A stretch of 64,000 nt of DNA from contig JAIBEI010000041.1 of NCBI GenBank assembly GCA_019459055.1, positions 863-64,862 of the forward strand, written 5' to 3'. The translations under genes were made by a program, and so were the position numbers. Below the pieces are notes generated by a model. The model had not been told where the DNA came from, did not search any database, and worked only from the letters and a program-made list of their open reading frames with translations. The stretch is from Thiobacillus sp. Lineage in GTDB: Bacteria > Pseudomonadota > Gammaproteobacteria > Burkholderiales > Thiobacillaceae. Of this stretch, positions 1 to 64,000 are shown one piece after another; within the stretch, counting starts at the first letter, position 1; the number at the start of each line of letters is the position of its first letter.

Positions 1-1341
<1,341 letters not shown>

Positions 1342-1416
1342 AAGTGGCCTCGTGCTTAAGGTATATTTAATTCAATGTCACCCAAATGATGCCGTCTCAG
1401 GCGATTTCAACCCGCC

Positions 1417-2253
1417 ATGTCTGAATTGAATGTAGATCAGGTTTTGTCCGATGTCGCGCGCGCGCTGGCCGAGGACGTCGGCAGCGGCGACCTCACCGCC
1501 CTGCTCATCCCCGCGACGCAAACCGCGCACGCCCGCGTAATCAGCCGCGAAGCCGCGGTGATCGCCGGCCGGCCGTGGTTCGACGCCTGCTTTCAGACGC
1601 TCGACCTCGGTTGCGTCATCGACTGGAAGGTGAACGAGGGCGACGCCGTCGCCGCCGACAGCGTGTTGGTCGAGATCAGCGGCAACGCGCGGGCGCTGCT
1701 GACCGCCGAACGCCCGGCACTCAATTTCCTGCAGACCCTGTCGGCGGTGGCCACCGCCACCCGGCCCTATGTCGAGGCCGTGCGCGGCACCCATGCCGCC
1801 ATCCTCGACACCCGCAAAACCCTGCCTGGGCTGCGCATCGCCGAGAAATACGCGGTGCGGATCGGCGGCGGGCAGAACCAGCGCGCGGGGCTCTACGACG
1901 GCATCCTGATCAAGGAAAACCACATTGCGGCGGCGGGCGACATCGCGCAGGTGCTCAATGCGGCGTTCGAGCTGGCCGATGGCAAGGTCGGCGTGCAGAT
2001 CGAAGTGGAGAATATCGACGAGCTCGTCCAGGCGCTCTCTGCCGGCGCGCCGCTCATCCTGCTGGACAACTTCAGCCTCGCGGACATGCGCCGCGCGGTG
2101 CAGCTCACTCATGGCCGCGCCCTGCTCGAAGCCTCCGGCAACATCACGCTGGAGACCGTGCGCGTGGTGGCCGAAACCGGGGTCGACCGCATTTCCGTCG
2201 GCAGCCTCACCAAGCATATCCGCGCGGTCGACCTGTCGATGCGCATCGAATGA
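1417..2253 (+). CDS. nadC: Nicotinate-nucleotide diphosphorylase (carboxylating)
   Basis: ALAEDVGSGDLT, LLTAERPALNFLQ, ILDTRKTLPGLR, LIKENH and ILLDNF motifs. Confidence 0.97.
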   Translation: MSELNVDQVLSDVARALAEDVGSGDLTALLIPATQTAHARVISREAAVIAGRPWFDACFQTLDLGCVIDWKVNEGDAVAADSVLVEISGNARALLTAERPALNFLQTLSAVATATRPYVEAVRGTHAAILDTRKTLPGLRIAEKYAVRIGGGQNQRAGLYDGILIKENHIAAAGDIAQVLNAAFELADGKVGVQIEVENIDELVQALSAGAPLILLDNFSLADMRRAVQLTHGRALLEASGNITLETVRVVAETGVDRISVGSLTKHIRAVDLSMRIE

Positions 2254-2732
2254 TTGAAATCGTTCGCGTCCGCTACGACGACCCGGCGCACGCCGCCGCG
2301 CTGATCGGCCTGCTGGATGCCTACGCGCGCGATCCGGCAGGCGGCGGTGAGCCGCTGTCCGACTTCGCCCGCGCCAAACTGATTGCCGAACTCGCCGCGC
2401 GGCCCTTTATCTTCAGCGTGCTGGCGTTCGACGGCGGCACGCCGGTTGGCCTCGTCAACGCCATCGAGGGCTTTTCCACCTTTGCCTGCCGCCCGCTGGT
2501 CAACGTGCACGACGTGGTGGTCGCGCCCAGCCATCGCGGGCGAGGCATTGCGGCGCAGCTGTTTGCCGAGGTCGAGGCCATCGCCCGCGAACGCGGCGCC
2601 TGCAAGCTCACGCTCGAAGTGCTGGAGGGCAATGCGCCGGCCCGCGCGCTGTACCGGCGGCTCGGCTTTGCCGCTTACCAGCTCGACCCCGGCATGGGCG
2701 AAGCGCAGTTCCTGCAGAAATGGCTGGACTGA
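2250..2732 (+). CDS. GNAT family N-acetyltransferase
   Basis: The ATG overlaps the nadC stop (ATGA). Contains the acetyl-CoA motif VHDVVVAPSHRGRGIA and GNAPARALYRRLGF. Confidence 0.9.
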   Translation: MIEIVRVRYDDPAHAAALIGLLDAYARDPAGGGEPLSDFARAKLIAELAARPFIFSVLAFDGGTPVGLVNAIEGFSTFACRPLVNVHDVVVAPSHRGRGIAAQLFAEVEAIARERGACKLTLEVLEGNAPARALYRRLGFAAYQLDPGMGEAQFLQKWLD

Positions 2733-3580
2733 GGCAGGCATTCGTCGCGCTGGCGCTGGCATGGGCCGCGTGGCTGCCGCATCCGGCATGGAGCGACGCG
2801 CCGCCGTCCGCCCCGGCAATGCTGCTGGCCGAAGTGTACGCGGCCGACCTCGACGTCACGCAATACTGGGTCAGCGAAAAATTCGACGGCGTGCGCGCCC
2901 AGTGGGACGGCCGCACCCTGCACTTTCGCGGCGGCGGCACCGTTCCCGCGCCGGCGTGGTTTACCGCGGGTTTCCCGGCACAGCCGCTGGACGGGGAGTT
3001 GTGGATCGGGCGCGACCGCTTCGATGCGCTGTCGGGGACGGTGCGCAAGACCGAAGCCGTGGATGCCGGATGGCGGCAAATACGCTACCTGGTTTTCGAA
3101 CTGCCCGGCGCAGCGGGCGACTTCAGCGCACGCATCCGGCAGATGCAGACGATCGTCGAACTGGCTGCCGTGCCCTGGCTGCAAGCCGTCGAACAAACCC
3201 GCGTGGCCGACCGCGCCGCGCTGATGCAACGGCTCGACGCCGTGATGCGCGCGGGCGGCGAAGGCCTGATGCTGCACCGCGCCGACGCGCCCTATCTGAC
3301 CGGCCGCAGCGACGCGCTGCTGAAGCTGAAGCCGTGGCAGGACGCCGAGGCCATTGTGGTCGGCCATACGCCGGGCAAGGGGAAATACCAGGGCATGACC
3401 GGCGCGCTGCAGATGGCGATGCCGGACGGCAGGCGCTTCCGCCTCGGCAGCGGCCTCTCCGACGCGCTACGCCGCCAGCCGCCGCCCATCGGCACCCGCA
3501 TCACCTACCGCTACCAGCACCTCACGAAAAACGGCCTGCCGCGCTTCCCGCGCTACCTGCGGGTGCGGGAAGACTTCTAG
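2720..3580 (+). CDS. Minimal ATP-dependent DNA ligase with N-terminal signal peptide (Lig E type)
   Basis: Motif I SEKFDGVR, LDGELW, EGLML and LLKLKP, an OB-fold C-terminus (GTRITYRY..LTKNGLPRFPRY) and a hydrophobic N-terminal leader. Confidence 0.9.
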   Translation: MAGLRQAFVALALAWAAWLPHPAWSDAPPSAPAMLLAEVYAADLDVTQYWVSEKFDGVRAQWDGRTLHFRGGGTVPAPAWFTAGFPAQPLDGELWIGRDRFDALSGTVRKTEAVDAGWRQIRYLVFELPGAAGDFSARIRQMQTIVELAAVPWLQAVEQTRVADRAALMQRLDAVMRAGGEGLMLHRADAPYLTGRSDALLKLKPWQDAEAIVVGHTPGKGKYQGMTGALQMAMPDGRRFRLGSGLSDALRRQPPPIGTRITYRYQHLTKNGLPRFPRYLRVREDF

Positions 3581-3598
3581 AAAAACGCTGCCTTATTC

Positions 3599-3631
3599 TG
3601 TCATCGCGAGGTTCGCAGAGCCGTGGCGATT
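3599..3631 (+). repeat. CGTC-family REP-like imperfect palindrome
   Basis: TGTCATCGCGAGG-TTCGCAGAG-CCGTGGCGATT resembles the GTCATTGCGAG...GCAATC/GGCGATC REP type. It is intergenic, between convergent genes. Confidence 0.5.
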
Positions 3632-3635
3632 CACA

Positions 3636-3690
3636 GTGCGGACTCCGTGCACCGATTGATGCCCTGATAGGTGCACGGAGTGCACCCTAC
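3636..3690. repeat. REPIN-like doublet (GTAG family, GTAGGGTGCAC(T)CCGTGCACC), copy A
   Basis: Inverted pair CTCCGTGCACC...GGTGCACGGAGTGCACCCTAC around the spacer GATTGATGCCC, which is shared with 53272-53326. Confidence 0.8.
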
Positions 3691-3724
3691 TCCAAGCATC
3701 TCGCGCCCGAATGCACAATCGCGG

Positions 3725-4441
3725 TCATTCCAGCCAGATCAGCGCCGCCATGCGCCCGGTGACGCCGTCGCGGCGGTAGGAAAAGAAGCTGTCCGCTTCG
3801 CTGAAGGTGCAGCGCCCGCCGCCATGGATCGCCTGCACGCCGGCGTGCGCAAGGCGGATGCGCGCGAGCTGGTAGATGTCGGCGAGCCATTTGCCCGGTG
3901 TGGGCTGCGACGCAAAGGCCGCAGCCGCCTGCGGATGCTGCGCGACAAAGGCCTCGCGCACCTCGTCGCCCACCTCGAAGGCCTGCGGGCCGATGGCGGC
4001 ACCCATCCAGGCAAGGATTCCTTCCGGCGGCACCTGCATCGCGGCCACCGTGGCTTCCAGCACGCCGGCCGCCAGCCCGCGCCAGCCGGCATGCGCGGCG
4101 GCAACGACACTGCCGGCGCGGTCGCACAGCAGCACCGGCAGACAGTCGGCGGTGAGCACGGCACAGACCTGCCCGGACTCGCGGGTGAACGACGCGTCGG
4201 CTTCGGGATTCGGCTCGCGCCCGAGTTCGACCACCCGTGCGCTGTGCACTTGTCTTAGCCAGCCCGGCCCGGCCGGCAGCTGCCGGCGCAGGCGCGCGCG
4301 GTTGGCCGCGACGTGGAGCGGATCGTCGCCGACGTGGTCGCCGAGGTTGAGGCTGGTCCACGACGCCTGGCTCACACCGCCTTCGCGGGTGGTCATCAGG
4401 CATTTCACCCGGGCGGGCGCGGGCCAGTCGGGCTGGATCAT
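3725..4441 (-). CDS. pgeF: Peptidoglycan editing factor / purine nucleoside phosphorylase PgeF (YfiH)
   Basis: SLNLGDHVGD, WLRQVHS, VLTADCLPVLL, AAAHAGWRGL and FFSYRRDGVTGRMA; lies downstream of rluD. Confidence 0.95.
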   Translation of the reverse strand: MIQPDWPAPARVKCLMTTREGGVSQASWTSLNLGDHVGDDPLHVAANRARLRRQLPAGPGWLRQVHSARVVELGREPNPEADASFTRESGQVCAVLTADCLPVLLCDRAGSVVAAAHAGWRGLAAGVLEATVAAMQVPPEGILAWMGAAIGPQAFEVGDEVREAFVAQHPQAAAAFASQPTPGKWLADIYQLARIRLAHAGVQAIHGGGRCTFSEADSFFSYRRDGVTGRMAALIWLE

Positions 4442-4445
4442 CCGC

Positions 4446-5423
4446 TCAGGCTTCCCAGACGGTGTCCTCGCGCAGGGCGTGCAGAAGCGAGGCGAAATCG
4501 GGCGGCAGGGGACATTCCCACTGCATGAATTCCTGGGTGACCGGATGGATCAGGCCCAGCCTTTCGGCGTGCAGCGCCTGGCGCGGGAACGGGGTCTTGT
4601 GATGGTTGCGGCGGCTGGCGCCGTATATCGACTCGCCGACCAGCGGATGGCCGATGTGCTGCATGTGCACCCGGATCTGATGGGTGCGCCCGGTTTCCAG
4701 CTTGCAGCGCAGCAGGGTGACGCCGGGAAAGCGCTCGACCACTTCGTAATGCGTGACCGCTTCCTTGCCCATGCTGTGCACGGTGCGCTTGATGCGGTTG
4801 TGGGGATCGCGCGCCAGCGGTGCATTGACGGTACCGCCGTGATCGACCTCGCCATACACCAGGGCCAGGTATTCGCGCTTGACGGTGCGCGCCTGCAGCT
4901 GGCGCACCAGGTCGGTGTGCGACATGAGCGTTTTGGCAACGACCAGCAGGCCCGAGGTGTCCTTGTCGAGCCGGTGCACGATGCCGGCGCGCGGCAGTTC
5001 GGCCACCTGCGGCACCCGGTGCAGCAGGGCGTTCAGCAGCGTGCCGTGGCGGTTGCCGCTGCCGGGATGGACCACCAGACCGGCCGGCTTGTTGATCACC
5101 AGCAGCACCGGATCCTCGAACACCACGTCGAGCGGGATGGCCTCGGGCGCATCGGGCGTGGCGTTGGGGTCGGGCTCGATCTCGACCCGAACCGACTCGC
5201 CGCCGCTGACCTTCATCCGGGTGGTGCCCCAGGCATCGTCCACCGCGATCTTGCGTGCGCGGATCCAGTTCTGGATGCGGTTGCGCGAAAACTCGGGCAG
5301 CAAGGCGGACAAGGCCTGATCCAGGCGCTGGCCGCCCTGCTCGTCGGGGATCACCAGCTTGCGGATGTCCCCCTCCGGATTTCCCTTATAATCAGTCGAC
5401 GAATTTTCTGTGTCTTTTTCCAT
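4446..5423 (-). CDS. rluD: 23S rRNA pseudouridine(1911/1915/1917) synthase
   Basis: S4 domain (RLDQAL...SRNRIQNWI), GIVHRLDKDTSGLL, LETGRTHQIRVH and RQALHA. The start was chosen at MEKDTENS. Confidence 0.95.
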   Translation of the reverse strand: MEKDTENSSTDYKGNPEGDIRKLVIPDEQGGQRLDQALSALLPEFSRNRIQNWIRARKIAVDDAWGTTRMKVSGGESVRVEIEPDPNATPDAPEAIPLDVVFEDPVLLVINKPAGLVVHPGSGNRHGTLLNALLHRVPQVAELPRAGIVHRLDKDTSGLLVVAKTLMSHTDLVRQLQARTVKREYLALVYGEVDHGGTVNAPLARDPHNRIKRTVHSMGKEAVTHYEVVERFPGVTLLRCKLETGRTHQIRVHMQHIGHPLVGESIYGASRRNHHKTPFPRQALHAERLGLIHPVTQEFMQWECPLPPDFASLLHALREDTVWEA

Positions 5424-6249
5424 GCTCAAGCAATGTTCTTCCGGTTCCAATGCATTCAATCGGGTGGTAAGCCTCGTGCTGCTGGCCGCCACGCTTGCCC
5501 TGGGGGGCTGCGGCCTGCTGCCCGAGGTCAAGGACGAGACCTCGGGCTGGTCGGCGCAAAAGCTTTACGCCGAGGCCAAGGATAATCTCAACAGCGGCAA
5601 TTACGAACGCGCGGTCAAGCTATTCGAGACGCTGGAGTCGCGCTACCCCTTCGGCCGCTATGCGCAGCAGGCGCAACTGGAAGTGGCCTACGCCTATTAC
5701 AAGGACAACGAGCCGATTTCCGCGATTGCCGCGTGCGACCGCTTCATCAAGCTGCATCCGAATCACCCGAACGTCGACTACGCATACTACCTGAAGGGCC
5801 TGGCGAATTTTAACGACGACCTCGGCCTGCTGGGGAATCTTGTCAATCAGGACCTGAGCGAGCGCGATCCCCGGGCGGCGCGCGATGCGTTCCTGGCGTT
5901 CAAGGAACTGGTCACCCGCTTCCCCGACAGCAAATACGCCGCCGACTCGACCGCGCGCATGAAATACCTGGTCAACGCGCTGGCCAGCAACGAAGTGCAC
6001 GTCGCCAAATACTACATGAAACGCAAAGCCTGGGTCGCTGCTGCCAACCGCGCCAAGGAAGTGCTGAAAACCTACCCCGAAGCCCCTGCGCTGGAAGAAG
6101 CGCTGGCGATCATGGTCGTGGCCTACGACAAGCTGGAACTCGTCGCGCTGCGCGACGATGCGCAGCGCGTGCTGAATCTCAACTTCCCCGACAGCCAATA
6201 CGCCAAGGGCGTCAGCACCGAAGGCAAGGCCTGGTACCGCTTCTGGTAA
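5422..6249 (+). CDS. bamD: Outer membrane protein assembly lipoprotein BamD (start uncertain: ATG 5422 or GTG 5464)
   Basis: Lipobox LGGC, TPR-like LESRYPFGRYAQQAQLEVAYAYY, FIKLHPNHPNVDYAYY and AAANRA; divergent from rluD. Confidence 0.95.
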   Translation: MLKQCSSGSNAFNRVVSLVLLAATLALGGCGLLPEVKDETSGWSAQKLYAEAKDNLNSGNYERAVKLFETLESRYPFGRYAQQAQLEVAYAYYKDNEPISAIAACDRFIKLHPNHPNVDYAYYLKGLANFNDDLGLLGNLVNQDLSERDPRAARDAFLAFKELVTRFPDSKYAADSTARMKYLVNALASNEVHVAKYYMKRKAWVAAANRAKEVLKTYPEAPALEEALAIMVVAYDKLELVALRDDAQRVLNLNFPDSQYAKGVSTEGKAWYRFW

Positions 6250-6260
6250 GTCCGGCTCAG

Positions 6261-6284
6261 CGGCAGCCGAGCTTGCTGCCGTTT
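6261..6284 (+). terminator. Probable intrinsic terminator of bamD
   Basis: CGGCAGC-7nt-GCTGCCG followed by TTT, 11 nt after the stop. Confidence 0.5.
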
Positions 6285-6547
6285 CAACAAGAACCGGCTC
6301 TTCGCGAGCCGGGTCCGCCTCAGATTCCTTGTCCTATTTTCGCTGCGCATGATGTGCTTCGCGCCTCAGTGCCTGCATGCGAGCCTGGCCCCGCACCGAG
6401 CGGAGTGTCGATTTTGCAGCCTGCCCCAGGCGGCGAGGTGCAGGGCGGAGGAGACGACAGCAGCGTGGCCGTGTGCAGGTGTCACGGCGAGTGACGCCGG
6501 GAATGCCCGCTACGCGCCCGAACGCACCATCGGGCGCGCCCAAAACA

Positions 6548-8496
<1,949 letters not shown>

Positions 8497-8506
8497 CGGG
8501 CGGGCA

Positions 8507-9382
8507 TCATCGGGCCGCAAGCGCCTGCTGCACCGCCTCGCCCAGCCCGGCCGGGCTTTGCGCGACGACCACGCCGGCGGCCTCGAGCGCGCTGATCTTG
8601 GCGTCCGCCGTTCCCGCGCCGCCGGCGATGATCGCGCCGGCATGCCCCATGCGCTTGCCCTTGGGCGCGGTGCGCCCGGCGATGTAGGCGGCGACCGGCT
8701 TCTTCATGTGGGAGCGGATGTACTCGGCCGCTTCCTCCTCGCGGCTGCCGCCGATCTCGCCGACCAGGATCACCGCGGAGGTTTCCGGGTCGGCCTCGAA
8801 CAGTTCGAGGCAATCGATGAAATCCAGCCCCTTGATCGGATCGCCGCCGATGCCGACGCAGGTCGACTGCCCCAGCCCCAGTTGCGTGGTCTGGTGCACC
8901 GCCTCGTAGGTCAGCGTGCCGGAGCGCGAGACGATGCCGATGCTGCCCTTCTGGTGGATGATGCCGGGCATGATGCCGATCTTGCACTCGCCCGAGGTGA
9001 TGATGCCGGGGCAGTTGGGGCCGATCAGCCTGGCGCCGTTGGCACGCAAGGCCGCCTTCACATTCAGCATGTCCAGCACCGGAATGCCTTCGGTGATGCA
9101 GACGATGACTTCAATGCCGGCATCCGCCGCTTCCAGAATCGAGTCCGCGGCGAACGCGGCCGGCACGTAGATCATCGTCGCCTGCGCGCCGGTCTGCCGC
9201 ACTGCGTCGCGCACGGTGTTGAATACGGGCAGGTCGAGGTGCGTCTGCCCGCCCTTGCCCGGCGTCACGCCGCCGACCATTTTTGTGCCGTAGGCGATCG
9301 CCTGTTCGGAATGGAAGCTGCCCTGCTTGCCGGTGAAACCCTGGCAAATCACTTTTGTGTTTTTATCGACGAGGATGCTCAT
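8507..9382 (-). CDS. sucD: Succinate--CoA ligase alpha subunit
   Basis: [38 protein letters not shown] and [10 protein letters not shown]. Confidence 0.95.
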
Positions 9383-10539
9383 GCTGCTTTCTCCACGGCG
9401 AGCTTGGCTGCGTGCGTGAGGCTCTCGGCCGCCAGGATCGCCAGGCCCGATTCGGCCAGCAATTTGCGGCCCAGCTCGGCATTGGTGCCTTCCAGCCGCA
9501 CCACCACCGGCACCTTCACGCCAACGTCCTTCACCGCCTGGATGATGCCCTCGGCGATCACATCGCAGCGCACGATGCCGCCGAAGATGTTGATCAGCAC
9601 CGCACGCACGTTGGGGTCGAGCAGGATGATCTTGAAGCCCTGCGCCACCGTCTCGGGGGTGGCGCCGCCGCCGACGTCGAGAAAGTTGGCGGGTGTGCCG
9701 CCTTCGAGCTGGATCAGGTCCATCGTCGCCATCGCGAGGCCCGCGCCGTTGACCATGCAGCCGATGTTGCCGGTCAGCGCGACGTAGTTCACATTGGCCG
9801 CGTTGGCCGCCGCTTCCTTGGCGTCGATCTGGCTGTCGTCGCGCAGTTCGGCCAGGCTCTTACGGCGGTACAGCGCGTTGTCGTCGACGCTCATCTTGCA
9901 GTCGAGCGGCAGCACGCGGTTGTCGGTCGTCACCACCAGCGGATTGATTTCGAGCAGGCTCAAATCATTACCGACGAACACGCGATACAGCTGCGGCAGC
10001 AGGCGGCAGAAATCCTTGTAGGCTTCGCCCGTCAGCGCCAGCGCGAAGGCCAGCGCGCGGCACTGGAAGTCCTGCACGCCCAGCAGCGGATCGCAGGTCT
10101 CCGTCAGCACCTTTTCCGGGGTGGCGTGGGCGACTTCCTCGATGTCCATGCCGCCGGCGGCGGAAGCCACGATGGCGACGCGCTCGGTCTCGCGGTCGAC
10201 CAGCAAAGAGAGATACAGCTCGCGTGCGATCGGCAGCGTTTCTTCGACCAGCACCTGGTTCACCGGCTGGCCGTCAGGCGCGTTCTGGTTGGTCACCAGC
10301 GGCTTGCCGAGCAGCGATTCGGCCATCGCGCGCACGTCGTCCAGGCGCTTGACGAGCTTGACGCCGCCCACTTTGCCGCGCCCGCCGGCGTGGATCTGCG
10401 CCTTCACCACCCAGGCCTCGCCGCCCAGCTCGCTGGCGGCTTCTACTGCGGCCTCGGCACTCGCTGCAGCGATGCCGCGCGGCGTGTTAATGTTGCCCGA
10501 CCGCAATATTTGTTTGGCCTGATATTCATGCAGGTTCAT
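9379..10539 (-). CDS. sucC: Succinate--CoA ligase beta subunit
   Basis: [44 protein letters not shown] and [12 protein letters not shown]. Confidence 0.95.
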
Positions 10540-10549
10540 TTGTTTTTCG

Positions 10550-11737
10550 ATGGAAGCTCGCCAAAACGTGCATTTTGAAGCAAAGCCCCCCGCGACGGAA
10601 GCCGAAGCCGCAGAAACAGTCGTCCGCGTCGTGACGCGCATGGCGGATCTGCCGGCCGACGCCTGGAACGCCCTGGCGGGCGATTCGCCCTTCGTTCAGC
10701 ACGCCTTCCTCGATGCGCTGGAAGCCACCGGTTGCGTCGGCGCCCCCATCGGCTGGGAGCCGGTGCACCTGGTCCTGTTCAGAAACGGCCAGCTCGACGC
10801 CGCGATGCCGCTCTACGTCAAGCACCACTCCTGGGGCGAATTCGTGTTCGACTGGGCCTGGGCCGACGCCTACCGCCGTCAAGGCTTGGCCTACTACCCC
10901 AAGCTGGTCTGCTGCGTGCCCTTTTCGCCGGTGCCCGGCCCGCGCCTGCTGGCAAAAAACGACGCCGACCGCGCCACGCTGGTCCAGGCGGCGTTGAAGC
11001 TCACCCGGGATTTGAATTGCTCGTCATTCCACATCCTGTTTCCCACCGAGCCCGATCATGCCGCGCTCAATGCGACGTCACTGCTGCACCGCAGCGGCTT
11101 CCAGTTCCACTGGCACAACACGGGCTACGGCAGCTTCGACGACTTCCTCGCCGCGATGACGCACGACAAGCGCAAGAAGATCCGCCAGGAAAGGAAGAAG
11201 CTCGCCAATCTGGGGGTGACATTTCGCTGGGTGGGCGGCACGGAGAGCACCGATGCCGACTGGGACCATTTCTACCGCTGCTACGCCGACACCTACGCCC
11301 GCCACCGCAGCGAGCCGCATCTCAACCGCGCTTTCTTCGCCGCGCTACGCGAGGCGATGCCGGACAATCTGCTGCTCATCGTTGCGGACAAGGACGGCAT
11401 TCCCACCGCCTGCTCGTTCTGCATCAAGGATGAAAAAAGGTTGTATGGCCGCCACTGGGGCACGCTGGAATACGTGCCCGGCCTGCATTTCGAGACCTGC
11501 TACCAGCAGGGCATCGAATACGCGATCGCGCACGGCCTGCAGGTTTTCGAAGGCGGCGCGCAGGGCGAACACAAGCTCGCGCGCGGCCTGGTTCCGACCG
11601 CCACGCATTCCTGGCACTGGCTGGAAAATGATGAATTCCGCAAGGCGGTCGACCGTTTCCTGGAACGCGAAACCGACGCCATCGACCACTACATGGACGA
11701 GCTCGACGGGCCCTTCCGCCGCGAGCCGCCCGGCTGA
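10550..11737 (+). CDS. DUF482 / FemAB-related GNAT-fold protein
   Basis: YVKHHSWGEFVFDWAWADAY, YYPKL, PFSPVPGPRLL, LYGRHWG, LHFETCYQQGIEYAI and FEGGAQGEHKLARG. Confidence 0.88.
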   Translation: MEARQNVHFEAKPPATEAEAAETVVRVVTRMADLPADAWNALAGDSPFVQHAFLDALEATGCVGAPIGWEPVHLVLFRNGQLDAAMPLYVKHHSWGEFVFDWAWADAYRRQGLAYYPKLVCCVPFSPVPGPRLLAKNDADRATLVQAALKLTRDLNCSSFHILFPTEPDHAALNATSLLHRSGFQFHWHNTGYGSFDDFLAAMTHDKRKKIRQERKKLANLGVTFRWVGGTESTDADWDHFYRCYADTYARHRSEPHLNRAFFAALREAMPDNLLLIVADKDGIPTACSFCIKDEKRLYGRHWGTLEYVPGLHFETCYQQGIEYAIAHGLQVFEGGAQGEHKLARGLVPTATHSWHWLENDEFRKAVDRFLERETDAIDHYMDELDGPFRREPPG

Positions 11738-11739
11738 GA

Positions 11740-12741
11740 TCAGACCAGAACGGCGGTCAGATAGGTCACGTACAGGGCGCCGTTGACGAGCAGGTGCCAC
11801 ACGCGCAGGCCGCCGTTCAGCACGGCCCAGCGCAGCCAGAACGCCGCGACCAGTGTGATCACCACGCCCAGCAGCACTTCCTTTTGCGGCGCCCACGGCG
11901 TCAGCGAAATACCAATGGCGGGCAACAGCGTGCCCTGGAACACCATCGCGCCGGTGATGTTGCCGAAGGCCAGGGTGTCCTTGCGTTTGCGGATCCACAG
12001 GATTGAATTCACCTTTTCCGGCAGTTCGGTCGCGATCGGAATGATCAGCAGCGACAGCAGCAACGCGGAAATGCCGATGATGGGGGCGGCAGCTTCCACG
12101 CCGTGGATGAAGCCCTTGGCGCCGGTGACCAGCAACGCCAGCCCCAGCGCCAGTTGCACCAGGATGAACAACAGGTTCTGCGGCAGGCCCAGGCGGCTCA
12201 GCAGCATCGGCGAACCGGCCTCGGTGGCGTGGCCATCTTCCACCAGCCCCGCCGAGGCGCGCAGGGTCAGCATCACGTAAACGAAGTAGATCGTCACCAT
12301 GCCGAAGGCCATCGCGCCGCGTACCCAACCCTCGCCATGCGGAACGAACATGGCGACGAAGGCCAGCACGAACGCCATCAGGAAGAAGTCCAGGTCACGC
12401 TTGAGCCCGGTCTTCTCGGGCGTAAAGTGGCCCAGCAGGCCGCGCCGCTTCACCACTGCCACGCTCATCAGGAACAGCGTCAGCGTCGACAGCATCAGCG
12501 GCGCGCCGAGAATCGCGCCGACGCCAATTTCCTGATTGACTGCTGCGTTGCCGGTGCCGGCGAAGATCGCCAGCAGCGGCACCAGGGTTTCCGGCATGGC
12601 GGTGCCGACCGCGGCAAACAGCGAGCCGGTCACGCCTTCCGAGATTTTGAGTTTTTCGCCCAGGTGTTCGAGCGCGTTGACAAAGATTTCCGCCGCCACC
12701 AGGATGAGCAGCAGATAACCGAAGAGTTCGAGAAACAGCAT
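11740..12741 (-). CDS. Sodium:calcium antiporter family membrane protein
   Basis: Two alpha-repeats (GSLFAAVGTAMPE; IIPIATELPEKVNS...AFGNITG) and many transmembrane segments. Confidence 0.88.
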   Translation of the reverse strand: MLFLELFGYLLLILVAAEIFVNALEHLGEKLKISEGVTGSLFAAVGTAMPETLVPLLAIFAGTGNAAVNQEIGVGAILGAPLMLSTLTLFLMSVAVVKRRGLLGHFTPEKTGLKRDLDFFLMAFVLAFVAMFVPHGEGWVRGAMAFGMVTIYFVYVMLTLRASAGLVEDGHATEAGSPMLLSRLGLPQNLLFILVQLALGLALLVTGAKGFIHGVEAAAPIIGISALLLSLLIIPIATELPEKVNSILWIRKRKDTLAFGNITGAMVFQGTLLPAIGISLTPWAPQKEVLLGVVITLVAAFWLRWAVLNGGLRVWHLLVNGALYVTYLTAVLV

Positions 12742-12838
12742 GAGCGCCAGCCAGGAGGAAAGCCGCGATTCTAGCAGCCCGGATGCTTCCGCCCTATCCG
12801 CTTTTTCACCCCTGGCCGAAGGCGGTTCTCACCCCTGA

Positions 12839-13309
12839 TCAGGGCGCCAGGGCGCGTCCGAGGAACACCACCGCAATCGTCAGCAACCCCAGGCTGAGGT
12901 TGATGCCGATCAGCATGCGGATTTGCGCCAGCGCCGCGCCACCTGCTTTCCAGTTTTGCTCGCCGACCGCGCGCTTGAGTTTCTTGTAGGGAACGAAAAA
13001 CACCTGCGCGAAAATCAGCATCATCAGCACGCCGAGCGCCAGCATGGCCATGGCGTAGTGCGGTGCGGCCATGCCGCCGACCAGCGCCAGCATGTGCAGG
13101 CCGCTCAGCAGAATCAGCGCCACCGAGGCCCACACCCAGGGGAAGAACTTGCCGAACACGCCGGCCCACAGGGTGAGCCGTTGCGGCGGTTCGAGCACGC
13201 TGGCGGCCACCGGACGCAGTGCCATGTAGGCGAAGAACATGCCGCCGACCCAGACGACGACGCCCAACACATGCAGAAATAACGAGATATCCACGGGACT
13301 TCCTTTCAA
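12839..13309 (-). CDS. CopD-like / DUF2269-type small membrane protein (start may be GTG 13294)
   Basis: LHVLGVVVWVGGMFFAY followed by four hydrophobic helices. Confidence 0.75.
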   Translation of the reverse strand: MKGSPVDISLFLHVLGVVVWVGGMFFAYMALRPVAASVLEPPQRLTLWAGVFGKFFPWVWASVALILLSGLHMLALVGGMAAPHYAMAMLALGVLMMLIFAQVFFVPYKKLKRAVGEQNWKAGGAALAQIRMLIGINLSLGLLTIAVVFLGRALAP

Positions 13310-13340
13310 AACAAAACGGATTGATCAAGTACGACAGAGC

Positions 13341-13946
13341 CTATTTCAGCAGAAATAGGCTCTTAACCGGGGAAAAGCTTCTACGGTGCTGCGGGCAGGC
13401 GCCGTGCGCCTTCAATGCAGCCAGGTGCGCGGCGGTGCCGTAGCCCATGTGGCGGGCAAAGCCGTACATGGGGTAGTCCTCATGCAATCTGCACATGTAC
13501 TGATCGCGCGCGGTCTTGGCCAGGATCGAGGCGGCGGCGATCGCGGCCACCTTGTCGTCGCCTTTGACCACCGCCTGCGAGCGCCAAGCCCAGTTGGGGC
13601 AGCGGTTGCCATCGACCCAGACGTCTTCCGGCGGTATCCGCAAACCGTCGACGGCGCGCTGCATTGCCAACAGGGTCGCTTGCAGGATATTCAACTGGTC
13701 GATTTCAGCGACGCTGGCCTCGGCCACACACCAGGATACAGCGCGCAGGCGAATCTCGCCGGCCAGGCGCTCGCGCGCGGCGGCGCTAAGTTTCTTGGAG
13801 TCGCGCAGGCCAACGATCGGCTGTTCAGGATCGAGCATGACCGCCGCCGCCATCACCGGCCCCGCCAGCGGGCCGCGGCCGGCCTCGTCGACGCCGCACA
13901 GCCCGAGCGGTCCCACGTGCAGGATGACGGGCTGGCGCGGCGTCAT
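13341..13946 (-). CDS. rnhB: Ribonuclease HII
   Basis: [47 protein letters not shown] and HRRSFSPV. Confidence 0.96.
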
Positions 13947-15073
13947 GCGCCCTCCAGGTAGGGCTGCACCGCCTCGGCGATGCGCACGCTGGCGTTCTGC
14001 CGCAGGCTCACGTGCATGGCGCGGAAGGTTTCGATGGCGGCGAGTTGGCGCGGCACGTCGTCCAGCCACGCCAGCGCGTCGTTTGCCAGGTTCTCCGGTG
14101 TGGCGGCTTCCTGCACCCGTTCCGGCACCACGAAATCGCGCGCCAGAATGTTCGGCAGGCCGATCCACGGCAGCAGCGCTTTCTTGCGCATCAGGGTTGC
14201 GGTGAGGGCGGGCACACGGTAGGTGATGACCATGGGTTTCTTGAACAGCGCGGCTTCGAGGGTGGCGGTGCCGGAGGCCACCAGCGCGACGTCGCACGCC
14301 GCCAGCGCAGTGTGCGACCGGCCATCCAGAATCTGCAGCGGAAGATCCAGTCCCTGCGCCGCCTGCCGGACCAGCCCCGCGGCGGCCGCGCTCGCGGCGG
14401 GTAGAACGAACTGCGCGTCGGGGTGGCGCCGGCGAATGCGCATCGCGGCGTCGAGCATCAGCCGCGCATGCCGCGCCACCTCGGACAGCCGGCTGCCCGG
14501 CAGCAGCGCGATGACCGGGTCGGCTGCCAGTCCCAGCGCCAACCGTGCTGCGGCGGGATCGGGTTCAAGCGGAATCACGTCGGCCAGCGGATGACCAACG
14601 TAGGTGACCGGGATGCCGGCGTCGCGGTAGATCGCTTCCTCGAACGGAAACACAACCAGCATGTGCGACACCGCCTGCCCGATGCGATGGATGCGCTCGG
14701 GCCGCCACGCCCAGATCGACGGGCTGACGAAATGCACGGTGGGGATGCCGGCCTGCTTGAGCCGGGCTTCCAGCGTGAAGTTGAAATCCGGCGCGTCGAT
14801 GCCGACGAAGACGCGCGGCCGTTCGCGCAAAAAATAGCGGGCGATGCGCGAACGGATCCACAGCAGTTCGGGCAGGTGGCGCAGCACCTCGACGTAACCG
14901 TTGACCGCGAGTTTGTCGCTCGGGTAGATCGCTTCGACCCCGGTTTCGATCATGCGCGGGCCGGCGATTCCGGCGGCGTGCAAACGGGGATGATCATGTT
15001 TCAGCGCGTCAATGAAATGCGCGCCGAGGAGATCGCCGGACGCTTCGCCGGCAATCACGCCCAGATCGATCAC
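13943..15073 (-). CDS. lpxB: Lipid-A-disaccharide synthase
   Basis: [34 protein letters not shown] and VASGTATLE. Confidence 0.96.
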
Positions 15074-15840
15074 CGGATGATGCCGCGCTCGGCATGCGCG
15101 AGAAAATCGAGCAGCTGCTGCACTTCGGCATGATTCGACGCTTCCGCTGCGAGTTTGGCCTTTGCCTCGGCGAGCGTGTTGCCTTCGCGATAGAGAATCT
15201 TGTAGGCGCGTTTCAGCGCGGCCAGCGCCTCGGCTGAAAACCCGCGCCGCTTGAGGCCTTCGCTATTGAGGCCGTGCGGCGCAGCGGGCTGACCGGACGC
15301 CATGATGAAGGGCGGGATGTCCTTGAACACCACGCTGGAGATGCCGGTCATCACGTGGGCGCCGACCTTGCAGAACTGGTGCACGCCGGTGAAGCCGCCG
15401 AGGATCGCCCAGTCGCCGACTTCGGCGTGCCCCGCCAGCGAGGCATTGTTGGCGAAGATGGTGCGGTCGCCCACCACGCAGTCGTGCGCGATGTGGACGT
15501 AGGCCATGATCCAGTTGTGGCTGCCGATCGTAGTCACGCCACGATCCTGCACGGTGCCGGTATTGAAGGTGCAGAACTCGCGAATCACGTTGTGGTCGCC
15601 GATTTCCAGCCGCGTCGGCTCGCCGGCGTATTTTTTGTCCTGCGGCACCTCGCCGAGCGAGACGAAATGGAAGATCTGGTTGTGCGCACCGATTCTGGTA
15701 TGGCCGGTGATCACGGCATGGGCGCCGACCGTGGTGCCGGCGCCGATCTCGACGTGTTCGCCAATGATCGTATAAGGCCCGATTTCGACGCCGTCGGCCA
15801 GCCGGGCGCCCGCGGCGACCAGCGCGGTGGGGTGAATCAT
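15070..15840 (-). CDS. lpxA: UDP-N-acetylglucosamine acyltransferase
   Basis: MIHPTALV, hexapeptide repeats, GEVPQDKKY, IREFCT, MAYVHIAHDC and NSEGLKRRGF. Confidence 0.97.
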   Translation of the reverse strand: MIHPTALVAAGARLADGVEIGPYTIIGEHVEIGAGTTVGAHAVITGHTRIGAHNQIFHFVSLGEVPQDKKYAGEPTRLEIGDHNVIREFCTFNTGTVQDRGVTTIGSHNWIMAYVHIAHDCVVGDRTIFANNASLAGHAEVGDWAILGGFTGVHQFCKVGAHVMTGISSVVFKDIPPFIMASGQPAAPHGLNSEGLKRRGFSAEALAALKRAYKILYREGNTLAEAKAKLAAEASNHAEVQQLLDFLAHAERGIIR

Positions 15841-15850
15841 CCTGGAAACC

Positions 15851-16087
15851 TCAGCTGGACGCGCCCAATGGCGCGTCTGGGTGGGTGGATGCCGCGAAGC
15901 GAGGAGGCAGCAGGCCACTGCCTGCAACGATGAGCGAGAGCGGAGTCGTTGCCGCTTTAGCGGCTTTACGAATCCGGCCTACTCCTTGCAGGTACAAAGG
16001 CAGACACACAGCCAGGCGTGCCAGTGGGTGTGTAGCGGATTCAACCTGCCTGCGATTTTGGACGAAGGCAGAAAACTCAGTAGTCAT
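15851..16087 (-). CDS. Possible 78-aa small ORF in the fabZ-lpxA spacer (may be a by-product of a repeat element)
   Basis: ATG preceded by GGGAG about 5 nt upstream, on the operon strand. No recognisable domain; it overlaps a REP-like hairpin. Confidence 0.25.
   Translation of the reverse strand: MTTEFSAFVQNRRQVESATHPLARLAVCLPLYLQGVGRIRKAAKAATTPLSLIVAGSGLLPPRFAASTHPDAPLGASS
15941..15982 (-). repeat. GTAG-footed REP-like branched hairpin, copy 1
   Basis: The minus strand reads GTAGGCCGGATTCGTAAAGCCGCTAAAGCGGCAACGACTCCG; 30/35 identical over the core to 50727-50768. Confidence 0.8.
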
Positions 16088-16143
16088 GAGAACTCCCTGG
16101 CGGAAATGAGCGGTCAACTGGGGTTTTCAGGATGAGTGCCATG

Positions 16144-16587
16144 TCAGGGCTTGTCGCGCAGGGTGGCCATCAGTTCGGCTTCGGCCACCAGAACGCCACC
16201 CACTTCGGCCCGTCCGGTGTATTTCCAGATGCCGCGCATCTCGCGCACGATGTTGATCTTGAGCACCAGCTGGTCGCCTGGCTTGACCGGCTTCTTGAAG
16301 CGCGCGCCGTCGATGCCGGCGAAGTAGACGATGCCGATATCTTCCGGCGCGATGTTCTTGGTCTTGAAGGACAGGATCGCCGCCGCCTGGGCCATCGCTT
16401 CCAGGATCAGCACGCCCGGCATCACCGGCGCGCCGGGGAAGTGGCCGGGGAAAAACGGTTCGTTGATGGTGACATTCTTGATCGCGGTGATGGTTTTGCC
16501 GATCTCCATCTCGATGACCCGGTCGATCAGCAGAAAGGGGTAGCGATGCGGCAGGTACTGCATCACCTGCTCGATTTCCATGATCAT
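16144..16587 (-). CDS. fabZ: 3-hydroxyacyl-ACP dehydratase
   Basis: [28 protein letters not shown] and [13 protein letters not shown]. Confidence 0.97.
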
Positions 16588-17615
16588 GATTTGCTTTCCA
16601 GTTCGTTGAGGCGTTTTTCGAGCTGCTTGACGCGGTTGACCAGTTTGTCGAGGTTGCGCATGTGGACGGCGTTTTTCTGCCAGACCTCGTGTTCGGTGAA
16701 CGGCGGGGCCGAGGTGTAGGTGCCCGCCTTCGGTAGCGATTTGGTGATCAGGGTGTTGGTCGAGATGCGGGTGCCGTCGGCGATCTCGATATGGCCGAAA
16801 ATCATCGCCGCGCCGCCGATCATGCAATGGCGGCCGATCTTCGCGCTGCCCGCGATGCCGGTGCAGGCCGCGATCACGGTATGCGCACCGATCGTCACGT
16901 TATGCGCGACCTGGACCAGATTGTCGAGCTTGACGCCTTCCTCGATCACCGTGTCTTCCAGTGCGCCGCGGTCGATGGTGGTGCAGGCGCCGACCTCGAC
17001 GTCGTCGCCGATCAGCACGCGGCCGATCTGCGGGATTTTTTCCCAGCGGCCGTCGCTCGGCGCGAAGCCGAAGCCGTCGGAGCCGATGACGCATGCCGAA
17101 TGCAGGATGGCGCGGTCGCCCACTTCGCAGCGGTGGTAGACAGTGACATTGGCGTGCAGCAGGCAATCGGCGCCGACGCGGGCATGGTCGCCGACCACGC
17201 AGTTGGGGCCGATCACGGTGCGGGCACCAACGTGCGCGCCGCTGCCGATCACGGCGCCAGCTGCGATGCTGGCGTCGACGGCGATCTCCGCGTCCGGCGC
17301 GACCGTCGCCGCGGGATGAACCCCCGCAGGCGGGCGCGGCGGCGGATTCAGCAGGGCCGAGACGCGCGCAAAATAGAGGTAGGGATTGGGCGTGAGGATG
17401 CGCGGCAGGTCGGTGGCGTCACCTGCATCCGCCGGCAGAATGACCGCACCCGCGCGGGTGCTCGCCAGTTGGGAGAGATACTTTTCCTGCGAGACGAAGC
17501 CGATTTCGTCAGGCGTGGCGCGATCCAGCGGCGCAACCTGACGCACCGTCTGCGCGCCATCGCCCACGAGTTCCCCGCCAAAACGGGCGACCAGCGCTGC
17601 CAGCGTTACAGCCAT
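16584..17615 (-). CDS. lpxD: UDP-3-O-acyl-glucosamine N-acyltransferase
   Basis: NPYLYFARV, hexapeptide repeats, [29 protein letters not shown] and [12 protein letters not shown]. Confidence 0.97.
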
Positions 17616-17680
17616 AGGATGGGTTTACTTTCCGCAAAAGGTTTATTTCCATGCCGGCGCTGTTTCCGCGCCGGCTTGTT

Positions 17681-18184
17681 TTATTTCCCGCCCAGCGCCT
17701 TCATCACCCGGTCGGTGATGTCGTTTTTTGGGTCGACATAAACCGCCTGCTCGATGACCAGATCGAATTTCTCGGCGCGCGCAATCTCCTGAATCGCCTT
17801 GCGTGCACGCTCCTGGATCTGTCCCAGTTCTTCGTTGCGGCGCAGGTTGAGGTCTTCGCGGAACTCGCGCCCCTGGCGCTGCAGATCGCGGTTGAGGTTG
17901 CCGAGGTCGCGCTCCTTCACCTTGCGCTCGCTGTCCGACATGGTCACGCCGTCCTTGTCGAGCTGTGTCTGCAGGTCGCGCGCCTGCTTGGCGAGTTTCT
18001 GCAATTCCTGATCGCGCGCGGCGAATTCGCGCTCCAGCTTCTTCTGCGCGGCGACCGACAGCGGGGCTTCGCGCAACAGCTTTTCGGTATTGACGAAACC
18101 GATCTTGGTATTGGCCAGGGCGGGGGCGGCCGCAAAAGCGGACGCCAGAATCAGGGAAACTGCAATTTGCTTGAATTTCATCAT
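17681..18184 (-). CDS. skp: Periplasmic chaperone Skp/OmpH
   Basis: Signal peptide, KIGFVNTEKLLRE and coiled coil; located between bamA and lpxD. Confidence 0.93.
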   Translation of the reverse strand: MMKFKQIAVSLILASAFAAAPALANTKIGFVNTEKLLREAPLSVAAQKKLEREFAARDQELQKLAKQARDLQTQLDKDGVTMSDSERKVKERDLGNLNRDLQRQGREFREDLNLRRNEELGQIQERARKAIQEIARAEKFDLVIEQAVYVDPKNDITDRVMKALGGK

Positions 18185-18209
18185 CAAATACTCCGGTAAC
18201 GGCTGACCC

Positions 18210-20519
18210 TTAGAACACATTGCCAAGGGTGAATTGGAACACTTCGGTCTTGTCGCCATCCTTCTCGACGAGCGGTTGCGCCAGACTGAATTTGAGCGGG
18301 CCGAGCGGCGAAACCCACAAAATCGCCACCCCTGCCGAATAGCGCAAATCCTCGAAGGCAAATTTTTCGTACAGGCCATTTTGATCTCTCGGGCCGAAGG
18401 CGGCACCGGCATCGATAAAGGCCGACATGCGCAGCGACTGGTCGTCCTTGAGTCCCGGCAGGGGGAAGAAGAGTTCCGCATTGCCGATCACGCGCGTGTC
18501 GCCGCCGAGCGCATCTTCGTTGGCATCCTTCGGGCCCAGCGTGCCGTTTTCAAAGCCGCGCACCGAACTGGTGCCGCCCGCATAGAAGTTCTTGAAGAAG
18601 GGCAATGGCTTGCCCGACAGGCCATCGCCGATTCCTGCTTCAGCGTTCAGCATGAGGGTGAAGCGTTTGCTAAGCGGGAAAAACTGCTGGTGCTGGAAAG
18701 ACAGCTTGTAGTACTGCAGGCTGCCGAGCGGCGTGCCGACTTCAGCCGCCGCCCGCTGGAATACGCCCTTGGTCGGAAACAGGAAGCTGTTGCGGGTGTC
18801 ACGCGACCAGGAAGTGTCGAGACGAACCGTGTCGTTGTCCTCTCCGAATTCCTGGACGAAATCGTATTGCACGCCGCTGGTTGCTGTGGTGGTGAGCGAA
18901 GTCTGCTCGTACGTCAGGCCAAACGAGATGAAGTCGCGCTCATTGATCGGCAGACCTAGGCGCGCGCCGGCACCGATGGTGGATGTCTTGTATTCCGCGA
19001 CGTCGTCGAGCTCGGTCGCATCGACGTCGCGCCGGTACAGATCGTAGCCCAGGCTGATGCCGTCGATGGTGTAGTAGGGGTTGGTGTACGACAGCGAATA
19101 CACGGTGTTGACGCTGCCCGAGTTGATCTGCGCCGTCAGCCGGTTGCCGGTGCCGAAGACGTTGGCCTGCGACACCGAACCCGATAGCACCAGGCCTTCG
19201 GACGACGAGAAACCCGCGCCCAGCATGATGTTGCCGGTCGACTTTTCGGCCACACTGACATTGACGTCGACCTGGTCGGTGGTGCCGGCCACGCTCGGCG
19301 TTTCGATGTTGACTTCGTTGAAGTAGCCCAGGCGGTTCAGTCGCTCGCGCGAGCGGTTGATCTTTTCGGCGTCGTAATAGGCGCCTTCCATCTGCCGGAT
19401 TTCGCGGCGCACCACTTCATCGCGGGTCTTGGCGTTGCCCGCGACGTTGACCCGGTTCACGTAGACGCGGCGGCCGGGATCGATGAACAGGGTGAAGGCG
19501 ACCGTCTGCTTCTCCTTGTCGAGTTCGGGCACCGCATTGACGTTGGCAAACGCATACCCGTCGTTGCCGAGACGGTCGCCGATTTTCTTGGTGGTCTCGG
19601 TCAGGCGATCACGCACGAACACCTCGCCCGGCTTGATGGTGACGAGCTTCTGCAGCTCGGCCTCGGGCACCAGCATCTGCCCCGCCAACTTGACATCGGA
19701 CACCGTGTATTGCGGGCCCTCGGTGACGTTGACGGTGATGTAGATGCCCTGTTTGTCGGGCGAAATCGACACCTGGGTGGAGTCGACATTGAACTCGAGG
19801 TAGCCGCGGTTGAGGTAGAACGAACGTAGCGCCTCGATGTCGCCGGCCAGCCGCGTTTTGGAATACTGGTCGCTCTTGGTGTACCAGGTCAGCCAGCCCG
19901 GGGTGGTGGAGCTGAACTCTTTCAGCAATTCCTTTTCCTTGAAGTCCCGATTGCCGACGATGTTGATCTGCCGGATCTTGGCGCTGTCGCCCTCCACCAC
20001 GTCGAACTGCACGGCGACCCGGTTGCGCTCCAGCGGCGTCAGCGTGGACTTGATTTCCACCGCATACTTGCCGCGGTTGAAGTACTGCCGCTGCAGTTCC
20101 TGTTCCGCCTTGTCGAGCATGGCGCGGTCGAGCACGCGGCCTTCGGCCAGGCCGGTCTGCTTGAGGCCGGCCTTCAGGTCATCCGCGGAAAACTCCTTGA
20201 TGCCTTTAAGGGTGATGGTGGCGATCGAAGGGCGCTCTTCAACGGTGACGATCACCACGCCGTCGCTCGCCTCCAGCCGCACATCCTTGAAAAATCCGGT
20301 GGCGTAGAGCGCCTTGATTGCCGCCGCGGTTTTCTCGTCGGTCATCATCTCGCCGACCTTGATCGGCAGGTAGCTGAATACCGTTCCCGCCTCGGTGCGC
20401 TGGATGCCTTCGACCCGGATGTCCTTGACGACGAAGGGCTCCCCGGCGAACAGGGGTTGTGCCGCAAATACAGCAGCAAGGGCAAGCGTCAAACGGCTCA
20501 GGGTCATGGTTGTGGTCAT
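18210..20519 (-). CDS. bamA: Outer membrane protein assembly factor BamA
   Basis: FVVKDIRVEGIQRTE POTRA repeats, FYAGGTSSVRGF, WVSPLGPLKFS and the C-terminal FQFTLGNVF. Confidence 0.97.
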   Translation of the reverse strand: MTTTMTLSRLTLALAAVFAAQPLFAGEPFVVKDIRVEGIQRTEAGTVFSYLPIKVGEMMTDEKTAAAIKALYATGFFKDVRLEASDGVVIVTVEERPSIATITLKGIKEFSADDLKAGLKQTGLAEGRVLDRAMLDKAEQELQRQYFNRGKYAVEIKSTLTPLERNRVAVQFDVVEGDSAKIRQINIVGNRDFKEKELLKEFSSTTPGWLTWYTKSDQYSKTRLAGDIEALRSFYLNRGYLEFNVDSTQVSISPDKQGIYITVNVTEGPQYTVSDVKLAGQMLVPEAELQKLVTIKPGEVFVRDRLTETTKKIGDRLGNDGYAFANVNAVPELDKEKQTVAFTLFIDPGRRVYVNRVNVAGNAKTRDEVVRREIRQMEGAYYDAEKINRSRERLNRLGYFNEVNIETPSVAGTTDQVDVNVSVAEKSTGNIMLGAGFSSSEGLVLSGSVSQANVFGTGNRLTAQINSGSVNTVYSLSYTNPYYTIDGISLGYDLYRRDVDATELDDVAEYKTSTIGAGARLGLPINERDFISFGLTYEQTSLTTTATSGVQYDFVQEFGEDNDTVRLDTSWSRDTRNSFLFPTKGVFQRAAAEVGTPLGSLQYYKLSFQHQQFFPLSKRFTLMLNAEAGIGDGLSGKPLPFFKNFYAGGTSSVRGFENGTLGPKDANEDALGGDTRVIGNAELFFPLPGLKDDQSLRMSAFIDAGAAFGPRDQNGLYEKFAFEDLRYSAGVAILWVSPLGPLKFSLAQPLVEKDGDKTEVFQFTLGNVF

Positions 20520-21868
20520 CCGCCTATCAGGCGTTGCAAATCGTTGAACAGGGCAAACGACATCAGCAGCAGCAAAAGAATCATGCCGATCCGGCTGCCG
20601 ATTTCCATGGTGCGTTCGGACACCGGGCGACCGGTGAAAACTTCGGCCACATAATACATGAGGTGCCCGCCATCCAGCAGCGGGATGGGCAGCAGATTGA
20701 GCACGCCCAGGCTCACGCTCACCAGCGCCAGAAAGCCGACAAAACTGATCCAGCCGAGGGCGGCGCTCTGCCCCGCGTAGTCGGCGATGGTCAGCGGGCC
20801 GGACAGGTTCTTCCACGACACCTGGCCCATCACCATGCGCCCCATCATCTCCAGCGTGAACAGGCTCATGTCCCAGGTCTTGACGGCGCCACGCCACAGT
20901 GCATCGATCGGACCGTAGCGCACTTCGGTCATCAGCATGGCCAGCGTCGATTCATCGATTTTGGGGCCGGCGCCGATCTTGCCGACGCGCTCGCCGGCTT
21001 CCTCCACCGCGTCGGGAACGACGGTCAGCACACCCCGCTGCCCTTGCCGCTCGTATTCGATGCGCAAGGGCTTGGCCGGGTGCTGGCGAACCGATCGCAC
21101 CAGGTCCTGCCAGTTCGCCATCGACGTGCCGTTGGCGGCGATCACCCGGTCGCCTGCCCGCAAACCTGCGCGCGCGGCGGCACCGTCCGGCACCACCTTG
21201 TCGATGACCGGCTCGATCTCCGGGTCGTAATGCACGATGCCCAGCGGGCGCAGGACGTCCTGCTCCAGATTCTCGGTCTGCATCGGCGCGGCATCGAGCC
21301 GCACGCTATGGCCGTTCGCCAGCTCCAGCACAAGCGCGTCACCCGCCACGCCCGCGCGCAGAAGATTCAACCGCAAATCCTGGAACGACTGCGTCTCGTT
21401 GCCGTTGACACGACGGATCTCGTCGCCCGCCGCCAGACCGGCCTGCGCCGCCGGGGTGCCGGCGGGCGGCTCGCCGATCATCGGCTTCATCGCCGGCAGT
21501 CCATGCAGGAACAGCGCCCAATAAAACACGATGGCGAGCAGGAAGTTGGCGATCGGCCCTGCCGCAACGATGCCGAAGCGCCGCCACACGGTGGCGCGGT
21601 TGAAGCTGCGGTGCGCCTCCGCGGCCGGCACTTCGCCCTCGCGCTCGTCGAGCATCTTGACGTAACCGCCGAATGGCAGCGCGGACAGCACCCACTCGGT
21701 CCGGTCACGGCCGAAACGGCGGCTGAGCAGGGGCTTGCCGAAACCCACCGAGAAGCGCAGTACCTTGACGCCGGCCAGCCGCGCCGCGAGGTAATGGCCG
21801 AATTCGTGCACCACCACCAGAGTGCCGATGGCAATGAGAAACCAGAGAATCGTAGTCAGCACGCTCAT
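20516..21868 (-). CDS. rseP: RIP metalloprotease RseP
   Basis: VVHEFGHY (HEXXH), PDZ domains and [13 protein letters not shown]. Confidence 0.96.
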
Positions 21869-23064
21869 CCCTGAACCCGATCAAGGTATATTCCGGCCAC
21901 GCCGCGCGCCTGCCGGTCGGCTTCAAGCAACTCGTCCAGCGTATCGGCCGCCCCGCCCGCCAGCGTGTCGAGCGTGTGGGCAATGCTGGCGGCGATGGCG
22001 GAAAACGGCACCGCGCCGTCAAGAAAGCGCGCGACCGCCACTTCGTTGGCCGCGTTCAGCACCGCTGCCGCGCTGCCCCCCGCGGCGAGCGCGTCGAACG
22101 CCAGCTGCAGGCAGGGGAAGCGCGCGGTGTCGGGTGTTTCGAAGGTGAGCTGGCGGCCGATCAGCTCGAGTGCTGAGACGCCCGCATCGATGCGCTCGGG
22201 AAAGCCCAGCGCATAGGCGATCGGCGTGCGCATGTCGGGCGTGCCCATCTGCGCGATCACCGAGCCGTCGGCGTATTCGACCATCGAATGCACGATGCTC
22301 TGCGGATGCACCACCACCTTGATCTGCTCGGGGCGCGCGTTGAACAGCCAGCGCGCCTCGATCACTTCGAGCCCCTTGTTCATCAGGCTCGCCGAATCGA
22401 CCGAGATCTTCCTGCCCATCACCCAGTTGGGGTGCGCCACCGCCTGCGCCGGGGTCGCCGCGGCGATCGCTTCAGCCGACAAGGTGCGGAACGGGCCGCC
22501 GGATGCGGTGAGCCACAGCGCCTTCACCCCGGCCTGCTGGAAGTCGCCGCTGAAGTCGCGCGGCAATGCCTGAAAGATGGCGTTGTGCTCGGAGTCGATC
22601 GGCAGCAGTTCGGCGCCGCTGGCGGCGATGGCGTCCATGAACAGTTGACCGGACACCACCAGGGTTTCCTTGTTGGCAAGCAGGATGCGCTTGCCCGCCT
22701 GCGCGGCCGCCAGCGTGGCCGGCAGCCCGGCGGCGCCGACGATCGCCGCCATCAGGGTGTCGACCTCGGGCGCGGTCGCCACCTCGATCAGGGCGGCGGC
22801 GCCTTCGAGCACCGTCACCGGAAGTTTCTCTTCGGCAATCCGCGCGCGCAGGACAGCGGCCGTGGCCGGCTCGCTCATCACCGCAAAGCGCGGGCGATGG
22901 GTGCGGCACTGCTCGAGCATGCGTTCGACTTGCGTGGCGCCGGTCAGCGCGAAGACTTCGAAACGATCGGGGTGGCGCGCCACCACATCGAGCGTGTTGA
23001 CGCCGATGGTGCCGGTGGCGCCGAGGATGGTGAGGACGCGCGGTTTCATGCCGCTTGCAGTCAT
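21865..23064 (-). CDS. dxr: 1-deoxy-D-xylulose-5-phosphate reductoisomerase
   Basis: [44 protein letters not shown] and [10 protein letters not shown]. Confidence 0.97.
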
Positions 23065-23867
23065 GCTGAACGCTCCAGCCACATCAGCAGGCCGGTGGCA
23101 ATCGGCAGGGTGGACGTCAGGGCGTCGATGCGGTCGAGCACCCCGCCATGGCCGGGCAGCATGTTGCCGCTGTCCTTCATGCCCGAGAGACGCTTGATCC
23201 AGGATTCGAACAGGTCGCCCAGCACCGACAGATACAGCAGGCCCGACACCATGATCAGCAGCGACAGCAGTGGCATTCCGACCACCGCGCTCAGGACCGC
23301 CGCATACAGCGCGACGGCAACGAGCGCGCCCGCCACGCCTTCCCAGGTCTTGCCGGGGCTGATGACGGGCGCGAGCTTGTGGCGACCGAAGTGACGCCCC
23401 GCAAAATAAGCGGCGGTGTCGGCAATCCAGACGATCGCCATCACACCCAGCAGCACGCCGGGGCCGCGCGCATGCAGATACAGCAATGCCGCCCAGGTCG
23501 GCAGCAGCACCGCCACGCCGACCACGGCCCGCACGAAGGGATGCGCCGCATGCCAACGGCCCAGCAGCCACAGCGGCGCGACCAGCAGCCAGAATACGGC
23601 GGCCAGCAGAATCAGCGCGGTCTGGTAGCCCGGCCAGTCCGCGCCCAGCACCTGGGGCAAGGCCAGCGCGCACAGCGTCAGCAGCACCGCATAGGCGCGC
23701 GCGGACAGCGGCGGAAAACGACTCAGGCGCGCCCATTCATAGGCGGCCATGCCGATCAGCCCGGCCATCAGGATCGCCCACAGCCACGCAGGCGCCCACA
23801 GCACGGCCGGCACGAACACGGCCAGCAACAGTGCGGCGGTAAGCACCCGTCTGAAAAGAGGCGTCAT
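23061..23867 (-). CDS. cdsA: Phosphatidate cytidylyltransferase
   Basis: [20 protein letters not shown] and [18 protein letters not shown]. Confidence 0.96.
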
Positions 23868-23889
23868 GAATGCAGTCCCCGGCTGGCCG

Positions 23890-24633
23890 TCACGACACGG
23901 GCCGAACCTGTTCGCTGGTGCGGCCAAAGCGGCGTTCGCGGCTGCGGTAGGAGACGATCGCCTCATCCAGCGCCGCCGCGTCGAAGTCGGGCCACAGCGC
24001 GTCGGTGAAATACAGTTCGGTGTAGGCCAGCTGCCACAGCAGGAAATTGCTGATGCGCTGCTCGCCCCCGGTGCGGATGAACAGATCCGGCTCGGGCGCT
24101 TCGGCCATGCTGAGCTGCTGCACCAGCGCGGTTTCATCCACATCTTCCGCCGCCACCCCCGCCGCAATCAGCTTTTTCACCGCCTGCACGATGTCCCAGC
24201 GCCCGCCGTAATTGGCGGCCACAGTGAAGGTCAGGCGGGTGTTGTCGCGGGTCAGCGCCTCGGCGTCGCGAATCAGGGCCTGGATGCGCGCGGAAAATCC
24301 AGACAGGTCACCGATGACGCGAAAGCGGATGTCGTTTTCGTGCAGCCGCGCGACTTCATTCTCCAGCGCGCGCATGAACAGTTCCATCAGCAGGGTGACC
24401 TCTTCCTGCGGACGCCGCCAGTTTTCCGAACTGAAGGCAAAAACCGTGAGATGCGACACGCCGCGCTCGGCGCAGGCGCGGATCACCCCGCGCAGCGCCT
24501 CGACGCCCTTGCGGTGTCCGGCCACGCGCGGCATCAGCCGCCGCTTCGCCCAGCGGCCGTTGCCATCCATGATGATGGCGATGTGCCGCGGCACATCGAT
24601 GGTTTGCTTCGCCAGGGTGGACACGCCGGACAT
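23890..24633 (-). CDS. uppS: Undecaprenyl diphosphate synthase
   Basis: [24 protein letters not shown] and [16 protein letters not shown]. Confidence 0.97.
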
Positions 24634-24635
24634 GC

Positions 24636-25205
24636 TCAGACCGCGAGCAAATCTTTCTCTTTGTCGGCCAGCATCTTGTCGATTTCGCCGATGTACTTGT
24701 CGGTCAGCTTCTGCACCTCGTCCTGGGTGCGGCGCTCATCGTCCTCGGTCGCGGTCTTGGCCTTGACCATGTCCTTGAGCGTGCCGTTGGCATCGCGGCG
24801 GATATTGCGCACCGCGACGCGCGCGCCTTCGGCTTCGTTGCGCACCACCTTGATCAGGTCGCGGCGGCGCTCTTCGGTCAGCGAGGGCATCGGCACGCGA
24901 ATGATGTCGCCGTGCGTCGCCGGGTTCAGGCCCAGATCGCCATCACGAATTGCTTTCTCGATCTTGCCGACCATGTTCTTTTCGTACGGCTGCACACCCA
25001 GGGTACGTGAATCGACCAGCGATACGCTGGCCACTTGCGGCACCGGCGTCGGGCTGCCGTAGTAATCGACCATGACGTGATCGAGGATACCGGTGTGGGC
25101 GCGCCCGGTGCGCACCTTGGCCAGATCGTTTTTCAACGCTTCCAGCGTCTTGCCCATTTTCTGTTCGGCGGACTGCTTGATCTCGGTGATGGTGGTTTCA
25201 GCCAT
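24636..25205 (-). CDS. frr: Ribosome recycling factor
   Basis: [27 protein letters not shown] and [11 protein letters not shown]. Confidence 0.97.
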
Positions 25206-25214
25206 TTCAACTCC

Positions 25215-25928
25215 TCAACGTAAGCTCACGCGCGTGCCTTCGTCTTCGCCCATCACCACGCGCCGCAGCGCGCCGGGCTTGAAGACATTGAACACGACCA
25301 GGTTCAGATTCTGTTCGCGGCACAGGGCAAAGGCGGCGGTGTCCAGCACCGCCAGATTGTTGGCGATCGCCTCGTCGAAACTCAGCGTTTCATAGCGTCG
25401 GGCATTCGCGTCCTTCTTCGGATCGGCGGTGTAGACGCCATCGACCTTGGTCGCCTTCAGCAGCAGGTCGGCGCCGATCTCGGCCGCACGCAAGGCCGCC
25501 GCGGTATCCGTGGTGAAGAACGGGTTGCCCGTGCCGCCGCCGAAGATCACCACCCGCCCCGCTTCCAGATGGCGCACCGCCGCGTCGCGATCGAAGTCCT
25601 CGCCAACGTGCGCGATATGGACCGCAGTTTGCACCCGCGCATCGACACCCGCCTGCTGCAGGGCGTCCCTGAAAGCCAGCGCATTCATCACCGTGGCCAG
25701 CATGCCCATCGAATCCGCACTGGCGCGGTTCATCCCGGACAGGGCGCCGGTGGCGCCGCGAAACAGGTTGCCGCCGCCGACCACGATGCCGACCTGCACG
25801 CCCAGCGCCATCACCTCGCGGATCTGGCCGACAAATCCGGCCATGGTGTCAGCGTGATAGCCGAAGCTGTCCGGCCCCATCAGGGCTTCGCCGGAAAGCT
25901 TCAGCAGGATGCGTCGGACCGGCGCCAT
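25215..25928 (-). CDS. pyrH: UMP kinase
   Basis: [31 protein letters not shown] and [17 protein letters not shown]. Confidence 0.97.
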
Positions 25929-25934
25929 TTCCGC

Positions 25935-26807
25935 TCAGACCTGGGAAGCCGCCGCGACTTCGGCGGCGAAGTCGGACACTTTCTTCTCGATGCCCTCGCC
26001 CACCACGTACATCACGAAGCCGTGGCACTGCGAGCTCTTCGACTTCAGCACCTGCTCGACGCTCTGCTTGTCGTCCTTGACGAAGGGCTGCGACAGCAGG
26101 GTGACTTCCTTGAGGTATTTCTGCACCGTGCCATCGGCAATCTTTTCCAGCATGGCTTCCGGCTTGCCGGCTTCCTTGGCCTTCTCGATCGCAACGCGGC
26201 GCTCCGTGTCGATCAGTGCCTGCGGCACGCCCGACGAATCCAGCGACTTCGGCTTGGCCGCGGCGATGTGCATGGCGATGTCGCGTGCGAGCGCTTCGTC
26301 GCCGGTCACATCGACCAGCACGCCGATCTTGCCGCCGTGGATGTAGCTGGCGAACTTGCCCTGGCCGTCCAGGCGTACGAAGCGGCGCACCGACATGTTC
26401 TCGCCGATCTTGCCAACCAGTTCGGTACGGACGGCTTCCACCGTGGCGCCCTTGTAAGGCAGCGCAGACAGCGCGGCGACATCGGCCGGGTTCTGGTTCA
26501 GCACCATCTCGGCCAGCGCGCTGGACAATGCCAGGAAATCGTCGTTCTTCGCCACGAAGTCGGTCTCGCAGTTGACTTCCACCATGGCGGCCGATTTGCC
26601 GTCGGCACTGATCGCGATGGTCACGACGCCTTCGGCCGCCACGCGGCTGGCGCTCTTGGCAGCCCTGTTGCCGAAGCGCACGCGCAGAATTTCTTCCGCC
26701 TTCTGCATGTCACCGCCGGCTTCCGACAGCGCTTTCTTGCAATCCATCATCGGCGCATCGGTTTTTTCGCGCAGTTCCTTGACCATGCCTGCAGTAATTT
26801 CTGCCAT
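25935..26807 (-). CDS. tsf: Elongation factor Ts
   Basis: [39 protein letters not shown] and KIGENM. Confidence 0.98.
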
Positions 26808-26909
26808 TTCGTACTCCCATCCAGTTTCTATATGGAAAGAGGGGCCAACGCCCCTCCTCAAAATGCGTTCGCCGGGAACATCCCCCGGCGATGTTGCGGT
26901 GCGTCGCGC

Positions 26910-27665
26910 TTATTCGGCAGCAGGCGCGCCTTCTTCCATCTCTTCTTCTTCCACCTCGATGAACTCTTCGCCGCCAACGATCTCGCTGACGACCTGAGCG
27001 CGGCCTTCCAGGGCTGCATCGGCCATGCCGCGGGCATACAGGCGAATCGCGCGCGCCGAATCGTCGTTGCCGGGGATGATGTAATCCACGCCTTCCGGGC
27101 TGTTGTTGGTGTCGACCACGCCGATCACCGGGATGCCCAGCTTCTTGGCCTCGACCACGGCGCCCTTCTGGTAGCCGACGTCAACGATGAACAGTGCGTC
27201 CGGCACGCCGCCCATTTCGCGGATGCCGCCCAGGCTGCGGTTCAGCTTGTCGGCTTCGCGCTGCATGGTGAGGGTTTCTTTTTTCGACAAACGGCCCGGT
27301 TCGGCCAGAGCGGCTTCCAGTTCGTTCAATCGCTTGATCGACAGCTTGACCGTCTTGAAGTTGGTCAGCATGCCGCCCAGCCAGCGGTTGTCGACGTAAG
27401 GCATGCCGGCGCGCTGCGCTTCTTCGCGCACGATGTCGCGCGCGGCACGCTTGGTGCCGACAAACAGCACTTTGCCCTTGTTGGCGGCCAGCTGACGCAC
27501 GAATTTTTGCGCCTCCTGGAACATCGGCAGCGTTTTTTCCAGGTTGACGATATGAATCTTGTTGCGATTCCCGAAAATGAACTGGGCCATCTTGGGATTC
27601 CAGAAGCGGGTCTGGTGACCGAAGTGGACACCGGCTTCCAGCATTTGACGCATGGTGACAGACAT
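26910..27665 (-). CDS. rpsB: 30S ribosomal protein S2
   Basis: [36 protein letters not shown] and [10 protein letters not shown]. Confidence 0.98.
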
Positions 27666-27679
27666 GAAAATCTCCTAAA

Positions 27680-27757
27680 GGGTTGAGCCTCCACCCGTCA
27701 GCAGCTGCGCGTTGGTTTGGACCTGAACGCGCCGCCACCCTTTAATGACAGGTGTGC
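27680..27757 (-). ncRNA. rpsB 5' leader (S2 autoregulatory, t44-like)
   Basis: Lies directly upstream of rpsB. The minus strand begins GCACAC and ends GTGGAGGCTCAACCC, resembling the conserved proteobacterial rpsB leader ends. Confidence 0.6.
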
Positions 27758-27831
27758 GAATTTGTCCGAACGATTTCGGACAGCCCGCAATTCTAATTCG
27801 ATAAGGCTCCCATTTCAAGGAGAAACATCCT

Positions 27832-29163
27832 TTAACGCGTCGGTCCCGCCTGCTGCAATGGAAGCTCCAGCCAAGCCGCCAGGCCGCCGCCGGTGCGCGC
27901 CTGCAGCGCCACCTGCCAGCCCTGCGCCGCAGCCAGCTGGCGCACGATGGCCAGTCCCAGCCCGGAACCGCCGGTGCTGACGCTGCGCGATGCTTCCAGC
28001 CGGTAAAACGGGCGGAACACCGCTTCCAGCTCAGCCGGCGGAATCCCCGGACCGCGGTCGAGCACACCGATGCGACAGACGCTGCCGGCTATCCCGGCAC
28101 GCAGGGTGACCGGCTGGCCGCCGCCATAGCGCAGCGCGTTTTCCAGCAGGTTGGCGAGAATGCGGCGCAGCGCGCCGGCGGGCGCCTCGAGCGTGATATC
28201 GGCCGTTTCGATCCGCACCCTGCCGGCCGCACCGGGGGTGGCACGCACCAGGTCGGCCAGCAGGTCGGCCAGCGCCACCGGCTGGCTCGCCTCGTGACCG
28301 AAACCGCGCGCCAGCATCAGCACGTCGCCGATCAGGCGGTCCATCGCCTCGATGTCGCCCTCCACCTGCGCCGCCAGCTCCGGGCCGGGCTTGCGCACCA
28401 GCATTTCCACCGCCAGCCGCAGCCGCGCCAGCGGTGTGCGCAGGTCGTGCGAGACGCCGGCCAGCAAAACGGTGCGAGCAGCCAGCAGGTCTTCCACCTG
28501 TTTCGCCATCTCGTTGAAACGGCGGCTCAAGGCGGCGATTTCGCGCGGGCCGGTTTCGGGCAGGCGCTCCGGGGTCTGCCCGCGCCCCAGCGAGGTCGCC
28601 GCCTGCTGCAGGCGCTGCAGCGGGCGCGTGGTACGGCGCGCCAACCACCAGGCCGCAAGCAGGGCCAGCAGCGCGCCGCCCGCCAGCGAGACCAGCAGGG
28701 CATGGATCGGGCGCGGGCCGATGCGGCTGTGCGGCAAACCCACCGAAAGACGGCCCCCGCCGGCTGGAAGCGACACCCAGAGCCATTCCTTGTCCCCGAC
28801 CCGCTCGCGGGAGCTGGCCACCGGCTCGCCCAGGCGCGCGCTTAACGCCTCCACCAGAATTTTCAGGTAGGGCTCGCGCCAGGCGGGGACTTCCGCGCCC
28901 TCGGGCGGCTCGGCCCGCAACGCCAGGTCGTGCGCACGCGACAGCTCAATCTCGAAAGCGGGGCGGGTGACCGGCGGCAGTTCGCTCCAGGTCTGCGCCG
29001 ACAGGGTCATCAGTCCGGCCAGGTCGGCCGCCGAGCGGCGCGCCATCGGCAACATGAGGAAATAGGCAGCGGCGGCGGCCGTCACCAGTTCAAACGCGAT
29101 CAGGAACGCCACCAGCAGCAGGGCGTTCTGCTGCGTCAGGCTGAGCCGCGACGACAGCTTCAC
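27832..29163 (-). CDS. Sensor histidine kinase (EnvZ/RisS-like, HAMP-HisKA-HATPase)
   Basis: Two transmembrane helices, HAMP, H-box VSHDLRTPL, N-box NLLENALRYG, DRGPGIP and GGSGLGLAIV. Confidence 0.93.
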   Translation of the reverse strand: MKLSSRLSLTQQNALLLVAFLIAFELVTAAAAAYFLMLPMARRSAADLAGLMTLSAQTWSELPPVTRPAFEIELSRAHDLALRAEPPEGAEVPAWREPYLKILVEALSARLGEPVASSRERVGDKEWLWVSLPAGGGRLSVGLPHSRIGPRPIHALLVSLAGGALLALLAAWWLARRTTRPLQRLQQAATSLGRGQTPERLPETGPREIAALSRRFNEMAKQVEDLLAARTVLLAGVSHDLRTPLARLRLAVEMLVRKPGPELAAQVEGDIEAMDRLIGDVLMLARGFGHEASQPVALADLLADLVRATPGAAGRVRIETADITLEAPAGALRRILANLLENALRYGGGQPVTLRAGIAGSVCRIGVLDRGPGIPPAELEAVFRPFYRLEASRSVSTGGSGLGLAIVRQLAAAQGWQVALQARTGGGLAAWLELPLQQAGPTR

Positions 29164-29921
29164 GCCTCGCCGCCGCGCGGGTTGAACAGATAGCCCTCGC
29201 CGCGCACGGTGCGGATGTACACCGGCTCGCCTGAATTGGCCTCGATCTTGCGGCGCAGGCGGGTGACGCGGGTGTCGACGCTGCGATCGAACGGATCGCG
29301 CTCGTAGCCTTTCAGCATGTCGATCAGGGTGTCACGCGACAGCACCCGCAATGGATGCTCGACCAGGATGCGCAGCAGGGCGAATTCGGCGGTCGACAGC
29401 TTGATCTCGACGCCGTCGCGGGTCAGCCGATGGCTGGCGACGTCAATCCGATAAGGCCCGAATGCGGCGCCCGCGGCGGGTTCGACCACCGGCGCCCGCG
29501 TCTGGCTGCGCCGCAGCAGCGCCCGCAGGCGCGCCAGCAGTTCGCGCGGGCTGAAGGGTTTGGCCAGGTAATCGTCGGCGCCCATTTCCAGCCCGACCAC
29601 GCGGTCGACTTCCTCGCCGCGCGCCGACAGCATGAGGATGGGTACGTTCGACCGGTCACGCAGGCGCCGCGCCAGCGACAGGCCGTCCTCGCCGGGCAGC
29701 ATCAGGTCGAGCACGATGGCGTCCGGCATGCCATGCGCCAGCAACTGCCACATGGCCGCGCCATCGCCCGCCGTTTCCACGACAAAGCCGCTGTCGCCCA
29801 GATAGACTTCCAGCAGGCTTCGCATGCCCGGGTCGTCGTCCACCACCAGAATGCGGGCGCGCACGGCGCCTGTCCGCGACACTGCGGTTTGCGATGGATC
29901 GGGTAGGCAGGATTGCATCAT
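29160..29921 (-). CDS. OmpR-family response regulator
   Basis: ILVVDDDP, VLDLMLPGEDG, ADDYLAKPFSPRELLAR and the winged helix RSVDTRVTRLRRKIE...IRTVRGEGY. Confidence 0.94.
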   Translation of the reverse strand: MMQSCLPDPSQTAVSRTGAVRARILVVDDDPGMRSLLEVYLGDSGFVVETAGDGAAMWQLLAHGMPDAIVLDLMLPGEDGLSLARRLRDRSNVPILMLSARGEEVDRVVGLEMGADDYLAKPFSPRELLARLRALLRRSQTRAPVVEPAAGAAFGPYRIDVASHRLTRDGVEIKLSTAEFALLRILVEHPLRVLSRDTLIDMLKGYERDPFDRSVDTRVTRLRRKIEANSGEPVYIRTVRGEGYLFNPRGGEA

Positions 29922-30163
29922 GCGGTAAACAAAAGACTCCAGGAGACGCACCGGTTTCGCCGGACGGATGCGGGGCCGTGCTCGACGGGCTGTGCCGCGG
30001 TGAATTATCCTACCCGACTTGGGAGGCTTCACATCGGCTCGACACACATTGACACACGCCGGCACACGCTGCCACCCGACGGACATGCCGCCGCCACCCT
30101 GCGCGTCGAGAATTCGCTCCACGCCGTCAATGGTGACGGCGCACACCAGCCTCGAACCTGACC

Positions 30164-30517
30164 ATGATGCGACCGACCCTGATCCTGCTGCCGTACCTGC
30201 TGTCCCTGGCGTCCCCCGCCATGGCCGCTGACGGACAGGAAAAGGCGCCTGCCGCGCACGCACGCCCCCTCAACCTGTCGCTGCCGCGGGACATGCCCTT
30301 GCAAGCCCCCGCGCACGACGAAATGTCCGATAAAACGGTGTTGCGCAACCTGCAAGCGCCGGCCCGGGCCGGGAATGGACCGAATGCAGGTTCCTCCCCG
30401 TCCAGCCTGCCATACGGTACGGGTTACGAACATCGCCATCGGGACACGCAAGGTTCGGGCGCGAGCGGTGGCGCGGCAGCGGGCGCGTCTCGTGGCACGG
30501 GACGTCGAGGCCGGTGA
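30164..30517 (+). CDS. Hypothetical secreted low-complexity protein
   Basis: Signal-peptide-like N-terminus (LILLPYLLSLASPAMA), LPYGTGYEHR motif and a Gly-rich tail ending RRGR. Confidence 0.7.
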   Translation: MMRPTLILLPYLLSLASPAMAADGQEKAPAAHARPLNLSLPRDMPLQAPAHDEMSDKTVLRNLQAPARAGNGPNAGSSPSSLPYGTGYEHRHRDTQGSGASGGAAAGASRGTGRRGR

Positions 30518-30551
30518 TTTCACAGGCAGCATTCATACCCAGGAGCGCAAT

Positions 30552-30827
30552 ATGAAATCCATGAAAGTTCTTTCCCTCGTTTTGCTTGCAACCAGCCTCG
30601 CCAGCGGCGCGGTCTACGCCAGGGGTGGCGGTGGCATGGGTGGCGGCGGCATGGGTGGCGGCAATGCATCCGGCGCCGACCCTAGCCAACAGCAGACCCA
30701 GGAACGCACCCAGAAACGCACGCAGAAACGCGATGGCTCGCAGACCGACGACGCTCAACGCAACGAGTATCGCTATGAAAACCGCGAACAGATGCGCAGC
30801 GAGAACACGCTGCCGTCGATGCAGTAA
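30552..30827 (+). CDS. Hypothetical secreted Gly/Gln-rich protein
   Basis: AGGAG RBS; signal peptide ending AVYA; then GGGGMGGGGMGGG and QTQERTQKRTQKRDG repeats. Confidence 0.78.
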   Translation: MKSMKVLSLVLLATSLASGAVYARGGGGMGGGGMGGGNASGADPSQQQTQERTQKRTQKRDGSQTDDAQRNEYRYENREQMRSENTLPSMQ

Positions 30828-30868
30828 TCGCGCACGGCCGGGCACTCACCCGGCCCGGCGGATCGCGG

Positions 30869-30892
30869 AGGGCGCCCATGGGCGTCCTTTTT
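30869..30892 (+). terminator. Intrinsic terminator
   Basis: AGGGCGCC-CATG-GGCGTCCT followed by a T tract. Confidence 0.65.
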
Positions 30893-30973
30893 CTCGCCCA
30901 CATTCCGCGCAGGGTTTTTTTGGTATGCACCGGTCACGCTAGAATGCGTCTTTGATTCCCATTTACCCGTTAC

Positions 30974-31783
30974 ATGACTGTCACCATCAAAACTGGCGCC
31001 GAAATCGAGGGCATGCGCGTTGCGGGCCGACTCGGCTCGGAAGTGCTCGACTACATCACGCCTTTCGTAAAACCCGGCGTCACCACCGGCGAGCTCGACC
31101 GGCTATGCCACGACTACATGGTGAACGTGCAGGGCACCATCCCGGCGCCCTTGAACTACGCACCTTCCGGCCACGTGCCCTACCCCAAATCGATCTGCAC
31201 CTCGGTCAACAACCAGATCTGCCACGGCGTGCCGAGCGACAAGGTGCTGAAAAACGGCGACATCGTGAATCTCGACATCACCGTCATCAAGGACGGCTGG
31301 CACGGCGACACCAGCCGCATGTTCGCCGTGGGCGACGTGTCGATCCAGGCCAGGCGCCTGATCCAGGTGACCTACGAAGCGATGTGGATCGGCATCGCCC
31401 ACGTCAAACCCGGTACCCGCCTGGGCGACATCGGCCACGCCATCCAGCGCTTTGCCGAAAACCATGGCTACAGCGTGGTGCGCGAATTCTGCGGCCACGG
31501 CATCGGCCGCGAGTTCCACGAGGACCCGCAGGTGCTGCACTACGGCAAGGCCGGCACCGGCCTGGTGCTGGAGCCCGGCATGACCTTCACCATCGAACCG
31601 ATGATCAACGCCGGGCGCCGCGACATCCGCCAGATGAACGATGGCTGGACCATCGTCACCAAGGACCGCAGCCTGTCGGCGCAGTGGGAACACACGGTGC
31701 TGGTCACCGAAACCGGCCATGAAGTGCTGACCGTGTCGGCCGGCAGCCCGGCCATTCCCGATCGCATCCCCCACGCCGCGTGA
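30974..31783 (+). CDS. map: Methionine aminopeptidase type I
   Basis: SICTSVNNQICHG, VNLDITV, HGDTSRM, FCGHGIG, FTIEPMIN and SAQWEHT. Confidence 0.97.
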   Translation: MTVTIKTGAEIEGMRVAGRLGSEVLDYITPFVKPGVTTGELDRLCHDYMVNVQGTIPAPLNYAPSGHVPYPKSICTSVNNQICHGVPSDKVLKNGDIVNLDITVIKDGWHGDTSRMFAVGDVSIQARRLIQVTYEAMWIGIAHVKPGTRLGDIGHAIQRFAENHGYSVVREFCGHGIGREFHEDPQVLHYGKAGTGLVLEPGMTFTIEPMINAGRRDIRQMNDGWTIVTKDRSLSAQWEHTVLVTETGHEVLTVSAGSPAIPDRIPHAA

Positions 31784-34335
31784 GCAACCCGCCGTTCGCC
31801 GATCTTCGCGAGCGGCTCAAAGCGAGCCGCGCGGCGCTGGCCGCGGCCTATCTTGAAACCCCCTCCGCCACCCGCTACCTGACCCGCCACACCGCGCTGG
31901 TCGACGGCGTGCTGTCTGAAATCGGCGCCCGGCTGGCCCTGCCCGCCAGCTTCTGTCTCGCCGCCGTCGGCGGCTACGGGCGCGGCGAGCTGTTTCCCGG
32001 CTCGGATGTGGACGTGCTGATGCTGCTGCCGCACGACCCCGCCGCCGAACAGCGGGCCACCCTGGAAAACTGGGTACAGACGTGCTGGGACGTCGGGCTG
32101 GAAATCGGCCACAGCGTGCGCACCGTCGAGGCCTGCATCACCGAGGCCGACGCCGACATCACGGTGGAAACCAACCTGCTGGAAGCGCGCTTCGTGCTGG
32201 GTGCCGTCGCCCTGTTCGACGAATTCGACCGCCGCTTTCGGGCGCGCTTCGACGCCCAGCATTTTTTCAACGGCAAGCTCGCCGAACAGCATGCGCGCCA
32301 CGCCCGCTTCGACGACAGCGCCTACAAGCTCGAGCCCAACCTGAAGGACAGCCCCGGCGGCCTGCGCGACCTGCACACCATCCACTGGCTGGCGCAGGCT
32401 TGCGGCATCACCGGCGGCTGGAGCGGCATCGCGCGCGCCGGCCTGCTGACCCCCGCCGAGGCGCGCCGCATTGCGCGCGAAGAGCGTTCCCTCTCGGCGT
32501 TGCGGATTCATCTGCATATTCTGGCGAGGCGACGCGAAGACCGCCTGGCCTTCGATTACCAGACTGATCTTGCCGAGCGTCTGGGACTTGCTGCCACCGA
32601 CAACAAACAAGCGGGCGAACGCCTGATGCAAGGCTATTACCGCGCGGCCAAACTGATCCAGCGCGCCAACGACATCCTCATCCAGTCGCTGCGGGTCCGG
32701 CTGTTTCCGGTGACCGCGCCGCCGCAACCGATCGACGCCGATTTCCAGGTGCGTGCAAGGCTGCTTGAAGCACGTGCGACCGACCTGTTCGAGCGCAAGC
32801 CCGATGCCCTGCTGCGCGCCTTCATCGTTTATGCCCAGCATCCGGAGCTGGCCGGATTCGAGCCGAGCACGCTGCGCGCGCTGTGGCGCGGCTGCACCCG
32901 CATCGACGCCGCCTTTCGCGCCAATTTGGCGCACCGCGCGCTGTTCATGGAGCTGCTGCGCCAGCCGGCCGGCATCACCCGGGCCTTGCGCGCGATGCAC
33001 CGCTACGGGCTTCTGGCACGCTATATCCCGGCGTTCGGCCGTGTCGTCGGGCAGATGCAGCATGACCTGTTCCATGTCTATACCGTGGACGAACACATCC
33101 TCACCGTGCTGCGCAACATGCGGCGTCTCACCGTGCCCGAGTTCGCGCCCGAACTCCCGCTCGCCAGCCGGATGATCGCCGCCTTCGACAAGCCCGAACT
33201 CCTGTATCTGGCAGCGCTGTTTCACGATATCGCCAAGGGCCGCGGCGGCGACCACTCCGAGCTGGGCGCGGTCGATGCGCGGCGGTTTTGCCGCCAGCAC
33301 GGACTCGACAAGCGCGACAGCGAACTGGTTGGCTGGCTGGTTGAAATGCATCTGGTGATGTCGCGTACCGCGCAGAAAGAGGATATCAGCGACCCCCAGG
33401 TGATCGCCGCCTTTGCCGCCAGAGTGGGCGACCAACGTCATCTGACGGCGCTGTATCTGCTGACCGTGGCCGACATCCGCGGCACCAGCCCCAAGGTCTG
33501 GAACGCCTGGAAAGGCAAGCTGCTGGAAGACCTCTACCATGCGGCCCGCACCCAATTGGCGGGAGGCGACGTCAGCCGCCCCGACATTGCCGCCAGGCAG
33601 AACGAAGCCCGCGCCAATGTTGCTCTGTACGGCCTGCCTGCCGATGCGGCCGACGCGCTGTGGCGGCACCTCGACGAACGCTATTTCGTCCGCTTCGATA
33701 CCCGCGACATGGCCTGGCAGGCGCGCATGCTGTGGCGCCGCACCGACAGCCCGGACGCCGTCGTGCGGGCGCGGCTGTCACCGGCCGGCGAAGGCATCCA
33801 GGTGCTGGTCTACACCCGTGACCGGCCCGACCTGTTTGCGCGCATCTGCGGCTTTTTCGCCCGCATCCAGTACACCATTCTCGAAGCCAAGATCCACACC
33901 ACCCGTCATGGCTATGCGCTCGACAGCTTCCAGGTGATGGATCTGGTCAACCGCGGCATCCATTACCGCGATTTCCTGAGCTTCGTGGAACACGAACTGT
34001 CGCGCGATCTCGATCCGGCGCACCCGATGCAGCCGGCGCCACGTGGCCGCCTGTCGCGCCACCAGCGTCACCACCCCTATCCGACCACGGTGAAGTTGGA
34101 GCCTGACGCACAGGGGCGCGGCCACATCCTGTCGATCACCTGCGCGGATCGCGGAGGGCTGCTGTTTGCGATCGCCGAGGTGCTGATGCAGCACGACGTG
34201 AGCGTCTATGCCGCGAAGATCGACACCCTGGGCGAGCGGGTCGAAGATACTTTTCTGATCGGGGGATCGGTCCTGCAGACCTCCGCGGGACACGAGGCGC
34301 TGGAGACCGAAATACGCGAAGCGCTGAAAAAATGA
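31780..34335 (+). CDS. glnD: [Protein-PII] uridylyltransferase / uridylyl-removing enzyme
   Basis: AVGGYGRGELFPGSDVD, EPNLKDSPGGLRDL, the HD domain (HVYTVDEH, LFHDIAKGRGGDH) and two ACT domains. Confidence 0.96.
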   Translation: MSNPPFADLRERLKASRAALAAAYLETPSATRYLTRHTALVDGVLSEIGARLALPASFCLAAVGGYGRGELFPGSDVDVLMLLPHDPAAEQRATLENWVQTCWDVGLEIGHSVRTVEACITEADADITVETNLLEARFVLGAVALFDEFDRRFRARFDAQHFFNGKLAEQHARHARFDDSAYKLEPNLKDSPGGLRDLHTIHWLAQACGITGGWSGIARAGLLTPAEARRIAREERSLSALRIHLHILARRREDRLAFDYQTDLAERLGLAATDNKQAGERLMQGYYRAAKLIQRANDILIQSLRVRLFPVTAPPQPIDADFQVRARLLEARATDLFERKPDALLRAFIVYAQHPELAGFEPSTLRALWRGCTRIDAAFRANLAHRALFMELLRQPAGITRALRAMHRYGLLARYIPAFGRVVGQMQHDLFHVYTVDEHILTVLRNMRRLTVPEFAPELPLASRMIAAFDKPELLYLAALFHDIAKGRGGDHSELGAVDARRFCRQHGLDKRDSELVGWLVEMHLVMSRTAQKEDISDPQVIAAFAARVGDQRHLTALYLLTVADIRGTSPKVWNAWKGKLLEDLYHAARTQLAGGDVSRPDIAARQNEARANVALYGLPADAADALWRHLDERYFVRFDTRDMAWQARMLWRRTDSPDAVVRARLSPAGEGIQVLVYTRDRPDLFARICGFFARIQYTILEAKIHTTRHGYALDSFQVMDLVNRGIHYRDFLSFVEHELSRDLDPAHPMQPAPRGRLSRHQRHHPYPTTVKLEPDAQGRGHILSITCADRGGLLFAIAEVLMQHDVSVYAAKIDTLGERVEDTFLIGGSVLQTSAGHEALETEIREALKK

Positions 34336-34336
34336 C

Positions 34337-34573
34337 TCAGATGGCGGGGCGTGCGTATTCGTCGACATAACGCCCGCGCGCGGGCGCTTTACGGGCAGGC
34401 GGCGATTTCTTGCGCACGCCGTCGGCAGGCTTTTTGACCTTTTCATCCAGCTCGGTCTTGGGACGGTTGCGGACACGGCCGGGCCGCACCGTCGTGCCGA
34501 CGCCTGCTACGAAAACCGACATTTCCGCCGGACAGACATCCCGATCCCGCAGGACAAACCGCGGCGCCTTCAT
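34337..34573 (-). CDS. Small basic hypothetical protein ending GRYVDEYA (start uncertain)
   Basis: Fills the gap between flaF-like and glnD, co-oriented with flaF-like; Lys/Arg/Pro-rich with a short acidic C-terminal motif. Confidence 0.45.
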   Translation of the reverse strand: MKAPRFVLRDRDVCPAEMSVFVAGVGTTVRPGRVRNRPKTELDEKVKKPADGVRKKSPPARKAPARGRYVDEYARPAI

Positions 34574-34680
34574 GCGCTCGGCCTCATCACCAATAGCGCT
34601 ACACCTACCCATTCCGTTTCGGCCTTGGGCGGCATTCGTCTGGCCGTCGATTCCGCTGCGCGTTGCCTTCGCCGGGTGAC

Positions 34681-35064
34681 TCATGCCGCCACCTGCCATT
34701 CCTTCAGGCTGCCCGCCAGCGTGCGCGTCAGCGCAATAAGGCTGCCCAGCGTGTCTGCACTGGGAATGGACTCGCATGAACTGATTTTGCTGTCGGCGTA
34801 CACCGACAGAATCAAGAGGTTGTGCTGCACGTCCAGCGGCAGCGTCAGCACGCCTTCAGCCAGCGCGGTCTGAATCGCATGCCAGGCCTCCCGGCTGGCC
34901 TTTAGCGCCGCGGCCAGATGAAGTTCGCGGTCGGGATCGTTCCAGTGCCGCTGCACCGCCATCAACTGGGCGACGATGGCGTCGAGCCGGGCCACCTCGC
35001 CGATCATTGCGTCGGCGGGGTTGATGCGGCTCGGGGTCTGCTGAATCGGTTGTTCCGGGCTCAT
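34681..35064 (-). CDS. FlaF-family flagellar regulator-like protein
   Basis: AAALKASREAWHAIQTAL...LPLDVQHNLLILSVY...LIALTRTLAGSL matches the FlaF pattern AL..N..LW...LP...NL..L...LI..N..IA.GL; AAGGA RBS. Confidence 0.6.
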   Translation of the reverse strand: MSPEQPIQQTPSRINPADAMIGEVARLDAIVAQLMAVQRHWNDPDRELHLAAALKASREAWHAIQTALAEGVLTLPLDVQHNLLILSVYADSKISSCESIPSADTLGSLIALTRTLAGSLKEWQVAA

Positions 35065-35116
35065 TGTTGTCCTTATTGCCTGTGCCGGGGCGCCTCGCCC
35101 ACGGTTACGCTACAAG

Positions 35117-35143
35117 TTAGCGGCGAGGACAGGAACAACTTTA
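35117..35143 (-). promoter_or_regulatory. Sigma28 (FliA)-like promoter
   Basis: Minus strand TAAAGTTG-N11-GCCGCTAA versus consensus TAAAGTTT-N11-GCCGATAA. Confidence 0.7.
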
Positions 35144-35147
35144 GGAA

Positions 35148-35163
35148 AGCTAAATTCGTGCCT
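35148..35163 (-). promoter_or_regulatory. Sigma54 (-24/-12)-like promoter
   Basis: Minus strand AGGCACGAATTTAGCT, which has GG-N10-GC spacing with a GGCACG core. Confidence 0.5.
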
Positions 35164-35181
35164 GAATGCGTCGAAATCCCG

Positions 35182-35715
35182 TCAATCGTCCTGCAGATTC
35201 TGGCCCGGAAACAGGGTCTCGGTAAAACCGAAATCGCGCAGGTCGCGGATGCGCATCGGGTAGAGGACGCCGTGCAGGTGATCGACCTCGTGCTGCACCA
35301 CGCGGGCATGGAAACCGCTCACGCTGCGGTCGATCGGCTGGCCCGCCGCATCGAATCCCTGGTAGCGCAAGTCGGTGTGGCGCGGCACCAGCCCGCGCAT
35401 GCCCGGTACCGACAGGCAGCCTTCCCAGCCCTCTTCCATGGCGTCGGACAGGGGGGTCAATACAGGATTGATCAGCACCGTGAACGGCACGCTTTCAGCG
35501 TCCGGATAACGCGGATTGGCCTCAACCCCGAAAATCACCACCTGCAGGCCGACGCCGATTTGCGGCGCCGCCAGGCCGGCGCCGTTGAGCGCACGCATGG
35601 TGTCGCGCATGTCGACAATCCGCTGCGCCAACTCGATCGAGGCAAAGTCCTCCACCGGGCGGGCCGGCTCCAGCAGGCGGGGATCGCCCATCTTCAGGAC
35701 GTCGCGGATGGCCAT
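35182..35715 (-). CDS. def: Peptide deformylase
   Basis: [18 protein letters not shown] and [11 protein letters not shown]. Confidence 0.96.
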
Positions 35716-36416
35716 GATTGCTCCAGTTTTTTCAGATCGTCGGTCTCCAGCCAGCGCCAGCTGCCGGGCGGCAGGTCGGCGGGCAAGGCAAGAGCCCCAA
35801 TGGCTTCGCGGTGCAGACGCTCCACCCGATTGCCGGTCGCACCGACCATGCGCTTGACCTGATGATATTTGCCCTCGGCCAGCGTCAGGCGCAGCGAGCG
35901 CTCGTCGAGCCTTTCGCACGCCAGCGCGGCAATCGGCGCGGGCTCGTCGTTGAGCTGGACGCCGCTGCGCAGGGCGTCCAGCATGGCGTCGCTCACCGGC
36001 TCGGCGCAGACGGCACGGTACACTTTGGCCACGCCTTTTTTCGGCGAGGTCATGCGGTGAATGAACTGGCCGTCATCGGAAAGCAGCAGCAGGCCGGTGC
36101 TATCCTGGTCGAGCCGCCCCACGCACTGCACCCCGCGCTGCACCAGCGGCGGCGGCAACAGGGCAAATACGCTGGGATGATGGCTGGCGTGATGCGAGCA
36201 TTCGTAGCCGGCCGGCTTGTGCATCAGCACATAGGCCTTTTCCCGATACGCCCAGGCGACGCCATCCAGCGTCAGTTCCAGCCGCGCCGGGTCGACCCTG
36301 GCCTCGGGATCTTCGCAGACCTCGCCGTTGACCGCGACCGCACCCGCCAGAACGCGCGCCACGCAGACCTTGCGCGTGCCGAACCCTTGCGACTGCAGGG
36401 CATGGTAGAGCTTCAT
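35694..36416 (-). CDS. RsuA-family pseudouridine synthase
   Basis: S4-like N-terminus, [25 protein letters not shown] and [10 protein letters not shown]. Confidence 0.92.
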
Positions 36417-36438
36417 GGGGCGATGCTGCATCACGTGC

Positions 36439-37200
36439 TCAGAATTTGCACAGCCCGGCGGCATCGTTGGTCACCAGCTGTTCCAGCAAATGCCGCACCT
36501 GCAGCATCACTTCAACCAGCACGGGCTGGATTTCCTCCATCTGGATGCCGTCGGTCGACAAGCCGCGCCCGGCTGCATGGTTCACCACCGCGCCCACCGC
36601 CGCGTAGCAGATCGACAGCTCGCGCGCCAGATAGGCTTCAGGCATCCCGGTCATCCCCACCATGTCGGCGCCGTCGCGTTCCATGCGGTTGATTTCGGCC
36701 GCCGTTTCCAGGCGCGGCCCCTGCGCCGCCCCATACACGCCGCCGTCGCGCAGGCTGATACCGGCACTGAGCGCGGCCTGCAGCAGTGCGGCGCGCATGG
36801 CATCGCAATAGGGAAAAGTGAAATCGAGGTGGGTGACCGGCTTCTCGCTTTCGACAAAATACGTCGCGTCGCGGCCATGCGTGTAGTCGATGATCTGGTC
36901 GGGGATGACCAGTGTGCCGGGAATCAGGTCGGGATGAATGCCGCCGACAGTGGCCACCGACACCACGCGATCGACGCCATGGTCCTTCAGCGCCCACAGG
37001 TTGGCACGGTAGTTCACCTCGTGCGGCGGGATGGTGTGGCCATAGCCGTGACGCGCCAGAAAGATCACGTCCTGGCCGCAGATGCGGCCGAAGGTAAGCG
37101 CACCCGAAGGTTCGCCGTAGGGCGTGCGCCCCACCTGGCGGTGGGTGATTTCAAGATTGGCGAGCTGGGTGAGTCCGGTGCCGCCGATGATGCCTAGCAT
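36439..37200 (-). CDS. S-methyl-5'-thioinosine/thioadenosine phosphorylase
   Basis: GIIGGTG, TPYGEPS, FLARHG, PPHEVNYRANLWAL, GPRLETAAEI and VGMTGMPEA. Confidence 0.92.
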   Translation of the reverse strand: MLGIIGGTGLTQLANLEITHRQVGRTPYGEPSGALTFGRICGQDVIFLARHGYGHTIPPHEVNYRANLWALKDHGVDRVVSVATVGGIHPDLIPGTLVIPDQIIDYTHGRDATYFVESEKPVTHLDFTFPYCDAMRAALLQAALSAGISLRDGGVYGAAQGPRLETAAEINRMERDGADMVGMTGMPEAYLARELSICYAAVGAVVNHAAGRGLSTDGIQMEEIQPVLVEVMLQVRHLLEQLVTNDAAGLCKF

Positions 37201-37201
37201 G

Positions 37202-37747
37202 TTATTCGTCCTTCAAAGCGTAAATGGCGGGCAGATTGCGCCACAGCCCGTAAGCGTCCATGCCGCAGCCGAACACATAGCGGTTGGGCACGTCCAGTCC
37301 TACAAAATCGGCCCGGACCGGTTTGGCAAGGCCATTGTCCTTGTCGGTCAGCACCGCCGACCATATCCGCGCCGCGCCCATGTGCAGGAGCTTGTCGCGA
37401 ATGGCCGCCAGCGTTTCCCCCTCGTCCAGGATGTCGTCCAGCACCAGCACATTGCGGCCCGCCACGTTTTTCCCCGGCAGCACCCGCCATTCCATCTCGC
37501 CACCGGTGGTATTGCCCCGATAGCGCGTCACGTGCAGGTAATCGAATTCCAGCGGAAAGTTCAGCCTGGGGAGGAGCTGTCCGGCAAACACCACCGCCCC
37601 GCCCATCACCGCCAGCACCAACGGAAAATCCGCTGCCAATGCGACGTTGATCTCGCCAGCCAGACGGTTGATGACGGCCTGTACCGTGTCGGCAGACGCG
37701 ACACACTCGGCATTGTCCAGCAACTGATGCGCTTCAAGCGGCGTCAT
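37202..37747 (-). CDS. hpt: Hypoxanthine-guanine phosphoribosyltransferase
   Basis: PRPP motif VLVLDDILDEGETL and RYVFGCGMD. Confidence 0.9.
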   Translation of the reverse strand: MTPLEAHQLLDNAECVASADTVQAVINRLAGEINVALAADFPLVLAVMGGAVVFAGQLLPRLNFPLEFDYLHVTRYRGNTTGGEMEWRVLPGKNVAGRNVLVLDDILDEGETLAAIRDKLLHMGAARIWSAVLTDKDNGLAKPVRADFVGLDVPNRYVFGCGMDAYGLWRNLPAIYALKDE

Positions 37748-37826
37748 GAGGTAGGGGCCGATTCGACAAAAGCCGGCAGTCTAAGCGATGTTTCCGGACT
37801 TCGCACGGCTCGAGTAAGCTTGCGCC

Positions 37827-38387
37827 ATGTCGCTTTCCGCCCTCCCTCCCCGCAGCCTCGATGCCGCTGGCTGGCTTTCCGCCGCCCGCCGGCTGCCCTC
37901 GCCCAATTGCGATGCGCGCCCCGACGGCACGGCGATCGAGCTCGTCGTCCTCCACAACATTTCGTTGCCGCCGGGCGTGTTCGACGGCGATGCGGTCATC
38001 GAACTGTTCACCAACCAGCTCGACTGGGACGCGCACCCGTATTATCAGGAGATCCGCGGCATCAAGGTATCGGCCCATTTCTTCATCCGCCGCGACGGCA
38101 GCCTGATCCAGTTCGTGCCGTGCAGCCTGCGCGCGTGGCATGCCGGTATATCGAGCTGGTGCGAACGCGAACGCTGCAACGATTTTTCCATCGGCATCGA
38201 GCTGGAAGGCACAGACGACCTGCCATACACCGAAGCGCAGTACGCCAGCCTGATTCCGCTGCTGCAATCGCTTAGACAGGCGTATCCGATCCGCGCGGTG
38301 GTGGGGCACAGCGACATCGCGCCGGGGCGCAAGACCGATCCGGGTGTGTGTTTCGAGTGGGAGCGGGTGCGGACGTTGGTGGGGTGA
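37827..38387 (+). CDS. ampD: 1,6-anhydro-N-acetylmuramyl-L-alanine amidase
   Basis: SPNCDARP, VLHNISLPPG, VSAHFFIRRDG, AWHAGISS, SIGIELEG and GHSDIAPGRKTDPG. Confidence 0.96.
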   Translation: MSLSALPPRSLDAAGWLSAARRLPSPNCDARPDGTAIELVVLHNISLPPGVFDGDAVIELFTNQLDWDAHPYYQEIRGIKVSAHFFIRRDGSLIQFVPCSLRAWHAGISSWCERERCNDFSIGIELEGTDDLPYTEAQYASLIPLLQSLRQAYPIRAVVGHSDIAPGRKTDPGVCFEWERVRTLVG

Positions 38388-38548
38388 GACATTGGATGTT
38401 TTCCGACAGAATTTCGCTGTGTGCGGCTCGTGAGCTCAGGCGAAATGCACCCTGCAGGCCACAAGCACCGGATACCGTCTCAACACAAGCGCACAACCCG
38501 CCCCGTCACCACCGCCCTGGTTTTGACCTTCTTCCCCTCTCAGCCCCG

Positions 38549-38763
38549 CCGAAAACCGAGCCTGCCGGGTGGGTCAGCGGCAAAGGTGTCTGAAGCCCCG
38601 CTCACAAAAATTAATCAGCATTACAAAAGCGGGGCGAGTTCTTTGCCGCCCACCCGGCAGGCTCGGTTTTCGGGAATTCGGGGATGAGCGGGGGCGCCTT
38701 ATTCTTTGGTTACTTTCTTTTGGCGAGACAAAAGAAAGTGACTAGCCGCCGGGCTACCCCCGG
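38549..38763. repeat. Long palindromic MITE/REPIN-like element
   Basis: Perfect 25-bp inverted repeat (38549-38573 / 38649-38673) with nested inner stems around an AT-rich loop, followed by a 14-bp hairpin GTTACTTTCTTTTG-GCGAGA-CAAAAGAAAGTGAC. Confidence 0.8.
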
Positions 38764-38839
38764 CCAGCGACCTCCAGCCCAACGAAACACCCCCCGCCCA
38801 CGGTAAAATCCCACCCACCCCCTTTCAGGACATCCCCCC

Positions 38840-40036
38840 ATGCGTCTCGGCACCCCGCTCTCGCCCTCTGCCACCCGCGTCATGCTGCTGGGCGCGGGCG
38901 AGCTCGGCAAGGAAGTCATCATCGCGCTGCAGCGGCTTGGGGTCGAAGTCATCGCGGTGGATCGCTACGCCAACGCACCCGGCCATCAGGTCGCACACCG
39001 CGCCCACGTCATCGACATGAGCGACGGCGCAGCCTTGCGTGCATTGATCGAAAATGAACAGCCACATCTGGTGGTGCCGGAAATCGAGGCCATCGCCACT
39101 GAAACCCTGCTGGAAATCGAGGCCGCCGGGCTTGCCGAAGTCATCCCCACCGCGCGCGCCGCCAATCTGACCATGAACCGCGAGGGCATCCGCCAGCTGG
39201 CTGCCGAAACGCTGGGACTGCCGACCTCGCCCTTTGTATTTGCCGACAACCTGGCCGAAATGACGGCCGCATCCGAAAAGCTGGGCTACCCGGTGATCGT
39301 CAAGCCGGTGATGTCGTCGTCCGGCAAGGGCCAGTCGTGGGTGGCTGACGCCAGCCAGCTGCAGACGGCGTGGGAGTATGCCGCCCGCGGCGGGCGGGTG
39401 GACAAGGGCCGCGTCATCGTCGAGGGCGTGATCGACTTCGAGTACGAAATCACGCTGCTGACCGTACGTGCGTTGGGTCGCTCAGGCAAAATCGAAACGC
39501 ATTTCTGCGCGCCCATCGGCCACCTGCAGGTGAAAGGCGATTACGTCGAATCGTGGCAGCCGCAGGCGATGTCGGCCGCCGCACGACAACGCGCGCAGGA
39601 GATCGCCGCCGCCGTCACCGGCAACCTCGGCGGACGCGGCCTGTTCGGCGTGGAACTGTTCGTCAAGGGCGACAACGTGTGGTTTTCCGAAGTCAGCCCG
39701 CGTCCGCACGATACCGGCATGGTGACGATGGCGACGCAGCGGCAGAACGAGTTCGAGTTGCACGCGCGCGCCATCCTCGGCCTGCCGGTCGACGTGGGCC
39801 TGCGCGAACCCGGCGCCTCGGCGGTGATTTATGGCGGCATGGAGGCAACCGGCATCGCCTTCGATGGTGTCGCTGAAGCCTTGAGCACGCCCGGCGTCGA
39901 CCTGCGGCTGTTCGGCAAGCCCGAAGCCTTTGCCCGCCGCCGCATGGGGGTGGCGCTCGCCACCGCCGCCGGCACGGACGAGGCGCGTCAGCGCGCCAAG
40001 GCTGCGGCAGCAGCCGTCAAGCCGGTCAAAGTCTGA
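38840..40036 (+). CDS. purT: Formate-dependent phosphoribosylglycinamide formyltransferase
   Basis: [53 protein letters not shown] and RRMGVALA. Confidence 0.96.
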
Positions 40037-40039
40037 GCG

Positions 40040-40132
40040 ATGCGAATCCATTACGAACGCCTCGGCGGTGGCGAAGTCGTACATCGAACGGTCGACTGCT
40101 TTTACAGCCTGATGGACGAAAACGCTCGATGA
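40040..40132 (+). pseudogene. Probable N-terminal remnant of a group II truncated hemoglobin
   Basis: Translates MRIHYERLGGGEVVHRTVDCFYSLMDENAR*, matching the Y-x-x-LGG...VD-x-FY-x-x-M-D start of 2/2 hemoglobins, then stops. Confidence 0.5.
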
Positions 40133-40169
40133 CTACGGACCTTGGCCAATTTAACGGCCAACCGCGATA

Positions 40170-41429
40170 ATGATGAAGCGCTTCATCCTTTGGTGTGCGT
40201 TGTTCACCATGCTGGCCGGGCTCGCCGTGCTGCCCTGGCTGATGCTGGACGATGCGCCGGCAATCGAGCCCCCCGCCGAATTTCGCCGCACCGACCTGGC
40301 CTGGGTCAGATCGCTGTTCCAGAAGCACGACCCGCGACGGCAGACGCCCGATGTGATTCAAAGCATCCAGCTCGACGAGGCCGAACTCAACCGCCTGCTC
40401 AATTACGCGGTCGAGCTGCGCCAGGTCAGCGGCATCGCCGCCGAGCTCACGCCCGGCCTGGCCACCCTCACCGCCACCATGGCGGTTCCGCGCAACCCGT
40501 TTGGCCGCTATCTCAATCTCACCGCCGATGTGGCGGATGTCCCCGGCGGCATCCGCATCCGGAGCCTGCAGCTGGGCAGCCTGCCGCTGCCGGGCGCGCT
40601 GGCCGACGGGATTGCACGCCTGGCGCACCGCTGGCTGCGCCGCGACGAAACCTACGCTTCGCTGGCCGATGCGTTTTCCCGGGTGAATTTCGACGAAAAC
40701 CAGGCCACCCTGGATTACCGCTGGCATCCCGAGTTGCTGACCCAGATGGAACGCAAAAGCGCGGAACTGCTGATCGCACCGGAAGATCAGGCACGCATGC
40801 TGGTCTATGCCGAGCGGCTGGACACCCTGCTGAAACGTCACCCGCACGGCAGCACCATACCGCTGGTGCAGGTCGTCGCACCGCTGTTTGCCCACGCGCA
40901 CGCGCTCGGCGGCAATGCAGACGAGGAAAACAGTGCGGCGCTCACCGCACTCGCCGCGTATCTGACCGGCATCAGCCTGCCCAGGCTGCTGGAAGGCGAC
41001 AGCCAGTCGATCCGGCGGGCGCCGCGTGTGCTGTTGTCGCTGAACGGGCGGCGCGACTTTGCCGAACACTTCGTGATTTCAGCCGCGCTCACCGTCAACG
41101 CCGGCAGCCGGCTGACCAATGCCATCGGCCTGATCAAGGAAGAAGAGGATGCCAACAAAGGCTCAGGCTTCAGCTTCACCGATCTGGCCGCCAACCGCGC
41201 CGGGGTCAAGCTGGGCGAACTCGCCACCGGCGGCGGCGCCGCACGTGTGCAGCAACGGCTGGCCTCCGCCCGTAGCGATAACGACTTGCTGCCGGACTTT
41301 CGCGATCTGCCGGAATTCATGTCGCAGGCCGAGTTCGACCGTCGCTTCGGCCCCATCGGCAGCCCCCGTTACCAGAAAGTCATCGACCGCATCGACGCCC
41401 GGCTGGACGCTCATCCACTTGCACAGTAA
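40170..41429 (+). CDS. Conserved hypothetical membrane-anchored protein
   Basis: 419-aa ORF with an N-terminal transmembrane segment and C-terminal RRDFAEHFVISAAL...GLIKEEEDA..GSGFSFTDLAANRAG (YfiM/DUF2279-like pattern). Confidence 0.75.
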   Translation: MMKRFILWCALFTMLAGLAVLPWLMLDDAPAIEPPAEFRRTDLAWVRSLFQKHDPRRQTPDVIQSIQLDEAELNRLLNYAVELRQVSGIAAELTPGLATLTATMAVPRNPFGRYLNLTADVADVPGGIRIRSLQLGSLPLPGALADGIARLAHRWLRRDETYASLADAFSRVNFDENQATLDYRWHPELLTQMERKSAELLIAPEDQARMLVYAERLDTLLKRHPHGSTIPLVQVVAPLFAHAHALGGNADEENSAALTALAAYLTGISLPRLLEGDSQSIRRAPRVLLSLNGRRDFAEHFVISAALTVNAGSRLTNAIGLIKEEEDANKGSGFSFTDLAANRAGVKLGELATGGGAARVQQRLASARSDNDLLPDFRDLPEFMSQAEFDRRFGPIGSPRYQKVIDRIDARLDAHPLAQ

Positions 41430-41483
41430 ATAGTCAATAAACCCTGTTATAATATTGGGTTCCCCGCATCACGGCCCTACATC

Positions 41484-43316
<1,833 letters not shown>

Positions 43317-43350
43317 GCCCAACCCGGCCTTGTGCCGGGGCTGCGTGACG

Positions 43351-43379
43351 AAAAGCCCGGCTTCGCGCCGGGCTTTTTT
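43351..43379 (+). terminator. Intrinsic terminator after typA
   Basis: AAAAGCCCGGC-TTCGC-GCCGGGCTTTTTT. Confidence 0.85.
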
Positions 43380-43406
43380 ATAGGGGTCACGGGTAAAATC
43401 AGCGTC

Positions 43407-44699
43407 ATGCGTCCTGTCGAAATCAGCCTCCTCGTCGGCCTTGCCGCCCTCATCCTCGTGACGGTTTTCCTGCTGCTGCGCATCCATGCGCTGCGGCGGG
43501 AACAAACCGGGCTGCCCGCCCTGCTGACGCAGGACATGGAAGCCCGCCACCGCGCGGTGCTGACCGACCTGCACGCGGGCCTCGCGCAGCAGTCCGACCG
43601 CATGCAGGGCCAGCTGGCGGCCCTGCAAATCGCGCAGACCGAACGGCTGGCGGAAACCCGGGAAACCGTCACCAGCCACCTCGGCCAGTTCCAGGCCTCG
43701 ATGCTGGAAAAGTTGATCGAGCAGGGACGCGCCGAGCAAGGCATGCTGCAGGACACGCTGAAAGGCATGACCGCGCAGTTCAACGAGCGCGTGCAGCAGT
43801 TGTCGCAGACGGTCGACGGCCGGCTCAACGAAATTTCCGGCAAGGTGGCCGAGCGGCTCGATGAAGGCTTCAAGAAAACCAACGAGACCTTCACCTCGGT
43901 GATGTCACGGCTGGCGGTGATCGACGAGGCGCAGAAGAAAATCGAGGGCCTGGCGTCCAACGTCGTGTCGCTGCAGGAGATACTGGGCGACAAGCGCTCG
44001 CGCGGCGCCTTCGGCGAAGTCCAGCTGGAAGCGCTGGTGCGGAACAGCCTGCCGCCTGACGCCTATGCCTTCCAGCACACCCTGAAGAGCGGCGCGCGTG
44101 CCGATTGCGTGCTGATCCTGCCCGAGCCCACCGGCACGGTGTGCGTCGATTCCAAGTTTCCGCTGGAAAACTACAGCCGCATGTTCGACGACAGCCTGCC
44201 GGCGGCCGAGCGCGATGCGGCCAAGCGGCAGTTCAAGACGGACGTCAAAAAACACGTCGACGACATCGCCGCCAAATACATCGTCGAAGGCGAAACCTCG
44301 GACGGCGCGGTGATGTTCCTGCCGGCCGAGGCGGTGTTCGCCGAAATCCACGCCTACCATCCCGATCTGGTCGAGCACGCACAGAAAAAGCGCGTGTGGC
44401 TGACCTCGCCGACCACGCTGATGGCGGTGCTGAATACCGCGCGGGCGGTGATCCGCGATTCGGAAACCCGGCGCATGGCGCACGTGATCAAGGACGAGCT
44501 ATCCAAGCTGGCAAAGGACTTCGCGCGCTTCGACGAGCGCATGAAAAAACTCGCCAGCCACATCGAGCAGGCCAACAAGGATGTGGGCGAGGTGCGCATC
44601 TCCAGCGACAAGATCAGCCGCCGCTTCCAGCAGATCGAGCGGGTCGAGCTCGACCACCCGGACGCGGACGCCGCGCGCCTGCTCGACGCCGACGAGTGA
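43407..44699 (+). CDS. rmuC: DNA recombination protein RmuC
   Basis: N-terminal transmembrane segment, coiled coil, RGAFGEVQLE, VDSKFPLE, AVMFLPAEAVFAE and SPTTLMAVL. Confidence 0.93.
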   Translation: MRPVEISLLVGLAALILVTVFLLLRIHALRREQTGLPALLTQDMEARHRAVLTDLHAGLAQQSDRMQGQLAALQIAQTERLAETRETVTSHLGQFQASMLEKLIEQGRAEQGMLQDTLKGMTAQFNERVQQLSQTVDGRLNEISGKVAERLDEGFKKTNETFTSVMSRLAVIDEAQKKIEGLASNVVSLQEILGDKRSRGAFGEVQLEALVRNSLPPDAYAFQHTLKSGARADCVLILPEPTGTVCVDSKFPLENYSRMFDDSLPAAERDAAKRQFKTDVKKHVDDIAAKYIVEGETSDGAVMFLPAEAVFAEIHAYHPDLVEHAQKKRVWLTSPTTLMAVLNTARAVIRDSETRRMAHVIKDELSKLAKDFARFDERMKKLASHIEQANKDVGEVRISSDKISRRFQQIERVELDHPDADAARLLDADE

Positions 44700-44703
44700 G
44701 TTT

Positions 44704-45477
44704 ATGAACTGGTTCGAACGCTGGCGGCGCGCCCGCCTTCTCGAACGGCATGCCATCCCGTCCGCTGCTTTCGACGCAACGGTCGCCGCCCTGCCGATCC
44801 TGCGCGGGCTCGATGCGGCGGAGCAGACGCGCCTGCGCGAAGCCGCCAGCCTGTTCATCCACGACAAGACGTTTTCCGCCGCCGGAGGGGCGGACATCGA
44901 CGATGCCACCCAACGCATCATCGCCCTGCAGGCCTGCCTGCTGACGCTCAACCTCGGCGAGGAAAGCTACCGCGGCTGGAGCGAGATCATTCTCTATCCC
45001 GACGAATTCCTGCGCGACCTCGAGGAAATCGACGAGGCCGGGGTGGTGCATCGCTCGCGCGACATCCTGGCGGGCGAGTCCTGGCACGGCGGGCCGCTGG
45101 TGCTGTCGATTGCCGACGTTGAAACCAGCGGCCAGGCCGACGGCGTCAACGTGGTGCTGCATGAGTTTGCGCACAAGCTCGACATGCTGAACGGCGACGC
45201 CAACGGCTTCCCGCCGCTGCATCGCGGCATGGATGCGCCCGCCTGGGCGCGCGACTTCAGCGCGGGCTACGAGGATTTGTGCGCGCGCGTCGACGCCGGC
45301 GAGGACACGGCGATCGACCCCTACGCCACCACCAATCCCGCCGAGTTCTTTGCGGTTCTGACCGAGGTGTTCTTCGAGACGCCGCGCCTGCTCGACACCG
45401 AATATCCGGCGATTTACAGGCAGTTGCAGCAGTTCTACCGCCAGCATCCGCTGGCGCGGCTGGAAGCCCATGCCTGA
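44704..45477 (+). CDS. mtfA: Zinc-dependent peptidase MtfA (M90 family)
   Basis: IALQACLL, ILYPDEF, GESW..GP, NVVLHEFAHKLD and DPYATTNPAEFFAV. Confidence 0.88.
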   Translation: MNWFERWRRARLLERHAIPSAAFDATVAALPILRGLDAAEQTRLREAASLFIHDKTFSAAGGADIDDATQRIIALQACLLTLNLGEESYRGWSEIILYPDEFLRDLEEIDEAGVVHRSRDILAGESWHGGPLVLSIADVETSGQADGVNVVLHEFAHKLDMLNGDANGFPPLHRGMDAPAWARDFSAGYEDLCARVDAGEDTAIDPYATTNPAEFFAVLTEVFFETPRLLDTEYPAIYRQLQQFYRQHPLARLEAHA

Positions 45478-46633
45478 GTCCCGCACCGCCGCCCGCATGG
45501 CCGGCATCGCGCCGTTCCACGTCATGGACATCCTGGCGCGGGCGCAGGCGCTGGAAGCTGCCGGCTGCGACATCATTCATCTCGAAATCGGCGAGCCGGA
45601 CTTCGCCACCCCCGCCCCCATCGTCGAGGCCGGAGTCGCCGCGCTACGCGCCGGTCACACGCACTACACCGGCGCCCTGGGCCTGCCGGCACTGCGCGAA
45701 GCCATTGCCGGATTTTATGCAAGCCGCTGGCAGGCAGCGGTCGACCCCGCGCGCATCGTCGTCACCCCGGGTGCATCGGGTGCGCTGCTGCTGGCGCTGG
45801 GCTTGCTGGCCGGCCCCGGCGACGAAGTGCTGATGGCCGACCCCGGCTATCCCTGCAACCGCCATTTCGTCCATTTTTGCGATGCGCGCGCCGTCACCGT
45901 TGCGGTCGATGCCGCCAGCGACTTTCAGCTCACGCTCGAATCCATCCAGCGTCACGCCACCGCGGCCACCCGTGCCGTACTGATCGCCAGCCCCTCCAAC
46001 CCCACCGGCACGGCGATCGCTCCGGGCGAACTCGAACGCATCCACGACTGGTGCGCAGCCCGCAGCGTGGCGCTGATCGTCGACGAGATCTACCTGGCGC
46101 TGGCCTACGATGGCCGCGAGCACAGCGCCGCGCGCTGGGATGATGTCTTCGTCATCAACAGCTTCTCGAAATATTTCCTGATGACCGGCTGGCGACTCGG
46201 CTGGCTGGTGGCGCCCGCCTGGGCCATGGCGGCGCTGGAGCGGCTGGCGCAGAACCTGTTTCTGGCGGCCTCCACCCCAGCGCAACATGCTGCGCTGGCG
46301 GCATTCGACCCCGCCACCCTGGACGAACTCGAAGCCCGCAAGGCCGAGCTGCGGACGCGCCGCGATTTCATGCTGCCCGCGCTGCGCGAGCGCGGCTTCA
46401 TCATCCCCGCCCAACCGCAAGGGGCGTTTTATCTGTATGCCGACTGCAGCGCGCATTCCGGCGACAGCTTCCACTTTGCGCAGGCTTTGCTGGAACAGGT
46501 CGGGGTGGCGGTGACTCCCGGCCTCGATTTTGGCCGGCACCAGCCGCAACGCTATCTGCGCGTCGCTTATACCCAGCCGCTGCCGCGCCTGGTGGAAGCG
46601 GCCGCGCGCATCGACCGCTTTTTACGGACGTAA
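45470..46633 (+). CDS. PLP-dependent aminotransferase class I/II
   Basis: IHLEIGEPDF, ASPSNPTG, IVDEIY and NSFSKYFLMTGWRLGW. Confidence 0.93.
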   Translation: MPESRTAARMAGIAPFHVMDILARAQALEAAGCDIIHLEIGEPDFATPAPIVEAGVAALRAGHTHYTGALGLPALREAIAGFYASRWQAAVDPARIVVTPGASGALLLALGLLAGPGDEVLMADPGYPCNRHFVHFCDARAVTVAVDAASDFQLTLESIQRHATAATRAVLIASPSNPTGTAIAPGELERIHDWCAARSVALIVDEIYLALAYDGREHSAARWDDVFVINSFSKYFLMTGWRLGWLVAPAWAMAALERLAQNLFLAASTPAQHAALAAFDPATLDELEARKAELRTRRDFMLPALRERGFIIPAQPQGAFYLYADCSAHSGDSFHFAQALLEQVGVAVTPGLDFGRHQPQRYLRVAYTQPLPRLVEAAARIDRFLRT

Positions 46634-46660
46634 AAAAACCGGCCCAAAGGCCGGTTTTTT
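46632..46660. terminator. Bidirectional intrinsic terminator
   Basis: AAAAAAACCGGCC-CAAA-GGCCGGTTTTTT between convergent genes. Confidence 0.9.
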
Positions 46661-46677
46661 CGTTCCTTGACCCGGAA

Positions 46678-46959
46678 TTACTTGGCAGGAGCGGGAGCGG
46701 GAGCAGCAGCGTCAGCAGCGGCGCCAGCAGCTTCGCCAGCAGCGGTGGCAGCTTCGCCAGCAGCAGCAGCAGCGTCAGCAGCGGGTGCAGCAGCTTCTTC
46801 AGCAGCTTGGCTAGCTTCGACTGCAGCTTCGCCAGCTTCGATTGCAGCTTCGCCAGCAACTTCAGCTGCAGGCGCTTCAGGCGCAGCGGCTTCTTCTTTT
46901 TGGCCGCAAGCGGTCATGGAAACAGCCAGCAGAGCAGCCAGGAGGACGGAATATTTCAT
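46678..46959 (-). CDS. Small Ala/Glu-rich low-complexity lipoprotein
   Basis: MKYSVLLAALLAVSMTAC lipobox; the mature part is almost only A/E/G/P; a 21-nt tandem repeat lies at 46813-46854. Confidence 0.85.
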   Translation of the reverse strand: MKYSVLLAALLAVSMTACGQKEEAAAPEAPAAEVAGEAAIEAGEAAVEASQAAEEAAAPAADAAAAAGEAATAAGEAAGAAADAAAPAPAPAK

Positions 46960-47144
46960 TTGATTTCCCTTAAATTTACAAAATTGAACCCACACCAGAG
47001 ATCGGTCCGGGACGTGTAATCCAGCCGACGCGCGGATTCTAGCAAATCGGCAAAAGAAAACCACAATCTATTAAATTTCTTCTAAAGCAGGAACAATGTG
47101 TTGCCGGATAACAACAAATCCCCAAAAAAAGGAGGGGAATCGGC

Positions 47145-47435
47145 TCATCGGCCCTGGTGTTCGATCATTTCACCCGGCTGGCTGCCGGGGCGCAGCTTGC
47201 CCTGGTAGATAAAGCCGGCGCCATAGCGGCGGCGGCCATCCGGCGCGGTGACGAGTTCGTTTTCACTCCAGATCCAGACATGGCCGTCGCGGGTATCGAG
47301 GATGAACGCCCGTCCGCCGCCCTTGCCGCCTTCGGCGCCGGCCAGTGGCAAGGCCTCGTAACGCCCGGCCTCATCCGCCCATGCGCCGGCCGACACGGCC
47401 AGCAGTCCCAACAGCATCCATCCTGTCCGCATCAT
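47145..47435 (-). CDS. Hypothetical secreted protein
   Basis: Signal peptide (LLGLLAVSAGAWA) followed by the beta-rich FILDTRDGHVWIW. Confidence 0.65.
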   Translation of the reverse strand: MMRTGWMLLGLLAVSAGAWADEAGRYEALPLAGAEGGKGGGRAFILDTRDGHVWIWSENELVTAPDGRRRYGAGFIYQGKLRPGSQPGEMIEHQGR

Positions 47436-47518
47436 GCATCCTTTCATGTGGCCCGAATTACCCACCCCCACCAACCGCGCCTACATTTTTGAACGGGCAT
47501 TTCAATGGACCTCCGGGG

Positions 47519-48370
47519 TCATTTGAAAAGCGCGGCCACGGCCTCCGCATCCAGCACATATTCATGGTTGCAGACATCGTCGTGCACCCGGATTTCGCCA
47601 TGCTCGGCGAGGATGGACTCGCATGCCGTGCGTCCCACGCTGCGCAGCATGGAATAAATCTTGGCCGGATCATACGGGCAGTGGTAGCGGACCGGGCGCG
47701 GGTCGTACACGCGCACGTCCTCTTCCGGAAACAGCCGCTCGATCAGCTTGATCGAGCCCAGGTCGAGCAGCTCCTCCGCCCGCACGGTGCCGGCCAGGAT
47801 CTGCACCCGGTTCCAGCCGTCGGCGTCGCGCTCATCCGCGCCCGGCAGCGCTTGCAGGAACAGGCCCGCAGCGGTCTCGTGGCTGGCCGCCAGCCACAGG
47901 CGGGTAGGCGTCTGCTCGGACTGCGTCAGGTAATGTTCGAACACCGCGGCCACGTTATCGCCCTGCAGCGGCACATGGCTCTGGTAGGGCTGGCGCATGC
48001 CGTCGGTGTCTAGGGTGAGGGTCAGCGCGCCGTCACCCAGCAGGGCCGGCAGGCTGCCCGCGGAGACTTCCGGCGCGCTGCGCGCCATGCCGCGCAAACG
48101 CAGCTGCTCGTCGCAGTCCATCACCAGCAACGACACCGCACCTTCGCCGCGCAGCTGAAAGGTGAGTCGTCCGGCTTGCTTGAGGTTGGCGGTGATCAGC
48201 GTGGCCACAGCCGCCAGCTGGCCGAGGAGTTCGACAACGGGTTCGGGATAATCGCGCCCTGCAATCATCTCGCGCCAGGCTGGACCGAGCTGCACCCAGG
48301 CGCCGCGGATGTCGAGCTGCTCGAACAGGAAACCGCGCACGCGGCTGGACTGGACGCCGGCCGGGTTCAA
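47519..48370 (-). CDS. hslO: Hsp33 family chaperone with atypical C-terminal zinc motif
   Basis: FLFEQLDIRGAWVQL, RLTFQLRGEGAVSLLV, VFEHYLTQSEQTPTRLWL, AAGLFLQALP and GWNRVQILAGT. The TTG start overlaps the upstream stop. Confidence 0.88.
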   Translation of the reverse strand: MNPAGVQSSRVRGFLFEQLDIRGAWVQLGPAWREMIAGRDYPEPVVELLGQLAAVATLITANLKQAGRLTFQLRGEGAVSLLVMDCDEQLRLRGMARSAPEVSAGSLPALLGDGALTLTLDTDGMRQPYQSHVPLQGDNVAAVFEHYLTQSEQTPTRLWLAASHETAAGLFLQALPGADERDADGWNRVQILAGTVRAEELLDLGSIKLIERLFPEEDVRVYDPRPVRYHCPYDPAKIYSMLRSVGRTACESILAEHGEIRVHDDVCNHEYVLDAEAVAALFK

Positions 48371-49623
48371 TTGAGTTGTACCCGCTCGCCCCAGGGCACC
48401 GCGCCCTTGCCCTTGACCAGCCAGATGACCGGGTAATTCGGCGGAATCTTGGGGAAATCGCCTTCGGCATCGGTGAAATACACCAGCATGTTGGGACTAC
48501 GATTCTCGTGTTCGACCCAGTCGAACACCGGGCGAAAATCGGTGCCGCCGCCCCCCGCGATCCCGGCGGGAAGCTGCATGGTGTCCCACGGCTCGAATTC
48601 CCACGGCGCATTTTCGGCAATGTGGTCGTCGCATGCCAGCAGCGTCACGCGCGCGCGCACCTGGCCTTTCAGCGCGTCGAGTTCGGAGACGAATTGGCGC
48701 AGTTCGTCATCGCCGATCGAACCGCTGGTGTCGATCGCCGCCACCACCTCGATGCCCTCGCTCGACAGGCGCGGCAGCAGCGCATCACCCTCGCGCCGCG
48801 ACGGCCGCCGCCATGAATAATCATCGCGCTGGTTGACCGCGAAGAAGCGCGCCAGCAACGCGCGCCACGGCAGGCTGGGCGCCAGCAGGCCGTCGACCCA
48901 GCGCATCATCGACTGCGACAGCTTGCCGGCCTGGCGCGCGGCCTGGGCGGCGGCGGTAAGGCGGTTCTTCCACTGCTCGGCGAGTTCTTCGCGCTCGGAC
49001 GGCGACAGTTCGTTGGGCTTCTGCGAGGCCTGGCTGCCGCTGCCCTCCTTCTCCTCGGCTTCGCTCTGGCCTTCCAAACCCCGCCCACCCGACTCGCCGG
49101 CGTCGGGATTGTCCTGACGCTGGCTGTCATCGGGGCTGGCGCCCGCTTCATTGTCGCTGTCGAACAAGTGCTGGTCGAAAGATTCCTCCGGCGTGTCCTC
49201 GGGAATCAGCGGGTAGATTTCCTCCGCCGACAGCGTCATGAAATTCTGATCGGCGAGGATGCCGTGCAGCGGCGGCTTCATGCCTTCCTCGATCAGGATG
49301 AGGTTGACTGCGTGATCGCAGGCCACATCCCAGCGCCGCTTCACCCGATGATTGCGGCGGTGGGGATGGCCCATGGCACAGTGCATCGCCTCGTGCGCCA
49401 GCACGAACTGGGTCTGCGCGAGGTTCAGGTTCTCGATGAACGCGGGATTGAAATAAAAGGCCTGCGCGTCGGTGCCGGTGGTGGTGCACCAGTCGCCGCC
49501 GGGTTTCAGCGGCAGGTGCATCACCAGCGCGCCGAGGAAGGGGCGCTCCATGATGAGACGGGTGCGCGCAGCCGCGAGCTTGGTGAGGATCGGCTGCAAC
49601 GCATCGGGCTGCTCAGTGCTCAT
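48367..49623 (-). CDS. Putative metallopeptidase (HEXXH, DUF2201-like) fused to a vWA domain
   Basis: VLAHEAMHC, WDVACDHAVN, an acidic disordered linker, MIDAS DTSGS, GGGGTDFRP and VYFTDAEG. Confidence 0.88.
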   Translation of the reverse strand: MSTEQPDALQPILTKLAAARTRLIMERPFLGALVMHLPLKPGGDWCTTTGTDAQAFYFNPAFIENLNLAQTQFVLAHEAMHCAMGHPHRRNHRVKRRWDVACDHAVNLILIEEGMKPPLHGILADQNFMTLSAEEIYPLIPEDTPEESFDQHLFDSDNEAGASPDDSQRQDNPDAGESGGRGLEGQSEAEEKEGSGSQASQKPNELSPSEREELAEQWKNRLTAAAQAARQAGKLSQSMMRWVDGLLAPSLPWRALLARFFAVNQRDDYSWRRPSRREGDALLPRLSSEGIEVVAAIDTSGSIGDDELRQFVSELDALKGQVRARVTLLACDDHIAENAPWEFEPWDTMQLPAGIAGGGGTDFRPVFDWVEHENRSPNMLVYFTDAEGDFPKIPPNYPVIWLVKGKGAVPWGERVQLN

Positions 49624-50656
49624 ACAGGACCAGATCGGTGATGCTGTTGGCCCACTCGGCAAACGCCGGCACGGCAAACAGCGGCCGTCCGACGGCACGG
49701 TGCAGGTCGGACACCAGCATCACGCCCATTTCGCGCTGCGGGAAGCGCTGTGCGTATTTGAGGATGTTGCCGTATACCCCCGCAGCGTTGGCGCCGTCGG
49801 CGGCCTGTAGCGCACGGCGCACCAGCGCGGCGGCAACCCCGTACTGCAGGTCGATGCCATGGGGCACTTCCGCCTCATCGCCGGCGATGATGGCGTCGAT
49901 ATCCGGCATCTGCGCCATGTTGTCGACAAAGGTTTTCAGTTCCAGCCCGGCCGACTGGCCGACGCAGGCCATCAACGCGTCGGCGAGCAAATCGGTGCGG
50001 TCGAATTTTTGCAGCGCGCGGTGAGCAAATTCCCACGAACGCGGGCTGGGAAAGGCGATCGGCGTGTGCGCCGGGTCGAAGCTGAACAGCAGATCGGGGC
50101 GGAAGCGCAGGAAGGCGATCACGCGCGGATCGATGTCCTCGGTGTGCGCCCAGTCCACCCAGTCATCCAGGTTCACCTCGACTTCGTAATGGGTGAAGCG
50201 GTTGGCCAGCGGCGCCGGCATCGCGTAGGTCACGCCGCGGTCGCCCTGGCGGTTGCCGGCGGCGAAGATCACCCAGCCGTCGGGCACCTGGTATTCGCCC
50301 AGCCGGCGGTCGAGGATCAGCTGATAGGCCGCGGCCGACACGGTGGGCGGCGCTGAGGTGATTTCATCCAGGAACAGGATGCCTGCCGGGCCGTGGCGCT
50401 CGGCATCCGGCAGCACCGCGGGGATCGACCATTCGACCAGCTGGCCGCTGCGAAAGGGAATGCCGCGCAGGTCGGTCGGCTCCATCTGGGAGAGGCGGAT
50501 GTCGATCAGCGGCACGCTATGCAGCAGGGCGATCTTGGCGACGATCTGCGACTTGCCGACACCCGGCGGGCCCCACAGCATCACCGGCGTGTGATAGCCG
50601 TCGGCGGCGCTTTCAAATTCGCGGTCGAGGATGGTTTCGATGTGGGTGGGTCGCAT
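49613..50656 (-). CDS. MoxR-type AAA+ ATPase
   Basis: Walker A GPPGVGKS, DIRLSQMEPTDLRGIP, Walker B ILFLDE, AAGNR, LANRFTH and PSPRSWE. Confidence 0.92.
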   Translation of the reverse strand: MRPTHIETILDREFESAADGYHTPVMLWGPPGVGKSQIVAKIALLHSVPLIDIRLSQMEPTDLRGIPFRSGQLVEWSIPAVLPDAERHGPAGILFLDEITSAPPTVSAAAYQLILDRRLGEYQVPDGWVIFAAGNRQGDRGVTYAMPAPLANRFTHYEVEVNLDDWVDWAHTEDIDPRVIAFLRFRPDLLFSFDPAHTPIAFPSPRSWEFAHRALQKFDRTDLLADALMACVGQSAGLELKTFVDNMAQMPDIDAIIAGDEAEVPHGIDLQYGVAAALVRRALQAADGANAAGVYGNILKYAQRFPQREMGVMLVSDLHRAVGRPLFAVPAFAEWANSITDLVLYEH

Positions 50657-50726
50657 GGATAATCAGTACAACAGTAAATGGCCTTGAATGATAATCGCTC
50701 GCGCCACTCGCTTCCACCCGTAAAAG

Positions 50727-50768
50727 GTAGGCCGTGGTTGTAAAGCCACTAAAGCGGCAACAATCACG
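50727..50768 (+). repeat. GTAG-footed REP-like branched hairpin, copy 2
   Basis: GTAGGCCGTGGTTGTAAAGCCACTAAAGCGGCAACAATCACG, homologous to 15941-15982. Confidence 0.8.
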
Positions 50769-50839
50769 ACCAGCTTCACCTTGCTCGATGTGGGGGGATT
50801 TTGTTACCGTGGCGCGCAACCCGGCAGATTGGAAGCAGC

Positions 50840-51373
50840 ATGAATTTTTGCAGTGAATGTGGCAGCGCCGTGGCGCTGCGCGTGCCCGAAGGCGATCATC
50901 TGCCGCGCCATGTGTGTCCCGGCTGCGGCACCATCCATTACCAGAACCCCAAGATGGTGGTCGGCTGCATCCCGGAATGGGAAGACAAGGTGCTGTTGTG
51001 CCGCCGCGCCATCGAACCCAAATACGGGCTGTGGACGCTGCCGGCCGGCTTCATGGAGAACGGCGAAACCACGCTCGAAGGCGCCGCGCGCGAGACGTGG
51101 GAAGAAGCCGGAGCGCGCATCGAGGTCGGCGGCCTCTATACCCTGTATAACCTGCCGCACATCAATCAGGTGTACTTCCTGTTCCGCGCCCGCCTGCTCG
51201 ATCTGGATTTCCAGCCCGGGATCGAATCGCTGGAAACCAGGCTGTTCACCGAAGCCGAAATTCCCTGGGACGAAATCGCCTTCCGCACCGTGCGCGTCAC
51301 GCTGGAACAGTACTTCAGCGACCGCCGCACAGGCTCATTCGACTTTCATTTCGGCGACATCCGCACGCGCTGA
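50840..51373 (+). CDS. Nudix hydrolase with N-terminal zinc ribbon
   Basis: FCSECG...CPGCG, YQNPKMVVG and the Nudix box PAGFMENGETTLEGAARETWEEA. Confidence 0.93.
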   Translation: MNFCSECGSAVALRVPEGDHLPRHVCPGCGTIHYQNPKMVVGCIPEWEDKVLLCRRAIEPKYGLWTLPAGFMENGETTLEGAARETWEEAGARIEVGGLYTLYNLPHINQVYFLFRARLLDLDFQPGIESLETRLFTEAEIPWDEIAFRTVRVTLEQYFSDRRTGSFDFHFGDIRTR

Positions 51374-51392
51374 GTTTACGACCCATGCTGCT

Positions 51393-52895
51393 TCAGGCGG
51401 CGACAGCGAACTGCTCCCGCCCGATCACATCCATGCTCACACGCAGCCAGCCTTCGTGGGTTTCCTGCACTTCACCCAGCAGCAGGCGATACACCATGTC
51501 GCCGTCGCGCAGCATCAGCGGCGTACCCAGCCGGTAATGCGTCTCGGGGATCAGCAGGTTGCTGACGCCCTGGTCGAGATGGGTCATCGGCATGAATACG
51601 GCCCAGGTCTTGTCCTGCGCCCCACCCTGACCATCCGGCTCGAAATAGATTTCCACCCGCTTGGGGTGACATGACAGGCGCTGGGTGCCAACCAAATGCT
51701 GGCCGTCTTCCTCACGGTTCCAGCGAATCGCCAGCAATTGCCAGACGCTCTCGGACGGATCCCAGTTCACCGCCACTAGGCGGCCATGCGGCAGCGCCTC
51801 GGGCAGCGCAAAGCCCATGCCCTTCGTACTCTCGTCACGCAACATCCACGGCTCCAGGGCAGGCCGAGTCTTGGCGGCATCGGGGGGGGCCAGTACTGCC
51901 AGGATGTTGGCCATCCCCGCTGCCGCCCACACTCGGCCGAAGCGGTGCGTGCGTTGGCGGTTGCGGCGGATGCCACCGCGTTCGATCAGACTCGCCGCCT
52001 GCTGGGTGAGTCCGTTATTTCCCTCTTCCGCTGGGGTTTGGTCGAGCGATTTCAGGTGATCGATGAGCGGGCGCAGGGCAAGGTAACGCAGACGGCGCCC
52101 CTCTACGCACGCACCATCCAGCACACTGGCGCCTTCAGACAGCGAAAGATCCACCATGTGCGTGTGCGCCTCGCGCAGTGGCGCGGCTTCGGGCAGCGGC
52201 AAAGAGTCGTAGCCATCGATGATCTGCGCAATGGACTCAATTTCCTGGGTGCGGTAGCCCAGTGGATGCACCAGCCCCATCAGCACCACCAGCATGTATT
52301 CGCGCGCGCAGTGGGTGGGCCGCGCGTCGATCTGCACCGTCTGCGTCGCAAAACCGTCGCGCTCGGCCAGGCGATAGATCTTGTGCATGCGGCGCCAGGC
52401 CGATGCGGACGGCGTGCGCGCCTGATGATAGTTCCAGCGCATGACCAGGCCGGCGTAACGCAGCACACGGGTGGCAATCTCGGCGGCAAAGGGCTTCAGT
52501 TCCGCACTGGCCGGCGTACGGTACGCCTGCTTCAGCATTGCAAGCCAGGCTTCCGCCAGCAGCGACCAGAACACCCACGATTCACGCCACAAGGCCTGGC
52601 GCGCCATCCGGAACGAGGACTGGTTGCGCACATACTGCTCGACGACGCGCCGTTGCAGCGGCAGGCCCGCCTCTTCCAGCCTCATCAATGAGTTCATGCG
52701 GCTGAGCGAAGCCACTTCATTTTCAGCATTGAAACGCTCCAGCCCCTCGACCAGCACATGATGCGCGTCGTAATCAGAGTCGGTAGGCAAGGCCTTCAGC
52801 CATTTATCGATGGCTTTCGCGGAAGCAAACGGCGAGCCTTCTCCGACTTTTCTGCGACGGGCGATCGCGCTCAACATATCGAAAAAATCGGTCAT
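51393..52895 (-). CDS. Hypothetical ~500-aa helical protein with a C-terminal atypical PilZ-like region
   Basis: Long ORF with a helical N-terminus; RNRQR (RxxxR) and DESTKG (DxSxxG) motifs are followed by beta-strand-rich sequence. Confidence 0.75.
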   Translation of the reverse strand: MTDFFDMLSAIARRRKVGEGSPFASAKAIDKWLKALPTDSDYDAHHVLVEGLERFNAENEVASLSRMNSLMRLEEAGLPLQRRVVEQYVRNQSSFRMARQALWRESWVFWSLLAEAWLAMLKQAYRTPASAELKPFAAEIATRVLRYAGLVMRWNYHQARTPSASAWRRMHKIYRLAERDGFATQTVQIDARPTHCAREYMLVVLMGLVHPLGYRTQEIESIAQIIDGYDSLPLPEAAPLREAHTHMVDLSLSEGASVLDGACVEGRRLRYLALRPLIDHLKSLDQTPAEEGNNGLTQQAASLIERGGIRRNRQRTHRFGRVWAAAGMANILAVLAPPDAAKTRPALEPWMLRDESTKGMGFALPEALPHGRLVAVNWDPSESVWQLLAIRWNREEDGQHLVGTQRLSCHPKRVEIYFEPDGQGGAQDKTWAVFMPMTHLDQGVSNLLIPETHYRLGTPLMLRDGDMVYRLLLGEVQETHEGWLRVSMDVIGREQFAVAA

Positions 52896-52930
52896 GAATG
52901 GTGTCAGCTTGTTTCGGATGCCTACAGACC

Positions 52931-52947
52931 AGCACCATTTATGCCAA
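52931..52947 (-). promoter_or_regulatory. Sigma54-like promoter for the PilZ-like gene
   Basis: Minus strand TTGGCATAAATGGTGCT (GG-N10-GC), about 35 nt upstream of the ATG at 52895. Confidence 0.45.
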
Positions 52948-53140
52948 ACCCATGGCCATAGCGTGTTTATTTCAACGCATTGGTTTTGTTGGGGTTTGCA
53001 ATGTTCACACGCGGCGGCTTTCCGGTGAATTAACGAAAATCCGACACTCGCTGTTGAAGCCGCGTCAATCCGACCCGGCACGCGGATTGCCATCGGGTTC
53101 GCCTCACAAAGCGGGACGAACCCGCTACAATGCGCGCCGA

Positions 53141-53228
53141 GGAAGCGTGGCAGAGTGGTCGATTGCACCGGTCTTGAAAACCGGCAACGGGCAACCGTTC
53201 GTGAGTTCGAATCTCACCGCTTCCGCCA
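53141..53228 (+). tRNA. tRNA-Ser (anticodon TGA)
   Basis: GGAAGCG acceptor stem, CCGGT-CT-TGA-AA-ACCGG anticodon arm, long variable arm, GTTCGAATC T-loop and encoded CCA. Confidence 0.97.
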
Positions 53229-53271
53229 GAATGATTAAACCCAGATTGTTCGTTCGGGCGAGATGCTTTGG

Positions 53272-53326
53272 GTAGGGTGCACCCGTGCACCGATTGATGC
53301 CCAAATGTGTACAGAGTGCACCCTAT
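53272..53326. repeat. REPIN-like doublet (GTAG family), copy B
   Basis: GTAGGGTGCACCCGTGCACC-GATTGATGCCC-AAAT-GTGTACAGAGTGCACCCTAT; same arms and spacer as 3636-3690. Confidence 0.8.
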
Positions 53327-53416
53327 GTGCCATAAATCGCCCAATGAAAATCTGGGGTAAAACGCCCAACGGGCGTTTTTTGTTGTGCCGCCCACACTTG
53401 ATGAGAAAATCTGCGG

Positions 53417-54274
53417 ATGGCACAGTCTTCCCCACTCACCCCCGTCAACCACAATCGCGACAGCGTCGGGATGACCTATGTCTACCCTGTGGTCTCACGC
53501 CGTGCGGGGGGCGTCTCGGTGGGGGTCAACCTCAATCCCAACAATGCCTGCAACTGGGCGTGCGTGTATTGCCAGGTGCCGGGCCTGACGCGCGGCACCT
53601 CGCCCGAGACCGATCTGGCGCAGCTGGAAGCCGAACTGCGCACGATGCTCGCCGATATCGTCCACGGCGACTTCATGCAAACGCGCGTGCCCGAGGGCGC
53701 GCGGCGGCTGAACGACATCGCGCTGTCGGGCAACGGCGAGCCGACCAGCGCCAAGGCCTTTCCGCAGGTCATCGAGCTGATCGGCCGGGTGATGAATGAC
53801 TTCGATCTGGTCGGGAAGATCAAGCTGGTGCTGATCACCAACGGCAGTCTGTCCGACCGGACGCGGGTGCAGGAGGGCCTCACCAGAATGGCGGCGCTGA
53901 ACGGCGAAGTCTGGTTCAAGTTCGACAGCGCGACCGCCGCCGGCATGCGCAGCATCAACCAGACGCGGATTTCACCCGACAGGCAGTTCGAGCGGCTGGC
54001 CGTAGCCGCGCGGCTGTGCCCGACCTGGCTGCAAACCTGCGTGTTCGCGCTCGACGGCAAGCCGCCATCGGAAGCGGAACAGGCAGCCTATCTGGCCGCG
54101 GTGGCGCGCATCCGGCAGCAATCGATCCCGCTGCAGGGCGTGCTGCTGTATGGCCTGGCGCGGCCTTCGATGCAGCCGCAGGCAGGCCGGCTGTCGGCGC
54201 TGCCCGCTGAATGGCTCGAAGCCTTCGCCGAAAAAATCCGCGCGGTCGGCTTGCCGGTTCTGGTTTCACCATGA
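53417..54274 (+). CDS. Radical SAM protein
   Basis: CNWACVYC (CxxxCxxC), YVYPVVSRRAGG and LSGNGEPT. Confidence 0.9.
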   Translation: MAQSSPLTPVNHNRDSVGMTYVYPVVSRRAGGVSVGVNLNPNNACNWACVYCQVPGLTRGTSPETDLAQLEAELRTMLADIVHGDFMQTRVPEGARRLNDIALSGNGEPTSAKAFPQVIELIGRVMNDFDLVGKIKLVLITNGSLSDRTRVQEGLTRMAALNGEVWFKFDSATAAGMRSINQTRISPDRQFERLAVAARLCPTWLQTCVFALDGKPPSEAEQAAYLAAVARIRQQSIPLQGVLLYGLARPSMQPQAGRLSALPAEWLEAFAEKIRAVGLPVLVSP

Positions 54275-54675
54275 TCCACGGCATCGGCACCGACCTGCTG
54301 GACGCCGGGCGGATTCGCAGCGGCCTCGCGCGCTTTGGCGAGCCCTACGCAAACCGCATCCTCGCCCCGGCCGAATATGCCGGATATGAAGCCAGCCGCG
54401 ATCCGGCGCGCTTCATCGCCAAATGCTTCGCCGCCAAGGAGGCGTTCGCCAAGGCTGCGGGAACCGGGCTGCGCGCGCCGGTATCGCTGCGCAACATCGC
54501 CGTGCTGCGCGACCCGCGCGGCAAACCCTTCCTGCAATGCGCGCCCGAACTCGCCGCCTGGCTGGCCACGCGCGGCGTCACGGCGCATCATGTTTCGCTG
54601 TCGGACGAGGGCGACCTTGTGCTGGCGTTTGTCGTGCTGGAGCAATCCCCTTCTTCTTCGGAGAACGCAACATGA
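54271..54675 (+). CDS. acpS: Holo-ACP synthase
   Basis: MIHGIGTDL, FAAKEAFAKAAGTG, GKP and HVSLSDE. Confidence 0.95.
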   Translation: MIHGIGTDLLDAGRIRSGLARFGEPYANRILAPAEYAGYEASRDPARFIAKCFAAKEAFAKAAGTGLRAPVSLRNIAVLRDPRGKPFLQCAPELAAWLATRGVTAHHVSLSDEGDLVLAFVVLEQSPSSSENAT

Positions 54676-55751
54676 CCCTTGGCCCCTTGATGCTCGACGT
54701 GACGGGCACCGAACTGACCGACGACGACCGCCGCCGCCTCGCCCATCCGCTCGTCGGCGGGGTGATCCTGTTTTCCCGCAACTACCGCGATCCGGCGCAG
54801 CTGGCCGCGCTGACCGTAGAGATCCACGCACTCAAGCCCGCGCCACTGCTGATCGGCGGCGATCAAGAGGGCGGCCGGGTGCAGCGCTTCCGCGAAGGTT
54901 TCACCCGCCTGCCGCCGATGCGCGCCTTCGGCGAAATCTGGAACGAACACCCGCAGCGCGCCCGCGAACTGGCGCGCGAAACCGGTTTTGTGCTGGCGAG
55001 CGAGCTGCGCGCGCACGGCGTCGACTTCAGCTTTGCGCCGGTGCTCGACCTGGATTACGGCGCCTCTTCGGTGATCGGTGACCGCGCCTTCCATGCCGAC
55101 CCGCACGCAGTGTTCCAGCTGGGGCAGGCGGTGATGCTCGGTATGAAGGACGCCGGCATGGCCGCCTGCGGCAAGCACTTTCCCGGCCACGGCTACGTCA
55201 AGGCGGATTCGCATGTCGCGATTCCGGTGGACGAACGCACCCTGGCCGACATGGCGATAACCGATCTGGTGCCGTTCCGGCTGATGATCGAGGCGGGGCT
55301 GGCCGCGGTCATGCCGGCGCACGTGATCTATCCCGAGGTCGACGACCGGCCTGCCGGATTTTCAAAAGTGTGGCTGCAAAAGCTGCTACGCCGTCAGCTC
55401 GGTTTCGACGGCGCGATTTTCAGCGACGACCTGTGCATGGAAGGCGCCGCCGTGGCGGGCGGCGTGGTCGAGCGGGTGGTCGCGGCGCTCGATGCCGGCT
55501 GCGACATGGCGCTGGTCTGCAACCGGCCCGACCTGGCGGACGAGGTGCTGGCCAATCTGAAGGTGGACTGGCCCGCGCCCGCCCGCGCGCGGCTGGCACG
55601 CATGCACGGCCACCCGCACCCACCGACGCTGGTCGAGCTGCGCGAGTCGGCGCGCTACGTCAGCGCGCTGCACCGCATCGCCGGGCTGGGGCAGGATTCC
55701 GCCGACCTCAACCTGCAGGCCGACCCGACCGATTACTGTGGCCGCGCATAA
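54672..55751 (+). CDS. nagZ: Beta-N-acetylhexosaminidase
   Basis: GGVILFSRNY, DQEGGRVQRFR, FAPVLDLD, CGKHFPGHG, DSH and FSDDLCMEGA. Confidence 0.96.
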   Translation: MTLGPLMLDVTGTELTDDDRRRLAHPLVGGVILFSRNYRDPAQLAALTVEIHALKPAPLLIGGDQEGGRVQRFREGFTRLPPMRAFGEIWNEHPQRARELARETGFVLASELRAHGVDFSFAPVLDLDYGASSVIGDRAFHADPHAVFQLGQAVMLGMKDAGMAACGKHFPGHGYVKADSHVAIPVDERTLADMAITDLVPFRLMIEAGLAAVMPAHVIYPEVDDRPAGFSKVWLQKLLRRQLGFDGAIFSDDLCMEGAAVAGGVVERVVAALDAGCDMALVCNRPDLADEVLANLKVDWPAPARARLARMHGHPHPPTLVELRESARYVSALHRIAGLGQDSADLNLQADPTDYCGRA

Positions 55752-56679
55752 ACACGATCACGGCGCCACGTCCGGCCACAGCCACCATCACACGGCGCAA
55801 AACGGCACCCTGCTCGTCGCCCTGCTGCTGACGCTGGCCTTTGCCGGGGTCGAGGCTGCAGCCGGCTGGTGGACGGGCTCGCTCGCGCTGCTGGCCGACG
55901 CCGCCCACATGCTCACCGACAGCACCGCGCTGGGACTGGCTGCGGCCGCGGCCTGGCTGGCGCGCCAACAGCCCAGCATGCGGCATTCCTACGGCCTGAT
56001 GCGTGCGGAAGTCCTGGCGGCGCTGTTCAACAGCCTATTGATGCTGGTGCTGATCGGTTTCATCGTGCGAGAAGCCCTCGAGCGCATCGGTGCCCCGCGC
56101 GACATTGCCGGCGGCACGGTCATCACCGTCGCGGCCATCGGTCTCGCGATCAATCTCGCCGTCGCCTGGGTGCTGAGCCGCGGCGAACACACGCTCAACA
56201 GTCGCGCCGCGCTGCTCCATGTGCTGGGCGACGCGCTCGGCTCGGTGGCGGCGATTGCGGCCGGCATCGTCATCGTCACCACCGGCTGGACCCCGATCGA
56301 CCCGCTGCTGTCCCTGCTGGTGGCCGCACTGATTCTGGTTTCGGCGCTGCGCCTGCTGCGCGAGGTCGTGCACGTGCTGATGGAGGGCGTGCCGCTCAAT
56401 CTCCGGCTCGACACCATCGGCCAGGATCTGGCCAGGCTCGACGGCGTGCTGCGGGTGCATGACCTGCACGTGTGGACCCTTTCGTCCGACACCATCGCAC
56501 TGTCGGCCCACCTGGAAATCCGCAGTCTGGCCGACTGGCCTGGCATCCTCGCCGCCGCACGCCAGCTGATGGACACACAACACGGCATCCGCCACGTCAC
56601 GCTGCAACCCGAGGTGATGGCCGCACAACCGCTCCTGCGCGGCGACTGGCCCCCTCGCGCAAGCGGCTCGCAAAGATAA
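55738..56679 (+). CDS. Cation diffusion facilitator (CzcD/ZitB-like Zn/Co/Cd exporter)
   Basis: His-rich N-terminus, SLALLADAAHMLTD, AALLHVLGDALGS and VHDLHVWTLS. Confidence 0.93.
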   Translation: MAAHKHDHGATSGHSHHHTAQNGTLLVALLLTLAFAGVEAAAGWWTGSLALLADAAHMLTDSTALGLAAAAAWLARQQPSMRHSYGLMRAEVLAALFNSLLMLVLIGFIVREALERIGAPRDIAGGTVITVAAIGLAINLAVAWVLSRGEHTLNSRAALLHVLGDALGSVAAIAAGIVIVTTGWTPIDPLLSLLVAALILVSALRLLREVVHVLMEGVPLNLRLDTIGQDLARLDGVLRVHDLHVWTLSSDTIALSAHLEIRSLADWPGILAAARQLMDTQHGIRHVTLQPEVMAAQPLLRGDWPPRASGSQR

Positions 56680-56849
56680 ACTGGGGCCAGACGCGGGGCC
56701 GCGCACAGTCGAACCCCGTCCCTCCCGGCTCGGCTAATCGGCTGAGTCACACGCCCCTGCGCTCTGCGCTAAGCCAGCGCGTATCCGCCATGCCCGCTGT
56801 TCTGGAGGGCCTTATCCGTCACCTTTTTTAAAATATTTGCCGCCATCGC

Positions 56850-56878
56850 TTGACACATTAATGAGAATAGTTATCATT
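56850..56878 (+). promoter_or_regulatory. Sigma70 promoter overlapped by a Fur box
   Basis: TTGACA at 56850-56855 and TATCAT at 56872-56877. AATGAGAATAGTTATCATT (56860-56878) is a 9-1-9 inverted repeat with 7/9 symmetry, resembling a Fur box. Confidence 0.85.
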
Positions 56879-56904
56879 CACTAAACAAACACACAACAGC
56901 ATGA

Positions 56905-57123
56905 ATGAAACCTGATCAAGCCGAACCAGACGCCCAAGCCATGCAAACGCAAACACCTTCTTCCGTCCATTCTCCGGCCGAGCCCGGCACGCAAACTTTT
57001 CTGCCGGGCATCATTCCGGCGGACTATTTATTCCGGGGCAATCATGAAATCCTGATCAGCCACAATGGCGAGCACTATCGACTGCGCATCACCAAGAACG
57101 GCAAACTGATTCTCACCAAGTAA
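56905..57123 (+). CDS. hemP: Hemin uptake protein HemP/HmuP
   Basis: C-terminal LFRGNHEILISHNGEHYRLRITKNGKLILTK signature. Confidence 0.92.
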   Translation: MKPDQAEPDAQAMQTQTPSSVHSPAEPGTQTFLPGIIPADYLFRGNHEILISHNGEHYRLRITKNGKLILTK

Positions 57124-57194
57124 GTCTGCCACCGCACCACCAGCCCGCCAACGCGCAAAGCGCCAGCCAGCCACCCAAATCCAGGAAGACTGGC

Positions 57195-57467
57195 ATGTCC
57201 ACACCGCAATATCACGACACCCTCGACATCGTCATCGCCGCCACGCTGTGGCCGATGCACCGCTATCGGCAAACCGGATGCAACGCGCTTTCCTGCAAGG
57301 TCGAACAGCACCTCAACTGGCTGAAAAGCCGTGCCAACAGTCGGCAGCTCGCCGCGCCCTGCCAGCCCTTATCGGTGACGCAGGAGTTTTCCGGAATCGC
57401 CTGGCACCGCCGGTCAAGCACGACCGCGTACGTTATCAATTGCACCCGACGCGCAAGCGGGTCCTGA
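57195..57467 (+). CDS. Small hypothetical ORF, possibly degenerate
   Basis: GGAAG RBS-like site, co-oriented between hemP and the Ftr cluster. The first ~45 aa look protein-like (IVIAATLWPMHRY..TGC..L..KVEQHLNWL) and the tail does not. Confidence 0.35.
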   Translation: MSTPQYHDTLDIVIAATLWPMHRYRQTGCNALSCKVEQHLNWLKSRANSRQLAAPCQPLSVTQEFSGIAWHRRSSTTAYVINCTRRASGS

Positions 57468-57580
57468 CGAAACAACCCGACCCGTTCCTGAGGGACGGGC
57501 CCAGCCAGCCAACGGGCGCTCCGCCCCGGTAGCCAGCCAATACATTTTTTTCATTGGCTCTAACCGAGAAGGAGTAATTC

Positions 57581-58135
57581 ATGGCTATCGTTCGTCCCCT
57601 CATCGCCCTGGCCGTTGCCGCCAGCCTGTCCACCGCCGCCCTGGCAGCGGAATACCCCATCGGCGCGCCGCAGCAGCGCAACGGGATGGAGATCGCCGGC
57701 GTCTATCTGCAGCCGGTGGAGATGGAATCCGTGATGGGCCATCAAATGCTCCCCGCGTCCAAGGCCGACGTGCACCTGGAGGCCGACATCCGCGCCCTGG
57801 GCAACAACCCCAACGGCTTCGCCGAGGGCGACTGGATCCCTTACCTGCTGGTCAAGTACGAGGTCTGCAAGCAGGGCGGCGACTGCATCAAGGGCGACTT
57901 CCTGCCCATGGTGGCCAGCGACGGCGCGCACTACGGCGACAACGTCAAGCTGATGGGGCCCGGCAAATACCGCGTCAAGTTCACCGTGCTGCCGCCCAAC
58001 GACGAAGGCAACCACGCCGGCCACCACTTCCACCGCCACACCGACCGCCTCACCGGCGTGCGGCCCTGGTTCAAGCGGTTCACCGTGGAATGGGACTTCA
58101 CCTTCGCCGGCATCGGCAAGCGGGGAGGCTACTGA
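57581..58135 (+). CDS. Periplasmic iron-binding protein, P19/Tpd family (FtrA-like)
   Basis: Signal peptide; EYPIG, AGVYLQPVEM, HLEADI, WIPYL, PMVASDGAHYGDNVKL, GKYRVKF, HTD..TGV.PWF; AAGGAG RBS. Confidence 0.93.
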   Translation: MAIVRPLIALAVAASLSTAALAAEYPIGAPQQRNGMEIAGVYLQPVEMESVMGHQMLPASKADVHLEADIRALGNNPNGFAEGDWIPYLLVKYEVCKQGGDCIKGDFLPMVASDGAHYGDNVKLMGPGKYRVKFTVLPPNDEGNHAGHHFHRHTDRLTGVRPWFKRFTVEWDFTFAGIGKRGGY

Positions 58136-59598
58136 TGCGCCACTTGAAACCCCTGATCCTGGCCATGGCCCTGGCCGGCAGCGCCACCGCCGGCGCAGCC
58201 GGATTGCCCGTCGAGGTGGCCCAGGCCCTGCAGCAGATGCAGGACCGCCTCGCCCGCCTGGAGGCGCGCAACGCCGAGCTGGAGCGGCTACTCGCCCCCC
58301 AGCCCACTACCGCCGCCCTGGAAACCCGGGTGCAGCAGCTGGAAAGCGCCAATGCCAAGCTGGAAGAGGCCGTGGCCAGCGACCGCCTGTCCCAGGATGA
58401 GCCGGAGATCGCCACCCGCCTGAAGGCCGTGGAATTCCAGGCCATGGGGATGCAGAAGCAGGCGCGCATGGTGGAATCCCTGGAGGGCATCGCCGCCGGC
58501 GTGTCCTTCACCACCGTGGCGCAGCACGCCAACGGCGGTGCCACCACGACGGGCGAGGCGGAAAGCGAGCTCTCGTGGCGCGGCGACGCCCAGGTCAGCC
58601 TGCCCGGAGGCAGCCTCGGCAACACCGAAGGCAGCCTGTTCTTCCACTTCCGCGTGGGCCAAGGCAATGGCCTCGCCAGCCTCAACCCGATGTTCTCGGT
58701 ACCCAACGCCACCGCCTTCCAGATCGGCGCAGCCCTGCCCGACGACGCCTCGCCGATCCTGGCCCAGGCCTGGTACCAGCTTTCGGTGCCGCTGGACGAG
58801 AAACCCCTGGACCAAAGCCGGCAGCGCCTGGAGCTCAACTTCGGCAAGATCGACCCGTTCCTGTTCTTCGACCAGAACGCCGCCGCCGATGACGAGACGG
58901 TGCGCTTCATGAATCTCGCCTTCGTGCACAACCCGCTGCTGGACGCGGGCGGCGGCGCCGGCGTGGATGCCTATGGCTTCACGCCGGGGGTGCGGCTGGC
59001 CTATTTCAACGACACCCAGGCCCCACTTGGTTGGGGCGTATCCCTCGGCGTGTTCGGCTCCGACAGCGGCGCGGCCTTCAGCGACAGCCTGCAGCAGCCC
59101 TTCGTCATCCTCCAGGCGGAGACCGCGCAGCGCTTCTTCGGCGGGCTGGCCGGCAACTACCGCGTCTATGCCTGGCGCAACGGCCGCGCCACGCATCTCG
59201 ACGGCGTAAGCCTGGAGGCGCAGAGCGGCTGGGGCGTGTCCGCCGACCAGCGCCTGGGCGACGGCATCACCCTCTGGGGCCGCTACGGCCACGGCGTGCA
59301 GGGCAATCCGGCGTTCGACCGGGCGCTCACCCTGGGCGCGGAGTTCTCCGGCAACTACTGGGATCGCGGCGCCGACGGCGTCGGCCTGGGCGTGGGCTGG
59401 CTCGCCGCCTCGGACAGCTACAAGGCCGCCAACCCCACCCTGTCCGGTGCCGAGCAACTCGCCGAGCTGTACTACCGCTGGCGCGTGAACCCGCAGTTCG
59501 AGCTGTCCCCGGATTACCAGTTCATCCGCCGCGCCGGTGCCGACGGCAGCGCGGACGATGCCCACATCCTGGGCCTGCGCGCCCAGCTCACGTTCTGA
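58135..59598 (+). CDS. Outer-membrane porin (OprB/carbohydrate-porin-like) with N-terminal coiled coil
   Basis: Signal peptide, heptad coiled coil, LAQAWYQL, FGKIDPFLFFDQNAAADDETVRFMN..F..NP, ELYYRW..NPQFELSPDYQFI and terminal aromatic LRAQLTF. Confidence 0.85.
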   Translation: MRHLKPLILAMALAGSATAGAAGLPVEVAQALQQMQDRLARLEARNAELERLLAPQPTTAALETRVQQLESANAKLEEAVASDRLSQDEPEIATRLKAVEFQAMGMQKQARMVESLEGIAAGVSFTTVAQHANGGATTTGEAESELSWRGDAQVSLPGGSLGNTEGSLFFHFRVGQGNGLASLNPMFSVPNATAFQIGAALPDDASPILAQAWYQLSVPLDEKPLDQSRQRLELNFGKIDPFLFFDQNAAADDETVRFMNLAFVHNPLLDAGGGAGVDAYGFTPGVRLAYFNDTQAPLGWGVSLGVFGSDSGAAFSDSLQQPFVILQAETAQRFFGGLAGNYRVYAWRNGRATHLDGVSLEAQSGWGVSADQRLGDGITLWGRYGHGVQGNPAFDRALTLGAEFSGNYWDRGADGVGLGVGWLAASDSYKAANPTLSGAEQLAELYYRWRVNPQFELSPDYQFIRRAGADGSADDAHILGLRAQLTF

Positions 59599-59608
59599 GG
59601 CAGACGTC

Positions 59609-59941
59609 ATGCAAAGCCGACGCATCCACCCGCTCCTCCTCGCCGCCGCCCTGTATGCCGGCGCGGCCCACGCCGATCTGCCCACTTATACGCTGGTGGC
59701 GAAGGACGGGCGGCTTCAGCCTTCAACCCTGGCGGTCCCCGCCGGGGTGCGCTTCAAGATCGTCATCCGGAACGAAGGGCGCGAACCCATCGAATTCGAG
59801 AGCCTGCAACTCAGGAAGGAAAAGGTGCTGGCCCCCGGCGCCCGGTCCTTCGTGGTCATCGCCCCGCTGAAACCGGGCAAATACGACTTCTTCGACGAGT
59901 TCCATCCCGACACGTCCAAAGGCCGCATCGTCGCGAAATGA
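59609..59941 (+). CDS. Cupredoxin-domain protein (FtrB/EfeO-N-like)
   Basis: Signal peptide; LAVPAGVRFKIVIRN, EFES..LRKEKVL and PLKPGKYDFFDEFH. Confidence 0.9.
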   Translation: MQSRRIHPLLLAAALYAGAAHADLPTYTLVAKDGRLQPSTLAVPAGVRFKIVIRNEGREPIEFESLQLRKEKVLAPGARSFVVIAPLKPGKYDFFDEFHPDTSKGRIVAK

Positions 59942-60046
59942 AGACGCCCGCCATGCCCCCATCCCAGCTCGCCGGCGCTACCGCAGCCTGCCCGACCCTG
60001 TTCCCCCCGAGTGCCCTGTGGCGCCTGGTTTCAGGGAGGGTGAATC

Positions 60047-60877
60047 ATGGGTAACGCTGCCTTCATCGTCTGGCGCGAGACCATCGAGGCCATGCTGGTC
60101 ATCGGCGTCCTGCACGGCTGGCTCGCCGCCCAACCCGACTGGCTGCCCGGCCAGCGCCGCCGCGCCATGCGCTGGCTCTGGGGCGGCGTGGGCGCCGGAC
60201 TTGCGCTGGCCGGGTTGCTGGCGCTGACGCTGCTGGGCATCCAGGCCTGGGCCGACGACGTCACCCTGGAATGGTTCCAGGCGCTCATGCCGCTGGTCGC
60301 CGCCGCGCTGATTTTCCAGATGGTGGTGTGGATGCGACGTCACGGCGCCGGCCTGAAGCGCGAACTGGAAGCCGGCATGTCTGCCGCCGCCGAACGCGCC
60401 CACTGGGCCGGCACGGCGCTGCTGGCCGCCATCGCCGTGGGCCGCGAGGGCGCCGAGACGGTGATCTTCCTGTACGGCGCCGCCACCAACGACAGCGGCG
60501 TCGATCTACTCGCCGGCGGCGTCGCCGGTTTCCTGCTCGCGCTGGCGGCGTATGGCGTGCTGGTGCGGAGCGCGCGCGGGTTCTCCTGGCGAATGTTCTT
60601 CCGCATCACGGAAATCCTGTTGCTGCTGCTCGGCGGCGCTTTGCTGGTGGACGGTATCGACAAGCTGATCGGCCTGGAGGCGCTGCCGGCGTTGATCGAC
60701 CCGCTGTGGGATGCCGGTTTCCTGCTGGATGACGGCAGCCGCGCCGGCGGCCTGATCGCCGCCTTCACCGGCTGGCGCGCCCAGCCCGCCGGACTCAGCT
60801 ACCTGGCGCTGGCGCTATGGTGGGGACTGGCCTTCGCCCTGGCGTTGCGAGCAAGGCCGGCGGGAGGGCGGCGATGA
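60047..60877 (+). CDS. FTR1-family iron permease (FtrC-like)
   Basis: Two RExxE motifs (WRETIEAML, GREGAETV) and seven hydrophobic segments. Confidence 0.93.
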   Translation: MGNAAFIVWRETIEAMLVIGVLHGWLAAQPDWLPGQRRRAMRWLWGGVGAGLALAGLLALTLLGIQAWADDVTLEWFQALMPLVAAALIFQMVVWMRRHGAGLKRELEAGMSAAAERAHWAGTALLAAIAVGREGAETVIFLYGAATNDSGVDLLAGGVAGFLLALAAYGVLVRSARGFSWRMFFRITEILLLLLGGALLVDGIDKLIGLEALPALIDPLWDAGFLLDDGSRAGGLIAAFTGWRAQPAGLSYLALALWWGLAFALALRARPAGGRR

Positions 60878-62271
60878 GCGCCTGTGGGCCGACCTGCCGG
60901 CCGGCAGGCAGCGCAGGCGCAGGCGACCGCCTGGCCCGCCTGGGCCTATGGCTGCGCCGGCACCGCGGCAGCATCCTCGCCCTGCAATGGGCAGTGGTGC
61001 TGTTCTACGTCGTGGTGGTGGCCTGGCCCGCCTTCCTGCCCCTGCCCGGTGAGGACGACCATATCCTCGACAACCTCACCCGCTTCGCTCAGTTCCTGTT
61101 CTGGGGCATCTGGTGGCCCTTCGTCATCCTGTCGATGATGACCCTGGGCCGGGTCTGGTGCGGCCTGTTCTGCCCGGAAGGGGCGCTGACCGAATGGAGT
61201 TCGAAGTTCGGCCTCGGCCGCCCGGTGCCGCGTTGGCTGAAGTGGGGCGGCTGGCCGTTCCTGGCCTTCGTGCTGACCACGGTGTTCGGCCAGATGACCA
61301 GCGTCTACGAATATCCCAAGCCGGCGCTGCTGATCCTGGGCGGCTCCACGCTGGCCGCCATCGCCGTGGGGCTGCTCTACGGCCGCGGCAAGCGGGTGTG
61401 GTGCCGCCACCTGTGCCCGGTATCCGGCGTGTTCGGCCTCCTGGCCCGCATCGCCCCGGTGCACTTCGCGGTGGACCGGGCTGCCTGGGACGGCGCCGAG
61501 GAACCCGGTGCGCCGGTGAGCTGCGCGCCGCTGATCGATATCCGCCGCATGCAGTCCGCCGCCGCCTGCCACATGTGCGGCCAGTGCGCTGGGCAGCGCG
61601 GCGCGGTGCAATTGGCATTGCGCTCGCCGGAACAGGAAATTCTGCGCCTGCCTGATGCCGGCCCGAAGGCCGAGCCGCAGGATCGCTGGCCCGCGCGCCT
61701 GCTCGCCTTCGGCATGCTGGGCGTCGCCCTCGGCGCGTTCCAGTGGAGCGCCAGCCCCTGGTTCGTCGCCGCCAAGCAGATGGCAGCCGAATGGCTGATC
61801 GAGCGGGAACTCTGGTGGGCGCTGGACACCCCCGGCCAGTGGTGGCTGTTCACCCACTACCCGGAACTGAACGATGCCTTCACCTGGCTGGATGGCGGCC
61901 TGTTGCTGGCCTACCTCGGCGCGACCGCGCTGGTCGTCGGCGGCTGGATCTGGCTCTGCCTGCGGCTGGCCGCCGCCCTTGCGGGGACGCACTGGACCCG
62001 CCTGGCCATGACCCTGATCCCCTTCGCCGGGGCCAGCGTCTTCGTCGGGCTCTCCCTGCTCACCACCGGTCAGCTGTTCGGCGAGGGAATCGTGCTGGTC
62101 TGGGCCGCCCCGGCCCGGCTCACGCTGCTGGCCCTGGCCGGCCTCTGGTCCGCCAGCCTGGCCTGGCGCCTGGCGGCGGCCGGCGGGCGGCGCTGGGCCG
62201 CGCCGGTCGGCGTCGCCCTGGCCGCTGCGCTGCCGCTGTGGGCCTGGCACCAGCAATTTTTTGTCTGGTGA
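60874..62271 (+). CDS. 4Fe-4S-binding membrane polyferredoxin (FtrD-like)
   Basis: GRVWCGLFCPEG, WCRHLCPVSG, CAPL...CHMCGQC and many transmembrane helices; the ATG overlaps the ftrC stop. Confidence 0.9.
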   Translation: MSACGPTCRPAGSAGAGDRLARLGLWLRRHRGSILALQWAVVLFYVVVVAWPAFLPLPGEDDHILDNLTRFAQFLFWGIWWPFVILSMMTLGRVWCGLFCPEGALTEWSSKFGLGRPVPRWLKWGGWPFLAFVLTTVFGQMTSVYEYPKPALLILGGSTLAAIAVGLLYGRGKRVWCRHLCPVSGVFGLLARIAPVHFAVDRAAWDGAEEPGAPVSCAPLIDIRRMQSAAACHMCGQCAGQRGAVQLALRSPEQEILRLPDAGPKAEPQDRWPARLLAFGMLGVALGAFQWSASPWFVAAKQMAAEWLIERELWWALDTPGQWWLFTHYPELNDAFTWLDGGLLLAYLGATALVVGGWIWLCLRLAAALAGTHWTRLAMTLIPFAGASVFVGLSLLTTGQLFGEGIVLVWAAPARLTLLALAGLWSASLAWRLAAAGGRRWAAPVGVALAAALPLWAWHQQFFVW

Positions 62272-62361
62272 ATCATGAACGACAAGCCCCCCGTCACACT
62301 TACCGCCTCATCGACCGTGAAACACGTCCGCAGGATAGAGCCGCCGCACGGAGCCCGACAT

Positions 62362-62562
62362 CCCTGGGTGCCAACCGCAAAATTCAACAACACCAAGATC
62401 GTCGGAGGCATCGACCGCAACGGAAATCGTTTGCCTTATGCGCCCGAGTTGACCTCGAATGCGGTGTTGGCTATATGATTGGCAGCCTGAAAACCAGCTT
62501 AAGCGCATCACGTCTCCAGCCAATTTGTTGACCCGGAAAACACCAAGGCCGAAAGCGCGGAT
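62362..62562 (+). pseudogene. Frameshifted C-terminal remnant of a TonB-dependent (FecA-like) receptor
   Basis: Three consecutive frame segments read WVPTAKF...GNRLPYAPELTSNAV / LGY.IGSLKTSLSA / SQFVDPENTKAESAD, resembling late barrel strands of TonB-dependent receptors. Confidence 0.6.
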
Positions 62563-62809
62563 AGTTGGTGTGAATTACAAGTTCTGATGCCGGGCGGAGC
62601 GACAGCATGGCGCGGCGGCGATTCGCCGCCCACACATGAAAAGTGGAAAGAGGCCTGTCGGCGGGACTGCCCGCCCCTTCTTCCCGGCCCATACAGGCAT
62701 CAACCTGAAATGAACCGCCTGGGCAATGGAACGGGGTAAACCTGCGTCCCGCGAATTGGGCGCGCCTCGTTTTTATCGCACGGGTTTTAACGCTGTCACA
62801 GGAGCCACC

Positions 62810-63958
62810 ATGAGCACACCGCATATCGCCATACTCGGATCGGGGTTCGCCGCGCTCACCGCGGTGCGCGAACTGCGCCGGCGCGACCGCGTAGCCCGCA
62901 TCACGCTCATCGCCCCCAAAGCCGAGCTGATGTATTACCCGAGCCTGATCTGGGTGCCGTCCGGGTTGCGGCGCGGCGCCGATCTCAACATCGACGTGGC
63001 GGGTTTTCTGGCCGAACACAAGGTCGGGTTTCACGCCGGGCGGGTGACCGGATTGCAGGATGGCGGGCGCAGCGTATTGACCGACAACGGCACGGTGACG
63101 AACGATGCGCTGCTGATCGCCAGCGGCGGCCGTTTCCTCAAGGCGATGCCCGGGATCGAACACGCGCTGACCCTCTGCGAAGGCGCGCCCGCTGCCGAAG
63201 CGATCCGCGAACGGCTGGCCGGCATGGCCGGCGGCACCGTCGCCTTCGGATTCGGCACCAATCCCAAGGAGCAGGGCGCGATGCGCGGCGGGCCGATGTT
63301 CGAGCTGCTGTTCGGCATCGATACGCTGCTGCGCAGGCAGGGCCGCCGCGACGACTTCAAGCTGGTTTTCTTCAACGCCGCCAAGGAACCGGGCAAGCGC
63401 CTGGGCGACAGAGCGGTGACCGGTCTGCTGCGCGAGATGGCCAAGCGCAACATCGCCACCCACCTCGGCCACAAGCTGCTCGGCTTCGAGGCGGACAAGA
63501 TCCGGACCGAAGGCGGCGAGGTGCCGGCCGACCTGATTCTCTTCATGCCCGGCATGAGCGGCCCCGCCTGGGCAGCCGATGCCGGCCTCCCGCTGTCCGA
63601 GGGCGGGTTTTTCAAGGCCGATGCCCACTGCCAGGTGGCCGGCGCCGACAAGGTCTATGTCGCCGGCGATTCCGGCAGCTATCCCGGCCCCGACTGGCTG
63701 CCCAAGCAGGCCCACATCGCGGACCTGCAGGCGAAGGCGGCCGCCGAAAACCTGCTGCGGGCGCTCGCCGGCAAACCGCCCACCGCGCGCTTCAAGGTCG
63801 AACTCATCTGCATCGTCGACACCCTCGACCGCGGCATCCTGGTCTACCGCGACGAAAAGCGCGCGCTCATCCTGCCGCCGTGCCGCCTGTTCCACTGGGC
63901 CAAGCGGTTTTTCGAATGGCAGTACCTGCGCCCCTACCGCAAGGCGAATCGCGCATGA
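62810..63958 (+). CDS. Sulfide:quinone oxidoreductase-like FAD oxidoreductase (type III-like)
   Basis: AILGSGFAAL (Rossmann fold), LLIASGG, TLCEG, LILFMPG, VYVAGDSG, PKQAH and C-terminal LICIVD; AGGAG RBS. Confidence 0.8.
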   Translation: MSTPHIAILGSGFAALTAVRELRRRDRVARITLIAPKAELMYYPSLIWVPSGLRRGADLNIDVAGFLAEHKVGFHAGRVTGLQDGGRSVLTDNGTVTNDALLIASGGRFLKAMPGIEHALTLCEGAPAAEAIRERLAGMAGGTVAFGFGTNPKEQGAMRGGPMFELLFGIDTLLRRQGRRDDFKLVFFNAAKEPGKRLGDRAVTGLLREMAKRNIATHLGHKLLGFEADKIRTEGGEVPADLILFMPGMSGPAWAADAGLPLSEGGFFKADAHCQVAGADKVYVAGDSGSYPGPDWLPKQAHIADLQAKAAAENLLRALAGKPPTARFKVELICIVDTLDRGILVYRDEKRALILPPCRLFHWAKRFFEWQYLRPYRKANRA

Positions 63959-64000
63959 GTCGCCGACTCCCGGCGGCTGGGCCGGGCACAAAAAATCAGG

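What the first reader, a model, noticed from the sequence alone, without database searches (positions are those of the whole stretch)
56850..62271. FtrABCD-like iron uptake system with an extra outer-membrane porin
P19, cupredoxin, FTR1 and polyferredoxin in this order match the FtrABCD ferrous-iron system described in Bordetella, Brucella and Burkholderia, which as described has no dedicated outer-membrane component. Here a 487-aa OprB-like porin with a long periplasmic coiled coil sits between ftrA and ftrB, overlapping the ftrA stop, downstream of a strong Fur box. This suggests a TonB-independent, envelope-spanning Fe2+ route in which the coiled coil may dock the periplasmic carrier. The ftrA-like protein also has an added His-rich loop (NHAGHHFHRH).
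Basis: partly seen in the sequence, partly recalled or inferred. Interest (0 to 1): 0.7.

Follow-up and report, generated by a model that had tools for sequence, protein, structure and literature searches.

The report
Iron-uptake operon with its own porin
A Thiobacillus genome carries an iron-starvation operon for ferrous-iron import that includes its own outer-membrane pore, but this five-gene layout was already named FtrAPBCD in Rubrivivax gelatinosus, so it is a further member of a known and little-studied type.

Summary
One strand carries, in order: a sigma-70-like promoter overlapped by the best Fur-box match in the 64 kb window, hemP, a small unassigned ORF, ftrA (P19), a 487-aa OprB-family porin whose ATG overlaps the ftrA TGA by 1 nt, ftrB (cupredoxin), ftrC (FTR1) and ftrD (polyferredoxin).

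The claim that Ftr systems have no described outer-membrane component is out of date. Steunou et al. 2020 (PMC7415376) named a Fur-regulated five-gene operon, ftrAPBCD, in Rubrivivax gelatinosus, with FtrP an outer-membrane protein. The R. gelatinosus gene in that position is 52-53% identical to the window's porin.

The layout is common. ftrA lies directly upstream of the porin in 77 of the 80 best porin loci. In a 400-genome sample of the order, 21 of 58 ftrA-bearing genomes have the porin. Their FtrA proteins fall on one side of a single tree branch.

Metatranscriptome contigs span the ftrA-porin junction, and the operon is selectively represented in those runs.

The His-rich FtrA loop is a clade-specific substitution, not an insertion.

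FtrP's function (most likely a diffusion channel for Fe2+) is untested in every paper I could read. Docking of FtrA by its coiled coil is speculation.

Verdict: new member of a known kind, moderate interest.

The parts
56850..56877 (+). Sigma-70-like promoter: TTGACA, 16-nt spacer, TATCAT
   Evidence: matches 11 of 12 and is the only promoter-like site in 56600-62800. Conserved in L001-L004 and L022.
56857..56881 (.). Fur box: two overlapping 19-mers (56857-56875 and 56863-56881) that cover the promoter spacer and -10 hexamer
   Evidence: 14/19 in two registers, the best in the 64 kb window; 2 of 21 positions at 14/19 or better in the 2.93 Mb genome; conserved in relatives. The genome encodes two Fur-family proteins. 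Binding was not tested.
56905..57123 (+). hemP (HemP/HmuP-family small protein), first gene behind the Fur-box promoter
   Evidence: PF10636, E 3.9e-18. hemP lies upstream of ftrA in 15 of the 80 related loci, mostly Thiobacillus-clade.
57195..57467 (+). orf90: unassigned, poorly conserved ORF. Coding status is uncertain.
   Evidence: no family; 43-63% identity in L001-L004 and absent in L022; in-frame indels. Covered by RNA contigs.
57535..57559 (.). Inverted repeat AGCCAAT-N11-ATTGGCT just upstream of the ftrA ribosome-binding site. Function unknown.
   Evidence: Read directly. Largely conserved in L001-L004. Not followed up.
57581..58135 (+). ftrA: periplasmic P19-type Cu/Fe-binding protein
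   Evidence: PF10634, E 2.3e-59; the best solved relative is R. gelatinosus FtrA-P19 (7r4z, E 4e-73).
58010..58039 (+). His-rich stretch NHAGHHFHRH of FtrA (aa 144-153)
   Evidence: same length as NPMSPYYGRH in 7r4z; conserved in about 18 Thiobacillus/Hydrogenophilales loci, while other loci have xxHFGRH.
58135..59598 (+). ftrP: OprB-family outer-membrane porin of 487 aa. Signal peptide is about aa 1-22. The C-terminal residue is Phe.
   Evidence: PF04966, 77 bits. AF2 model with pLDDT 79; top Foldseek hit is P. putida OprB (4gey), E 7e-19; 52-53% identical to the gene between ftrA and ftrB in R. gelatinosus (L060, L072, L076). RNA contigs 57483-58560 and 57557-58607 span the ftrA-ftrP junction.
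58210..58446 (+). N-terminal periplasmic helical / coiled-coil region of FtrP (aa 26-104), including the conserved motif EPExxxRLKxVE (aa 90-100)
   Evidence: helices 26-52, 59-81 and 90-104, pLDDT 35-74; invariant R38, L42, E43, N46, L49, E50, P90, E91, R95, L96, K97 and E100. The heptad a/d pattern was read from the sequence.
58489..59592 (+). 16-strand beta-barrel of FtrP (aa 119-486). The long loop between strands 5 and 6 (aa 240-282) is acidic and highly conserved, and sits where L3 sits in other porins.
   Evidence: 16 strands, pLDDT about 85-95; invariant G237, K238, D240, P241, F245, D246, N248 and E254.
59609..59941 (+). ftrB: periplasmic cupredoxin
   Evidence: PF13473, E 1.5e-29.
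60047..60877 (+). ftrC: FTR1-family inner-membrane permease with REXXE motifs RETIE and REGAE
   Evidence: PF03239, E 4.9e-20. EfeU, E 1.4e-35. The motifs were read. It is the only FTR1 gene in the genome.
60874..62271 (+). ftrD: membrane polyferredoxin. The likely start is the ATG at 60874, which forms an ATGA overlap with the ftrC stop. The longest ORF starts at 60817.
   Evidence: Fer4_5, E 4e-12. NapH/MauN-like. ATGA overlap with GGGAGGG upstream.
62275..62478 (+). Remnant of a TonB-dependent receptor gene (67-aa ORF). It is not part of the operon.
   Evidence: aa 27-65 match (79-85% identity) the inside of ~700-aa open frames in two congeners; the one scanned (L082, cut at the locus end) has Plug and TonB_dep_Rec_b-barrel domains.

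Best explanation
This is a Thiobacillus copy of the five-component FtrAPBCD ferrous-iron uptake system, headed here by hemP and an unassigned small ORF.

Under iron sufficiency, Fur would sit on the box that overlaps the -10 hexamer of the single promoter at 56850-56877. Under iron limitation, one transcript would run hemP-orf90-ftrA-ftrP-ftrB-ftrC-ftrD.

FtrP is a 16-strand OprB-family barrel in the outer membrane. It has an acidic, highly conserved loop in the L3 position and an N-terminal periplasmic coiled coil that probably drives oligomerisation. It most likely serves as a TonB-independent diffusion channel that lets Fe2+ (perhaps other divalent cations too) into the periplasm.

In the periplasm, the Cu-dependent proteins FtrA (P19) and FtrB (cupredoxin) would bind and oxidise the iron. 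FtrC (FTR1, two REXXE motifs) would carry Fe3+ across the inner membrane. FtrD (polyferredoxin) would dispose of the electron.

Shown here: the gene content, the order and overlaps, the promoter and Fur-box match, homology to the R. gelatinosus operon, the predicted fold, and RNA that spans ftrA-ftrP.

Inferred: Fur control, the substrate of FtrP, and the steps after entry, which follow the published Ftr model.
For: - Domains and gene order.
- A 1-nt ftrA/ftrP overlap and an ATGA ftrC/ftrD overlap.
- Promoter plus Fur box, rare in the window and the genome and conserved in relatives. Fur-family genes are present.
- FtrAPBCD with outer-membrane FtrP, called a putative Fur-regulated operon with ftrA/FtrA iron-induced in R. 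gelatinosus: PMC7415376. Five- versus four-component systems: PMC11966278.
- The window's FtrA is closest to R. gelatinosus FtrA, 7r4z.
- The R. gelatinosus gene in the same slot is 52-53% identical to the window's porin.
- ftrA lies directly upstream of the porin in 77 of the 80 best porin loci from Beta- and Gammaproteobacteria.
- In an order-level sample, 21 of 58 ftrA-bearing genomes have the porin, and it is adjacent to ftrA in 20.
- Porin-linked FtrA proteins lie on one side of one branch (support 90/87). That needs 1 change, against a shuffled mean of 17.3.
- Predicted 16-strand barrel, most like OprB 4gey.
- It is the only OprB-family gene and the only FTR1 gene in the genome.
- Metatranscriptome contigs at 100% identity span 57483-58560 and 57557-58607. 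Ten and seven contigs fall on this 6.1 kb, against 2 and 1 on the neighbouring 20 kb.
- One of the few FtrP-like genes found outside an ftr operon (L065) still follows hemP.
- OprB-domain porins that carry metals have precedent: MnoP (PMC4827864) and the cyanobacterial iron-selective porin Slr1908 (PMC11126600).
Against: - No paper I could read tests FtrP. The 2022 FEBS J paper on the R. gelatinosus system is not held.
- The channel's substrate cannot be read from sequence. An acidic L3-position loop facing barrel arginines is also typical of general porins.
- About two thirds of sampled ftr operons work without any FtrP homologue in the genome. The pore is therefore an accessory, not a requirement.
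- The Fur box is 724 nt upstream of ftrA, and Fur binding is untested.
- The RNA evidence comes from assembled contigs, which have no strand information. No 100%-identical contig spans the ftrP-ftrB junction.
- The coiled-coil region is modelled with low confidence (pLDDT 35-74).
Confidence: 0.72

Rival explanations
1. FtrP supplies copper rather than iron. It would admit the Cu2+ needed to load the cuproproteins FtrA and FtrB, while Fe2+ enters through general porins.
For: FtrA and FtrB are copper proteins. Cu2+-bound R. gelatinosus FtrA oxidises Fe2+, as summarised in PMC11966278. The Thiobacillus FtrA has extra histidines next to the conserved RH(T)D histidine. Most ftr operons need no dedicated pore, so Fe2+ can evidently cross the outer membrane without one.
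Against: The operon sits behind a Fur box, not a copper-responsive site. Copper is needed only in catalytic amounts. FtrP-like porins keep company with hemP and other iron-linked genes. There is no direct evidence for copper.
Confidence: 0.1
2. FtrP is mainly structural. Its coiled coil and barrel would form a scaffold that holds FtrA/FtrB close to the outer membrane, or that ties the outer membrane to the periplasmic machinery. Solute passage would be of secondary importance.
For: The N-terminal extension is conserved across the family, with invariant R38, L42, E43, N46, L49, E50 and the motif EPExxxRLKxVE. FtrA co-diversifies with the presence of the porin. FtrB from five-component systems forms its own clusters (PMC11966278). 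Porins with N-terminal periplasmic domains are among the structural neighbours, for example DcaP (6eus) and OmpM1 (8bym).
Against: No interaction data exist, and I could not model a complex. The helices have low model confidence. From my own knowledge of DcaP, N-terminal coiled coils in porins serve trimerisation, which is a simpler explanation. Some family members lack the second heptad segment.
Confidence: 0.12
3. FtrP is an ordinary carbohydrate or general porin that sits in the operon without a specific role in metal uptake.
For: Its Pfam family is named 'carbohydrate-selective porin OprB'. The nearest solved structure is the sugar channel OprB of P. putida. NCBI annotates relatives as 'carbohydrate porin'.
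Against: The position between ftrA and ftrB is kept in 77 of 80 loci from many families. The porin-linked FtrA proteins form a single lineage. The start codon overlaps the ftrA stop, and RNA spans the junction. In the sequence-profile search only the C-terminal part of the barrel aligns to OprB, at profile positions 337-501. From general knowledge, Thiobacillus is a chemolithoautotroph, and this is its only OprB homologue.
Confidence: 0.04

Closest known systems
FtrAPBCD of Rubrivivax gelatinosus (Steunou et al. 2020, PMC7415376; Steunou et al. 2022, FEBS J, doi 10.1111/febs.16476, not held; FtrA structures 7r4z, 7r4u, 7r3p)
   Same: Same five genes in the same order, with an outer-membrane protein between ftrA and ftrB and a Fur box upstream. 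FtrA is the closest solved relative (E 4e-73). The R. gelatinosus gene in the FtrP slot is 52-53% identical over about 455 residues.
   Different: Here hemP and a small ORF lie between the Fur-box promoter and ftrA. FtrA carries the His-enriched stretch NHAGHHFHRH. The host is a sulfur-oxidising chemolithoautotroph. A TonB-dependent receptor remnant lies downstream.
FtrABCD of Bordetella, Brucella and Burkholderia (Brickman & Armstrong 2012; Elhassanny 2013; Mathew 2014; cited in PMC11966278 and PMC12542777)
   Same: It shares the P19, cupredoxin, FTR1 and polyferredoxin components, the presumed oxidase-permease mechanism, and iron regulation.
   Different: It has no porin gene. In my order-level sample, 37 of 58 ftrA-bearing genomes have no FtrP homologue at E <= 1e-10, and 34 of the 36 porin-less loci fetched read ftrA-ftrB-ftrC(-ftrD). 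Their FtrA proteins lie on the other side of the tree split.
MnoP, the Mn2+ outer-membrane channel of Bradyrhizobium japonicum (Hohle et al. 2011, as described in PMC4827864)
   Same: It has an OprB-type C-terminal barrel domain and is a metal-regulated, TonB-independent divalent-cation channel. JGI labels several FtrP homologues 'high affinity Mn2+ porin'.
   Different: MnoP is a 675-aa two-domain protein with an N-terminal Brucella-Rhizobium porin domain. FtrP is 487 aa, has an N-terminal coiled coil instead, and sits in an iron operon.
Slr1908 and other SLH-OprB porins of cyanobacteria (PMC11126600; PMC8707739)
   Same: It is an OprB-domain porin reported as iron-selective and needed for iron uptake. 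It also carries an N-terminal periplasmic domain in front of the barrel.
   Different: Its N-terminal domain is an SLH domain, not a coiled coil. FtrP has no SLH hit. Slr1908 is not encoded in an Ftr operon.
OprB of Pseudomonas putida (PDB 4gey)
   Same: It is the best structural match to the model: Foldseek E 7e-19, TM 0.68 on the target. Both are 16-strand barrels.
   Different: Identity is 18%. In the sequence-profile search only the C-terminal part of the barrel aligns. OprB is a sugar channel and has no N-terminal coiled coil.

Membership tests
FtrAPBCD five-component Ftr system | Co-directional gene order ftrA - outer-membrane protein gene - ftrB - ftrC - ftrD | tested here: met
   The gaps and overlaps are -1, 10, 105 and -4 nt.
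FtrAPBCD five-component Ftr system | FtrP is homologous to the gene between ftrA and ftrB of R. gelatinosus | tested here: met
   L060, L072 and L076 (R. gelatinosus and R. benzoatilyticus) are 52-53% identical over residues 32-487, in the same position.
FtrAPBCD five-component Ftr system | FtrA is a P19-family protein of the porin-linked lineage | tested here: met
   (PF10634). (7r4z, E 4e-73). (the window's FtrA falls inside the porin-linked group; branch support 90/87).
FtrAPBCD five-component Ftr system | FTR1 permease with two REXXE motifs, plus a polyferredoxin | tested here: met
   RETIE and REGAE were read in the FtrC translation. PF03239 and Fer4_5 hits.
FtrAPBCD five-component Ftr system | Fur / iron regulation | tested here: inconclusive
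   There is a strong, conserved Fur-box match over the -10 hexamer, Fur genes are present, and the operon is prominent in metatranscriptomes. No iron-dependent expression data or binding assay exist.
FtrAPBCD five-component Ftr system | Mediates Fe2+ uptake | not testable with these tools
   This needs genetics and 55Fe uptake measurements.
OprB porin family (PF04966) | Profile match above the curated threshold | tested here: met
   77 bits against 22.9, covering residues 228-487.
OprB porin family (PF04966) | 16-strand beta-barrel fold with a C-terminal aromatic residue | tested here: met
   16 strands; 4gey is the top hit. The protein ends ...LTF.
OprB porin family (PF04966) | Carbohydrate selectivity | not testable with these tools
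MnoP-type Mn2+ channel | Two-domain architecture: an N-terminal BRP porin domain plus a C-terminal OprB domain, about 675 aa | tested here: not met
   One search finds only the OprB domain. The protein is 487 aa, and its N-terminus is helical. The MnoP architecture is taken from PMC4827864.
Cyanobacterial SLH-OprB porins (Slr1908 type) | N-terminal SLH domain | tested here: not met
   no SLH family at E <= 0.01. The N-terminus is a heptad-repeat helix instead.
Canonical four-gene FtrABCD | ftrB directly follows ftrA, and the system has no outer-membrane component | tested here: not met
   The 1464-nt porin gene lies between ftrA and ftrB.

The most novel reading that the evidence does not exclude
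FtrP would be more than a passive pore. Its conserved periplasmic coiled coil and the invariant EPExxxRLKxVE segment would form a stalk that binds FtrA and/or FtrB. Fe2+ entering through the barrel would then pass directly to the copper-dependent oxidase and the FTR1 permease. The result would be a TonB-independent, physically continuous iron route across the envelope. That route would define a distinct Ftr lineage that has spread horizontally among Beta- and Gammaproteobacteria.
Probability: 0.15. Interest if true: 0.6.

Novelty: new member of a known kind. Interest (0 to 1): 0.3.

Why it matters
How Fe2+ crosses the outer membrane is usually put down to unspecified general porins. A dedicated, iron-regulated pore encoded inside the importer operon gives that step a named and testable component. 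The gene has been published as FtrP, but in the literature I could read it has only been named, never studied.

This analysis adds four points:
- The five-gene form is common. About one third of the ftr operons sampled in the order have it, and 346 species genomes hold a porin relative.
- It is an evolutionarily coherent lineage.
- The pore belongs to the OprB family, which also contains the Mn2+ channel MnoP and the cyanobacterial iron porin Slr1908.
- It is expressed as one unit with ftrA in a natural community.

For Thiobacillus, which lives at Fe(II)-rich redox boundaries, this is the only FTR1 system and the only OprB-family porin in the genome.

Tried and rejected
- NCBIfam gave no model for FtrA or for the porin.
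- Rfam found only a tRNA in 45000-64000. There is no riboswitch or sRNA in the operon leader.
- The 2022 FEBS J paper, which may say more about FtrP, is not held. No supplement text is held for the 2020 paper.
- Membership in the MnoP family and in the SLH-OprB family was considered and rejected on domain architecture.
- I considered DNA carry-over as an explanation for the RNA contigs and rejected it. The neighbouring 20 kb is almost empty in the same runs.
- The 67-aa ORF after ftrD has no Pfam hit of its own. Its origin as a TonB-dependent receptor fragment only showed through congeners. A first Pfam scan of the wrong strand of L082 gave nothing.
- The context of the lone porin in Hydrogenophilus (L046) was uninformative.
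- A class-level sample was too sparse to be useful: 14 of 400 genomes had ftrA. I replaced it with the order-level sample.
- I could not model an FtrP-FtrA complex, because the tool takes single proteins only. I also could not inspect the pore lining, because no coordinates are returned.

Full report
**1. What is there**

The + strand of 56850-62271 carries the following, in order.
- A promoter-like site, TTGACA-16-TATCAT, at 56850-56877. It matches 11 of 12 and is the only such site in 56600-62800.
- hemP at 56905-57123 (PF10636).
- An unassigned 90-codon ORF at 57195-57467.
- ftrA at 57581-58135 (P19, PF10634, E 2e-59).
- A 487-aa OprB-family porin at 58135-59598 (PF04966, 77 bits).
- ftrB at 59609-59941 (cupredoxin).
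- ftrC at 60047-60877 (FTR1). The two REXXE motifs, RETIE and REGAE, are readable in its translation.
- ftrD, ending at 62271 (polyferredoxin).

The porin ATG shares one base with the ftrA TGA, and a GGAGG lies 7 nt upstream. ftrD most likely starts at the ATG at 60874, which forms an ATGA overlap with the ftrC stop. No terminator-like site lies between ftrA and the end of ftrD.

**2. Fur box**

Positions 56857-56881 hold two overlapping 14/19 matches to the E. coli Fur consensus, and they cover the spacer and -10 hexamer of the promoter. They are the only sites of 14/19 or better in the 64 kb window. They account for 2 of only 21 such positions in the 2.93 Mb genome.

Promoter and box are conserved in five Thiobacillus relatives, while the flanks drift. 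The genome encodes two Fur-family proteins.

The box heads hemP and lies 724 nt upstream of ftrA. Whether Fur binds there is an inference.

**3. Transcription**

Two small metatranscriptomes come from the same bioreactor study as the DNA runs that hold the window at 100% of sampled words. They contain 100%-identical contigs at 57483-58560 and 57557-58607, which run from the ftrA leader 425-470 nt into the porin gene. Further contigs cover hemP to orf90 (56948-57311) and the ftrC/ftrD overlap (60609-60971).

Ten and seven contigs fall on this 6.1 kb stretch. Only two and one fall on the adjacent 20 kb. This is therefore selective expression, not DNA carry-over.

No 100%-identical contig spans the ftrP-ftrB junction. 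The contigs carry no strand information.

**4. The porin**

AlphaFold2 with a 52-sequence alignment gives pLDDT 79. The model has a confident 16-strand barrel (aa 119-486) and three N-terminal helices (26-52, 59-81, 90-104) at low to moderate confidence.

The best structural match is P. putida OprB (4gey): E 7e-19, TM 0.68 on the target, 18% identity. General porins, DcaP and OmpM1 follow. By sequence profile, only the C-terminal part of the barrel aligns to OprB.

The two heptad segments place L32, M35, L39, L42, N46, L49 and L53, and then V65, L68, N72, L75 and V79, at a/d positions. R38, L42, E43, N46, L49 and E50 are invariant in a 12-sequence alignment, as is the later segment P90, E91, R95, L96, K97, E100.

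The long loop between strands 5 and 6, where L3 sits in other porins, is the most conserved part of the protein and is acidic: GKxDPFxFFDQNxxAxDE...FVHNPLLDAGG.

It is the only OprB-family gene in the genome.

**5. It is not new as a type**

Steunou et al. [quoted passage not shown] They show that ftrA is induced by iron depletion.

A 2025 paper (PMC11966278) contrasts four-component FtrABCD with five-component FtrAPBCD. It notes that FtrB from five-component systems clusters apart, and it cites Steunou et al. 2022 (FEBS J) for FtrA structures.

The window's FtrA is closest to those structures (7r4z, E 4e-73). The Rubrivivax gene in the FtrP slot is 52-53% identical to the window's porin (L060, L072, L076).

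A full-text search for 'FtrP' or 'ftrAPBCD' returns only these two relevant papers. Neither tests FtrP itself. The 2022 paper is not held.

**6. How common it is**

A scan of one genome per species found 346 genomes that encode a relative carrying the motifs LAQAWYQ and DPF[LV]FFDQ. The lineages include Thiobacillus, Gallionellaceae, Sulfuricella, Rhodocyclaceae/Azospira, Massilia, Janthinobacterium, Noviherbaspirillum, Rubrivivax, Acidiferrobacterales/Sulfurifustis and Chromatiales.

In 77 of the best 80 loci, ftrA lies directly upstream of the porin, and nearly all of these have ftrB, ftrC and/or ftrD downstream.

In an even sample of 400 genomes of the window's order:
- 58 genomes have ftrA.
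- 21 of these have the porin, and it is adjacent to ftrA in 20. The 21st is fragmented.
- The remaining 37 have no homologue at E <= 1e-10, and 34 of the 36 porin-less loci fetched read ftrA-ftrB-ftrC(-ftrD).

In an FtrA tree, all 21 porin-linked proteins lie on one side of one branch (support 90/87). This needs one change, against a shuffled mean of 17.3, and 0 of 500 shuffles were as low. Two taxonomic families (f278, f285) hold both operon types, so operon type does not simply follow taxonomy.

**7. The His-rich loop**

NHAGHHFHRH (aa 144-153) aligns without a gap to NPMSPYYGRH of R. gelatinosus FtrA. It is a substitution pattern, not an insertion.

It is conserved in about 18 Thiobacillus/Hydrogenophilales loci. 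Other lineages have shorter or His-poor versions that end in HFGRH.

From my own knowledge of P19 structures, the final RH(T)D histidine is a copper ligand. The extra histidines would then sit next to the copper site. I did not test this.

**8. Mechanism and rivals**

The best reading is a Fur-repressed FtrAPBCD operon in which FtrP is a TonB-independent outer-membrane channel for Fe2+. The published Ftr steps would follow: FtrA/FtrB oxidation, FtrC permeation and FtrD electron disposal.

Three points support a metal role.
- The strict, lineage-wide linkage of the porin to ftr genes.
- hemP heads one of the few FtrP-like genes found outside an ftr operon (L065: hemP, porin, di-haem peroxidase, DUF2325).
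- Precedent within the OprB superfamily: MnoP and the iron-selective Slr1908.

I considered three rivals:
- A copper-supply pore.
- An unrelated sugar or general porin.

The last is strongly disfavoured. The first two cannot be excluded without experiments.

FtrP is not a member of the MnoP architecture, which has two barrel-type domains in 675 aa. It is not a member of the SLH-OprB architecture either.

**9. Verdict**

The 'extra porin' is the already named FtrP of the FtrAPBCD type, so this locus is a new member of a known kind.

What remains open is what FtrP conducts and what its conserved periplasmic extension does. That question deserves modest interest.

Noticed in passing
window 62275-62478: A 67-aa ORF directly after ftrD is a fragment of a TonB-dependent receptor. 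Its residues 27-65 match the inside of ~700-aa open frames in two congeners at 79-85% identity, and the one scanned has Plug and TonB_dep_Rec_b-barrel domains. This fits another first-reader note that the Ftr cassette sits at a former TonB-receptor locus.
   Followed up: partly
L001 7996-9315; also L005, L006, L035, L049 and L065 4150-5472: Several Thiobacillus-clade relatives carry an extra gene of about 440 aa with a C-terminal DUF2325 domain between ftrB and ftrC. The window lacks it. The same gene follows a porin and a di-haem cytochrome c peroxidase in L065. DUF2325 may be a recurrent accessory of these iron loci.
   Followed up: partly
window 57535-57559: A perfect 7-bp inverted repeat, AGCCAAT-N11-ATTGGCT, lies just upstream of the ftrA ribosome-binding site and is largely conserved in close relatives. 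It could be a regulator site or an RNA hairpin in the ftrA leader.
   Followed up: no
window 57195-57467: orf90, between hemP and ftrA, has no family hit. It is only 43-63% conserved among close relatives, shows in-frame indels, and is absent in L022. It is nevertheless covered by RNA contigs. It may be a fast-evolving small protein or an untranslated leader.
   Followed up: partly
window 46712-47007: This is the only strongly represented stretch of the neighbouring 20 kb in the two metatranscriptomes, at depths of 15.5 and 5.2. It overlaps a minus-strand ORF (46678-47064) for a small Ala/Glu-rich protein with a lipoprotein-like signal sequence (LLAVSMTAC). There is no Rfam family there.
   Followed up: partly
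L016, L020, L031, L034, L039, L057, L068 (Sulfurifustaceae / Acidiferrobacterales-type loci): In these gammaproteobacterial loci the FTR1 gene (most with a second cupredoxin gene before it) lies upstream of ftrA, and the downstream part reads porin-ftrB-ftrD with no ftrC. This is a rearranged form of the five-gene cassette.
   Followed up: no
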